Part shown: positions 1 through 64,000 of the stretch, piece by piece
How positions within the stretch are numbered: position 1 is the first letter of the stretch
Layout of the letters: every line of letters starts with the position of its first letter
Assembly: GCF_964204645.1 (NCBI RefSeq)
Contig: NC_134032.1
Coordinates: forward strand, 3,310,175-3,374,174
From: Tubulanus polymorphus
Lineage: Eukaryota > Animalia > Nemertea
Direction of reading: 5' to 3'
Length of the DNA: 64,000 nt
Translations under genes and position numbers: made by a program
Notes under the pieces: generated by a model
The model's database searches: none
Seen by the model: only the letters and a program-made list of their open reading frames with translations
Told to the model about the DNA's origin: nothing

Positions 1-1284
1 GAAAAATATTGTGTCTAGTGTCGACCAAAACCTAATTAACGCTGCCTATATCAGTATCGCGAATCATAAAAACGATAATACGCTATTTTGCGACCTGACT
101 TGAGATTTTTTGTAACGGCTGTCGAACATTAACTATTCTATATGCCACTAATTGATGATGTACAGGTATGCACGTGTCGAGATATCTGTACTATAAGAGT
201 AACGGCGAAACTTAGTCAATGGTTGGCGCGGTCTGTGCGCTTTGGATTACCAAGTTTTTGGTACAAAATGAAAGATACAGGTCGTGTGTATGTTCGACGA
301 GCATTTATCTCAACAGGAGAGGTTGGATATAGCAGCGCTGCGCGTTGATTCTAAGATCAATCCGTTTAGGTAGTTTTAAAAGATGATGTAGCCAATTGGC
401 ACCGCAATGACTGCGCTTATAAAATCCACAGCTCGGCGAAAACATTTTGAAAATCGGTTGTTAATTAAGATTTTTACGATATCGTTGCATCTCCCAAGAT
501 TTTTAGTATGTTACGCAATGAATATATTTTATAAATCACATATTTTATATGTTCCTGACGGTAAATGCGAATAAAATATCCAGTTTTGAGTAGATGAAGT
601 GTTGATGAACGCCCGGATTACATTCCGAAGAATGCGGAATAACGCGGATTCAGATTAAATGCCCCAAAAACTTACAAAAATACGATATTTATATTCATCC
701 TACAATATGGCCGATCATGGTCAGGACATCTATCACATGGACGGACTTTTTCAAGAAATGCTGATCATTAGGTAAATTGTTAATTTTCTCGTAACATAAA
801 TCAGTTAGAAATTACAAGGACGCTGTTCATTTACTATACGAATACACAGAATTCCAGAAAAAAATAAATCTCAAGAATACGCGAATCCCGAACTACCAAC
901 TCCACACCGCTTTTTACCAATAAAGATAGTTGTACAAATCGCAGCCGTTTTTTCGAATTTCTCACGATTTCGTTGAATGTTTTGATAGTGAACTTTTATA
1001 GATAGCTAAATCGAAAATAAAAACAGAAATAACCCCCCCCCCCAAAAAAAAAAATCCTTTTTAATGAATGTGGGCAACGTAGAAATATTAGATTATTTTC
1101 TAGCGATGTGTTTGCCTGAATTCCGGGTTCTGGATCCGTAGTCTACTCTTTACGAGTTTTCAGCACTTATCAATCCATACGTCATACGTTACTCAATCGT
1201 AAACAAACGATTCAGAAAACTGTATTTCTTTTATTTGATATCATTTGAATCCGTTTGAATCAAATCCATGCAAAGACAAAAATT

Positions 1285-1425
1285 ATGCAGCTTACGACTC
1301 CAGAGTCGATGACTCCGAATTTCGAGCGAGGTTGCAGCTTGTGACTCCGAATCAATGACTCCAAATTTCACGTAAAGTTGTGAATGTTGCGGCTTGTTAC
1401 TCCAGAGTCAATGATTCCAAATATT
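1285..1425. repeat. Short degenerate tandem repeat (3 units, about 47-57 bp, core gcagctt..gactccagagtc.atgactcc.aat)
   Basis: Three consecutive near-copies visible at about 1287, 1333 and 1388. Confidence 0.7.
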
Positions 1426-3064
1426 TGTGAATATGGGTTATATTTGTATCTAGACGTGGTACCACTGGTGGTCTAATTTAGAATTTGGATTCCGCGAAGT
1501 CATTAGAAATGCCAGCAATTTTCCGGTATTGATATCGTATCAGGTGTCCACATGAGTTTATCTGTGAAATGTAAAGAGTAATATGTAATATCTACACAGG
1601 TATGAATGAAGAGAAATATACAATTTTCACCGAACAAGTTCTATGAATATATGAAATATATATGAATAGATGCTTTCGGACCGAAGTGTCAGATGATACC
1701 GGAGCATGTTTCAGCTCGAATATGAATTATCAAGTCTATACACGCTCGTAGAGTTTCATTTTGCGCAGTGACAAGTAGAAAAGAACAATTATATAAACAC
1801 TTAAATATCAATAAACACTTAAATATCAAATATCAATCATTTCATCACCCCCTAATTCATCTTTAAACTTTCCAGGAATGTTCTTATTATCATTGCTAAA
1901 TAATTCATGATCTTTTGGATAATTGCTAAATTCAAAATGATGTTTTAATGTTTTAAGTCTTTTTTATGATATTTGTCTTGATTTTTAGTATGTACGCATC
2001 AGTATTTTTTAGGATTAATGGGAACCCAGAATTGAATGTTCCGTCATCTGTCGATAAATCATAAACATAATCTGATGGGTTATATATTTCAAATAAATCT
2101 TCAGTTAATTCTTTTTCTACATGCCTTAAATTAAAACAATTTGGTTAGATTTAATTTATTCAATGCATAATATGTTTAATCCTGATACAGCAACTTTTCC
2201 TTTTTGTGCAAATCTTATTACTGGAGAACTCGTAAATTTCTTCCGTCCATCTGCAGCATAGAATCCAATGAAGAACATTTTCTTAAATTATATTTAGCAT
2301 TTAAAGAGCATATGTCATCAAAATGGAATATTTTATAAAATTCATTTTCAAATGTGATGTATTCACAAATATCAAATATGGAATTGGTTTGAATTTTAGT
2401 TCAGCCATTACTGAGAAACATGACTATTAAATCGGCAATTTCAGCGCGTGCTCACTGTTTTTGTTTATCTTAGCAGGTGCGTGTTTCTGACGTCATCTCT
2501 AACAAACGCACGCGGCTTCCAGTCATTTCACTAGACATTTCATGTGATATTTTATCGTTTTGTGAGTGATTTGAATTACTAAACTCTTTCCATTGTATAG
2601 TGTTGCTACCGTTGTATATAATATGATAATCGTATATCAGTGAGTAGCGCTGTAGGTCAGTGAATACGGTGAACAAATGGTGTTTATTTTATCAATCAGA
2701 CGTAGGCTTCGCGTACTGACCCGCACATGTGCTTGTGTTGATTGTCATGGTTAACATCATAAATAGCGCCACCCGTGGTTTGATTATGAACTATACGTAC
2801 GGAGTGAAGGACTATTCCGCTAACTATTACGGCTAATTCGTGCTCATTTTTTCAATAAGTCACATTTCAGGGGCCAGTTGCTCAAAGGTTGTTTAAGTCT
2901 TAAACAGTCGTTAAATTGCTAAACGAGTCGTTAAAAATTAAACAGTCGTTATTTCCGGTTGTTCAAAGATTTAACGGTCGGTTAAATCACTTAAACGACC
3001 GTTATAGTTAAACGGTCCAAGGTAGGTTGTTTATCTCACCTAACGACTCGTTAAATCAACAAAA

Positions 3065-4506
3065 ATGGCCGACGACATAGGTTGCTTTCTTCCAAATTTT
3101 CAAAATGAAAGACATTTTAGACATAATTTTGAGCAATATGGGAATTCACTGATGATCAATTGCGGCAAAGATTCAGATTTGGTCGGCATGGTCTGGAATT
3201 CATCAAAAACCTAGTCGGAGACGATATGAACAGGGCAACTCACCGTAATCATTCAATTAGTGTTTCAAACCAGATTCTGATAGGACTCCGATTTCTCGCC
3301 TGCGGTTCATTCTTGGAAGTGGTTGGTGATGGTTTTGGTGTGCATAAGAGTACAGTTTCACGTATTGTACAGCGGTTCGTAAATAGTATTTGCGAACACG
3401 CCGATGAATTCATTAAATGGCCGGCAGTCGACGATTTGAATGACCTGAAGAGAGGCTTTTATGATCTGGCCGGATTTCCGAACGTTGTTGGTGCCGTCGA
3501 CTGTACGCACATTGGCATTCAGGCTCCAACAGAAAATGAGCCAGCTTTCGTCAACAGAAAGAGCTTTCATAGCATCAATGTTCAGGCAATATGTGATCAC
3601 AAAGGTAAAATATTGCTCCCAGTTAATGTTTTGTTTCTCCCGTAATTTATATATTTCCGGGTACTTGCGACTAGATGCAGCAAGCAACAGTTTTATCTCA
3701 GTCTTAGCATTACAGTAGAAGGCGCTACTATACAGTCCCTAATCTTCCCCGCTTCAATACTGGTTCGAATCCCAAGATAGGTCTACCATCATGAAGCATA
3801 CCCTACTTATGTTTGTGTCAAACTTAACCCTCAGTCATTATACGTAAAAAATGTCTATTAGTAGGCCTATTGATCACGCTGTTTTTCTTCTTTCCAACAA
3901 GATTTACCAACATCATTGCAAAATGGCCTGGATCGACTCATGATAGTCATATATTCCGATCATCTCCAATCTGCAGGTATGAATGTCTCCGTCTCACTTG
4001 AACTATGTGTTCGCCCTCCCTTGTTTCTGTAATTTATGAACTATAAAAATAACCTTTTCACAGAGATCAATTCTTGCATATTCTAAAGTGTTACGTTATT
4101 GGAAAAACCAGAAGGAAAATAATTTTCCCATGAGTCGAAATCTAAGAAAAAGTCCATTTGACTGAGAATTGCTATCAATCATTGGAATCTTTTCTTATTG
4201 AAGCTTAGAACCATTCACCATCTATAACTCACAACTTGATTTAGGGATGGCTGATTTTTTCTTTCCTAGATATTTGGAAGCACATCCTGATTCCACATTC
4301 TACACGCAGAAATAAGAATGATACCCGGACGTGTCTGTAAGATCGTTTTGTGCTGTGCCATACTACACAACATAGCTATACAGTTAAATGAACCAGAGCC
4401 CGCAGATGTCGTCGACGAAATGGAGTTTGGTGACGTCTTTGCACCACCAAATGTTGATGGCGTGGCATTCAGAGCCAAATTTGCGACCAGGCATTTCAAT
4501 GACTAA
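3065..4506 (+). pseudogene. Harbinger DDE transposase (HARBI1-like), spliced, frameshifted and internally deleted
   Basis: Exons approximately 3065-3604, 3902-3976 and 4270-4506. Motifs [52 protein letters not shown]. The GDxGY...VE segment is missing. Confidence 0.9.
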
Positions 4507-4605
4507 AATCAATCTAATCATGGGAAAAATTTTTAATAAAATTGAAAAAAACATTAAATCATACGTTGTATTGGATAATTATAAACATGAAACGGAATCT
4601 TTAAA

Positions 4606-5771
4606 TTATTCTTCTAATTTCCTAATTTCAAGACGTATTTTTTGTTTTTGGAGTTCTGCCACTTCTTTCTGGACAACCAGCAACTCGCACTGAAGCTGCA
4701 ATCGGTCATCAGTGGTAAACTTCCTCCGTTTTGGCAGTTTTGCGACTACTGACTCCGGCAGCGTAGGTGTCAGCTTCTTTTGCTCCTCTGTAACTTTCGG
4801 CTCTGGTTCCGAATTGCTGTCAATCAGCGATTGTAATTCATAAGCATCTGAAAATGAGAAATCAACCCAATGAGTAAGATGAGGTAATAAAAAGCTGATT
4901 GACATAGAATTGAATTGGACCGAGCCAAATTCCAAATCCGTAACCGCAATTTAGGTACACCCTCCACTAGTTGTTTTAGGTTCTTCTTAAACTTTGCTGT
5001 ACATGACTGTCATGTTGCCTAAGTTAACAGTTATAATGGCCGGAATCTAGCATTGATTTTCATATCAGACATTGAGAAAGTATGTAAAGGTAAGCATTTA
5101 AAAAATCATTTAAAAAAGTCCAGAGGGCTTTAATTAGCTCTTATAGGCCTATGTGCGAACTAAATCACAGTCACTAGAAGCCGGTCTGAAGGTCGTTGGC
5201 TAGAAACCAAAACAAAAGCAGACGATTGAAAATATGTTACCAAATTAGACCCAAAAATCATTAAAAGCCCTTTTAATAGTATTTGAATAAAATGATACAC
5301 GATAGATTAACTCACCAATAGTTGTTAAATCGCTCAAAAAGGTAGTTTCCACACCACCTTCTATTCCAAAAAAGGTTGGATTCCCTCGCTCTTCTTGGAT
5401 GGCAATAATCTCGTTGATAACTGGTGCTGGCTGAGTAGGTGCAGGTCCTCCTCCAGTTTTCCGGCTCTCCCGCTGATAGCCTCCTACTGTGGCCTTGGCA
5501 GTTACACAAAGCTGCCGCCACTTTTCCTTTACAGCAGCAGGTGTCCTCTCACAAATTCCAAGAGAACTCACCGACTTACTTATCTCCACCCACTTATCAT
5601 GTTTTTCCGATTTGTAACACTGTTAGTGAAGCTGCTGGTCAATAAATCGTAGTTTTCTCTCACTAGGCTAGTTAACAGATCGATTTCTTTTACACTGAAG
5701 TTAGTTTTTCTTTTATTTCTAATGTTTTGTTGAGCAGGTTTAACTGACACAGATTCCATGTTTGCAGTCAT
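4606..5771 (-). pseudogene. Harbinger Myb/SANT-like DNA-binding protein (2 exons, about 5771-5316 and 4847-4606), one frameshift near 5600
   Basis: KRKTNFSVKEIDLL...(W)VEISKSVSS...RTPAAVKEKWRQL...RKTGGGPAP and a C-terminal coiled coil; GT-AG intron with consistent phase. Confidence 0.88.
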
Positions 5772-8700
5772 TTTGATTTTGAAAATGAGGCTAAACACTG
5801 TTTAGGACTTAACTACTAGTTTAAAAAAAGATAACGACTCGTTAGTTAACCAAAGGCTTAAACAGTCTTTGAGCAACCGATCTAAACAGTCGTTAAAAAC
5901 GAGTGTTTAAGTAACGACTCGTTAGGGATTTTAACCAGTCGTTAGTCTTAACGACTGGTTAAAATTAGACAACCTTTGAGCAACCGGCCCCAGGTCTTTA
6001 CATGTATGCTTAAGTTTCTTTTGAATAAGAAATCGCAAAAAGTATAATTTTGATGGCATTTGCCCTTTAATACATAATCTGGCACTATCGTTTCTTTGGT
6101 TGAAGTATTACTTTTGACTATTGCATGAATATAGAATTCAACATTATATTTAATTGCAAAATCTTTAGGATAATTCACAAGTATTCTATAAACTGCTGTT
6201 GATTTCATAATATCTATGATTTTAGATATTTTATTTTGAAAAACTTCTTCAAAATATCTTTAATTCTTTCTAATAATTTCAAATTTTGATATCATAAATA
6301 CCAACAATATTTATTGCCTCCAACATAATTATACACACCTGCTGAACCATCTCCCATAAAGAATCCTTTGATAAAATATTATTTTTCTTCGAATGTTTCA
6401 GGTTCTATGTTATAAATATTATCAATTATTTCATCAAATTACCTATGATTCATTCTTGGATAAAATCTTTTATCCAATTATTCATCTCCAATTTTTATAT
6501 CAGTTGGTTTTATTTCATCACCATTTCGTTTAATTAAACTATGATCTTCAGTAACATCTACAAACCCTAATTTAGTTCTAACTCTCTAAATCTTCTTATT
6601 CGTTTTATGTCTAATAATATTCTTTAATTTGTTCAATCCATTTTTTGTCCAAACATCCATTAATTCATTTATTTGTATTAATTCTTTTTCACCATATGAA
6701 ATATAACGTTCATTGTGTTTAGGAATTATTTCTGAAATTCCTCTAATTAACATTTGATTATTATATTTTAATGAAATTGGGGTGTCACCTGTTCAAGAAT
6801 CAAAATATAATATTTCAATATGCTTTTCCCAAAAAGTGGTTGTAAAACATTATAATAAAAATCTACATTATTAATTTTGATATTTCTTAAACAGTTGAAC
6901 CTATGAATATTGGTTTATTAAATTTCATTGACTTTCTTTTTAGTTTTACTGCCGTTAAATAATCTTCAAATCGTTTATTTCCTAAGTGTCTAGGTGTTGG
7001 GAGAGTTCTCGGTCCAACACCACGGTGTTTCGGGCTCACTCCACTGACAGGCGATGGGAATGAGGAAGCGAGCGAGGAGGACTGTATATGTTCTCGGACA
7101 GAAGCAAGGCAAAGGCCGGGCAGAAGCAGAAGCCAGGCGGGTCGACAAGGCAGAAGCAAAGCCAGGCGGGTCACCAGGCAGAAGCAAAATTAGTGAGTCG
7201 GCCAGAGTCACGTTCCCTTGTTGAAGCAGCAAGGCAGAGTCTTGAACTATGTCTTCATTTAATTCATTTCCTTTGTCCATTAAAAATTGCTTTTTGTCAT
7301 ATATTTCTTTTCTCTCAGTTAATTGTTTATTCAACGATTCAAAATCCCCATAAATTACAAATGGCACTATATTTTTAAATTTATAATTCGTAAATTTAAA
7401 TTTATAACCTTTTTCTGCTGTTGGCATTATTAATTTACAAAAATCTTTATTTTCACACAATTCTTTATGTTTTAATAATGCATTCTCCGTCATAAATTTA
7501 GATAAACATTTTCTACATAGATAAATTTTATGATGGTGATCACTTTCTGTTCGAAAGAATAAATCTATTTGTTTTAACCACATATAATGTTCATTTTCGT
7601 CTTTTTTGTAATATCACAAATCTATTACATTTTCATCATCATAATATTCTGTTAAATATAAAGCGTCTAATTTATGATCTTTAATATTTTCACCTATTGT
7701 CTCTGGTAATTGCATTAATTCGAATACATTTATTTTTAAATCATTAACTTTTTCTATTTTAGGAATCATTTTTATAGTTACTGGATATTGACCAATTTTA
7801 TATAATGTTTCAAATTTCCGATAATCTGTTATTCTAAAAACATTTTCCTGAGTTGGATGTAAACAACTAATAATTGACCATAGAAAACATTCGTTATCTT
7901 CAATTTGAACATTTAGTACTGCTTTTGTTGTAAATGGTTATTTAATATAAGATGATGCTTTAATATCCTTTTCTGTTGTAAAGTTTGAATTATTTGAAAA
8001 CATTGTATTACTTTTTGATGTTTTATTCCTTTTTGTATTGTAAATATTTAAATCTAAAAATATAACTTCATTCAATGTTAAACCAGAACCCTCAACATAT
8101 CTTTCCTCAATGTGACGTTTAAATTCATTAAATATTTTTTCTAATTTCTCTTTTGTTTGTGTTTTTGAAATTATTTCTTCAGAATGTGTTTGAATATTAT
8201 ACTCCATTTTTAGTTCTGATTACATAAAACTTACTTTTCCAGAAATAATAATTTTTGGATATTCAGCTTCTGTCATAAGGTCCATTATTTTTTCCATTAT
8301 TTCAATATATTTGCTATAATCTTCTATTGTTGATCCTTAAAAAAATGTAAATATAATAGCTGCTGGTCCAATTTTACTACGTAATGTTTCTAAAATTTCA
8401 ATTGTATCTTTTATTTCTAGTGAATCGATATAATTTCTAACATTTTCCATATACGGTTTATTTGAAAATGATTTCGTTTTTGAAGCTGGTTTTTTACTTG
8501 TTGAGGTTTATCATCAAAATATTCTGTTCCTAAAATATTTCTTCTTAAATTTTGTTGGTGTTTTTGTGATACGAGATGTCTTTTATTATTCCTTTTTACT
8601 ATAAATTCATTACAAACTTCACATTTTATTTCGTCTTTTTTCATATCATTTAATCGTTCTTTTCTTTCATTGGAATTTTCTGGAGTCTCAACATCTATTT

Positions 8701-9259
8701 CATGTTTTTATGATTTGCATTTTTTTTCATGTCCAGATTTTTTAGATTTATCGATGAATTTTTTACAATATGGACAATAATATTGATTTTTATTGAATTA
8801 AATATTTTCTGTTTGGTTTTCACGGTCCACCATTTACAAGGAAAAAAGTAACTTGTGGTGATGAGTGATGTGCCGACCTCTCGACCTCTGATCTGAAAGC
8901 CCACTTCTCCAATCACTAACGCGGCAAGTGCGCGACATTGTTTCCGATTCGATTGAATTGTTTACTAAAAATGTCTTCGTTACTCGATAAAAATCAATAC
9001 GCGATTTAATAAGATTTTAATATTTCGCATACTACCTTGCTTGCCAGGGCTTGTTTGCCTCCCGCCGAAGGTTGCGTTAATTACATAATCGAGTCGAATG
9101 AGATCGTCGAGTCCAGAAATCATGACCTTGACAATAGCATCGATTAAGGTTGTTGAGTGCCATTACGCGGTTAATTTAGTGAAACTGGCAAAATAGCATA
9201 ATTGAGTCCCGCGCACACATCGCAGCTGAACAAAATCAGAGCAACAGTGTGCGTACCTT

Positions 9260-9711
9260 TTTCATTGTATGACGTCATAAATCAACGGCCAGAAATGGTA
9301 GGTTCTTTATTTCAAGAGGGATAATTCCCTAAAAAAAATCCTTGACCTTCCACAGTGACTAGGTTGGAACACGAGAATAAAATAACGGACAAAAATGCCG
9401 ATAACCTTAAGATACGCCTTAAGCTGGACTCGAACTTGCGACCTCCAGCGCGCGCCAGACGAGCACGCTAATCACTCGAACATATACCAGCATTGACGGA
9501 CGAAGTTTGTAAGTTTGTCTGGCGATTGAAGTGACTGATGACCAGTCAGGTGAAGCGACTTGGTGCATGATTACTGTTGGCCGTTTCTATGGTCCGCTCA
9601 TTCTGTGGTTACTGCAATACCTTATCGGCCCTAAACCCTCTCTGATTTCGAGTCGCCCATTGTAAGAAATCCAAATAATATAGTTTTTGTACTCTGAAGT
9701 TCAAGTATTTC
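9260..9711. repeat. Dispersed repeat of about 450 bp with an internal tRNA-like segment on the minus strand (second copy at 46110-46569)
   Basis: End-to-end alignable with 46110-46569. Contains the reverse complement of A-box and B-box (GTTCGAGTC) like sequences. Confidence 0.85.
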
Positions 9712-9881
9712 CATCCTCCCTTTGCAGGGACTCGAACCTGATGTCATCGCTACACTCAGCCACGGCACGAACCCCTGCCATAAACGACCATGTGCGCAGT
9801 TACATGCGCACTATCCGAACGAAAACTGGCGGCACCAATCAGATTGCTCGTTGTATAATGGCTTTGGCAATCAATTCCAAT

Positions 9882-11787
9882 ATGGATTCCGGTTCGTCTC
9901 TGAGTAAATTCGAACTACAAATATTTGAAGAAATCTGTCGTAGTTTCGGTTTGGAAAGTTTATCGAGTCATCAGATGTTGTGTTTGATAACTGTTTCACG
10001 CGATAGAAATGACGTTTTTGTATCAACGAAGACAGGGTCCGGCAATATCTTATCAAGCCTTGCCACTCTTCGATTCTAATTGTATCTCCGTTAATCAGTA
10101 TAATGGAAGAACAGTGTAAATATCTGAAAAGTCTTGGGTTTTCTGCATCTTACATCGGACATGCAGAAGAAGAGAACCGGAAAATATTGCTTGGTGAATA
10201 CCAGTTCGTGTTCTGTTGTCCGGAGACACTATTGGCAAAGAGTTGTTGGAGGAACATGGTTTCATCGGCGTTGTATTTAGAACGATTAATTGCTATCGTT
10301 GTAGATGAGGCACACACTGTCCTTGGGTGGTAAGAAAATGTCAATCAGTCTTTTCTCTGTTGTTGTCTCTCTTAAACGAAGTCCGAAAATGTTCTTTTTT
10401 ATTAGGCCTATTTATTTTGTTCTATATTTTGGCTCTCCAATATTTTCAGGGGCGATTCTAGTAAAACCGAAGCCTTCCGTGCATGGTTCAACCACATCGG
10501 TGAGCTACGGAGTCTTTCTCCAGGTAAGCTGAAGTAGTAGACTTTTATTGTCTATTCCTCGTTGCATTCTGTTAGGTTCTTTGACTTCGATTTAAATTTT
10601 TCAATACAGGTGTTCCGGTCATTGCATTTACTGCAACCACTAGTAATAGAACTCGGCGACCGATAAGGAGAAATCTCTGTATCAATTCGAACGCTATTGA
10701 AATTGTTGATTCTCCGGACCGGGAAAACGTTAAACTTTCAGTTTTAAAGGTAATTGACTTGATGTTTAAAATTGTTGCAGAGAATGAAAAATTTCAACAA
10801 AATAAGTTCTTACTGAAGTCTCTCAATCGATCACTTTGAAAATTTGGTGGTATTTGTAATATTTAATATGTTATGATAACTTTCTTTTACAGAGATCCTG
10901 CAAGGACCCGAACTCTGTTGCGTTTGGTTGGCTGGTGGATTGGATTCATGACCTTCAACATAATTGTCCTCGTGTGATTATATTCTGCCAGTCAATCATG
11001 GAAACTGCGAAGGTCTATGATGATTTGGAGGTCAAAGTTGGACACCGTCACATAAATATGTATCATAGCTGTACACCAGATCCAGTAAAGGAAATTATTG
11101 GAAAAGACATGTCCGACTCTGATGAATCCATCAGAGTACTGATCTGCACATCCGCCGCAGGAATGGGGGTGAATTTCCGTGGAGTTCACAACGTTGTAAA
11201 TTTTGGCCCACCATACGATGTCGATATGTTCCTCCAAATGTTAGGTCGAGCCGGTCGCGATGGTAAATAGTCAGATCATATACTCATTTATAACGGACGG
11301 CAACTGAATTAAAAAAGTGGACCATTTAATGACGAAAAACATAAAAAACTATACCGAATGTAGACGTGAACACTCAATGAAATCTTATGACACCGAAGTC
11401 ATACAAAAAATCAAACATTTTTGCTGTGATATATGTTGTGAATCGTGTGAATGTGAAAGTGTTGATTGCAAGTCAACTCATCCGGCTAAAGTCTCAGAGT
11501 CTCCTTCCGAACGTGAAAAGCAGCGTACTTGCACAAAAAGTAACATCGATGAACTAAAGAATCGTCTTCAGGCGTATGATTGTGATTCATCAACAAATGA
11601 TATTACAGTGGACGTGCAAAACTTTTCAAACTCTGTCATCGACTCAATTATAAAAAAAGTTCCCATATATATGCGATGAAGATGATATTTTGACAATTGT
11701 GGAGTTTGGACATTTGATCAAGCCATTTATTGCTTACAATGCATTTCAGACATTTTCGACGAGTTATACGTGAATTTTTATGTATAG
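9882..11787 (+). pseudogene. RecQ-family helicase of the AcademH element (spliced, disrupted)
   Basis: DVFVSTKTGSG (Walker A, damaged), VSPLISIMEEQ, VVDEAH, AFRAWF...GELRS, AFTAT, MYHS, TSAAGMGVN, QMLGRAGRDG followed by a stop, and a CRR...CCDIC Zn-binding RQC-like region. GT-AG introns. Confidence 0.92.
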
Positions 11788-12460
11788 ATTTTGTAATTTC
11801 GAATGCTCAAATAAATTATTTTGTTCCTTTTACATTATTGTTATATGCCTTATGTATTTAAGAAAGCCTGTTCAGCATTTCAATCATTATCATGTTTGTA
11901 CGTCGTTTGAATCTAGGTTCCCCACGACTAACCCAATTGGATTGTTCATTCAACCTCACGAAGGGACCACGGCCTTTGAAGTGTTGCCCGCACACACTGT
12001 AAGCAGCCAACATGACTCAAACCCGATTGATCATGAATGCAACGACATCACACCTTTTATCCCACTGAGCTACCGATTGAGATAAAGAAAATGAAATAAA
12101 GATGAATAATTAAAATATGTTTAAAACATATCATCCACTTATATTACCGGCTTAAAGAAAGGACAATATCATAAGACAAGCACGAACCAGAACTTGTTGC
12201 TGGGTCAATACGACTAGTTAACAAAGCATTCTCATAGAACACTATATACAGTGGAACATTGTTTCAACGAATTTCTAGGCACCAGAAAATGTGTCTTACC
12301 CATGATTAGTCGAAACATATTTCGTATTTAAGACACCATTTTAGGGTTGTAATAAATCATTATATCTCTGAGAAAGTTCTTTCAACGATTTTCTACTGAA
12401 GTAATAGTGATTCAATGACAACAAATATACACACATTGCACATGAATAATACACATTCAT

Positions 12461-15400
12461 TTAACCCTCTCCTATCGCAAAGATAGTTTGTTTAATTAAA
12501 GTCATTTCCCTTTTAGCTCTACATTTCTGTTCCCTTAACCATATTTTCAACTCTGAAATTTTGATCCTTTCCATTGGACTCTTAAAGTTATCAAATACAC
12601 CCATATCACGTTCGGCATTCACAATGAATACATCAGCTGCAACTAGTTCATTCACCATCAACGAAACATCCTTAAATTTAGATACTGAACTTTTTGAGCC
12701 ACCTTTTATTGGTGAACCGCTGAAACTTTGCACATTGTTAACAATTTCGTCAATTATTTGGCAGGATTTTGCTGATTTAAATGTTACATTTGCTCCTTGA
12801 TCACACAATTTCTGCTTTATTTTCTTAACTTTTATTTTAACCAGGTTATCGTTAGGGATGTTGTTTCCTAATCCTCCTCGGAGATTAACTCCTATGTTCC
12901 ATTCATATTCGAAAGCTTGTTTTTCTGTTTATAGGGCAAGTTCATATGCATTCATACCCCAAAGCCATAATCGGTATTTGGTACATGACCGCATGGAAAT
13001 GCATTAAGCATTTCAAATTTCGCATTTCGAAAAGAGCGATCACCATCACTATATTTGAAACTGTCATTCGTGTCATGTAAGAGTAGACCTAGCTGTATAA
13101 ACGCGCTACTTAATGCTGGCCAACTGTCCACAGTTTTTTCCAATTTGGGAGATTCATCGGGTAAATCCCAGTCATGCATTTCTACCAAATGTTTCCTCAG
13201 GTTCTTCATTATTTTGTAAGGTTTATTACAAACCTTACATCTAAACACATCCCCTGAAATATGGAAGAGATTAATAATCAATTTAGTCAAACATTTAAAA
13301 AAATTAAGTACCAGGGGTAATTTAATTTACCAATTCGCATTTCTGATAGAATGATGACTAAATCGCTTGGTTCTGCAACATTTTGTGAAACATAATCTAC
13401 GTAACTATCAAAAATATCATCCAGTAGAATAAAACATGGGAGAAATGTTAGTAATAATCATACATGCTCATACCATTTTGAATCTAGAAACTCGATTTAT
13501 AACATATATTTCAAGTCACGTGCAGAGTCTGTGCTAGAAACTGTATTCGATTCATCCAGATATTGTCATGTCCATTTATTATACTACAGATAGGGAAAAT
13601 AATCTAACAAAATTCATAAACAGAAGATTTGGTAGATGCTGAATTAGCCTTTTTTGTAACAAAACTAGAGCAGTATAGTAAATGTCCTTGACGGAACTAG
13701 TAATTACTTGAAAGATTGATAATCCGTCAGCGATCAGTCGCCGCCTCATAGACCTAAGATTTTAAAATGTCACCCGATAAATATTCATTACTCTATGAAG
13801 ACCTTCAGGATGATGGATGATACTCGACAACTTTTGGCAGTCAGTAACAACATTTTTCATTGAAAACTGTGCTGAATAAGCTCGTTCATTTGTCAGGACA
13901 TCTCCACCAAATACAATTTTCCCGAGACGTGACGGTGTACCTGCATTCAGCAGTGGTACATACTCACTCTGAATGTGCTGAAGGATACGTATGATTCCTG
14001 CTGTTTCATTTTCCGATTCTTCCATTAAATCCACTAATAAATACTCTGATTTCGATTTGCTCTGATGTATGTATGGATGAGGGATACATTCAGGCAGCAA
14101 ACTAGCATAAGGTATCAAACACTTTACGTAACTGACGAGCACTTTCGCAACGTGGAAAGACGTACAATCAATAAGTTTATTACAATCTTCATCGGTGGGT
14201 AAGAACTGAATTTCTTGAAAGTCAGCGATGTCAGACTTTGGTTTTGTGTCGTCAAGCGGTAAAAACCTTTTCTTGACACAAACATTTAAAAACCAATGAA
14301 TACTTTTCCTTTGAAGCTCCGAGTTATATAGGTAGGCGATATAGTTAAGTCCAAGTTATCTCCGATAACATCAAATGGAGTTTTTTTCTATCGTACAATC
14401 CAAGCTCTTCAAATACTTACACGTAGCAGGAATCGATGCAACAGCAATTACTGGTGAACTACATGTAGTAGAATTACTTATAGGCATTCCATTTTCATTA
14501 GAACATTGACAGATTTGTTTTGTAAAGTTGTTTGCTCATTATGACATGTAAAATACATCGGTCGATGCTTACTTTGGACGGAAGAACATTGGTTTGATTT
14601 TTTTCATAGACACATGACTATAGACGGAACGACAATGGTTGAACGAAGAGGCAACTTTGACCACAGCTTTTGATTCACATTCTTTCTCATGTAATGTGAC
14701 CTGATGACTTGGAAACAGTGTTTCAGTCCTCATAGGATCAGAACATATTTTGCTATAATGCACTTCCTTCGTTACCGGATATTTCTCATAGTGTTTGACT
14801 ATTTGATTTCTAGACTCCAGCACTTGCTTATCGATAGCATATCTTTTTTCTGTGTATAATGCATCGCCTGAATTTCTTTTTTGTTGAGAATAGATCTATT
14901 CGATACACTGAGCCCCATGTGATTACACATTGTTATAACCTAAAAATAAATTTCAATCATGTACTCTACATCTGAATAAAAATCAAATGTTCTCGGTCAA
15001 CTGCAAGTCCTTTCTGGTCCTAATAAGACTTCTGTCAGTTATGTACCACCAAAACTGATTGAGCTATGCCACCTGATGTGCTCTCAAGCCAAGTTGAAAT
15101 AGACATTAGTGTGGCAGGGGATTGTGCCGTGGCAGAGTGTAGCGATGCCTTCAGGTTCGAATCCTTGCCAAGGGAGGATGAAATATGAATGTAAGTGGAA
15201 ATATAATTGAACATAATCAGGCAAATTTTAGAAAACATTGAAACACTATTCTACCGGTTAGCGTCTTACCTTATCTGACGTACCACCATCATCAAGAGCT
15301 AAACCAACAATATGCTGCATGACTGACAACATGCGATTACGACTGAACAGCATGATCGAGCCAGCCATTGCCATTTGCTGCTCCTTCTGGTAAGAAGTTG

Positions 15401-16585
15401 TGGTCCCATAGACTTCGGTTCTTAAAATGTCAACAAACATCTTCGTTGCCATTCATCTTGCCATTCATCTATGATAATATCTGGCTTGAAGTTCAGTAGA
15501 CTAGTCACATCAGATGACCGTAAAACTGACGGTGGATCCATCGCGCACAGTGAAATTATCTCCTGGTTCAAATGATGTAACATTAATTCGAATATCTCCG
15601 TTTTGTACATATTTACAATGGAAGCAACCACCACATGCCTTGGCTTTCCAGCAACTAATTTCATCAAAAATCCTCGGCTTTTTTTCGGAAGCCACGGAAC
15701 GTCTAGTCTGCGATGGGTATGCAACAGTAACAGTGACGTAGATTCACAAAGAAAAGAAAAGAGAATAAGACCAGTTGTAGAAACTTACTTGAACTTACTA
15801 GAACTACAATGAATTCCATGCTAGACTAAGCTCAGAACCTTGTAGCAGGCCTAACATATTAACAAGAAAATACAAACTAACGCTAGTTTCTTCTTGGCTC
15901 TGGATGGAGAGGCACGCTGTAAAAGTAAATTTATATTTAGAATAGACAGCAGTAAACTTTATGAAGGCGATGGATCATTATCGACGATTAATAATACTAC
16001 AGCGGCATAATGATAGTCTACTTAAGTGAATTGTGTATTTTGTACCAAAGATTTAAATGCTACATACCGGTAATACAAACGTAATAGTTCGTTTGCACTT
16101 TTTAGACGAACACAGCGCTGGTGATAGTATCTTCGAGTTAAATTTTGACTGGGGTGTCGAAGTCTTCTGCACTTTTTCACGAGGTACAGGTGTCTGCCCA
16201 CTGGGGATGCGACAACGTTTCACCGGTTTGGTATTCTCAGAGTCCGACTCAGTTGGCAGTTCAAATTCATTAGTCTCGGCCACATCTAAAGATTCAGTCT
16301 TGACTGACAGAGACAATTATGTCAATAAACGTCATCCTGATACGCATGTAATAGGCTCACAATATCTTGCTGCACATCTTTCAATTTGTTCGCAGCATTT
16401 GAAAATTTTCTTTATTTCGATAAACATTCACGACACAAGATGTCACTTACTCGTTTTCGGTTATTGGTGTCCAAAAACGACATGTACAGCGATAATAACG
16501 CCGGTTGGAAAGTGACTGAATCTATTCTCACACGCATACGAGAGTCATCAACAGACTTTTTGCACAGATCACAAATCTTTGACAT
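12461..16585 (-). pseudogene. AcademH-type (DUF6589-like) transposase, multi-exon, disrupted
   Basis: N-terminal CDLC...CREC Zn motif, DVIGDNLD (about 14350-14373), FGGDVLTNERA, HPEGLH, C2H2 finger CKVCNKPY...HLVEMH, DGDRSFR..K, VNLRGGLGNNIPNDNLV, QGAN. Several stops and frameshifts. Confidence 0.75.
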
Positions 16586-19500
16586 TGTAACAGGTACACG
16601 TACGCATCAGTAATTAAGAACATTCAGCATCTGAACGGGATGAACTTACGTGTATCGAGCAAAGCACACGAGAACGAACAAACAAACTATGCTATGGAAA
16701 TCATATAAATGGGAAAAACCCGGGCGGAAGTATGGGCCAAATGAAACATGATTTCTGATTGGCTGACAATGACATCACGGTAGAGCTGCGCATGTATCTG
16801 CGCACACGGTCGTTTATGGCAGGGTTTCGTGCCGTTGCAATCTCGATGCCATCAGGTTCGAATCCCTGACGGGGGAGGATGGGTCCCGCCATCTTCGTTA
16901 AGAAACTGGACGATATCACAGTGTCCGAATATGTGAACTGGGTTATATTTCACTGCAGGAGATACGTAACGGCGAGGGGACTGAAACAGTAATACTATGA
17001 ATAACCTGTCTCAGTGACACACGCATTCTTTCTTTTTGAATTTATTTTTCTTACCACTTTCATACGGGTAGCCTCTGACATGGTAGGTTTTGATATTTAA
17101 AAAATCTGTTTCATGCCTTGAGGATAAAGTTAAGATATATTTCTGGACCATGCTTTCTTTACGTCAATACAGTGCATCCATTGACTGGTAGCCCCGGGAA
17201 TATCACTTTTAGAAAAATATAATTACAAGTGGAACAATTGGTTAGCTAAATGACGTGAAATATTTGAGTAATGCAATTCAATGTAATTGGTTCAAAAAGA
17301 TAATCGAACTCCCAGCAGGAAGATTGATAGCAATATTATACAAATTCAACACGGTGGGACAGATGAATTATTCCACGAAGTCCGATTGCAGGCTCGGAAA
17401 GACACGAGGAAAAATGTTATTCTGCATGCCTGTTAACCCGTATGCTTTAATTGTACGGGAAATTCAGTTTTCTTTTTCATGTACTTCGTACATGGATCAT
17501 TATATGGGAATTTGCAAAAAATAGAAGTGGTTTTTTCCATGAATGAGAATGATTGACCTGGAGAATAAAGGCGTTCAAATTTTCAAATTCATACCTTTGA
17601 AAGGTTCAACCTTCGTTATTTTGTAAGGTTTTCCAAAATATTCTATGTCATGGCAACCCTATATTCAGCGGAGAAGTGGCTCATTTCAGATTTAATGAAA
17701 CGACAATATTTCCATCAGCAACAGATGCAGGGGTGCACTTCTAGCATGTACACCACCTCCTCACGACACAATCTCTTGCTTTTTGGAGTCCAAGGTTTTG
17801 GACTCCAACCGTGTCAGAGATGCATCTCAGGCGCCGGTGTTGTCATATCGCGGAATAACTGAATCGCGGAGTTTTTTAAAAACACGGATTTTCTTCACTC
17901 TCACTATAAATAGTAACCATGTTTTCCCGCGGGGATGCCCTGTGTCGCTCAAGGCACCTGACCAATCGATGCACTGAGTTAGCTTCGAATCACACTATTA
18001 AGCACGCAATCTTATCTGACATTATTGTTCTATGATACCGTTCATCTGCAGTCAGAATGTAGACTTTTTGCGATCTCAAGTAGATTTGAGCACAGTCGCT
18101 CTAGCTTGGGTCGTAGTCAGATGGCTGCAAACATGAAATGTGCTACTACCAAACATGTACCGCGATTCCATGAATATTATTTCAATAGAAACCGCCGTCT
18201 AGTACCGATAATACGTATTTAGACTCAAGGAATCAACGCGGAGAATCAACTAAGTAACAGCTTTCTCTTCAAGAATAACGGAATCAACTAAGTAACAAAT
18301 GATGTAACATTAATTCGAATATCTCCGTTTTGTACATATTTACAATGGAAGCAACCACCACATGCCTTGGCTTTCCAGCAACTAATTTCATCAAAAATCC
18401 TCGGCTTTTTTTCGGAAGCCACGGAACGTCTAGTCTGCGATGGGTATGCAACAGTAACAGTGACGTAGATTCACAAAGAAAAGAAAAGAGAATAAGACCA
18501 GTTGTAGAAACTTACTTGAACTTACTAGAACTACAATGAATTCCATGCTAGACTAAGCTCAGAACCTTGTAGCAGGCCTAACATATTAACAAGAAAATAC
18601 AAACTAACGCTAGTTTCTTCTTGGCTCTGGATGGAGAGGCACGCTGTAAAAGTAAATTTATATTTAGAATAGACAGCAGTAAACTTTATGAAGGCGATGG
18701 ATCATTATCGACGATTAATAATACTACAGCGGCATAATGATAGTCTACTTAAGTGAATTGTGTATTTTGTACCAAAGATTTAAATGCTACATACCGGTAA
18801 TACAAACGTAATAGTTCGTTTGCACTTTTTAGACGAACACAGCGCTGGTGATAGTATCTTCGAGTTAAATTTTGACTGGGGTGTCGAAGTCTTCTGCACT
18901 TTTTCACGAGGTACAGGTGTCTGCCCACTGGGGATGCGACAACGTTTCACCGGTTTGGTATTCTCAGAGTCCGACTCAGTTGGCAGTTCAAATTCATTAG
19001 TCTCGGCCACATCTAAAGATTCAGTCTTGACTGACAGAGACAATTATGTCAATAAACGTCATCCTGATACGCATGTAATAGGCTCACAATATCTTGCTGC
19101 ACATCTTTCAATTTGTTCGCAGCATTTGAAAATTTTCTTTATTTCGATAAACATTCACGACACAAGATGTCACTTACTCGTTTTCGGTTATTGGTGTCCA
19201 AAAACGACATGTACAGCGATAATAACGCCGGTTGGAAAGTGACTGAATCTATTCTCACACGCATACGAGAGTCATCAACAGACTTTTTGCACAGATCACA
19301 AATCTTTGACATTGTAACAGGTACACGTACGCATCAGTAATTAAGAACATTCAGCATCTGAACGGGATGAACTTACGTGTATCGAGCAAAGCACACGAGA
19401 ACGAACAAACAAACTATGCTATGGAAATCATATAAATGGGAAAAACCCGGGCGGAAGTATGGGCCAAATGAAACATGATTTCTGATTGGCTGACAATGAC

Positions 19501-21024
19501 ATCACGGTAGAGCTGCGCATGTATCTGCGCACACGGTCGTTTATGGCAGGGTTTCGTGCCGTGGCAATCTCGATGCCATCAGGTTCGAATCCCTGACGGG
19601 GGAGGATGGGTCCCGCCATCTTCGTTAAGAAACTGGACGATATCACAGTGTCCGAATATGTGAACTGGGTTATATTTCACTGCAGGAGATACGTAACGGC
19701 GAGGGGACTGAAACAGTAATACTATGAATAACCTGTCTCAGTGACACACGCATTCTTTCTTTTTGAATTTATTTTTCTTACCACTTTCATACGGGTAGCC
19801 TCTGACATGGTAGGTTTTGATATTTAAAAAATCTGTTTCATGCCTTGAGGATAAAGTTAAGATATATTTCTGGACCATGCTTTCTTTACGTCAATACAGT
19901 GCATCCATTGACTGGTAGCCCCGGGAATATCACTTTTAGAAAAATATAATTACAAGTGGAACAATTGGTTAGCTAAATGACGTGAAATATTTGAGTAATG
20001 CAATTCAATGTAATTGGTTCAAAAAGATAATCGAACTCCCAGCAGGAAGATTGATAGCAATATTATACAAATTCAACACGGTGGGACAGATGAATTATTC
20101 CACGAAGTCCGATTGCAGGCTCGGAAAGACACGAGGAAAAATGTTATTCTGCATGCCTGTTAACCCGTATGCTTTAATTGTACGGGAAATTCAGTTTTCT
20201 TTTTCATGTACTTCGTACATGGATCATTATATGGGAATTTGCAAAAAATAGAAGTGGTTTTTTCCATGAATGAGAATGATTGACCTGGAGAATAAAGGCG
20301 TTCAAATTTTCAAATTCATACCTTTGAAAGGTTCAACCTTCGTTATTTTGTAAGGTTTTCCAAAATATTCTATGTCATGGCAACCCTATATTCAGCGGAG
20401 AAGTGGCTCATTTCAGATTTAATGAAACGACAATATTTCCATCAGCAACAGATGCAGGGGTGCACTTCTAGCATGTACACCACCTCCTCACGACACAATC
20501 TCTTGCTTTTTGGAGTCCAAGGTTTTGGACTCCAACCGTGTCAGAGATGCATCTCAGGCGCCGGTGTTGTCATATCGCGGAATAACTGAATCGCGGAGTT
20601 TTTTAAAAACACGGATTTTCTTCACTCTCACTATAAATAGTAACCATGTTTTCCCGCGGGGATGCCCTGTGTCGCTCAAGGCACCTGACCAATCGATGCA
20701 CTGAGTTAGCTTCGAATCACACTATTAAGCACGCAATCTTATCTGACATTATTGTTCTATGATACCGTTCATCTGCAGTCAGAATGTAGACTTTTTGCGA
20801 TCTCAAGTAGATTTGAGCACAGTCGCTCTAGCTTGGGTCGTAGTCAGATGGCTGCAAACATGAAATGTGCTACTACCAAACATGTACCGCGATTCCATGA
20901 ATATTATTTCAATAGAAACCGCCGTCTAGTACCGATAATACGTATTTAGACTCAAGGAATCAACGCGGAGAATCAACTAAGTAACAGCTTTCTCTTCAAG
21001 AATAACGGAATCAACTAAGTAACA
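15569..21024. repeat. Near-perfect direct tandem duplication, unit 2,727 bp (15569-18297 / 18296-21024)
   Basis: Identical ORF set offset by 2,727. Only one difference was noticed by eye (gccgttgca vs gccgtggca). 2-bp CA microhomology at the junction. Confidence 0.97.
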
Positions 21025-21714
21025 GCTTTCTCTTCAAGAATAACGGAGTTAAAAAAAGATACCATTTTATATATAATCTTTAACATCATTCAACTTTTAT
21101 TAGCTCTTCTAGATATTTTTCTTCTAGCAATTTAGCTCTTCTAGACAATTTACACGCATTAAAAGTCCAAAGCCAGAATATGCATAATGTGTATCTGTTT
21201 TCGTCCGACATCGTTCATTTTGGGATAATTTCTCTTGACCGTATAAAAATGTACCTCGTTTGGTCATAATACGACCAATGAAACAGTGCAGTCTTAATAA
21301 CCATCGTTTTTATATCTATTTCACAATGCAGCATTTATTGAATTAGTTTAAGGGGTTTATTAATGGTAACATTCACTGAACTCGTATATGTGGTCTCACC
21401 CGACGCACTGCCTTGAGTACAGGCCCGATGCACAAATTACTGTGATTGGTTCAGCAGTCAATGTTGATAGATTAATTGCCCACGTAGGTTCTCTATTTTT
21501 TCGTTTGGAAGTATCATAAATTTGTTGAGCGACGATGGTAATAGATTATCACATAGGCCTACCAGGTATCGGTAATGAAACCATGCGTCCGGTGCCTTGT
21601 CCAACAAGGGTTATCCCGTGGAAAAACACGGTTATTATGTATAGTGGAAATGCAGAAATTTCCGTGTTGTTGGAAAATGCTGCGATTCCGTGATTCCGCG
21701 ATATGACAACACCG
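20562..21714. mobile_element. MITE with long (about 150 bp) TIRs and 9-bp TSD CTCAGGCGC
   Basis: Termini CGGTGTTGTCATATCGCGGAA...TTCCGCGATATGACAACACCG; TSD at 20553-20561 and 21715-21723. The left half is also duplicated at 17835-18297. Confidence 0.9.
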
Positions 21715-22174
21715 CTCAGGCGCATCTTATATTCAAAAGAATTTCGCGGGGAACTCCCAGACCAAAAACTTTGCTTTGTCCTCCCCTAACCGAAATCCCG
21801 AATCCTCCGCTGACAATATTTTAGCAAATCTCCTCTGAGGTAACGGGTAGCTATAGCTCGTATCTAAACCCGTCCCGTGGACGGGTTGTGCTAGTATTCA
21901 TATACTCTAAATGGATTATGTCTATGACTAATTTTTCTATTCAATTTGTCAAACAAAACTTACGCAATATTATGTTCTTTCTATTAGTAAAATGTGATTC
22001 AAATAGAAGCAGTGCTATTGATTACTTCATAATATACTTCTGAAAGTGTAATGCCAGCGCAGTATTCAAATGTAACTCTACGTAGTGCCCGACAGCAGCG
22101 TTAATCTATTGAGAATCTGTTACCATAGCATTCAGCGATTATTTCTTAATGCCGTAAAATCTCTCTCGCCAGTT

Positions 22175-23209
22175 ATGTTACTGCCAAGGACGACAATAAG
22201 AAACGGTTCAAATGGCACGATGGAAAATTCTACAGTTGAACAACACTGTTCATTGAATAAGGTCATCTTTAACATCGTAATCGTGTATGTTTACTGTTTA
22301 CCTGCAATTTGGAGCACTGGATTTTTCCTCAATATTTACACATACGTCATTCTATATCGTTTTAAATCAGATGTAACCACATATTACATTCTGCGACTAC
22401 TTGCAATTGCGGATAATATGTTTATATTAGGCACAGCTGTTGCGAGGTCTGGGAGATATTTCGATGGCCTGCTTAAGTTTGGTGTACATCTTTATTACTT
22501 GGATCGCTTAGAATTTGTTGGTGCAATTCTGATACGTCATACGCGCGAGTTACAAGAAATTTTCAAAATGATTAGAAACCTACTTACGATGCTGATCAGT
22601 TTGGAACGATTAACTGTGGTGTTATTTCCTTTAAGATCTAAAATCATTTGTACTAAACGCACTTGTAATATTTGTTTATTGTGTATAATTATCATTGCTT
22701 TAGCCACTCAAGGCTGGATGTATTTCACTTTACACAATAAACGAATGCAATCTCTTTGTCCATTTAGACGTAACCTGTGGGCTATAGCCGTCGTCGATCG
22801 ACGAGTTTCAAGAATAAAGGGTCTGACACACATATTAGGCATATTGGTACCTCTTTCTGGTATAGTTCTTGCAAATATAATTTTAGTAAATTCATTGCGT
22901 CGAGCTTCCAAAAGACGCATCGAAATCAGCACTCAAAAAATGAATGACAACCAAGCTGTTGTACTAGCGATTGCAGTTATAACGACTTTTGCTGTATTCG
23001 AAATGCCAACGGCCGTGCACAAGTTGCTCTATCAATTTTTTGATTTCAAAGGTTTCATCCCGGATCTTAATTTCTTCTTTGTAGCGTCAGTGTTTGATCA
23101 GATCGATTCCTCTGTCAATTTTGTGGTTTATTGTTTGTGTAGTAAAAGATTCCGATCGCTTGCGTTTAACACTTGCCCACATCAAATGTGCAGACATCGC
23201 CCCAAATAG
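22175..23209 (+). CDS. Intronless rhodopsin-class GPCR (FMRFamide-receptor/Srw-like, putative chemoreceptor)
   Basis: Seven hydrophobic segments, LAIAD (TM2), ISLERL..V.FPL (TM3), FEMP (TM6), SSVNFVVY..CSKRFR (TM7/H8). First ATG at 22175; N-glycosylation sites at the N-terminus. Confidence 0.9.
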   Translation: MLLPRTTIRNGSNGTMENSTVEQHCSLNKVIFNIVIVYVYCLPAIWSTGFFLNIYTYVILYRFKSDVTTYYILRLLAIADNMFILGTAVARSGRYFDGLLKFGVHLYYLDRLEFVGAILIRHTRELQEIFKMIRNLLTMLISLERLTVVLFPLRSKIICTKRTCNICLLCIIIIALATQGWMYFTLHNKRMQSLCPFRRNLWAIAVVDRRVSRIKGLTHILGILVPLSGIVLANIILVNSLRRASKRRIEISTQKMNDNQAVVLAIAVITTFAVFEMPTAVHKLLYQFFDFKGFIPDLNFFFVASVFDQIDSSVNFVVYCLCSKRFRSLAFNTCPHQMCRHRPK

Positions 23210-25214
23210 CGAGGTGAGCGATCGTAATTTCTTAAAATGGAAGATAATATCGCTGGATGTCAAAACGTCTATACGGTATATCGAGTCGCACTCCTGTTCA
23301 GTGATGAGAATATTGTTTCCAAAATACAATTTCTCTCTACCTATTACATACCCTACCCAATTTTGCACATTAACCGTAAACAAAGCAAATGAAAAAGAGA
23401 GGGCACTGCCTGTACCAAGAGACCAAAAGAAACTGAGCTCCATCAAAAGGATAAATTTTCGAGAAAATAAGGAACAAATCGACTCAGATACTAAAATACA
23501 AGAAGAAAATAAATTCAAGATAAACCTGGGTATCAAAACTGATGAAACGGGAAGAATGTAGTCCGATCAAAACGTAAGACCAGGCCCGTGCAAAATTATG
23601 AATCTTCGTGTGAATGCGAATCGGTGAATATTGATCCCTTTTCAATTGACACGGGCCAAATTTCACACGTGTCTGGTTGGGGTCAGTTTCTCCCTATGGT
23701 CATGGTCATAAGTAACCAAGTATGCTGATTATTGTGTTTTGTTATTATATCTACGACCTGCGAGCAATTATCTCAAGATAGTACGAAAAGTATCCACGAC
23801 TGGTTGGCGAACAAACCACGACGTCATGTGCATGAGAAAGAGAATTGAGCTAGCTGCCGGAGTATGATGTCCTACCCTCCGGGGTGAAGTTAACGGGATT
23901 AGATTTGGCAACGGACAAAAATTTCCCCATTTAGGTCACTTCCTTGTCCAGGATGGTTTTTTATCGGATCCAAAAAGAAACCGAAGTGTCCAGCACATCG
24001 ATTAAAAAAGAGAATTAGCCTGTATCCAATGCATCTAATACATCTGTTCGTTTCGGTATCCTATTTCAGGAAAATACCCCGTTTCCTTCCAGGCAGGTGT
24101 GGCCGGTAGTAAAAAAGGCTCGACGTAAAATTGTCAAAACTTCCTATTCCTCAATGAATTTATGTTCGAATACGATAATGGACGCTTTCCGACCACATAA
24201 TCAAAAGCATAAATTATTCCCATTATAAGATTTTCTAAAATAGCTTCGTTTCTAATCATTCAGGAAACTACAAACACTGCTACACGCACTCTTTTTTCCA
24301 AAAACAATTTCCAAAGCCCAATTGAATACTCTCCCTCCATCAGTTGTTCTTACCCAGTCACCCGTATCCTTCAGGAGTCTGGTATCTGTGGCACAACCCT
24401 AGATTTATTCCGAAATCCTGTTGAGTGTTTTTAAAAATGTACATTATCTCTTTTATCATTATTATTAATCAGATTTCCCATGCACATTCTTTTCCTTCCT
24501 CTTTAAGACAGACGCGCACGCTCCAACAATACTAGCGAATGCTAATGTGCTGGAGTATATCAATGAATGGAATGAATGAACTAGTTTGTTAGAAAACATT
24601 GACAAAATATTTGTCTCTGAAAAGTCTTGGTGGCAAAATTCATCTAGCTAAAATGTCGTAATTCATTTTCCCATGTCTAGTTAAGTGGACCCATCGAGGG
24701 CGCCTGATAAAGCCATCAAAATCAACATTGATACGGTTTTTTGAATATATATATAACCACTTAATCAATTTACATTGAAAAGCTGCTAACTACCAAATAG
24801 ACTCACCATTGTAAACGGTCTAGTGAAGTTAAGCCAGGTTGATCCGTAGTCTGCGGGAATGAGCCCTAAATGAAAACGGTCATGAAATTCAAAATCGCAA
24901 TCTTCCCAATCCGAATGAAAGCAAAGAAGGTTGGGCGAAGATGGTAGAAAGGTATCTTGATTATGAATGCCGTCACTATTAAAAGTGATCTTATTAAAGT
25001 AAAAATGTAAATCGACGGACAAGTAGAAGCTCATATCTATCGGACTTGGGCTGGTTCGATTGGTCTACGGGTTAGCACGCTTGCCTTCTTCGAACGAGAC
25101 CCAGGTGTATCCTCATCGACTCGGTTCTGTACTTACTCCTGGCCGCTTGATTTTCAGTCCAGCTCTCCACTTCAGCTATCGAAAAGTCGGGACAAAGTTT
25201 GGTCCGATTGAAGG

Positions 25215-25425
25215 CACGGCCAGTACAGCTCTCAGACAGTCAGTACACTCTAAGACAGACACTATCAGACAGGCAGCACACTCTCAGACAGTCAGCACAC
25301 TCTCAGACAGTCAGTACACTCTCAGACAGACAGTACACTATCGGACAGGCAGCACACTCTCAGACAGTCAGCACACTCTCAGACAACCAGTACAGCTCTC
25401 AGACTGTCAGTACACTCTCAGATAG
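25215..25425. repeat. Minisatellite (about 17-19 bp, CAGT/CACACTCTCAGACA) directly upstream of a GPCR, preceded by a tRNA-SINE-like fragment (about 25065-25200)
   Basis: About 11 tandem units visible; explains the repetitive ORFs 25060 and 25199. Confidence 0.85.
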
Positions 25426-25455
25426 TAATACACTATCATTTGATCCGCATGAATC

Positions 25456-26406
25456 ATGAATTCTTCTCAGATGCAAATTGGTCGACCTTATCTTGGTTAC
25501 ATCGTTCTCATGTCTGTAGTGAACAGGTCTGGAGTCTACCGTACTGTGTCACTGGTCATTTTGCCCGTCTGGTTCCTGTTAGGAGCAATCGGAAATTCGG
25601 CTACTTTCCTGATAATGATTAGTCGAAGATTCCGTAGTTTATCGTACGCTAACTACCTGATCGCTTTGTCTGCTAGTGATTTTATGTACTGTATCAATTT
25701 CACTCTGATGCCCGTTTTACAGTTTGTTCTCTATCAAGTTAAAGACGGTCCTATATTCATGATGAATTCACTGATCAGTTGTCAAATATATGAATTTGTA
25801 ATGATTCTTGCATGCTGCAATAGTTCGTGGTTGATAGTAGCGATATCTCAAGAACGTGCGGCGATTGTGCTCTTCCCGTTCACAACTCGTTTGATATGTA
25901 CACCGAGATTCGCTAGATTTACTATATTGATAATTACTGCAGTGAATTTACTGGTTCTACATCTCACGCCTGTTTTGTCGATGCATTACATCGACCAGTT
26001 TTTAGCATGTTTCGGGGAATCATTTGAGCAAATAACATATTTCTCTCTGATCGTTGTCTACGTAAACATTCTACCTTTGATTTTGATTCTAACATCAAAT
26101 TCTGTAATAATCATTCAGTTATTCAGAGGTTCAAAAATGGTTTCGTCCGATCAGAAAACAACCAAATCAAAACGTACAACGATAATGCTTGTAACAGTTT
26201 CACTCGCTTTTGCAATGTTCACTCTTCCGTCCACTATTACTACATATTTACCAATCTCGGTAGAACAGAGAGATTTTCTTTATGACATTTTTACACCGTT
26301 TCAAATGTGTAATTATGTGGTGAATTTTTACATATACCTATTACTAGGACGAGAAATTCGCGAATATTTCTATGCGAAGATTGGCTGTAGAAATTCAGAG
26401 AAATAA
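25456..26406 (+). CDS. Intronless rhodopsin-class GPCR, 316 aa
   Basis: GAIGN (TM1), LSASD, AISQERAAIVLFP, FTLP, NYVVNFYIY.LLGREIR. Close paralog of 36379-37338. Confidence 0.93.
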   Translation: MNSSQMQIGRPYLGYIVLMSVVNRSGVYRTVSLVILPVWFLLGAIGNSATFLIMISRRFRSLSYANYLIALSASDFMYCINFTLMPVLQFVLYQVKDGPIFMMNSLISCQIYEFVMILACCNSSWLIVAISQERAAIVLFPFTTRLICTPRFARFTILIITAVNLLVLHLTPVLSMHYIDQFLACFGESFEQITYFSLIVVYVNILPLILILTSNSVIIIQLFRGSKMVSSDQKTTKSKRTTIMLVTVSLAFAMFTLPSTITTYLPISVEQRDFLYDIFTPFQMCNYVVNFYIYLLLGREIREYFYAKIGCRNSEK

Positions 26407-26831
26407 CAATGCCTGATTTCAAGTATGGTTCAGACGGTCCTTCCCCTAAACAACAATAGACTATGTTTGTTAATTGATAAACTGATATTTCCTGCACATG
26501 TTTGCAGAATGTATCACGGCTCATAACACGTGCGTAGCGATGAGTCATTTCCCGTGCGTCATGAGAGGAATCTAACGCAGCAACTGTCAGGTTTCCTGAA
26601 CTCGGACGGCTCGGTGACCTACCGCGCACAACGATCACACGGCCGAAGAAACGCGCAGCTGACGCGGAGATAGCTGAAAGGAAAATTTAACCTAAATCTA
26701 AATTCATCAAGCTTGATTTCGTTTAGGAATTTGTAACTATCTTTACAATCGAAGTGTAAGCTATTTTACAAATACATAATCTATCCATTACACAACACTT
26801 TTGACTAAACTAGTATCAGGATATTAGTTGA

Positions 26832-27319
26832 TATTCGGATTCAGTATTACCGATACCGCGGGTGATCGGTGATCGTTTGGCCGCTTGAAGTGTTTATCGA
26901 GTTGTTCTACTTTTAGGCCTACGTGCTTTACTGTTTCAAACAATCACAATATAATTGTTGAGTTTATTTACGGACACATGGATTAAAATTCAAACAAAAT
27001 TTGCAATAGAAAATCCGACAACATTGCTATGACACGTAGTACAAAATATTTGATTCTTCGTCCAAAAATAAAATATAACACGAATCACTGCGCATAGTTA
27101 GGTTATGGGTCCTGGCGTACTGACAATTTAAAAGGAGTTTATTATGAGAACTGAAACCTTTGTTTGAGATTGAAAGAGCGATCAGAGTGAGTAATATTAG
27201 AAAGGCCGTTGTATCCATAATTATATACGGTGAGTTTGATGTCGAGCATCTCAACTGTAATTTCATATCGATTGTTGAGAAATGATAACAGTTGATAGAC
27301 GGGTGCATCGCAGTTCACC
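26832..27319 (+). repeat. Copy of the non-coding region upstream of the 57-kb GPCR (matches 55038-55280 plus 56680-56948), not followed by a GPCR ORF
   Basis: Long colinear similarity ending at CGCAGTTCACC in both copies. Confidence 0.85.
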
Positions 27320-27636
27320 CAGGAAGAAAGCCACTAAATATTTGGATGGATATATGAAAGCTGTGGGTACTGGAGTATGTAATGAGTAGTGTAGTGTGAT
27401 CTGTGTGCATTTGTGGCCAGCACACAGATCACATTGTTCATTGGGGTTTAGTCCAGGACTCCCGAGATTTTCAACAACACGGAAGTAACGTGTAATAAAT
27501 GATGACTTGAATTGCATGACTACCTACCACCCCTCATTATTGTTGGAAAAGTAAACGTTCCCACTGACTAAAAATTAGTAATAATAATTAATAACATTTT
27601 AGAAATGGCCAGAATTTTAACTTAGGTTCTATCTCA

Positions 27637-28640
27637 TTTTTAGCCCACTTGGGACTTTAGTCCCAGCGGGCTATTGCGTTCACTTTTCGTCCGTCGTCCG
27701 TCCGTCCGTAGACGGAATCCAGTTATTTTGAGAAGTTTTGAAGACGCTTCAAGGTAATGTCTTGATATTTGGCTTCTACATGTATCTACCCTAGACACAT
27801 CTTCAGCCCAAAAACTGGCCCTGTAAGATTCAAGATGACCGGCTGGCAGCCATTGTTGTTCGCCAAAATCAGCACTTTTTACACATTTTTGAAGTTTTTG
27901 AGGGAAATTTTGAAGACGCTTTGATCAATTACCTTGGTCTTTCGGATATATGTGAATCCCCCCAGGGCCCATAAACATAACAAAAATTGGGTCGGTCGGA
28001 CTCAAGATGGCCGTCCTATGACCTTTTTAGTGCCCAAAAATGTTAATTTTGGCCCGAATTCTGAGTCCTGTAGCTTCCTACTGGTTTGCCATTTCTCATT
28101 GCAATTTGTGATGGGTATTCTATGGAACGGGATGTTTTATACCTAAGACAGGTATTTTTCATCAGCCAATTATGACGCAATTGGCGTCCATCTTTGTGTC
28201 ACCAGTACTCATTCATAAGTGGGAAAAAGTTTTTCCACATTATATTGATACCTAAGCGTATTTTGCTACCACAATCAATCAGAAAGTTGTAGCTAATAAC
28301 GTGTTCCATGATTGTGGTGAGTTTCAAGGTAATTGGATTTCGTATATGGCCACCAGGGGGCGTTGAATAATACAATATCTTAGCATTTCTTTATTATATT
28401 CGTACCTATGCATATTTTGTAACCACAATCAATTGGAAAGTTGTAGCTCATGACATCACCTATGATTGTTGCGAGTTTTAAGGACATTAGTTTTTCTATA
28501 TGGTCACCAGGGGGCGTTGAATAGTAGAATAACTTAGTATTTCCTTATTATATTGGTACCTAGGCATATTTTGTTATCACAATCAATTACAAAATCGTAG
28601 CTGCTGACATGTTCTATGATTGTGGTGAGTTTCAAGGTCG
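27637..28640 (+). mobile_element. Non-autonomous Helentron/HINE-like element with (GTCC)n microsatellite and about 154-bp internal tandem repeats, 3' truncated
   Basis: TTTTTAGCCCAC start, 5' hairpin GCCC..TGGGAC..GTCCCA..GGGC, CGTCCGTCGTCCGTCCGTCCGT, and about 2.6 tandem units at 28250-28640. Confidence 0.7.
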
Positions 28641-30490
28641 ATGGTTGTACAAGTGCGGTTTTCTCTCGGCGTTAAGGGCCTGGTCCATCTACCTGTTTCA
28701 ATCCTAAGATGACTGCCGCATCTAAATTTAGAGATTAGGTTAACTTTTTTTGTGTCATTAATGTCAAGGTATCGTTCGTATACGAAACTTCCTTTGAAAT
28801 ATCTATAAAGATTGCACTTAGGGCTACGTTCTAAAGCCGCCCTCCACGACTGAATGTACTGGTCTTTCAACCTTTGTTCGACGAGTTTTAAAAAGAATCG
28901 ATCATTTTGAACTTCCTGCGCTAGCCAATAATTGCTGACACCTAGGCCGTTAAGGAAGTCACGCATTTTTTAGGCCCAGTTACAGGTGCGCGGGCGGTTC
29001 TGAATATCACCATAAAGCAGATTGTAAGTTTGGCGTAAAAGTGTGTTCTCCTCTGACCGCAGAATTTTTAACCAAAACTTTGCTGCCGAGATTTGTATAT
29101 CTATAGACAGAGGGAAACAGCCTAGTTCACCGTAGACCATTACATTCGGTGTCGTGGCGCGCACATTGAGTATGTATTTACAGAATTTGACATGAACGGA
29201 TTCTGTATTTCTAACATTTTCAAATGCCCAGATTGGGCTACCATACATTAATACTGATTTCACTAATGAATCAAAGATATCAAGCTTGGTTTTAGGTGAA
29301 ATGAGTCTCGCGTGTAGCAAATACTTCTTGAGTCCAAAGCAAGCTCTTGTACCTTGATCGGCCTGCGACTTGATTGCAGCAGACATTTTGACGTTATTTG
29401 ACATAGTAATGCCAAGGTACTGAAAGGTTGACACCTCTTCCAGTAGGACATTGTTATAAAAACATAAAAGGGGGTTACGGTTATTTCTACGGTACCCAAT
29501 TTTCATTGTCTTTGTCTTATCAGAATTCACAGATAGTTTCATCTTTTTACAATAATCATGCTGAATATCAAGCGCACCCTACAATTCTCCGGGCGATTGG
29601 GCTAGAATGACGGTATCATCGGCGTAAAGCAGGACATATAGTTTGAATAAATTAAAGTCAATGCCTGAATGGCCATTGTTTATAAAAAATTCTTCCATGT
29701 CATTAATATAGATATTGAGAAGTACAGGCGAGATACAGTCGCCTTGCCTTACGCCGACGGTGCAGTCAAAACAGCTATGAACAGATATGAACCCATTGTT
29801 TTTGACACATGATTTACTGTTAGCATACATAGATTTAATTATGTTATAAACTTTGCCAGTGATACCAGCTTCCAGGATCTTTTTCCAGAGAATGTCGTGG
29901 TTCAAATAATCGAAGGCCTTAGAAAAATCTACGAATGCCATACACGCATTTTTCATTTTCTTCGTTATACAGTGGTCGATGATTGAAGATAATACAAAGG
30001 ATTGATTTATAGTACCATTATTTGGCCTAAAACCGGCCTGTGCATTATTTAATACTTGGTGTGCCTCTAACCATTGTATAATGCGTGTATTCAGAATAAT
30101 TGAAAATATTTTTCAGAAGCAGCTCAAGACGGTGATACCTCTATAATTGTTTGGGTCGGAAGTCATCCCTTTCTTTTGAATGGGTGCAATGCAGCCACTG
30201 CTCCAATTTTGTGGGTAAATACCTGATTGAAGGATGACATTGAAAAAAATGGTCAGCACAGGTGTTAGGGTTTCAGAGGCAGTTATAAGCATTTCTGGTA
30301 GGATATTATCAAGACCCGGTGATTTGCCTTTTTTAGATTTCTTATCGCTTATATAACTTCATCTCTAGTTATGGGGATGTCTAGATCGTGAGGCATATTA
30401 ATAGCTTCCGTATCATTTTCATTAAGCAAAAGATCAGGATCAATGTCATCGTTTGATTCAGATTGAATTATTCCGCGAAAAAAAGTTTCG
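28640..30490 (-). mobile_element. Decayed non-LTR retrotransposon ORF2 (CR1/L2 group reverse transcriptase)
   Basis: FVDFSKAFD, GVRQGDCISP, LLYADDT, YLGI, MVYGELG, FRCGSHLRIETGRW; stops and frameshifts; truncated at both ends. Confidence 0.92.
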
Positions 30491-31437
30491 ATACAATTCC
30501 CATTCTTAGGATACGAATCGGTTGATTGAATTCGGTCATTTAAACTACTGGCTAATTTACAGTGGTCACTATTGAAACGATTAATTGAAGTGCCCTTGAA
30601 ATCAAGATAGATTCCTGTTGCGTAAATTAACTAATTTTCAAGCGACCACCTTCTATTGTCGGTATTCGGTTAGCTCTTGGTTAGCCAGAAGTTTTACCAT
30701 AAAGACTCAGACTAGATGATTGAATTAAATCTTTGAATCAAAATATTGTCACTGGAGTAAATATCTATTTTACCTAGGGGATTTCTACCTACAACCATCT
30801 AAAATGCCCCAGGCCCTAAATCCAGTAGGTTTATGGCGAAAGGTTAAGATTAGGAATGTATTAGCAATATAATTTTTTGAAACAGTATTTTGTCTCCCGA
30901 TGATTTGATTTGCAGGTCAGACTTATTGTTGACCAAAGTTCTTAAAGTGAATTGCTTTAAAGTAATAAATATCAATAAAACAATATCATAAATTCTGAAG
31001 TGAGTTATTTTGTAATAATCCAATTTAAGTGCACTCCGATGCATGCTAAATTCTTATAAATTCATTTATAAATTTAATTTATACATTTTCCCTCCTCACT
31101 TATTCATTCTATATTAGTTTTACTAATGAACATAACAGTGGCTTCTGCCTAATGTCAATAAGTAGCGATTGGGTGCCGCCTCTCTGTGTTAATCTATCAC
31201 GAAAGATTTAACTCGATTAGAGCCGCTGAAAACTTATTTCTCTATATCAGAGCCTATACTAAAGAAAGCATACTAAAGCATGCACTCATAATTCGTTTAA
31301 GAGTCCGAGGCTTAATTGTGAGAGTTGTTATACAATGAGTAATTAAATGGTGGGATTACAATGGGAGAGATCATTTCATCAGCCACATCGTTGCCCCAGG
31401 GAGTTAGTTATATTCGTTATAGCCAAAATACCTTGAC

Positions 31438-31484
31438 CATGGACTCTAAAACGTTTTAATGTCTAAATCGTTTTAGAGTCCATG
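31438..31484. mobile_element. 47-bp hairpin micro-MITE with CATGG termini and a 7-bp TSD (CCTTGAC / ACTTGAC)
   Basis: 16-bp perfect inverted arms CATGGACTCTAAAACG. Degenerate relatives at about 32677-32704 and 33082-33119. Confidence 0.65.
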
Positions 31485-34400
31485 ACTTGACAGAATATAG
31501 AAATTTGCCCAGAAAAGTTATGCATATTCCAATAAAAAAGAATTAATAAAGACTTATATTATTTGAATTTAAATGAAGAGACGAGTAGTACTTTAAAGGT
31601 TAACTATTTATTTCTTTTATTTCGACGCACGAGCTTTCGCTTCTAATATAGCTTCGGAAACAAAACCTAGTCTTAAGAACTACCAAGTTTCAAAGAATTT
31701 TGTTCCCTTATGATATTGAATGGTGTGAAATTGAAGTGTCCCTAATGAAATATCTTTATGTAAGTTCAACTAACTTACCCAGTTAGTGATGATAGTTGAA
31801 TAATTAACAAAATAATAGTTGGAATATCGTTTAGGACAAATTAGGATTTTACCGGGTAAGTTTTTTCCTTATAGGCTACCTTTTTGAAGATCATGCATCC
31901 TGAGATACGTATACAAAAATTCGTTTGACGCTAAATGCAGAGTTTTCACGGTAGAACATATTTGGACATCAATTAATCACGTGAAGGGGATGAAATGACA
32001 ATTTGTCACTGCTGAGCTTATTTTCCTTCACTGAACTTTTTCTAAGTTTTTTCAATATTCTCTAATCCGACAGTATATACGCTGCGTACTAGCTGTTTGA
32101 AAAAAAACAGATTCCCAGAAAATTGTACTTTTTGGGTTCTTGAAAACGGTCAATATGTTATAGCAGGTTAATGTATAAACCGCATAGAATCGCTACAATA
32201 AACAAAATGTATCAAGGAAAATATATATTTCAGAACACGATCGATTTCACTTAATTTAGCCTCATCATGTAGGATAAAATGAACTTCTGTTGATATTGCG
32301 ATTGTGCTGTCGTTAGCTGTCGCATAGCTTATTCGACTCGCTATCGAAAGTAACAAAACAATTGTCACATGTGTCAATGAACTTATCGCTATTCGAAGTA
32401 ATGTGCGTATTCAAAATGAAATAGATTGATTGATGAAATACAAAACAAGTCAAACAAACTCAACTAACTGACAACTGCTGAGTTATTTGTATTAGATGGA
32501 AGAACATATTGTCGATACTGACATTGGCTCGAACCTTGATTATTATCTAAGTTGTACTATAACTAACATGCCAATGGATGTGTACATGCGCCTCTCTGAT
32601 TGGCTAGAATCCTTGCATTCGATAGAAACTGACGGCATCAGTGAACTAACGGGGAAATTAGAATTGCATGTTTGACCACGGATTCTTCGTTTTTGAGTCC
32701 ATGGTTTTGGCTCTGGTTTTATCGTGAGTTTGATTAACGTACATTGTAGAGAACAATGGTGGGGATTCCAATAACGTGCATCTTTTATTCAGAAAGAGTA
32801 TCATTACGTATATACATGTAGAAATCAATACAATAACTTTAATCAGAATTATCTCATCACGCAGAACCAGTGAAATAGCCGTTGTAAAGCCGCAAAGTAA
32901 ATTGAATGAAATTGACATAATGTCAACGTCTTACGGTCAACAAATAAAACATATTGTACAATAATGAACGAATCAATGAGTAGTGTTCACGCATTTGTTT
33001 CCATTTCATAAGAATCAATTCCAAACAGATGAATCAGATTCGAATTTTTGCTTCTTCGTTATGCGAAGTTTTTTTTTATATCAGGGACTCTTAAACGATT
33101 TAGGTTTTAGAGTCCATTGTTTTGTGAATATCTTATGATTTCTCAACTTTCATCAAATACTTAGGAATGCCATTGAAAGATTTTCAAACCATTGAACGTT
33201 TGGGTAAAAAGTTCTGCTAAATTTGATTACCATCGGCTTTTTAGATAATCTCCACGAAGGTCACAATTTTAGTGACTTGACCTTGGGAGGTTTAAACCTC
33301 CCGAATCCAATTTGCGAAATATCGGTCCTCTTTGTCGGCGGTAATGAAAGAATACATAGGGCAAAGTTTCTATTGTGCGCCGGCCGCATTTTGTTCACGA
33401 ATAGCTTACGTAATAAATTGAAAGTCGAGATTACAGGCGGATATAGCGCTCTATGGCCCACCCTCAATTCATAAACTGGTCCGCAAATAAAGTGTTTAGA
33501 AGTATAATTGACACGTTTGCACGATTTTGCGCTGTAAATTTATCATTTTTCAGGACTCAAGGACCAGAAATTGGCAATATTTTTGATACAAACTGAGAAA
33601 GTATCAAAACATTTGGGAACGTGTTTCTTATCTGTGAATTCACTCAATCTATCGGCTCAGCAAGTGCGTAAGATGAGTTCTTAATAGGACAGATCCATTT
33701 TTAAGCATGGTGATAATACAGTATCATGATGTTTGAATGCCAAAATAAATGCCTGGTCAAATAGATTAATATTTGTTGATTGTACGTCCGCGTATGTTCA
33801 GTTTCAAAGCTGAATCATATTTGACGTTTACACAGTGGTTGCATATTAGGTTCGAATCTGTCAATGCATTTTATTCTATGTATCGATATTTCAATTTACC
33901 ACAATTCCCATAATTCTGAATGGCTTTACAGAAAACCCGTCATCGCTGCTTTGCAGCTATATTTTATCATTAAAATTATATAAACGATTTTATTCTATTT
34001 AGAACCGATATCAATCATAGCGAGTATAACTTAATTTTGGTTAAACAATTTTAAGTTTTATGAATAAAAAACTAACCCGATTCAGTTTATCAATATGATA
34101 TTCAAAAGTCTTTTGGCGTCACTTTTCGTGTGATCGCGTCTTGATAAAAAACAAGTGACTTGTGAAATCTGCAGAATCGACGAAGCTTCTTCAGAAATGT
34201 GTCTATCTAACGTATCTAACTCCGGCCACGAGTATTTATAGGACCCCTAGCAACTTAAGGTGGTGTTCGAATCGCCGAAATAAATGTAAAACATAAATTT
34301 GCTATTGAGATAGAAGAACGATCAGACTGATAAAACTAAATACGACGTAATTATTGACTGTTTAACTCGTAGTTATGTTGCTCCGCTGGAATTTACGCCA

Positions 34401-34773
34401 ACGTAAGTGACGATTCTGCCAGTTCGATAAAATATTAGACAAACAGGTAACAGAATAACATTCTAACGAACGACGAATTCACCAACGTGTTTTAAAACGA
34501 TAAATAATTTCACTATAGCGGTAAAAATGTCCCGTCATTAAATTTTATTCATCATTATATTCAACTGCCGCGATTTGGTAATTCAGCGAAAGTTCAAACA
34601 CCCACTTGAGAAATAGTGCAGGCCGCATCCTACCAGCGCACAGTAGTTTGTGTATAATGTTTACAGGAACACATCTGGCTCTCACCAGTTTCACACAGTA
34701 CCTTAATGACGATTCAAAAAAACTTTTTTCATATATATATCTTTAAAATCATTTTGATCATATTCTTTTTCTA

Positions 34774-35133
34774 AAGCCTAGCGCACATCGACACTGCGAT
34801 TGGAGACAACTAGTTGCTACCGAACGATTACCCCGCGCACATCGAAATCTAGTTACAACCGGTCAGTTGCAGCAACTGCATGGCGCGTGTCGATCGTCGA
34901 GATCCGGAGCGCGCACATCGACGGATATGACTGCGATTGAGTACAACCAGTTGCCCAAAAGTAGAACACGGGCAACTGGCTGGAACTGGAGATAGATCGA
35001 CGCTTACCAATCGTAAGCTCGCTCACATCGACACATTCAAGCAACTGATCGTATCCAGCCAGTTCCTCTCATGCGCCGAAAACTGCCTTGCAACTAGTTG
35101 TCTCCAATCGCAGTGTCGATGTGCGCTAGGCTT
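34774..35133. mobile_element. MITE of about 360 bp with perfect TIRs of about 44 bp, flanked by TA
   Basis: AAGCCTAGCGCACATCGACACTGCGATTGGAGACAACTAGTTGC and its reverse complement at the ends; internal GCGCACATCGA repeats. Confidence 0.88.
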
Positions 35134-36378
35134 TAGTTATATTTCACTGATTCCATGGATGTTTTTTTTTCATAAAAATTCCTCCATTAATAACGGATTT
35201 GAACATAAAATCTGTATTTTCAATATATTCAATTTTTGTTCAATTTCGATGAAATTTTGACACAACATTGCTGATAAGGAGCTTAGATGGTATTGAAATA
35301 TTCAGTTTTATACAATTTTTAGGTAAAAAGTTTTCTGACCCCCAAAGTATGCACTAGAGCTGCACCTGTTTGGTTTTTGGTTTTATGACTCAAGGTTACT
35401 GTGTGAAGTTTGTTGCACTGCTTGTGTCCCGGTACTATGTAGAGTATTTCCAGGCAGTTCGCGCGAGCTACCGTATGTAGGCCAGCTCTCGGTGACCTTT
35501 CTCTCCCTGCAACCAGGAAATTTCACTTCATCGATACGGATATAGCCGAGTCGAAAAGGCGATGAAATCACTAAAATTACTAATATAGCGGGATTGTATA
35601 CGGATAAGATTTCAACTCTTCCATTTCTTCAAGATTTCAATCTTAATGTAGAAAAAACCGGGAATTCATAAACCAATCATCTGTTCAGTTATGGTTCTGT
35701 CAGTAAATAGCCATTTCGAGGCTAAATTACTGAATTAATCATTCCAACCTACATATTTTTCCAGGATCTTTTAGAATAGTGTAGGTTGGAGCATTGGAAA
35801 CATAAATCAACTCGTGAACTTTAATGGGAAAATCCCGCTCATTTTTTTCTGAGCGACGGAAGTTTTAGGGATAGATTTTTACAGTGCAAATGATGATCTA
35901 TATGAAAACAAATTACATACACAAAATCCCAAGCCCAAAATCTTCTTCTTTCCATAAAGCAAGAATTAAGAGAATCGGATGAATAATAACGAAGTTACGA
36001 CCATTTCAAATAGACAAGACGCGCTCTGCAGCGCACTATACATTGACCCGCGCCGTACCTACTATCACTGAGTTTTTTGTGCGTATTTCAGAAGTTTTCC
36101 CGTCAAGCTCGATGCATTTCCAACTGTCTGATTTTGAACCATTTAATTCGTTGCTTCAAACGATAAACTGTTCACGAATCTCAGTGTATTGCGTTCGTTA
36201 TCTGAGAATTGATTTTTGATTTATGCGTCAAATTTGGAGTTAATTTTATTTTGTGGCTGAACAATTGTTGAATGACTGCTTTCATTCAACAGATTGTATC
36301 AATATATAGATGCGTATTTCTTATAATTCACTTGAATAGACGACAATTCGTGCATCTAAACGAAGCATCAAATCAATA

Positions 36379-37338
36379 ATGAATTCTACTCTCATGCAGA
36401 TTGCGAGACCTTATAACAGCTATATCGCTATCTTGTCTGTGGTGAACAAGTCTGGTATCTACCGTACCGCGTCACTGGTCATTCTGCCTATCTTTCTACT
36501 GTTAGGCGTTTTTGGAAATTCGGCAACTTTCCTGATAATGATAAGTCACAGATTCCGCAGTTTATCTTACGCTAACTATCTGATCGTTTTGTCAATCAGT
36601 GATTTTGTGGTTGTCGTCAGTTTAAGTCTGATGCCTGTTTTACAGTTTGTTTTCGGGCATCTTCACATAAGTGCTATCGACGCTACGCTCTTGATAAATT
36701 CACTGATCAGCTGTCAAATATATGAATTTGTCATATCACTTTTGATTGCCTGCAGTTCATGGTTTATAGTAGCGATATCTATTGAACGTGCGGCAGTTGT
36801 GCTCTTCCCATTAACATCTCGTTTGATATGTACACCTGGATTCGCCCGTTGCGTCATTGTAATCATTTTCATCATGAATATTTTAGTAGCGGGTATTTTT
36901 CAAGTCGTATTAATAAAGTTTTCGAAAAAAATTACCGGATGCTACTTAGAAATATCTAACCAAGCCAAACTTTTCACCACATTTGTCGTCCATGTTTATT
37001 TTGTGCCTTTAACGGTGATCATCGTATCAAATTCTGTTATCATAATTCAGTTATTCAAAGGTACGAAAATGGTTTCGTCTGACAAGAGAACTACAAAAGC
37101 AAAACGTACAACAATTATGCTTGTAACAGTTTCACTCGCATTTGCAATATTCACTCTTCCGACCTCTATTACAGCATTCCAAACAATGCCTGTGGACCAA
37201 AAACAATTACTCTTAGATATCTGCACCCATATCCAAATTTGTAACTATGTCGTTAATTTCTACATTTATCTTTTACTGGGACGAGAAATTCGTGAATATT
37301 TCGGTGCAGTTATTTCCTGTAGAAACTTGTCGAAATGA
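36379..37338 (+). CDS. Intronless rhodopsin-class GPCR, 319 aa (paralog of 25456-26406)
   Basis: GVFGN, LSISD, AISIERAAVVLFP, FTLP, NYVVNFYIYLLLGREIR. Confidence 0.93.
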   Translation: MNSTLMQIARPYNSYIAILSVVNKSGIYRTASLVILPIFLLLGVFGNSATFLIMISHRFRSLSYANYLIVLSISDFVVVVSLSLMPVLQFVFGHLHISAIDATLLINSLISCQIYEFVISLLIACSSWFIVAISIERAAVVLFPLTSRLICTPGFARCVIVIIFIMNILVAGIFQVVLIKFSKKITGCYLEISNQAKLFTTFVVHVYFVPLTVIIVSNSVIIIQLFKGTKMVSSDKRTTKAKRTTIMLVTVSLAFAIFTLPTSITAFQTMPVDQKQLLLDICTHIQICNYVVNFYIYLLLGREIREYFGAVISCRNLSK

Positions 37339-38691
37339 TTATCAACGTTATTCTCTGTCCAATTATTAAGTAGTGTTGTAGAATGATGTGTGTTGTTTGT
37401 ACTTTAGATGGAATTTGAAATATAGATGGATTGAAAACCGACTTTCGTATATATCTCGTGGAGAGAGAAGTTGAGCTATATAAAAATTGGTCCAATCGTT
37501 TGGAGGCAGGAGCAAGCAGGAAAATGTGCAGATAAAAGGGCAAGTCACATTGAAATGGTGATGCGGCCTGTGGTAAAACTTTGACAAAAACTCGCCAGCG
37601 AAAATATGCAAAACGTGGGTGACAAAGTACTACACACCCTGCTGGAGAAAATCATAGCAAGCATTGACAAAGACCACTTGGTAGATCGTGCTAACTTTGT
37701 GATGTGGGCTCTTATGAAGCAAAAAATGGATGCCTTCTTAAACTGCAAATTACATAAATTTTCTGATTAAGCAATGGAATTACACGTTGTGCGGTCACAT
37801 TGCAAAATCCGCACAGTAGAAAAGAAAGCCAACAGCCAGCTGTTGCTACTGTCGACGACTTCAAAGGTACTTCAACGGTGAACGAGCTAATCAGGGCATG
37901 CACATCTACAGCAAAATTTCAAAGGTTATATAAACACAACAGACATTTTCCATCCCGGTATCATCACTGATCGCACAGTACGGACCTTACTTCACAGCAA
38001 CGCTGCGAATGCGATAAACACAAACTGGTGGCTATCCGGTATCAAATTTGAAATACAGGACCTCGAAGAACAGATATTTGTAAATATACGCAGAAAGAAA
38101 AATCATTACATCGAACATAAGCTAACATTTTCATATTCATCTCAGAACCGGAAAGACCGATGTTTTAACCTGTCAACGAGGAGATGGTTCGAAAGATTTA
38201 GTAATAGATTTAGTAATAGCATCTATTCTCCTAACAATGATGATAATGTAAATTATTCGAAATGCAACCCTACAAGTGCACACTGCCATCATCTAATGTC
38301 ACAATCATTTATATGTACTACTATCGACTCTTTAATGTAATGTAAATAAAGATTTTGATAGGCAAGATTGGACTATGTCACACTAATAAACATGTCTGCC
38401 TTGTGCAGTATTACTGGTGAATAGATGTTGAAATACCTTGGCAATTGTCTTGGATGCCGATATTCTGGCACACAGGTGTATAACATCCGTGGAAAATATA
38501 TGGACCAGCTAGATTTAAAATTCAATTTCGAATGCAGTGTGCTTCGTGTAATGGTGTAATCGGGAATCTACCAGCGAATGACGTGTGGAAGATCCTGAAA
38601 TATGACACAATCTACTCGGCCTGCATTCATTCGAGCAATCTTCGGTGCATGCTTCGTATCTCGCCACCCCCTGGAAACCATACCGATTGCC

Positions 38692-39605
38692 CGATGTTAT
38701 CATTTCGCGGAACGACGGAATCGCGGGATTTTTCAAAAACACAGAATTTCTTCATTTTCACTATAAATAGTAATCGGGTTTTCCCGAGGGGTTACCCACT
38801 GTCGGACAAGGCATCGGACACATGTTTTCATAAACGGGTACCTGTAGGCCTATCTGATGATTCATTATATCGCCAATCAACTACTTAATCTGTGATGCAG
38901 AGTATCGCCGTATTGTACTATACTGAAGGAATCAAATGAAATGTTGGTAAATGAATAAATAGACGTTATGTATATTTCATTCTGGTTTTAGGATTATTCA
39001 TGCGTGTTGTGTTTCTACATTGTTATAAGCAAAAGTAGTGAATCTGGGAACGTTTATGGAAATTGAATGATATTAGAAATTATAAAATGGTTTCGTTTTT
39101 TAAGATGTTTTCTTAATGACTGCTATTTCATATTTGTTCCTACGAACTGAATATTTGGAACAAATAATAAGTATCTTATTGGTACTAAATCGGTACTTGT
39201 TTGGTCTTAGGATCTCATGTTTGCAACCACGTAGAAATACGGCCCGACCTACCGCGAACGTGCTCAAATTCGACTGATAATATTCGTTCTGAAGTTTGCA
39301 AAAAGTCGACTAACCTCGATAACCGAAGTTTGTCTAGGTTGTCCCTTTCTCCTATCTGATTCTGTCTGCTGCTGCGGGTAGCAGCAGACAGCCAGTCAAC
39401 GGGTCAACGGAATCGTCAACTTATTTCCGATAAAATAGCCTGCAAATAATGGGATTCGAACCTAACAGTGTATCGATCGGTCCGGTGCCTTGTCCGACAA
39501 TGGGTATCCCCACGGGAAAACACGGTACTCTTTATAGCGAAAATGAAGAAATTCCGTGTTTTTTTTAATTCCGCGATTCTGTTGTTCCGTGTTATGACAG
39601 CACCG
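38692..39605. mobile_element. MITE of the same TIR family as 20562-21714, 9-bp TSD CCGATTGCC
   Basis: TSD at 38683-38691 and 39606-39614. TIRs homologous to the 20.5-kb MITE; interior different. Confidence 0.9.
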
Positions 39606-40631
39606 CCGATTGCCATAGTTTACAAGATTGGCCACGAAATCCGACATTAGGATATGACATAAAGTTTCTATGTATAACTTTTACAAAATCGATGAATTGG
39701 TTCATAGCGAGTCTCCGAATGTTAAGTTTTTCAAAAAACTGAATTTTTCCTCGGCCTTACTAACATTATGAAATCAAAATTATGTATAAGTAACACTCAG
39801 AGTAGAGAAGATATTGATATTAGAGAAGGATTTTTGAAACAACATTTTGCGGTCACATTGAATGGATTTGACTTACTATCGTATTATTTTCATCTTTTTT
39901 GAAGTTATAACATAAATTATTATAATTGGGTATTTGGTTTTTATTTCAAAATTTTATTATTAGTTCATTATCTTATTATTATTTGCTGAGGAATTCCTGA
40001 TTATTCAGTGTATCCCTTTCACGTAACAAATTTTGTATATTGTCTCTCTCGTTATTTATGTCTACTTTATTCGGTAGTGGAACTTCATGTGTTGTCTCTC
40101 CGCCAGTCGAGGTCGGTGAAATTGGGCCGCTGTTCATTTAAATTGAAACAGCTCTGACATAGAGAAGGAAACTACAAGTGGTGAAAACGACATGATACGG
40201 ATGATACCTTTAATTGACGTACAATGTATAATATCTATTGTGTGTACCTAATATAGCTTGAAAAAATGCTGAAAATCGCTTAACAAAAAGATTATTTAGC
40301 TTTTGATTGAGAACTTTTCATTGATTTATATCTCTATCTGATTCATTCATTTTATCCTAGTACGTATTTGATTCGAAATAAGTTCAACTTTGTCCTAGAA
40401 AACGTGGAATGTTTAAGTCTATGCACGTGTCTCGAAATATGGAATTTCTATTCGGAAATTTAATTTTGAAGAAGGATAGGACAAAAAGTCCATTACTGTC
40501 TAATATTGTCGTTTCATGTGTCAAAATCTGGAAGGAGAAAATCATATTGTAAAGGATTTACGTTTGTCTCGTCTGGCTGTGACCATTTATTTTCAACGTT
40601 AAATTTCTGATTCGGGCGTTACAAATAGTCG

Positions 40632-41552
40632 TCATTTCTGTTCGAACATTTTCGCAAATTCCCGTCTAAATCTCGAACCGCACAACATGTACAGAACGAA
40701 ATTGATAGCACTTTTCGTGTACTCCAGTAGCCGCAAGAGCGGCCCCAAAACCTCAACAAATCCGCCATAAAATGCCCCGTTGTTTCGATCGCTCTAGACA
40801 CGTAAAGCCTTCTCAGGCATCGTCGTAACGATGAATACGATGCTAATTGCTAGTAACGTTTTGGTTGTGTTATTTTCTGCTTTCGAAGATGTTTCTGATT
40901 TGGAAATCGTCTGTCGTTGTGACGAGGCTGATATGAGTCGTCGGATGATGGCGGCGTTCATACTCGTGATAATTAAGGAGGGGCAGAGAGCGCCGAACAT
41001 TAAGTCCATCCAAACGAATACATTGATGTAGAAATATTTATATGAATCGGAGACTGTTTGGCAGTGATAGCCGAGTAGCGGGGGGCGTTTCATATACCGG
41101 ACACCAAACAAAATATGGCCGTCGAAAAAGGTCGTGGCTATCACAACGGACAACATTCCTAATGCGGAATTTCGGCGAGTTGCTACTGTCGAAGCCTTCA
41201 ACGGAAACGTGACACAACAAAATCTTTCAAGCGTCAAGATGACGATTAACCAAGAGCCCGCGTGCAACGAAAATATGGCCAGAAACGCGGAGATGGGACA
41301 CGAAGCAAGTAAAGCGTTATAGTGAATAACTAGACGAAGAAGACCGTGATCGAGTGTGATCGTGTCGATAATCGCCAGACAATATAACATTAGAATCGTA
41401 GATGACATTTTGCTGCCACGCGGCGCCGTTCTTTTTAGAACGACAATACTGAGGATGTTGCCTACAGTGCCGAATATCACTAAAACAATGCCACCCAATC
41501 CCAATATGTAGTGACCTACTGGATTCGTTCTCGTTACTTCGCTACCGTTCAT
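40632..41552 (-). pseudogene. Rhodopsin-class GPCR with a premature TAG (40794-40796) before TM7
   Basis: GTVGN, LAIID, LTLERF..V.FPL, TTMP. The frame continues past the stop as ...SAINFVLYMLCGSRFRREF. Confidence 0.88.
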
Positions 41553-41959
41553 TATAATATTCGGCGCAGTTCGTTGTGAATATATCAGTTATGTGTTGAA
41601 ATTCGATGAAATGCATCTATTGCCGGCGATATTAATTGTGTAAAAGTGCAATATGCATAAATAAAATCTCACTCGAGAAAAGTGTTAAAACTAATGGGTG
41701 TATATGTAACATGTTCTAATGTAAGTAGGAATGATATCTGAGGAATATTTAACGTGAAAACCAACTCCAATATTGTCAATTTAAAATCTATACTATAAAG
41801 GGTAAACTAGTTTTTCATAACCAGCTGCGCAAAACCTATTCATTGTTTGATTATGAAACTTGGCATGCACACAGAGGAATAGATTTTCGTGGTCAAGTTA
41901 ACAATTTCATTTGGATCCATGGTCTTATTCCACCCGAATTCGAATCCCTAAAATCCCAG

Positions 41960-42230
41960 TAGATTCCAGAAGCTGGCAGTAGATTTCTACGAATATCGAA
42001 TCCGGACTTGCCACGACTTGCACCAAAAGCTGTATAGCGAATAACTAGACGGAGAAGACCGTGATCGAGTGTGATCGTGTCCATAATCACCAGACATAAT
42101 AAAGTTAGAATCGTAGATGACATTTTTGCAGCCACGCGGTGCTGTTCTTTTAGAACGACGATACTGAGGATGTGTCCTACAGTGCCGAATAACACTAAAA
42201 CAATGCCATCCAATCCCAGTATGTAGTGAC
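41960..42230 (-). pseudogene. TM1-ECL1 fragment of a paralog of the 41.5-kb GPCR, cut at its 5' side by an LTR
   Basis: HYILGLDGIVLVLFGTVGHILSIVVLK...DTITLDHGLLRLVI is nearly identical to the 41552 gene. Confidence 0.88.
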
Positions 42231-42610
42231 TGTCATGAAATACTGGCTTGTGAATAGTGTAAACCCGGCAATCCCTTAATTGTTGGTATTGTGATTGGAG
42301 ATTAATCCAGGTTGGGTCGAATGCACATATACCGGTGTGTAAGGTCAGACGGGCCCATTGAGGCCCGGCGTGCACACGAGAGTGTGTGTTGTTGTGCAAG
42401 TGGCTAGCTATGGGAACGAGTGTGTGAGAGGATCTCAGATCACCACGGAACCGATTTTGAAATCATACGGTGAAATAAATTACAAAATTAGAAATATATA
42501 TACCAATTATAAAGTTTAATTTCGTTTGTATTATTTCCTGTCGTGGTGGTGTTGCAGGAGACTGAGGGAGGATTGGCAATTCTATGACATTTTGGTGGCA
42601 GCGATGGGAT
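42231..42610 (+). mobile_element. 5' LTR (42231-42589) with tRNA-Leu primer-binding site of an LTR retrotransposon (Gypsy-like); internal part lost
   Basis: TGTCAT...ATGACA termini, followed after 3 nt by TGGTGGCAGCGATGGGAT, complementary to a tRNA-Leu 3' end. Confidence 0.8.
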
Positions 42611-42949
42611 TGTCAATTGCAAATCCTATCCAGTCTAACTTGTAGCATAGCTAACGTCGGAAATAATACATATTTTACAACTGTTTACTCCAAGTACACC
42701 TTAGTTGGTAAACACCCTCGTAGGATGAAGTTTATTCAGTAAGTATAGACTATAATAGTAACATACGTATACCGGAATACCGGTCGTTTGTTTTGAAGGT
42801 ATGTTTGTTTCGTTACGTACGTATAACGTCGTGGAGTCGGGTTAGGAACAACCAGTATCGTTGAATAATTATTAGTTAGCCTCTTGTTTTAAGTCTGTTA
42901 CGGTGTTGTGAGTTTTCTTGTGAAGACAAGACAAATTCAACTAGGATGT

Positions 42950-45010
42950 CTGGTGTTACCGATTATGTTGATGCGGGAAAAGGATTGGTCTCGAAGGGCC
43001 CGATTTAGAGAAGTTTGTACAGCAGCACCATTAGATTTAGGATACTGGATGATTTTACATGTGTCAATGACACATTCGAAAGTTTATTCATAGAAATCCA
43101 ATTAACACAATTTGCAATTTTACATCAACTAGGACGGTTAGTTATCGAAAAATGTCAGATCATGATATCGCTCGATTTAAACGGAAGCTCATTTCACATG
43201 ATTGGACTCATGTGTTTAATATTCATGATGCTAATGTGGCCTATAACTCTTTTTATATGGTATTCTACAAATATTACACGGAATGTTTCCCTATAATCAA
43301 AGAAAGTTTTCGATATATAGGGACAAGAAACACGAATGGTTTTCTAATGGTTTATTGATGTCTTTAAAAAAGAAGGATTCTCTTTATAGAAGATACCTGT
43401 CTAGTAAATTTCAAACTGATAGAAATATCTACAATAGATATAGAAACTTTTTTAATACATGTATCAAAAAGGCTAAAAGGCTTCACTATAACTCTATGTT
43501 AAGCAATGCGAGAGATTCCAAGGAATAATTAATGAACTTATTAATATAACATCGTCAAATTCTAAATTTTCGCATGTTTTGAACAGAATGGTGTGATGTA
43601 CAAAAATAATGTTAGTATAGCCGATGAATTTAATAAGTGTTTTGCACAAGCGGGTCCAAATTTAGCCATTGATATTTTACCTACTAACATTTTTCTCTTT
43701 TCTGGGTCCGCCACAACAAAATGATATCTTATTCTCTCTCACAGATTCTTTAGAAATTAAAAATATTGTTTCAAAATTTTAAAATAGTAATAACACTGGT
43801 CATGATGGTATCAATCAAAAGATCCTCAAGAGAGTAATTGACGCTATATCTCTGCCGTTATCTCATATTTTAAATCTAAGTTTGATTAATGGGCAAGTAC
43901 CTGAATGCTTCAAAATATCAAAGATATTACATTTGTTCAAATCGGGAGATGTTTCACATTTTTCAAACTACAGACCTAAACAATATCAATACTCCCATGT
44001 ATTTCCAAGATCTTAGAAAAAGTAGCTTACAAAAAAGTTTTTTCAACAAGTATAAAATGCTATCTCCATGTCAATTTGGATTTAGGAAAGACCATTCCAC
44101 CAACATGGCTATTACTGTTATCATAGATAAAATCATCAATAATTTAGACAATGGCAAATCTACTATAGGAATATTTCTAGATCTTTCGCGTGCATTTGAT
44201 AGAGTGAATCATGAAATTCTATTGTCAAAACTTTGCCATTATGGCATCAGAGGTACGCAATTACTCTGGTTTAGAAATTATCTTTCAAACCGTTTTCCGA
44301 CTGTTCTTTTTAAAGAGACTACTACCACTACCTATCCTGTATTATGTGGTGTGCCCCAAGGTTCTATTTTGGTGCCGATCCTTTTCTTATCATATATAAA
44401 TGACCTTGTAAACGCATCAAGCGTTTTTAATTTTATCATGTTTGCTGATGATGCCAATGTATTCACTTCTCATATCAATATTTTAACTATGATAGTTAAT
44501 ACAGAACTACACAAACTGAATATCTGTTTTCGGGCAAACAGGCTTTCATTGAATTTGAAAAAGATTCATTTCATATTTTTCAGTCGTGCTAAACATAAAC
44601 ACTCAATTTCTATCAAAATCAACAATATGTCTATATCACAAGTTTCGACAACCAAATTTCTAGGCGTTCAAGTTGACGACCAGCTTACTTGGAAGTCACA
44701 AATGAATGGCATCTGTACTAAACTATAACGGTTCATTGGTATAATGGGTAGACTTTATGGAATTTTGTCAAAAACAACTTTACTGCAGTTGTATTATTCT
44801 TTCATTTATTGCCATCTCACCTATTGTTTTATTGTATGGGGTAATACTTATCCTTCAAACTTATGAAAGCTGGAACTTCTCCAGAAGAAAGCGTTCCGCA
44901 TTATCTTTAAAACCGATATTAGAGCCCATACCTCACCATTATTTAAATCTGCAAAAATTTTTAAATTGGCAGATATAAACAATTTTCAAAATGGACAATT
45001 CGTGTATCGT
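42950..45010 (+). mobile_element. Decayed CR1-group LINE ORF2 (reverse transcriptase)
   Basis: QFGFRKDHST, FLDLSRAFD, GVPQGSILVP, FADDAN, KFLGVQVDDQLTW; many frameshifts. Confidence 0.92.
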
Positions 45011-45079
45011 ATTAAATTATAGTATTAATGATCTAGTTTATGGGTTGGGTGTGATAGCCTCTTAACTGGGAAACCCAAG

Positions 45080-45260
45080 TGGCAACCATGCTGTTGATGC
45101 TCTTGGGGTAAAGCTCCTAGATCTATGTAAAACTTCAGAATCACCAATGGTCGTGTTTCAGCTGACTAAACGGGTAAATCTGCTTGTTACAACCACCATG
45201 GTGCGTGCACCAAGTACAATTGGTTATTTAGTTGGAATGGGAGAATATTTTGTAATGTTG
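45080..45260 (+). mobile_element. LINE apurinic-endonuclease fragment
   Basis: Reads LGVKLLDLCKTS...NGR...GK..CYNHHG, typical of the LINE APE C-terminal region. Confidence 0.5.
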
Positions 45261-46109
45261 AAATGTTGTATATAAATCCACCATCTGCGCACTCTATCCA
45301 TTGTAAGCTATCTACTCTAATCTAAGCTGGTTCCTTCCATATCCCCCTCACGGTTGCTTACAATTCCATCTCGGACAACGCCCTACCCGTTGGATTTTTT
45401 GTGAGCCTTGTTCTCATGTCGCAAGATATATAACTGCTCCCTCTGCTGCGGATATCCAGTCAGAAATTACAAATGCCATTGACAATATCTCTGGTGTCAA
45501 TATCTCTTTGATTAATAACATCCTTGCCAAAACTGCAACGCGCAGGCAGCGGTGGAAACCCATCGGATGACTTCAGTAGTATGACGACTAATCCAAATGC
45601 GTATAACATACACTTAATAAATTGAATTGGAAGAAGTGGTGAATTTGAGTGTATCGAGAAAAGAAAATACGACTTACAGTTAGTTAAGAGCAATAAGACG
45701 AACGATTTCAATCGACGTGACTCATCCGATGACGACTTCAGAGAGTTTCACTAAGAAATCACCGACGATTCTGAACAAACAGTATTTCAGTGGTACAAGT
45801 GAAGAACCTGCTCCAGATCGTTAGACAACAAACAGTGTTGCATCCCGAGTTGCTGATTTTTCTTTTCAATTATCTGCACTAGTGTCACCTCGCAGCAATT
45901 ATATATAACTGCACGTGCTTCTGCCAATCTAACGCTCCCGATAATAGATTGCGTAGTCGCAACAAAAGCGACGATAAGAGGAGGTTGCTGCTGCTGCTGC
46001 TGCGATCGAATTAGAATTGATTCCTGTGTTTCCAACTCCCTGTTTTGTTTTCGTTTCGTTGTCGCTAATTGGGCGCCGGAATCGATGGGTGAAATAAGCA
46101 ATTAATTAA

Positions 46110-46569
46110 TTTCATTGAATGACGTCATAAGTTGTAAAATCAACGACCAGAAATGGTTAAAGACGGTTCTTTATTTCATGAGGAATAATCTCCTAAAAAT
46201 CCTAGACCTTCCAGAGTGACTAGGTTGGAACACGAGAATAAAATAAACGACAAAAAATGCCGATAACCTTAAGATACGCCTTAAGATAGACTCGAACCGG
46301 CGACCTCCAGCGCGCGCCAGACGATCACGCTAATCACTCGACCATAGACCAGTAGTGACGAAGTTTGTAAGTTTGTCTAGCGATTGAAGTGGCTAGTGAC
46401 CAGTCAGATGAAGTGACTTGGTGCATGGTGACTGTTGGCCGTTTCTACGGCCCGCTCATTCTATGGTTACTGCAGTACCTTATCGGCCCTAAACCCTCTC
46501 TGATTACGAGTCGCCCATTGTAAGAAATCAAACTAATATAGTTTGTGTACGCTGCAGTTCATGTATTTC
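46110..46569. repeat. Second copy of the 450-bp tRNA-containing dispersed repeat
   Basis: Aligns with 9260-9711. Confidence 0.85.
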
Positions 46570-46626
46570 TTGCTATATTTGGCATACGCCTACATCAATA
46601 AATCTACGACATTTGATTTCGCCTGT

Positions 46627-49600
46627 TTAGTCACGGAGTCGTCCACTAGATGGCGCTATATTCACCTGTGCGGTGTTATTTGCCAGTCGCCCGAATAAAC
46701 GTTTCAATATTCTGGAGTCTGTAGGCCGCCTACACATGTATCTCCTCTTCTTGCGGCGACGCGCCGGAGAGCGGCCATTTTTCTTGGTAAAACGTATCTT
46801 GCAGATAACAAATTTCTGTCGTCCTAGAAACAAATCGAAAAACCGTTTTAGTTTGAATGTTCACTTAGGAAAGTCGACTAGAGACCCTGTCTCCGGCTGA
46901 ATGGTTGTGTTGAGCGAATTTTTTCACGAGGCATTTGACAAATTTTCAGTGACTATCTTCACTGGCTGCTAGAGATACCCTACCGTTTGACTCGTCTGGA
47001 TGTGGCGCACTTGGAGCTGGAGTCCTGGTACTAGGAGTCGAAGTTATCTTCGAATTTTGAGTCGTTGTTGATGTTGGAACGAGAGTCGTTGGAGCTGGTG
47101 TCATTGGAGCTGGGGTCGTCGGAACTGGAGTCGTTGGAGCTGGAGTCGTTGGAACTGGAGTCGTTGGAACTGGAGTCATTGGAGCTGGAGTTGTTGGAGA
47201 TGTATCCGGTGTCATACAAGACGCTACTAAATCCTTCATCTCCAGGTTAGAATCGATCCCGTCAAACTGTTGCGTCACACTTTCATCCGTTCTCACTTTT
47301 GTACAATTTACTACAGAACAAACGAGAAAATGAAGTTAATCAACGCCTTGAAAAATAAAACATATTTCATAATGTTGTCGATAACGAATTATGTGATACA
47401 AATTGTATATTAAGGATAATATTGTATTTGTACAGATGGATCTCGCGAGAACCCTCGAGAAAATTACTTCGGGAAACGCGACGGGATCTCGTGAGAACCT
47501 TCGAGACACTTACGCGAACATGAATCGTCGGTGTTAACGTACGGTTTGACGGAAGATACGAAAACTCTATCGCACCAACAACTGCAGGTGACCGGATAAA
47601 GCAAAGCGTTATAGCTGCACACATTCCTGTCACCACAATCTGAAAACAATCAAATAAAAACAACCAGAATAAAATTGTTGTTTATAATGTGGATCTACCG
47701 ACTGAAACAACTTAAGGAGTTTTTCAACAAAAGACGTCCACGCTAAATTTCAAAGTTTTGACCTCCCTCCCCCATGTCCGCATATAAATGTCTACATTGA
47801 ACTACCCCTACCCCTGTCCATCGGAGTAAGAAAACGACCAAAGAATCATCCAGTCATAAGAAATAATGTCTTTTTCCTTCATTTATTGTATATTCCCCCG
47901 CCCAATGCGTTACTTGAAACTCACCACATAACTGATATTCTGCGTTGAAGTTGTCGGGACAATCCAGTGAAGGTTCCGCACTCGACATTCGCTCACTGTT
48001 TTGACGAAATTTCCTATGATGAAGCAAAAATAATCAGGATGAATTAAAATTTGCAGATGTTCCTGGAATCATGGATCGTCATCTATCAGAATTTACCGGA
48101 ACTGACTGAATTCCGATGGAGCTACTAAAGACATGTTGTTCGAAAATACCATAATCATAGCTCGCCATCTTTTGGAACTTTCCAAAAATTACTGAATGTC
48201 CGGAATTGTTAAGTTAAACGAAAATCCAAAAGGTAGGATCATACCCGAATTAATGATTTGTGTTTAATTAGGAACCAATTAGAATTTACAATCAATGGGT
48301 TCGAACCTAGGACCTCTCTTATCATCGATTCAGCATCTGAGACATACTCGGAATCAACTCGGTTTCGAACCCGGGACAGTCTGATTATGATAATCTGCTT
48401 ATTAGGTCGGTTTAAAGCTCTTGAGATTTTTTCAAATATTCGTTTAGTAAATATTTGTTTAAACTTTTGCGTGAGAGGACGTCAGTTGGGTGGCCTAGCT
48501 CAGCCAGTTTTAGTGGAACAAACTTGATAGGTGTTTATTGAACCAGCACAGATTGAGGCAGCTGAACTGAAACATCAACCTTTAAAATCCATTTTATGCT
48601 GTAATGAAGGATTACCAAAAAGTCTCTTTGAAGACAACCATATTCTAAAGGAGAATTTTCGGTAACATTTCAATGAAATGATCGATGTTTTTAGTTAAGC
48701 TGCTCATCTGTGCTTGTCCAACTAAACAACTTTATCAGGTATGTACTACTGAAAAGACAGCTCAGCAGGAACCCGACCCGGAGCAATTTGATATTGACAT
48801 TAGATACCAATTCTGCAAGCTCCATGCGGGTGACTCCATGATCAATTCTAAACTTGAGTGAAATGCTAAATACCTGGGGGCTATGTTACAAACGAGCACG
48901 TTCTTTTGCGGTGAACACGCCTTCAGACCGCAGCCCAACTTCATAGCAGTAGCATGTTCAAACTATAACATTGAAACAAGAAAATATAATCATAGAAATC
49001 AAGCCATTTTTAGAATCAAATCCCTGACATGATTGACATAGCGCGTTACATCTTGAGTTTGTGGAAAACCTTAAAATAAAACTTTTAAGAATTGAAAAAT
49101 AAGATAATTAGTTCTTGAATAAACGAATTTGTTTTGGTAATACACAACTTTTTTTCGAATCGACGGGAGGTGCTATAAGCTCTTACTTTCACCGCATTAT
49201 CCGGGGAGAGGAACATCGACAGAAACTGATTCGTCGTTCCGTCACTGAGTTCTCCAGCCACATCCATGAGAATACCCGCGTAGTCACGTGACTCGGCCGC
49301 AGTGACGTAATTCCGGTAGACGTTCATCACCTCATCCGCCATTACTAACACCAACTGATCCACGCGACCTCGACCTGAATCGTATAGATTATATTATTGG
49401 ATGATGACGTCATTAGGGTTGTACGGAGGGAGGTCTCTTGTTTTATTTCTGGATGGTTGTGTATTACCTGGTATATAGTTCCTCGTTTCGGATATGACGG
49501 TATCGGGACAAGTGGACGCGTAGTTTTCAGCCATACGACTCAATACTGTATCCCAATACTGAAACACAATAACATCGGCAATATCGAGTTTACGTGTAAT

Positions 49601-51215
49601 GAGAAGAGAACATTATCATTTAAGTGTCTGGCTCCCGGTTATTAAATGGTTCCTAACAAAATCGGGGGCTGTTCATAACGCGCGCAAAATGTGCCCATTT
49701 TTAAGCGTTACGTCCACATGGACTGACTTCCATCGTCTGTCTTCCATATGCAATGGATTTGACACCCAGCACAAAACCTGTCACTTAGAGTCAAAAACCG
49801 GCTCTACTTAGGACCTGCGAGTAACATCATTAGTTAACACTGACTACCCAACTATAACAAGCAGCACACACGTGCAATTCGATCAGCTAATCAAGTTTCA
49901 TTAGTTGTTCCTACGAGCAATTATCTAATCTTTCAGATAATTGCTCGTAGGTTGTTCATAGTCACAGTATAATGGTGGTCGTGCATTTTCCAACAGTGCC
50001 CCAAAGTGGGACGAGTTTCCTATCACAGCCGGGCAGTCACTTCCATCGATGGAGCAGTTAAAATGCTTTCTTTGTGGAGGCATTTTTAACTTGTAAATCG
50101 CCCTGGTGAAGCTCTTTATAAATCGCTTTGATAATTATCATTATTGTAGTTTTTGTCATTGTTATTACTAGCTTACCATACGGAACATGTATCTGTTTCG
50201 ATCGCGGGTCATTTTCAGAGTTCTATAACTGTTGACGATTTTTGTCAAAACGTCTCGTGAGGCGCCGTCCAATTCTGAAACAAAACCAGACAGGGAGGGG
50301 ATTCGATCCCGGGGGATGTTCATCGAAATTTAGACAGGACGAGAAAGGGAACACTTAAATGAAGTCCATTGAATATCCGAAATAAAAATCCAGCGGAAAT
50401 TCCAATCTTGCAAACATTACAATCTTCGTTATTATTTACTATTTCAGTTCATCACAACTAGAAACAGCATCTGGAAAACACTCTAAACATTTAAGTTATT
50501 ATTACGTGTTCTGATAATAGGGATTGAATAGGGATTGACCCTCTGATTCATTTGATTCGTAGATTTGATTTGATTTGGTGTCCCTTACAATCCCACCACA
50601 TCTGCTGCCGCGAGTGAAACAGTGGGTTTGATTTTGAAATCGAAAATCTCGAAGTACAGAAGTACATAGTTGTGTGATCGGCGGTCGAGTTTACAGAATT
50701 TTCTGTTTTTATCGATTTAGCGGTATTCTTACCTGAGTCGGCGCCTCTTTTCAGACACATGGCGTGATCGGTAACGAAACGTTCGAATCGCGCATCACAA
50801 GTCGTACCCTAAAAACCAGTCACGTGGTCAATTCATTAGAACGTAGTTTTGATGGATTCGAATAATCATCCAGGTATCACTATACGGATTGCGTTTCTTA
50901 CCCGAATCGCTTCAATCAAATAACCAGCCGTCAGCGAAACTGTGGAGGTAAAAGGAAAAAATGATATCCTAAACTAAATTACAAGACGTTTATATTTTCT
51001 TTTTTTAGAAAACCCAGTTTCGAAAGCTCTCGCGAGAAAACCACATTATCTACAAATTCTCGCGTGAGAAATCCAAAAAGTTTTGAATGCTCGGGTGAGA
51101 ACAAAAACCAGCAAACATTTTTTTTAACACGCCATCCACCATAAATAACGGTTTTTACAGTGGAAAAAATTGACGCACCTTTTATGAGAAAACCAATCGT
51201 TGAGTTTGATTTCAT
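46627..51215 (-). CDS. Multi-exon secreted CAP/SCP (CRISP/venom allergen-like) protein with Cys-rich region, Pro/Thr mucin-like stalk and polybasic tail
   Basis: About 11 GT-AG exons with consistent phases, reconstructed by hand: MKSNSTIGFLIKVSLTAGYLIEAIRGTTCDARFERFVTDHAMCL...LTKIVNSYR...MFRMYWDTVLSRMAENYASTC...KLGCGLKACS..VLVCNIAP...CDCGDRNVCSYNA..CSCWC..CSLNC...(PTTPAP)n...RRRKKRR. The 3' end is uncertain. Confidence 0.8.
49911..49950. mobile_element. 40-bp hairpin micro-MITE with perfect 7-bp TSD GTTGTTC (intronic)
   Basis: CTACGAGCAATTATCT-8 nt-AGATAATTGCTCGTAG; GTTGTTC at 49904-49910 and 49951-49957. Confidence 0.75.
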
Positions 51216-52329
51216 TATGGCTACAGCGGTCTGGATGCGTGGCGGCTCCGAAATTCGATAAGTTAGACTTGCTTTCGGTCTCCTAACTGGTCTCCTCCCT
51301 AACCGAATACCGCGGGACTTCTGACTAATCATCCACGCCCTGTGCGCTGATGATTGCATTAATATTCAGTGTTTTAATTGATTGAAGATCCATATAAACC
51401 ATCTGTTAGAATCTCAGCCGAGTGAGACAACAATTATAACTACGTGATGATCATATTTTCAATAGTCATTAGGAACCGAATTCAATATCTCAGTATTGAC
51501 TCATATCACCTGGAGGGATATTTAAGTGCGTCTTAGTTCGTCGTGATCAGGGTTATTAGGTACTTACAAAGGTTTACGGTTGTCAAATGGAAAACATGAA
51601 AAGCTCTACTTGTAAAACTGATCCGAATGGTCAAAACTGAATGTGAAACTGATACTCACGCGGTATAGAAAATTGATCTTGGGTAAAGAGTTCAAGTATC
51701 CGAACAACCATAAAAGCGATAACGTTGAAAACCTCATTTTCTAATGAGTAAAAACGGTTTATTAAACACGAACGTTTTCGAGATCATATCCCCTCATCAG
51801 ATGAATACAAGTGAATCAAATAGATAGAACTTTATAGATTTAAGTATTGAACGCGAGAAATTCACCATATCATATTTTAATCACGACAGGGTAACGACTT
51901 GTTTTATGAACCCATTGGCCAGTCAAATTCGGCGTCGTTTAAAGCGTCAAAGTAAGTAGAAGGGGTACCGAGTTCCAATTCCCGGCTGCATACGAAGACT
52001 CCGCTCTAGTCACCGTAATTTATTTAAAGTTAACCAAATACCGACTAAGAAATCAGGGAATTAAGGATTTTCACGCGAATGATCAGAAAATGTGTATGGA
52101 ATTTCACCGATGCAGCCAGTTTACAGAGTACGGCTGAGTCTACTATAATTAGACTGTTGTAGTCACTAACTCCGGAATCACGTGTAACGACATTACCAAT
52201 CGTCAATCAAATGTTAGAATCATTGACTCTAAGAGTTCGCAGGTCATAAGAGTTTCACTGTCGCACTTTTTTATAGAAAATATTCTGGTCATTTTCTTTG
52301 TCGCACGGATTTTGATGGAAAAGGAATTC

Positions 52330-53279
52330 AAACGGCTTTCAATAAAAGAAACATCGTTTTTCTGAATTGCTTGTTTACAATTATTAAAGTATGAAATTGA
52401 CACACGAATTAAAAAGTGATGTAACCCCGTAAATGTGATGCATAATATCCTTGTGATATACGCGGCCTCCGAACTTACCGAGAAAATCTGGCAATTCTAG
52501 AACGGTAAAAACAATACTCTTTGTAAGCACCATTTTAGTTGCTTTAGTCTGATTTTGAGAGGTTGAGATCATGGTCGCCGAGAGAGTTTTTTGGCGTTGT
52601 TTACTTTTGACATATAAGACAACAATGAGAGCAATGTTTGCAGCGAAAACTAGAATATTTGAAATAATAATTCGTATAATTGGTTCTATTTATCTGTTCA
52701 TTAGAACAAAAAATGGTTTATTTCGTCTTATGGCTATGTAATGAAGGAAGCGGAATCCTTCATATCTTCCGGACAATACTACAATGAGTGTCATGGGATA
52801 GTAAGTACATAAAGATATTGATAATATACCCGTGATTATGATGACTGGTTTTATGCTGCGTTTTATTTGTAGCGGGAAAATTATAGTAACCAATCTTTCG
52901 CACTGAATTATGACGGTTAAGTAATTTCGAAACACAAGAAATCCTTTAGCACATATAATTCCCCATATGTTTAAGTTTATCGGAGAAATTCGGTTATCAG
53001 GAAATTTCTTAACAGACTCTAAACCGAATCGCGCATAGTGAATGTAATAGCGAACTGGGTTCTGAATGAAATTCGACAGTAAAAACACGATGTCGACGAG
53101 TGCGAGGTATTTCAGTAAATCGATGCAGCGGTTCTTAGTTTTCAGTTTGTGGAATACGACGATAACCAGTCCGTTAAAAACGTGGCACCGACTAGAACCA
53201 GTGCCGGAGTGATGTACGCTATACCTAGCCATCTAAACTCCCCTGGTGTACGGTAAACATATGCTCGTGTATTGTTCAT
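52330..53279 (-). pseudogene. Rhodopsin-class GPCR pseudogene (stops and frameshifts)
   Basis: LKYLALVD, RNYLTV..CERL..IFPL, VLELP, NSCVNF. Related to the 22.2-kb GPCR; stop at 52690. Confidence 0.85.
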
Positions 53280-54149
53280 TATTTTCAAACGATCCCGTTG
53301 GTTTGCAGCAGATCTCTGTTACTATCATCTAAACTGAAACATTCGCATTAGTTCCAATTTTATACAAATTTGTATCAATGTCATTGAAACCAATCATCTT
53401 GCAGGCAAACTAATTTGAACAGGAGGTGTGATACCAGACCTTCAATAGGAAATTGAAAAGCTGAAGCGGTGAAACTTCTGGAATTCGGATATTTGTATTT
53501 TTGCTTAGAATACTCACAACAATAGAGAAAAGAAAGGTGTTAAAAGTTTAATTCAAGTCACTACAATGTTTTGGAAACGTTTTGATCGTACCCCAGTGAA
53601 GCTTGCTACTGGTTTGTTCCGTTTTCTATTCAGAATATTAGTTTCGAACCGGGAACCAGGAACCAGGAACAAAAGATGGTTCGGCTACCGGCTCAAATGT
53701 GACGCTAGCTACTTATTTGCCAACTTATTTGACTTTGTCTGTTTTTATTACCCCTCCCGCTAAAGCTACCCTAATCGACACTGTACTTCCGACATAAACG
53801 CATCTTAACCGAAATTGCAGTTGTGGTTAATCCAATATGACGACGTTCATGTGGTCCAAGATGGTGCCCGTCCAAGATGGCGGCGGTCACGTGACCCCTG
53901 TGATTCAAAAATTGAGATGGATGCTCCCATCAGCTTCTATAGTCAGAGGGCTAATCGGACATCGTATCTCTACGTACGTATGCGCTAGTAGAAGCCCATG
54001 TGAAATCGATCTGATTGATACGTTAGCCTAAAATGTCTGAAAGAGTCTCGTTTACAGTGAGTGCCAGGGTTCGATTCTATTGCGGAACGTGTCGTTGTTA
54101 CTATCGCCTGGACGCATAAAGGTGAACTCAATTATCCTCCACAATCCTC

Positions 54150-54260
54150 GAAGTTGTCAATATGAACACTACAAAGGCTTGATCCTTAGTGTAGTTGAGC
54201 CCAGTAAGGTAAAAATTCTCATTGGCGCTAATGTTCCGAAAGCGCATCTTCAATTAGATG
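54150..54260 (+). mobile_element. Small BEL/Pao polyprotein fragment
   Basis: HYKGLILSVVEPSKVKILIGANVPKAH resembles the BEL/Pao protease-region LIG motif. Confidence 0.45.
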
Positions 54261-55286
54261 GTTCGTTCTGGTTCTGTTATAGTAAGCAGCCAAAAGGTAA
54301 ACGTACCCCGCCTGGTTAGTGTGTATTGATTGGCCTTTCGAGCAATGAAAATGACTTTCGATCTAACTGTACATGTTTTCTGAGTCGTCATCCCGAAATC
54401 CACCACAGGCTGCTCGTCACTGCGATTATCAATTCAAGTATAGATAAACAAATTTATTGCCGCATGACTTCACACTCAGCCGCGGTCTCCAAAGAATGAT
54501 TTCAACAATTACCCATCTTCTTCATCTGTACACTTCATCATCCACGGGATATTTACTGCTCTTAAATATTATAAGCACTGTCGAGCTGTAGCTGTAAAGA
54601 TCGATGAATCAACGTGTGTCTTTACATCGTCGTTCCGCGGATCCGCTGCGAATTCTCCTCGCCATGAAAATCAAATCAAGTACAAATAAATGTATTACTC
54701 CCAGTGATTTGGCTACGGGCTTCAGGCAGTTAGTTTAACAATATTCTATTTTCCTTTACAAAATGGTACGGATATTTAGTACGATATATCATTTAAGTAC
54801 CATTAAAGTACCGGCGAGTCGTAGGCCTAAACTAAACACGCCGGAAAGATGCAGCAGAGAAAAGCTGGAGTGTTGACGAGGTACCAAAATAAATGAATTT
54901 ATTACTACCAGTGATTCGGCCACGGGCTTCAACCATGTATCGTTTTCAGTATACACCGATCTTTACCAAATCGACAGGATATTTGATAAATAACTGTATA
55001 TAACACATGCTTATCCGTAAGCTGAAATCACGCTTGTTATTCGGATTCAGTATTTCCGATACCGCTGGTGATCTGAGACCGTTTGGCCGCTTGAAGTGTT
55101 TATTGAGTTGTGCTACTTTGAGGCCTACGTGCTTTACTGTTTCAAACAAACACAATATAATTGTTGTGTTTATTTACGGACACATGGATTGAAATTCAAA
55201 CACAATTTGCAATAGAAAATCCGACAACATTGCTATGACACGTAGCGCAAATGATTTGTTTCTTCGTCCGAAAATGAAATTGATAT

Positions 55287-56672
55287 TACAAATGGAATAC
55301 ACCATGAAATCTAACCCTGTTAAATAGAGGTGTAGTAATACGATGTTTACGAGGGTTAAACCGCAATCGGTCTAGGCCTCATTTGTCTGGAAGCTAGACC
55401 TACGTGCATATACTTAGGCCTGCATCAGCTAATATGAAGATTTTTTTGATAAGCTGTTAGCATTCGTCTGAGCAGGCAGCTTTATAAACATGGGTTTCAT
55501 TTGAGTTTTTCATCATTAATGAAACTTGTATTTTATTAATTCCTGATGAGTTACTACGGAGCCCCGGATGATAAGATCTTTTTTTCGTCTGAAAATCTTT
55601 TCGTTCAAAATAATTTTTTTGTCAGAACAAAATGATTTTGTTCGAACCGAAAATGTTTTTTTCGATCGAACAAAATTGATTTCGTTCGAACAAAACTTTA
55701 AATAAAAATTCGAAAATGTTCGATCGAACAGAATTCTTTTTATTCAAACTATTATTCGAACAAAATTGTTTTCGTTCACCAATTTTTTTTTGTCGGGACA
55801 AACAATTTTTCGTCCAAACAATAACATAGCTTTTTATTCGAACAACTTTTCATTTGTATAAAAAGTATATTGCTCGATTGAGCAAAATTGTTTTCATTCG
55901 AACAAAATTTTCTTGTCGGAACATTAAGTTTTTCGTTCAAACAAGTATATTGATCCATCGAAAGTTTTTTATTCCAAAGAAAAATATTTTCGTGGAACTA
56001 AATAGTCTTTTCATTACGGAGTAAACTTTTTTCGAACAAAGTAATCTTCACACCCGAACACAATAGGTATAATACGAACCTGGATTTTCTTTGTATCCGA
56101 TATCCATATTATGCCTTTTCAGGATGATGCTTATCATACGTGTTTCTGACCATGTACGGGACACAACTTGATTAGGTCGTTTTGGAAATTTACTCGGTCC
56201 TGTACCTTTGCGATTACTCTGCCTCTCAGGACAGTGAAGAGAAGACGACTGAGGATACTACCTTGCGTGACTCCACTAGTTAGATCAACTTATTTCCAAG
56301 ATGAGACAGTTCCGTTAATTTCGGCCACCTGTTTTCGATCGGAGAAAACTTCTTGATCTTGTCTGGATACTGTGTCGACCACGATCGCATGTATGCCGAA
56401 GCAGCTACACCATGCTTAAGAAAATGAAGGGAATTTAATAGAATCCTGTTCAACGGTCAACACGGTTTTATACAACGAAGCTCAACAAACAGTCAATTAG
56501 GCTTACTTGAAACCATGGATAACTGGAAAGGAAACAATAAATGTAAAATCCCACAATAGTTGAGAGTAAAAAGAGTAAAAAGTTAATATAAAATACTAGA
56601 AATATTTTTGGTGGTTCTGTCTAAAATGTTATATACGTCAAATAGATACACATATAATATAAATAAATATAC
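55287..56672. mobile_element. Composite insertion of about 1.4 kb with 8-bp TSD ATTGATAT, containing an array of TTCGAACAAAA-like repeats (about 55555-56050)
   Basis: Absent from the paralogous region at 26.8-27.3 kb; ATTGATAT at 55279-55286 and 56673-56680. Confidence 0.65.
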
Positions 56673-56984
56673 ATTGATATAAAATATAACACGAATCACT
56701 GCGCATAGTTAGGTTTTGGGTCCAAGCGTACTGACAAATTTTAGAAGGAGTTTATTATGAGGACTGAAACCTTTGTATGAGATCGACAGAGCGATCAGAA
56801 TGAGTAATATTAGAAGTACCGTTGTATCTCCATAATCATCTACGGTCAGTTTGATGTCGAGCATTTCAACTGTAATTTCATATCGATTGTTGAGAAATGA
56901 TAACAGTTGAGAGACAGGAGCATCGTGTGCGTTTCTGCGCAGTTCACCGAGTAGCATTCGGATTCTAAACGGCTGGTATCATCA

Positions 56985-58139
56985 ATGAATAATGTCACTA
57001 TCATCGCCGTTACTACAACCCAGCGACTGTCATACGCTTCCAGGACACCAGCTTTTATTACAGCCTTTAGAAGTTTCACTAGACGCGCTTATCTTCTCAA
57101 CTTCTACACATTTACTTTGTTAGTGTTTCCACTCGGAAGTGTGTTCAACTTTCTGACAATAATTCTACTGATTAAATGTCGCAGATACCAGACTGTTCGT
57201 TACACGTTCCCCTATCTCATAACTCTCGCGTTTTCAGAACAAATCGTTTTATTTATCAAGCTGAGCAACTTTCCATATTATTTGAAATACATCCTGGTAA
57301 AATTCCAATTTTACCCGAAAATATGTGGAGATAACTATATGACATTGTCAAAACATGGCAAACTGTGTTCATCATCATTGTACCATTTCTATTATTATTT
57401 TCAGTACATTCCTAACAAATTAATTCCAAAATGTTTGTTGGTTAACATATCCTACAACCAAGCAATAGCAGTATCACACTACATAGTCTTAGCAATTGCT
57501 GTTGAAAGATTTGTTTCTATACGTTTTCCATTCTTTCATATGAGATATTTCACCTACAAGCGGCGTGTAGTATGTGGTGTCATAGTGTTTTCCTGCATCA
57601 TTAACCTCGATTCTTCAAGTAAAAGCATCTACATGTATCTCAAAGCTGTTCGTAGATATAACGAAACCTTCACTCAATTCAGTTGCAAGCAGTCTGATAG
57701 GATGAACCAATTTCATTATGTCATTATAACAATGGCAAGCGTATTCTTTCAGGAGATATTTCCGGCCATTGCGGTCATCATAGCATCAATCCTAACTGGT
57801 TTATCACGTGCTTAGAAATCTACCATGTTGAATAGAACAGGGGCAGAACGCTTTCGGTCATCGACCAGTAAAACACTTCTAGTTGTCATTTTAGTCTATA
57901 TAATTTGTGTTCTACCCAACACTGTCACTAAATTCACGCATAACTTCTACGAATTTCTCATGTATGTGATCTGGATAAACCATCGTATTAAATTTTATGG
58001 ATCCCCTACTAGAACGTTTTACCTAATAGTTTTGTGGCGTGAATTAGAAGGAATATTCTACGGATTTCGAAACGTCTTGTTCTGCATAAACTTTTTCATA
58101 TATTTCGGTACGTTACAAGTTTTTAGAAGACTATTTTAA
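56985..58139 (+). pseudogene. Rhodopsin-class GPCR with a single in-frame TAG (57813-57815)
   Basis: LAFSE, AIAVERFVSIRFP, CVLPN, CINFFIYF. ORFs 56985-57815 and 57825-58139 are in the same frame. Confidence 0.85.
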
Positions 58140-59245
58140 ACTGTTCTACTACAATACTGATTCATGTAATAAAATTCAATAGGAGATGCGAATACTTTGA
58201 CTTCCGATTATGCAATGCCTACTTCTAAAAACTAGCATCAGCATGCAGAGCAGGTTTCCCCTAATACAAATATCTAACAACCCGCAAAACCAGCTATCCC
58301 GCCAGATGGCGTGAAGAGCAGTAGGTCATCCGTTGTCAAAATTAGTTCATTTTCAATGAACTTTGAACTGGATTTTTTGACTCCCAACTCCATATATTAT
58401 CACAGCATCATCAAATACAAATACTTTCGATCTTTTACTCGGATATTGGTATAATAGTTTTCTTACATAATTGAGCTCCAGTTACTGATAGATTGATTGA
58501 AAACTTACAGTTATGTATCGGTGACGATGGAATAATACATTCAAACGGCAGAATCGACGATGCTGACATTTCTGATTTGGCAAAGGGACCTATCCTATTT
58601 CGTTGCCAAAGTATCACAAATTTGTGGATTTGGTGATTTCGAGATCACATTCTTGAATTTTCATCTACGTGTAAATGCTACCATCGCCGATGTACGAATT
58701 CGTTATTGAATTCCAGATCTCAGACAGCGCGTTAAAACGTTTAAAGCCATGTTTTAAATGCAAGTGTATTCAGGGTAAACCTTCCACTACATCTGCCTTT
58801 GCCTAGCAATCGAGTAGTATCGGTTCTAGCAGTTGAGTAGTATCGGTCCCATATTTCGATTGGATTTAGATTACTTAGGCCCTCTTGTGATAAAGTCTGG
58901 TCATAGTGAATCGAAATGCTACGCTTGCATTTTATATGTGTCGCCCTATCGGTCGAGCTATGGTGGCTGATTCGGGACATGTAAAATTTGTTTTCGTCCT
59001 CCACGAAAACGCGCAAAAACAAATCGCGAAACTCATAAAAATGAAAAATAAATTCTCACACGCTCGAATTTATTTTTCATTTTTATGAGTTTCACTCCTA
59101 ATTCAAGTAGAAATTGTTATTATTTTCATGTTTTTCATTTTTTACTCACCCGCCCGTTCAACCTTTAGCTTGAAAGCCCATTACCCCTATTACTCTCAAA
59201 ACATTCATATATATGAATAAAATATAAATGAATAACTTCTAAAAT

Positions 59246-59277
59246 AAATTTTAATAAAAAATTTAGTATTAAAATGG
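59246..59277 (+). promoter_or_regulatory. Putative element-specific promoter/leader motif AAATTTTAATAAAAA...TATTAAAATGG (repeated at 63320-63350)
   Basis: Near-identical motif of about 31 bp ending in the ATG of two consecutive genes. Confidence 0.5.
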
Positions 59278-62200
59278 AAGCAAATAAGTACTATTGTCCA
59301 ACATGTAATATCAATATAGATAAATCCCAAAAAGCAAGACACAATAAAACTGAAACACATTTAGAGAATAAATTGAAACTAGAATATTAAGATGATATAT
59401 TAGAAACTAAATTAGAAGAATTAAAGAATGAAAAAGAAACATACAAATGTGATACATGTAATCAATCATTCAGTGATAAAAGATATTATAAAGAACATTT
59501 AAAATCTATAAGTCATATTAGAAATAAGAATAATGATATTTTAGGTGAAGATAATTTTGATAATGATAACGATAAGAAACAGAAGACAATTAAAAGCATA
59601 AAAAATTAATTAAACAATAAAAGACCATACATGGAAGATGTAAGAAATTATATTAATTCATTAGATAATAAAAAAGATATAGAGATAACCGAAGCATTTA
59701 AAAGTGATATTGGTCCAGCAGCTATCGAGTTTAAATTTCACAAAGGAAAAACATTAGAAGAAAATAAAAAACATTTAGAAAATATGAAAGAAATAATAAA
59801 AATAATTACAGATGTTGAATATCCTAAAATAAGTATATCAGTTAAAGTAAAGTTTATAAAATCTGAAGATAAACCAATATATAATATAAATTCTCATTCA
59901 CAACATATCATATCTAAACAACATATAGATGATAAATTAGATAAATGTTATAATGAAGTAAAAACTAAAATAGAAGAGAAATATTTTGAAGGATCAGGGG
60001 TTAATATTTGATGAAATAATATTTATGCCTTTACATGTTTATAACACAAAATATAATAAGTTAACTAAATCAAAACCAATCGATGAAAATAATTTATCAT
60101 ATTATAAAGAACCAGATATTGAAGCATCGAGTTATATTAAACTACCATTTAAAACTAATGCTATAATAAATGTACAAAATGAAGATGATAAATGTTTTCT
60201 ATGGGCTATAATAAGTTGTTTACACCCAGTTGAAGATTATAAACAACATAGTTTTAGATTAACTCATTATAAACCATTTGAAAATAATTATAAGATAGAT
60301 AAGTATCCTGTTAGAATTAAAAACGTCCCAAAAATAGAAAGATATAATAATAATTTAAGAATAAATGTATTTGATTTAATCAAATTACCAAATACAAAAG
60401 GTAACAATATAAAAAATTATACATTAGAACCTTTATATCTATCAAAAGATTATGATTCAAACGATGTTATAGATATACTATATTATGAGAATCATTATAT
60501 GTGGATTAAACAAATAGATTTATTTTTTAGAACAGAAAGTGATCACCATAATAAAATATATCTTTGTAGAAAATGTTTACATAAATTCAGTAATGAAAGT
60601 ACATTATTAAATCATAAACAATTATGTGAAAATCATGATTATTGTAAATTAGTTTTACCAAATGAAAAGGATAAAATATTAGAATTCAAAAAATATGATT
60701 ACAAAAATAAAGTACCATTTGTAATATATGGAGATTTTGAATCATTAAATAAAGAATTAACTGATCAAGATAGAAAAGAAATATGTTATAAAAGAAAGAA
60801 ATTAAATTCTAATGAAAATGGTTTTTCAGATGAACCACCAAAAACAAATACTATCAAAAAGATTCATCAATCAGCTGCTGCTTTCGGGTTATATATTAAA
60901 TCTGATTATCCAGAACTAATTGAAAGTGAATATTATGATTATAGAAATGAAAATGTTATCAATCATTTTTGTGACTTATTAATTGAATATGAAATAAGAT
61001 TTAGTAAATTATTGAATACAAATATAGAAATTATAATGACAGAAAAAGATAAAGAAGAATTTGAGTTTTCAGATAAATGTTATTATTGTGAAAAGATATT
61101 TAATTATAAAGATAAAAAAGTAAGAGACCATGATCATTTGAACGGAAAGTTTAGAGGCGCTGCACATGAAAATTGTAACTTACAAGCTAAGAAAATTAAC
61201 TTTGTACCAGTTATATTTCATAATCTATCAGGATATGATGCTCATTTATTCATCAAACAGTTATGCTATAAAATAGAAGAAATCAATAATGAAATAGAAA
61301 TATTAAATTCAAATAGATCAAAAGATAAAATACCAACTTATAAATTTAGAATGTTAGCTTAAACATCTGAGAATTATATATCATTCCAATTTGGGTGTTT
61401 AAGATTTATAGATTCATATAGATTTTTAAATAGTTCATTAGATAACTTATCAAAATCATTAGTTGATGATGAATTAAAAATATTAAAGCAACACTACCCA
61501 AATATTGATGATTTTAAATGAGATATAAAGGAGCAATTCCATATTCTTTCTATAAAAATCATAATGATTTTAACATAACTGAATTATTGAAAGAACAATT
61601 CTATGATGAATTAAAAAATGAATATGTTAAAGATGAAGTCTATAATAGAACATTGAATATTTGGAATCATTTCAAAATAGAAAATCATGGGCAATTGGTA
61701 GATATATATTTAAAATCAGATGTATTATTATTAACCGATATATTCGAAAGGTTTAGAGATGTAAATCTAAAATATTTCAATATTGATCCTTGTCATTGTT
61801 ATTCATCACCAGGATTAATATGGGATTGTGGATTAAAATTTACAAATATAAAAATGGATTTGTTAACAAATATAGATCAATTATTATTATTTGAAAAATC
61901 TATAAGAGGAGGTGTTTCAGGTGTATTAGGTGATAGATATTTCAATGTAAATGATAACCCCGGATATAAGTTATTATATATAGATGCAAATAATTTGTAT
62001 GGTTGGGCAATGATGGAACCACAACCTTATGGAGTATTTGAATTAACTGAAGTTTTACAGAATGAAAATAATGATAAATTTGATTGGAAGAAAAGAATCC
62101 TAGATATTGCAGATGATTCAGATACTGGTTACTTCTTTGTTGTAGATTTAGAATATCCTGAACATATTAAATTTAAATCTAGAAATCTAGCTTACTGTCC

Positions 62201-63317
62201 AGAACATAAAACTGTAACTCATGAAGAATTATCAAATTACCAAAAAAGAATTAAACCCGAAAATCATATTCATACAGAAAAGTTAATGGTAACTCAAGAA
62301 GATAAATATAATTATGTAGTACATTATAGAATGTTAAAATTCTATTTGAATCAAGGAATGATTCTAAAAAAAGTACATAGATATATTTCATTTAGTCAAT
62401 CTAAGCGGTTAGAAAAATATATAGATTTTAACACCAAACAGATAACTGAAGCTAAAACTGATTTCGAGAAAGATTTCTTCAAGTTAATGAATAATGCATT
62501 CTATGGTAAGACTTGTGAAAATATTAGAAATAGAAATGATATTGAGTTAGTAAGTAATGGCAAAAGGATAAGGTATTTACAAACATATCCTAAATTTATA
62601 GGTAACAGAATATTTGATGAAAATTTAGCCGCAGTTAAAATGAGAAGAACATCAATGAAATTTAATAAACCAATCTATGTTGGCACTTCAGTTTTAGAAT
62701 TATCAAAATTACTAATGTATGAATTCTATTATAATGTATTACAACCACTTTTTGGAGAAAAACATATAGAAATATTATATTTTGATACAGATTCTTACAT
62801 ATTAAAGATAAAAACTGATAACATAACAGATGATTTAAAAACATTAAAACATCATTTTGATTTTAGTAATTATCCTAAAGATCATGACTTGTTTAGCAAT
62901 GATAATAAAAAAGTTCCAGGGAAGTTTAAGGATGAATTAGGTGGTGAAGAAATGATAGAGTTTATCTGTATTAGATCTAAAATGTATTCATATAAAACTA
63001 AAGAACATGAAGCTAAAAAGTTAAAAGGAATAACCAAAAATGTAGTAGAAAAGAATATTCATTTCAAAGATTACATCAATTATATATTCAATGAAGAAGT
63101 TAGAAAACATAAGATGAGATGTTTAAGATCTGAGTACCACGAAATGTTTATTGAAGAAATTGAAAAGGTTAGTTTGAATCCATTTGATGATAAAAGATAT
63201 ATTTTAGATGATGGAATTCATACAGTTGCTTATGGTTGCAATTTAGATGAATACTTAAAATTTAAAAGAGAAGAAACAAAAGAGAACGAGATAATGAAAA
63301 GAATTCTAACGTGTTAA
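59274..63317 (+). pseudogene. Protein-primed DNA polymerase B (Polinton type), intein-free allele, about 5 lesions
   Basis: Zn fingers, NEDDKCFLWA...HYMWIK, ExoI VIYGDFES, endonuclease VII-like CYYC...RDHDHLNGKFRGAAHENCN, ExoII FHNLSGYD, ExoIII YLKSD, Pol A YIDANNLYG, Pol B KLMNNAFYGK, Pol C YFDTDS, KLKGI. Stops near 59390 and 61362; frameshifts near 59600, 60005 and 61518. Confidence 0.95.
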
Positions 63318-63346
63318 TCAAATTTTAATAAAAATATGTTATTAAA

Positions 63347-63700
63347 ATGGAGAGTAAACAAGCAAACAGTGAGAACAACAAATCATTTCTAGATAGAATA
63401 AAAGATACTACAAATGTAAAATCTGTAGATTATAAATTCAAAAAGTTAACAGAATTAATAATCCATAAGAAATATCTAATTACAAATATTGTTACAGTTA
63501 CTAATAACTATGGAGATAAATTAGTTATACACTTAGAATATGAAGGATTAAAAGGAAATACATATAAATTCAGAACATATTTACCGGATAGATTTCATAG
63601 ATTATCAAGTGAAGATTTAGAAGAATTATGTTCTGGAGATTTCTATTTCGTATACAAAGGTAAGAATGAAAAGGGGCACCATGAAATAGATTTCGAATGA
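63347..63700 (+). CDS. 117-aa Polinton accessory protein (possibly OB-fold-like)
   Basis: Intact ORF right after pPolB with the shared upstream motif; FKKLTEL...KYLIT...YGDKLV..L...YLPDRF pattern. Function inferred only. Confidence 0.6.
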   Translation: MESKQANSENNKSFLDRIKDTTNVKSVDYKFKKLTELIIHKKYLITNIVTVTNNYGDKLVIHLEYEGLKGNTYKFRTYLPDRFHRLSSEDLEELCSGDFYFVYKGKNEKGHHEIDFE

Positions 63701-63717
63701 GAAAATATGTAAAATAA

Positions 63718-64000
63718 ATGGTAGAATTAAAAGAATACAGAATATTTGTTGATTCAAGAAAACTTACTAATTATAAATCTCATAATTTACTAATACAATT
63801 AGATAGAGAATTCAAGAATTGTGTAGATTTAAAATTAGTTAATATAAGTTTATGTAATTCTTTTCATAATATATCGAATAAAAGTCTTGATCATTTAGCT
63901 TTTAAAATTTATGATAGAAATTTGAATAAATGGTTTCATCTTTATCTAAAACCAGGATTATATAATTTAGAATCATTAGCGCAAGAAATTAATAAAAGAG
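63718..64000 (+). CDS. Putative minor capsid (penton-like) protein, 5' part, open to the window end
   Basis: MVELKEYRIFVDSRKLTNYKSHNLLIQLDREFKNCVDLKLVNISLCNSFHNIS...LKPGLYNLESLAQEINK resembles the Polinton/virophage mCP pattern (xDS...NSFxNI...PGxYN..L...IN). Confidence 0.55.
   Translation, partial: MVELKEYRIFVDSRKLTNYKSHNLLIQLDREFKNCVDLKLVNISLCNSFHNISNKSLDHLAFKIYDRNLNKWFHLYLKPGLYNLESLAQEINKR

Follow-up and report, generated by a model that had tools for sequence, protein, structure and literature searches.

Intein in the window

The window analysed here, a 64,000-nucleotide stretch of Tubulanus polymorphus contig NC_134032.1, carries on its minus strand a 343-codon intein with a Hint domain and two LAGLIDADG motifs, inserted at YFD|TDA in motif C of a polymerase. 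We read it, with a probability of about 0.8, as a broken copy of a Polinton motif-C intein, a family that likely came once from giant viruses and for whose unbroken members splicing is predicted and homing is likely. The intein runs from 6798, where YFD precedes it, to a final KN at 2004 that is followed by TDAY, and its two pieces (Table 1) sum to 1029 nt. A first-pass annotation of the same DNA had claimed about 340 aa for it, in agreement with this measurement, and all motifs quoted there were found in place. Its assignment of the insertion to the PolB motif-C site also stood, except that the extein at the window intein reads TDA, not TDS.

Table 1. Features of the two Polinton copies in the window and of the elements inserted into the first.
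Feature	Position	Strand	Remarks
C-extein	1833..2003	-	begins with +1 Thr (TDAY); truncated at 1833; DNA identity to intein-free copy 83%
Intein, second part	2004..2300	-	second LAGLIDADG motif, block F YVYDL, terminal Lys-Asn; 1 stop, 2 frameshifts, short deletions
Kolobok-type non-autonomous element	2305..6066		inserted in endonuclease domain; TTAA on both sides, 24-nt inverted ends, AG ends
PIF/Harbinger element	2871..5990		nested in outer element; CAG on both sides, 27-nt inverted ends
Intein, first part	6067..6798	-	Ser1, block B TEDH, first LAGLIDADG motif, block D region; 6 stops, 1 frameshift
N-extein flank of polymerase	6799..6984	-	ends YFD; DNA identity to intein-free copy 81%
GC-rich unrelated stretch	6990..7255		limits approximate; in place of missing polymerase part
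Polymerase N-terminal part	7292..8780	-	same broken Polinton copy, zinc-finger region onward
Second Polinton-type polymerase, intein-free	59274..63317	+	broken into several frames; Endonuclease_7 domain

The similarity of the window intein to known sequences is above chance. Its N-piece scored 27.3 bits against TIGR01445 (intein_Nterm), above the curated cut-off of 24.5, and shows 59% identity (E 2.6e-60) with an unbroken polymerase-intein protein; the C-piece scored 234 against the same protein, compared with -64 +/- 11 (best -49) for 12 shuffles. Pfam matches of the broken intein piece alone fell below cut-off (LAGLIDADG_3, E 0.003; Intein_splicing, E 0.04), and a sequence search of solved structures returned weak intein matches (E 0.017). 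The exact in-frame insertion, Ser1, TxxH, block-F Asp, Asn and Thr+1, together with the Hint profile and fold, place the element among class 1 inteins, and the earlier proposal of a bifunctional intein holds. Its penultimate residue is Lys in place of His, which in class 1 inteins is usual, not universal. The motifs that the first-pass annotation had ascribed to the Mimivirus PolB intein (SVTGDTP, VTEDH, YVYDL and a terminal KN that includes this Lys) were confirmed. A Hedgehog Hint or bacterial intein-like domain was ruled out, since such domains have Hint without an endonuclease and occupy the terminus of a protein or separate variable domains; here an endonuclease is present and the insertion is exact, within a conserved catalytic motif. 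The block-D Lys of the endonuclease has become Thr in the window copy only, and the intein holds 7 stops and about 3 frameshifts in all. The copy is dead, as had been stated, with damage to the host gene far beyond that described.

The damaged polymerase and its insertions

About 2 kb of the window polymerase is missing, including the exonuclease and motifs A and B, and residues ~430-1125 of P0002, an unbroken relative, have no match in the intein-bearing window copy. The stretch 7292-8457 is 72% identical to the second Polinton copy. PF03175 was not matched by the window's own polymerase pieces in a profile search; the window copies match P0002 by tblastn, and P0002 and other relatives contain PF03175. 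On this basis we classify the host as a protein-primed PolB of Polinton type, in line with the first-pass annotation. The 64-kb window, in which the first copy is cut at both ends and the second runs off, yielded no identifiable integrase, ATPase, protease or major capsid gene. At 63718-63999 there is a weak capsid-like lead, with DUF5901 on 10% of one cluster and low recognition.

As the annotation had described, two nested transposons interrupt the intein; they lie in the endonuclease domain, with the target duplications listed in Table 1. The outer insertion is a Kolobok transposon by its TTAA duplication and purine-purine ends, per the definition in an excerpt of PMC6004289. Minus its passenger it measures about 640 nt, and it has no transposase and is therefore non-autonomous. 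Given the end sequence of piggyBac, that candidate was ruled out by the AG ends. The inner insertion yielded profile matches to DDE_Tnp_4 on the plus strand and Myb/SANT on the minus strand; the transposase, the Myb/SANT partner, the 3-nt duplication and the inverted ends are the set that defines PIF/Harbinger.

The second Polinton has an empty intein site, YFD|TDS, between 62786 and 62787, and reads from the host species contain both uninterrupted intein alleles and empty alleles. Raw reads give a loose intein copy number of ~5 if the GPCR region is single-copy, or ~25 if the left flank is. A very high summed contig depth was rejected as a sign of amplification because thousands of short overlapping contigs are summed in it.

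Unbroken relatives

The relatives were analysed as protein sequences. Among 557 proteins collected, 205 match the window polymerase, 52 of these also have the intein, and 27 have a whole intein; 12 of the 27 are at least 1400 aa long, with P0433 counted in addition. Thirteen near-whole polymerase-plus-intein frames were found, in six 90% clusters. The unbroken P0002 (1693 aa) combines PF03175 with Intein_splicing and LAGLIDADG_3; PF03175 is also present in P0422 and P0433, and PF14890 is above cut-off in P0422. Ser1, both LAGLIDADG Asp residues, block-F Asp, Asn and Thr+1 are kept in 20/20 tabulated complete Polinton inteins, as is the block-D Lys region (KEK/KEN). Block B is altered in 2/20, and the penultimate residue is His in 16/20 and Lys or Ser in the other 4 (Ser in P0002).

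The model of the P0002 intein (pLDDT 93) retrieved TliVMA, PI-PkoII, PI-PfuI and PI-SceI as its best solved matches in a fold search; among named viral proteins it came closest to the PolBs of a phycodnavirus, Pandoravirus, Marseillevirus and Megavirus. Two LAGLIDADG helices with acidic residues, together with the block-D Lys, mark the domain as a putative LAGLIDADG homing endonuclease, and its degree of conservation is similar to that of the Hint domain. An Endonuclease_7 domain lies elsewhere in these polymerases, besides the intein. P0433 belongs to a polymerase class without BLAST similarity to the other exteins, yet its intein is 39-46% identical to theirs; it also has what we take to be a VSR-like motif, for which a profile search gave no match.

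The profile used for finding relatives included extein columns, and 124/149 new matches were intein-free polymerases, which were used for the extein tree; the set behind that tree is therefore biased to near relatives. Searches for a Polinton-type locus with P0002, P0100 and alignment queries (metagenomes, 24/64 parts) gave 0/166 retrieved loci with an ORF matching the window polymerase, and a search of plasmids gave no match.

Phylogeny of the intein

A fast tree of 147 rows and a careful tree of 53 chosen rows were built; pPolB1 and pPolB2 in the trees are our own working labels. In the careful tree the Polinton inteins form one clade (100/100), with a long stem, within the giant-virus PolB motif-C inteins. 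In the fast tree the Polinton clade also contained P0045 and P0060, two non-Polinton rows on a long branch, which were omitted from the careful one. Nearest to the Polinton inteins is a clade from uncultured giant viruses whose members end in FN[TS]GFPLIVKN (support 93/74). The Mimivirus intein lies in another subclade, and its identity to the closest unbroken Polinton intein is 39%. The suggested giant-virus kinship holds, with Mimivirus not the nearest relative; a quick tree of 19 rows did not reject a sister position for Mimivirus (p-AU 0.085), nor was the nesting of P0433 significant there (p-AU 0.196). The family probably came once from a giant-virus PolB intein, several donors being compatible with the tree and the direction of transfer depending on the chosen outgroup.

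Signs of homing

Intein-plus and empty alleles coexist within 90% families, and there are families that hold both at 98-99% identity. In the P0422 family, the 15 members listed out of 136 include 7 intein-plus and 6 empty ones, and the exteins of intein-plus P0408 and empty P0411 are 99.6% identical. When P0524 was compared to P0535, one of them intein-bearing and the other empty, 290/290 residues were identical upstream of the site. At the site itself identity drops to 6/10 and 6/10, farther out it is 36/40 and 57/60, and then 40/40. Of the differences nearest the site, 6/8 match the neighbouring intein-bearing lineage, and beyond +10 the differences do not match that lineage. A pattern centred on the site in this way is what homing with co-conversion would leave; the patch could also stem from ordinary recombination or from escape mutations of the empty copies. 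The earlier statement that the intein had been carried into a metazoan germline was right as to the animal host and understated the case: the family is old and widespread, some of its members are unbroken, and there are traces of recent movement.

Interpretation

On our preferred reading, and by analogy with class 1 intein chemistry, Ser1 would perform the N-O shift, Thr+1 would attack and the terminal Asn would cyclise, leaving the polymerase ligated and its catalytic aspartates restored. The freed intein would cut another Polinton at its empty motif-C site; templated by an intein-bearing copy, repair would then bring in the intein plus some flank. Multi-copy Polinton families would keep providing empty sites, and for this reason the endonuclease would be kept under selection. 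Motif C hardly differs between RNA-primed viral PolB and the protein-primed enzyme, and this would account both for a jump of the intein between polymerases that do not otherwise align and for a later one between two Polinton polymerase classes. The window copy would have died after integration through point decay, the Kolobok-type insertion with its nested Harbinger, and deletions.

That the DNA is contaminant or misassembled giant-virus or protist sequence rather than animal chromosome is very improbable. The best matches among viral and metagenome contigs are indeed giant-virus PolBs, and among the contigs listed none spans the whole stretch, the contig joining left flank and C-extein having 30 letters on the Polinton side. 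Nevertheless, the exteins are 81-83% identical to the Polinton polymerase of the same window, two host-type transposons with target duplications are inserted in the intein, one contig joins Harbinger, outer element and intein (2 differences) while another joins extein and intein, and raw reads from a second study under the same species label cover the intein ~235-fold. The window also carries five rhodopsin-family GPCR frames and LINE-type RTs, by which we assign it to an animal. One ancient insertion followed by vertical inheritance and repeated precise losses, with no recent homing and the endonuclease a relic or an accessory like the HNH and VSR inserts, would fit the agreement of the intein and polymerase trees in their main groups, as well as intein and extein identities that track each other within one class (47 vs 43-46, 70 vs 71-75, 76 vs 79-80 and 56 vs 47-51%). 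We consider this unlikely, given that the polymerase tree (16 intein-plus, 125 empty rows) requires at least 6 gains or losses across its starred branches, that differences concentrate at the insertion site, that the intein is shared with the unalignable polymerase class of P0433, and that the catalytic residues of the endonuclease are retained in relatives. From PolB anatomy, moreover, a 340-residue block between catalytic aspartates is incompatible with a working enzyme and could not persist in one.

A living cycle in animals, in which the intein expressed from integrated Polintons cuts and converts empty sisters, targets escape, and the intein jumps between polymerase classes, is a tentative proposal to which we give somewhat less than even odds. 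It is also plausible, though short of probable, that the intein is real and homing occurs only between free replicating polintovirus genomes in co-infection, the chromosomal copies being passive and never splicing or cutting; this departs from the best explanation in the place of homing only. In excerpts of PMC5784728, known viral inteins of this type all occur in replicating giant viruses. The window intein has decayed together with its polymerase, and the place of conversion cannot be read from protein data. Against confinement to free genomes, seven near-identical unbroken intein-plus frames of 1537-1539 aa and their empty siblings come from different contigs 95 kb to 1 Mb long, and for this reason cutter and target likely share nuclei. 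Because the element can replicate only if its motif-C intein splices, unbroken families with many copies would imply protein splicing in animal cells. If true, the living cycle would mean that proteins splice and endonucleases home naturally in animal germlines, and it would be a molecular record of animal polintoviruses once sharing a cell with a giant virus.

Comparison with known systems

We searched the literature for inteins in Polintons or animal chromosomes and found no description. HNH and VSR inserts in Polinton pPolBs likewise place a nuclease domain within a Polinton polymerase (Jeong et al., PMC10748475; excerpts of Krupovic et al., PMC11161782); unlike the Polinton intein, they have no reported splicing domain. 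Krupovic et al., in the excerpts of PMC11161782, suggest that these inserts result from "intein invasions", and in Jeong et al. (PMC10748475) the terms "intein", "Hint" and "LAGLIDADG" occur 0 times. An intein family in Polinton polymerases would directly support such so far speculative invasions. It would also imply past contact of Polintons and giant viruses within one cell, which bears on whether animal Polintons are viruses or virophage-like agents, and families with both allele types at 98-99% identity would make homing, co-conversion and target escape measurable in animal genomes.

Per excerpts of surveys (PMC5784728; PMC10710043), eukaryotic inteins occur in fungi, protists, algal plastids and large DNA viruses, the nuclear ones in fungi, amoebae, choanoflagellates, green algae and Anaeramoeba being probably virus-delivered; invertebrate iridovirus inteins are known, and no animal lineage appears in the table and text excerpted. 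Unlike these nuclear and iridovirus inteins, the carrier here is an endogenous mobile element, neither a host gene nor a free iridovirus. The archaeal and yeast inteins TliVMA, PI-PkoII, PI-PfuI and PI-SceI share the Hint and two LAGLIDADG domains (structure search, E 9e-19 to 3e-10) at 12-18% identity; they reside in single-copy cellular genes, and the Polinton intein is shorter, a large DNA-recognition insert not being evident in it. Closest are the Nucleocytoviricota PolB motif-C inteins (Mimivirus P0482 and the uncultured clade), which occupy the same site, YxD|TDS, at 330-355 aa, with Ser1, Asn, Thr+1 and the block motifs, and are 37-43% identical to the Polinton inteins and of the same fold class. 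In contrast to these, the host here is a protein-primed Polinton polymerase without BLAST similarity to giant-virus PolB, and the element is present in an animal genome as multiple integrated copies.

Identity and condition of the window copy

The insert in the minus-strand Polinton-type polymerase, once the outer element is removed, is an intein with a probability of about 0.97. A Hint/LAGLIDADG intein at the catalytic polymerase motif C (YxD|TD[S/A], the bar marking the insertion point) had been proposed in the first-pass annotation, and per profile search the N-piece does match TIGR01445 above cut-off. P0002, the best homologue, is an intact protein of 1693 aa with PF03175, Intein_splicing, and LAGLIDADG_3 domains; its 354 aa intein is inserted at YGD|TDS and yields a predicted model (pLDDT 93, pTM 0.92) which matched solved endonuclease inteins and giant-virus PolB entries in a structure search. 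The second Polinton polymerase of the window has an empty site, and its DNA matches the two flanks of the window copy (81 and 83%), the alignments ending exactly at the junctions.

The two pieces of the window intein left after removing the outer element amount to 343 codons and, with X at each break, are 59.6% identical (196/329) to the closest unbroken relative. Two nested transposons had been noted inside the insert and the copy called dead, and both descriptions hold. The TTAA duplication and AG-type ends of the outer element are marks of Kolobok elements (PMC6004289), and the inner element is of PIF/Harbinger type. The intein has seven stops, three frameshifts outside the transposon break, and 13 residues missing, while about 700 residues and both ends of the polymerase are gone; neither can work.

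Features of the window (coordinates are window positions)
Feature	Coordinates	Strand	Remarks
Polymerase, N-side of insert	6799	minus	reads ...HIEILYFD
Insert (intein and nested elements)	6798 to 2004	minus	
Polymerase, C-side of insert		minus	TDAYILKIK directly after insert end 2004
Outer element	2305-6066		3762 nt; TTAA both sides; inverted ends starting AG
Inner Harbinger	2871-5990		3120 nt; CAG both sides; DDE_Tnp_4 transposase, Myb protein
Helicase_C frame and DUF6589 frame	10860-11270 and 13762-14355	opposite strands	
Repeated ORF-length set	16057-17977 and 18784-20704		offset 2727 nt
Rhodopsin-family GPCR frames	22076-23209, 25453-26406, 36340-37338, 40794-41588, 56955-58139		7tm_1 above cut-off; weak Srw/Srsx matches
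Inverted repeat	59024-59099		arms ~25 nt
Second Polinton polymerase	59274-63317		empty site
Two further frames	63332-64000		last one like small viral proteins; weak DUF5901 lead

Host genome and other copies

The window belongs to an animal genome, since it holds, along with two RT frames, five GPCR frames of the rhodopsin family, and GPCR arrays of this kind are metazoan. The five frames form an intronless-looking, chemoreceptor-like array, the last with an internal stop. The repeated ORF-length set suggests a tandem duplication, and the Helicase_C and DUF6589 frames may represent a helicase-bearing, Academ-like DNA transposon. At the inverted repeat, which lies just upstream of the second polymerase, depth reaches ~2000 and strand changes occur in 301 and 122 raw reads; a palindromic Polinton-derived element may have its centre or end here. 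The last frame of the window is possibly a minor capsid protein.

Four runs of one sequencing study contain the window stretch, which may derive from that study. Read counts are from raw reads of a second study with the same species label, with 12% of the run covered. Position 2299 is joined to 6066 in 61 reads and 2867 to 5991 in 46, so the intein exists without transposons and the outer element without Harbinger. Empty alleles must also exist, since 6799 follows directly on 1954 in 56 reads and on 2003 in one contig (short side 21 letters). Three of the seven intein stops are among the 40 rows listed (667 more), and because 91-99% of reads have another letter there, these three breaks are private to the window copy. 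Read depth was ~236 for the first intein part, 624 for the second polymerase, 46 for the GPCR region, and 9 for the left flank; setting intein depth against the latter two, if these are single-copy, gives roughly 5 to 25 intein-bearing copies.

Family and origin

A set of 557 proteins came from homologue searches and cluster look-ups (three each) and a single profile search. The window polymerase matched 205, of which 52 carry an intein, 27 a whole one, and 12 a whole one in frames of at least 1400 aa. A further protein, P0433, is a 1603 aa PF03175 polymerase with an intein at YLD|TDS; its exteins had no BLAST match to other Polinton polymerases, and its intein is 39-46% identical to the others. 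The search for intact relatives thus returned 13 near-whole frames, in six 90% clusters, whose unbroken inteins very probably splice, judging by sequence. Contigs as long as 1 Mb suggest animal hosts, as do clusters with many copies and a record from a clam bacterial symbiont MAG (Ca. Thiodiazotropha ex Ctena). That record, P0107 (MBV2113503.1), is an intein-bearing Polinton polymerase on a 2.5-kb contig, likely host DNA inside the symbiont bin.

In an intein tree of 53 chosen rows, rooted on an outgroup that we picked, the 14 Polinton rows form a single clade (support 100/100) nested among PolB motif-C inteins of giant-virus type, themselves a starred group (97/96). Their sister is a 13-row clade (93/74), several members of which come from GVMAG contigs, ending in FN[TS]GFPLIVKN, a tail common to the Polinton inteins. 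The proposed giant-virus type is borne out. The Mimivirus intein falls outside this sister clade, although its placement as the Polinton sister survived an AU test (p 0.085). Placing P0433 outside the other Polinton inteins was likewise not rejected (p 0.196). On these results, Polintons probably acquired the intein once, out of the giant-virus PolB-c family. Conservation of motif C may explain how it could pass from an RNA-primed enzyme into a protein-primed one.

Two archaeal MAG contigs, one titled Promethearchaeota, have PolB genes interrupted at YGD|TDS by an intein of this family (L161:7706-11704 and L162:6266-10255; 37-38% identity). Five giant-virus-type topoisomerase II and PolB proteins (P0003, P0097, P0219, P0231, and P0259) contain at least two related inteins at different sites, so the family has moved between non-allelic sites.

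Probable spread among Polintons

In a fast-method polymerase tree of 141 rows, the intein is confined to one 33-row group (16 plus, with the intein, and 17 empty), requiring at least six changes. Intein identities track extein identities, and splicing domain and endonuclease are equally conserved, which argues for long residence with a maintained nuclease. Class 1 chemistry, as the motifs suggest, would restore motif C, and the freed LAGLIDADG domain would cut empty motif-C DNA, repair then copying the intein in, as site-centred differences and mixed alleles point to.

These differences are clearest in the P0422 cluster, where the 15 members listed of 136 (7 plus, 6 empty, 2 too short) have exteins of 94-99.7% identity. 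Plus and empty alleles have the variants distant from the site in common, whereas the differences fixed between them fall from -7 to +44; of the 22 shared variable columns, 18 are at -7 or later. In P0524 and P0535, 290/290 residues match up to -10, 6/10 either side of the site, and then 36/40, 57/60, and 40/40. At six of the eight nearest differences the plus allele agrees with the neighbouring lineage that carries the intein; farther out there is no such agreement. Such a pattern fits homing with co-conversion, or escape by empty alleles, both of which need an active nuclease; plain recombination may also produce it. Identity between plus and empty alleles is 99.6% in another 90% cluster. 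We consider recent homing probable, and homing between chromosomal copies inside the host nucleus somewhat less likely than not. Two empty members of the P0422 family, P0529 and P0531, read YTDCDS at motif C, with Cys for the usual Thr, where other empty siblings read YFDTDA; by sequence they are candidate target-site escape variants.

Comparison with known systems

We found no description of an intein in Polintons or animal chromosomes; subscription journals and Repbase were outside our scope, and an annotation might be present in supplements to Green 2018, Jeong 2023, or Starrett 2021. In the portions available, the word "intein" occurs 0 times in Jeong 2023 (PMC10748475), which describes HNH and VSR inserts, in a coral polintovirus study (PMC11131425), in Starrett 2021 (PMC8502044), and in PMC7544198; mentions are generic in those of PMC5718144 and a cryptophyte PLV study (PMC12220804). 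Likewise, the portion of Green 2018 (PMC5784728) notes iridovirus inteins and lists no animal lineage, and that of an Anaeramoeba study (PMC10710043) mentions neither animals nor Polintons. Intein invasions are proposed as a source of homing-endonuclease inserts in the available part of Krupovic 2024 (PMC11161782). The element is thus of a known kind, in a host class and kingdom that are new as far as the literature found. Its relatives include unbroken ones, and the family shows a clear, if indirect, sign of homing.
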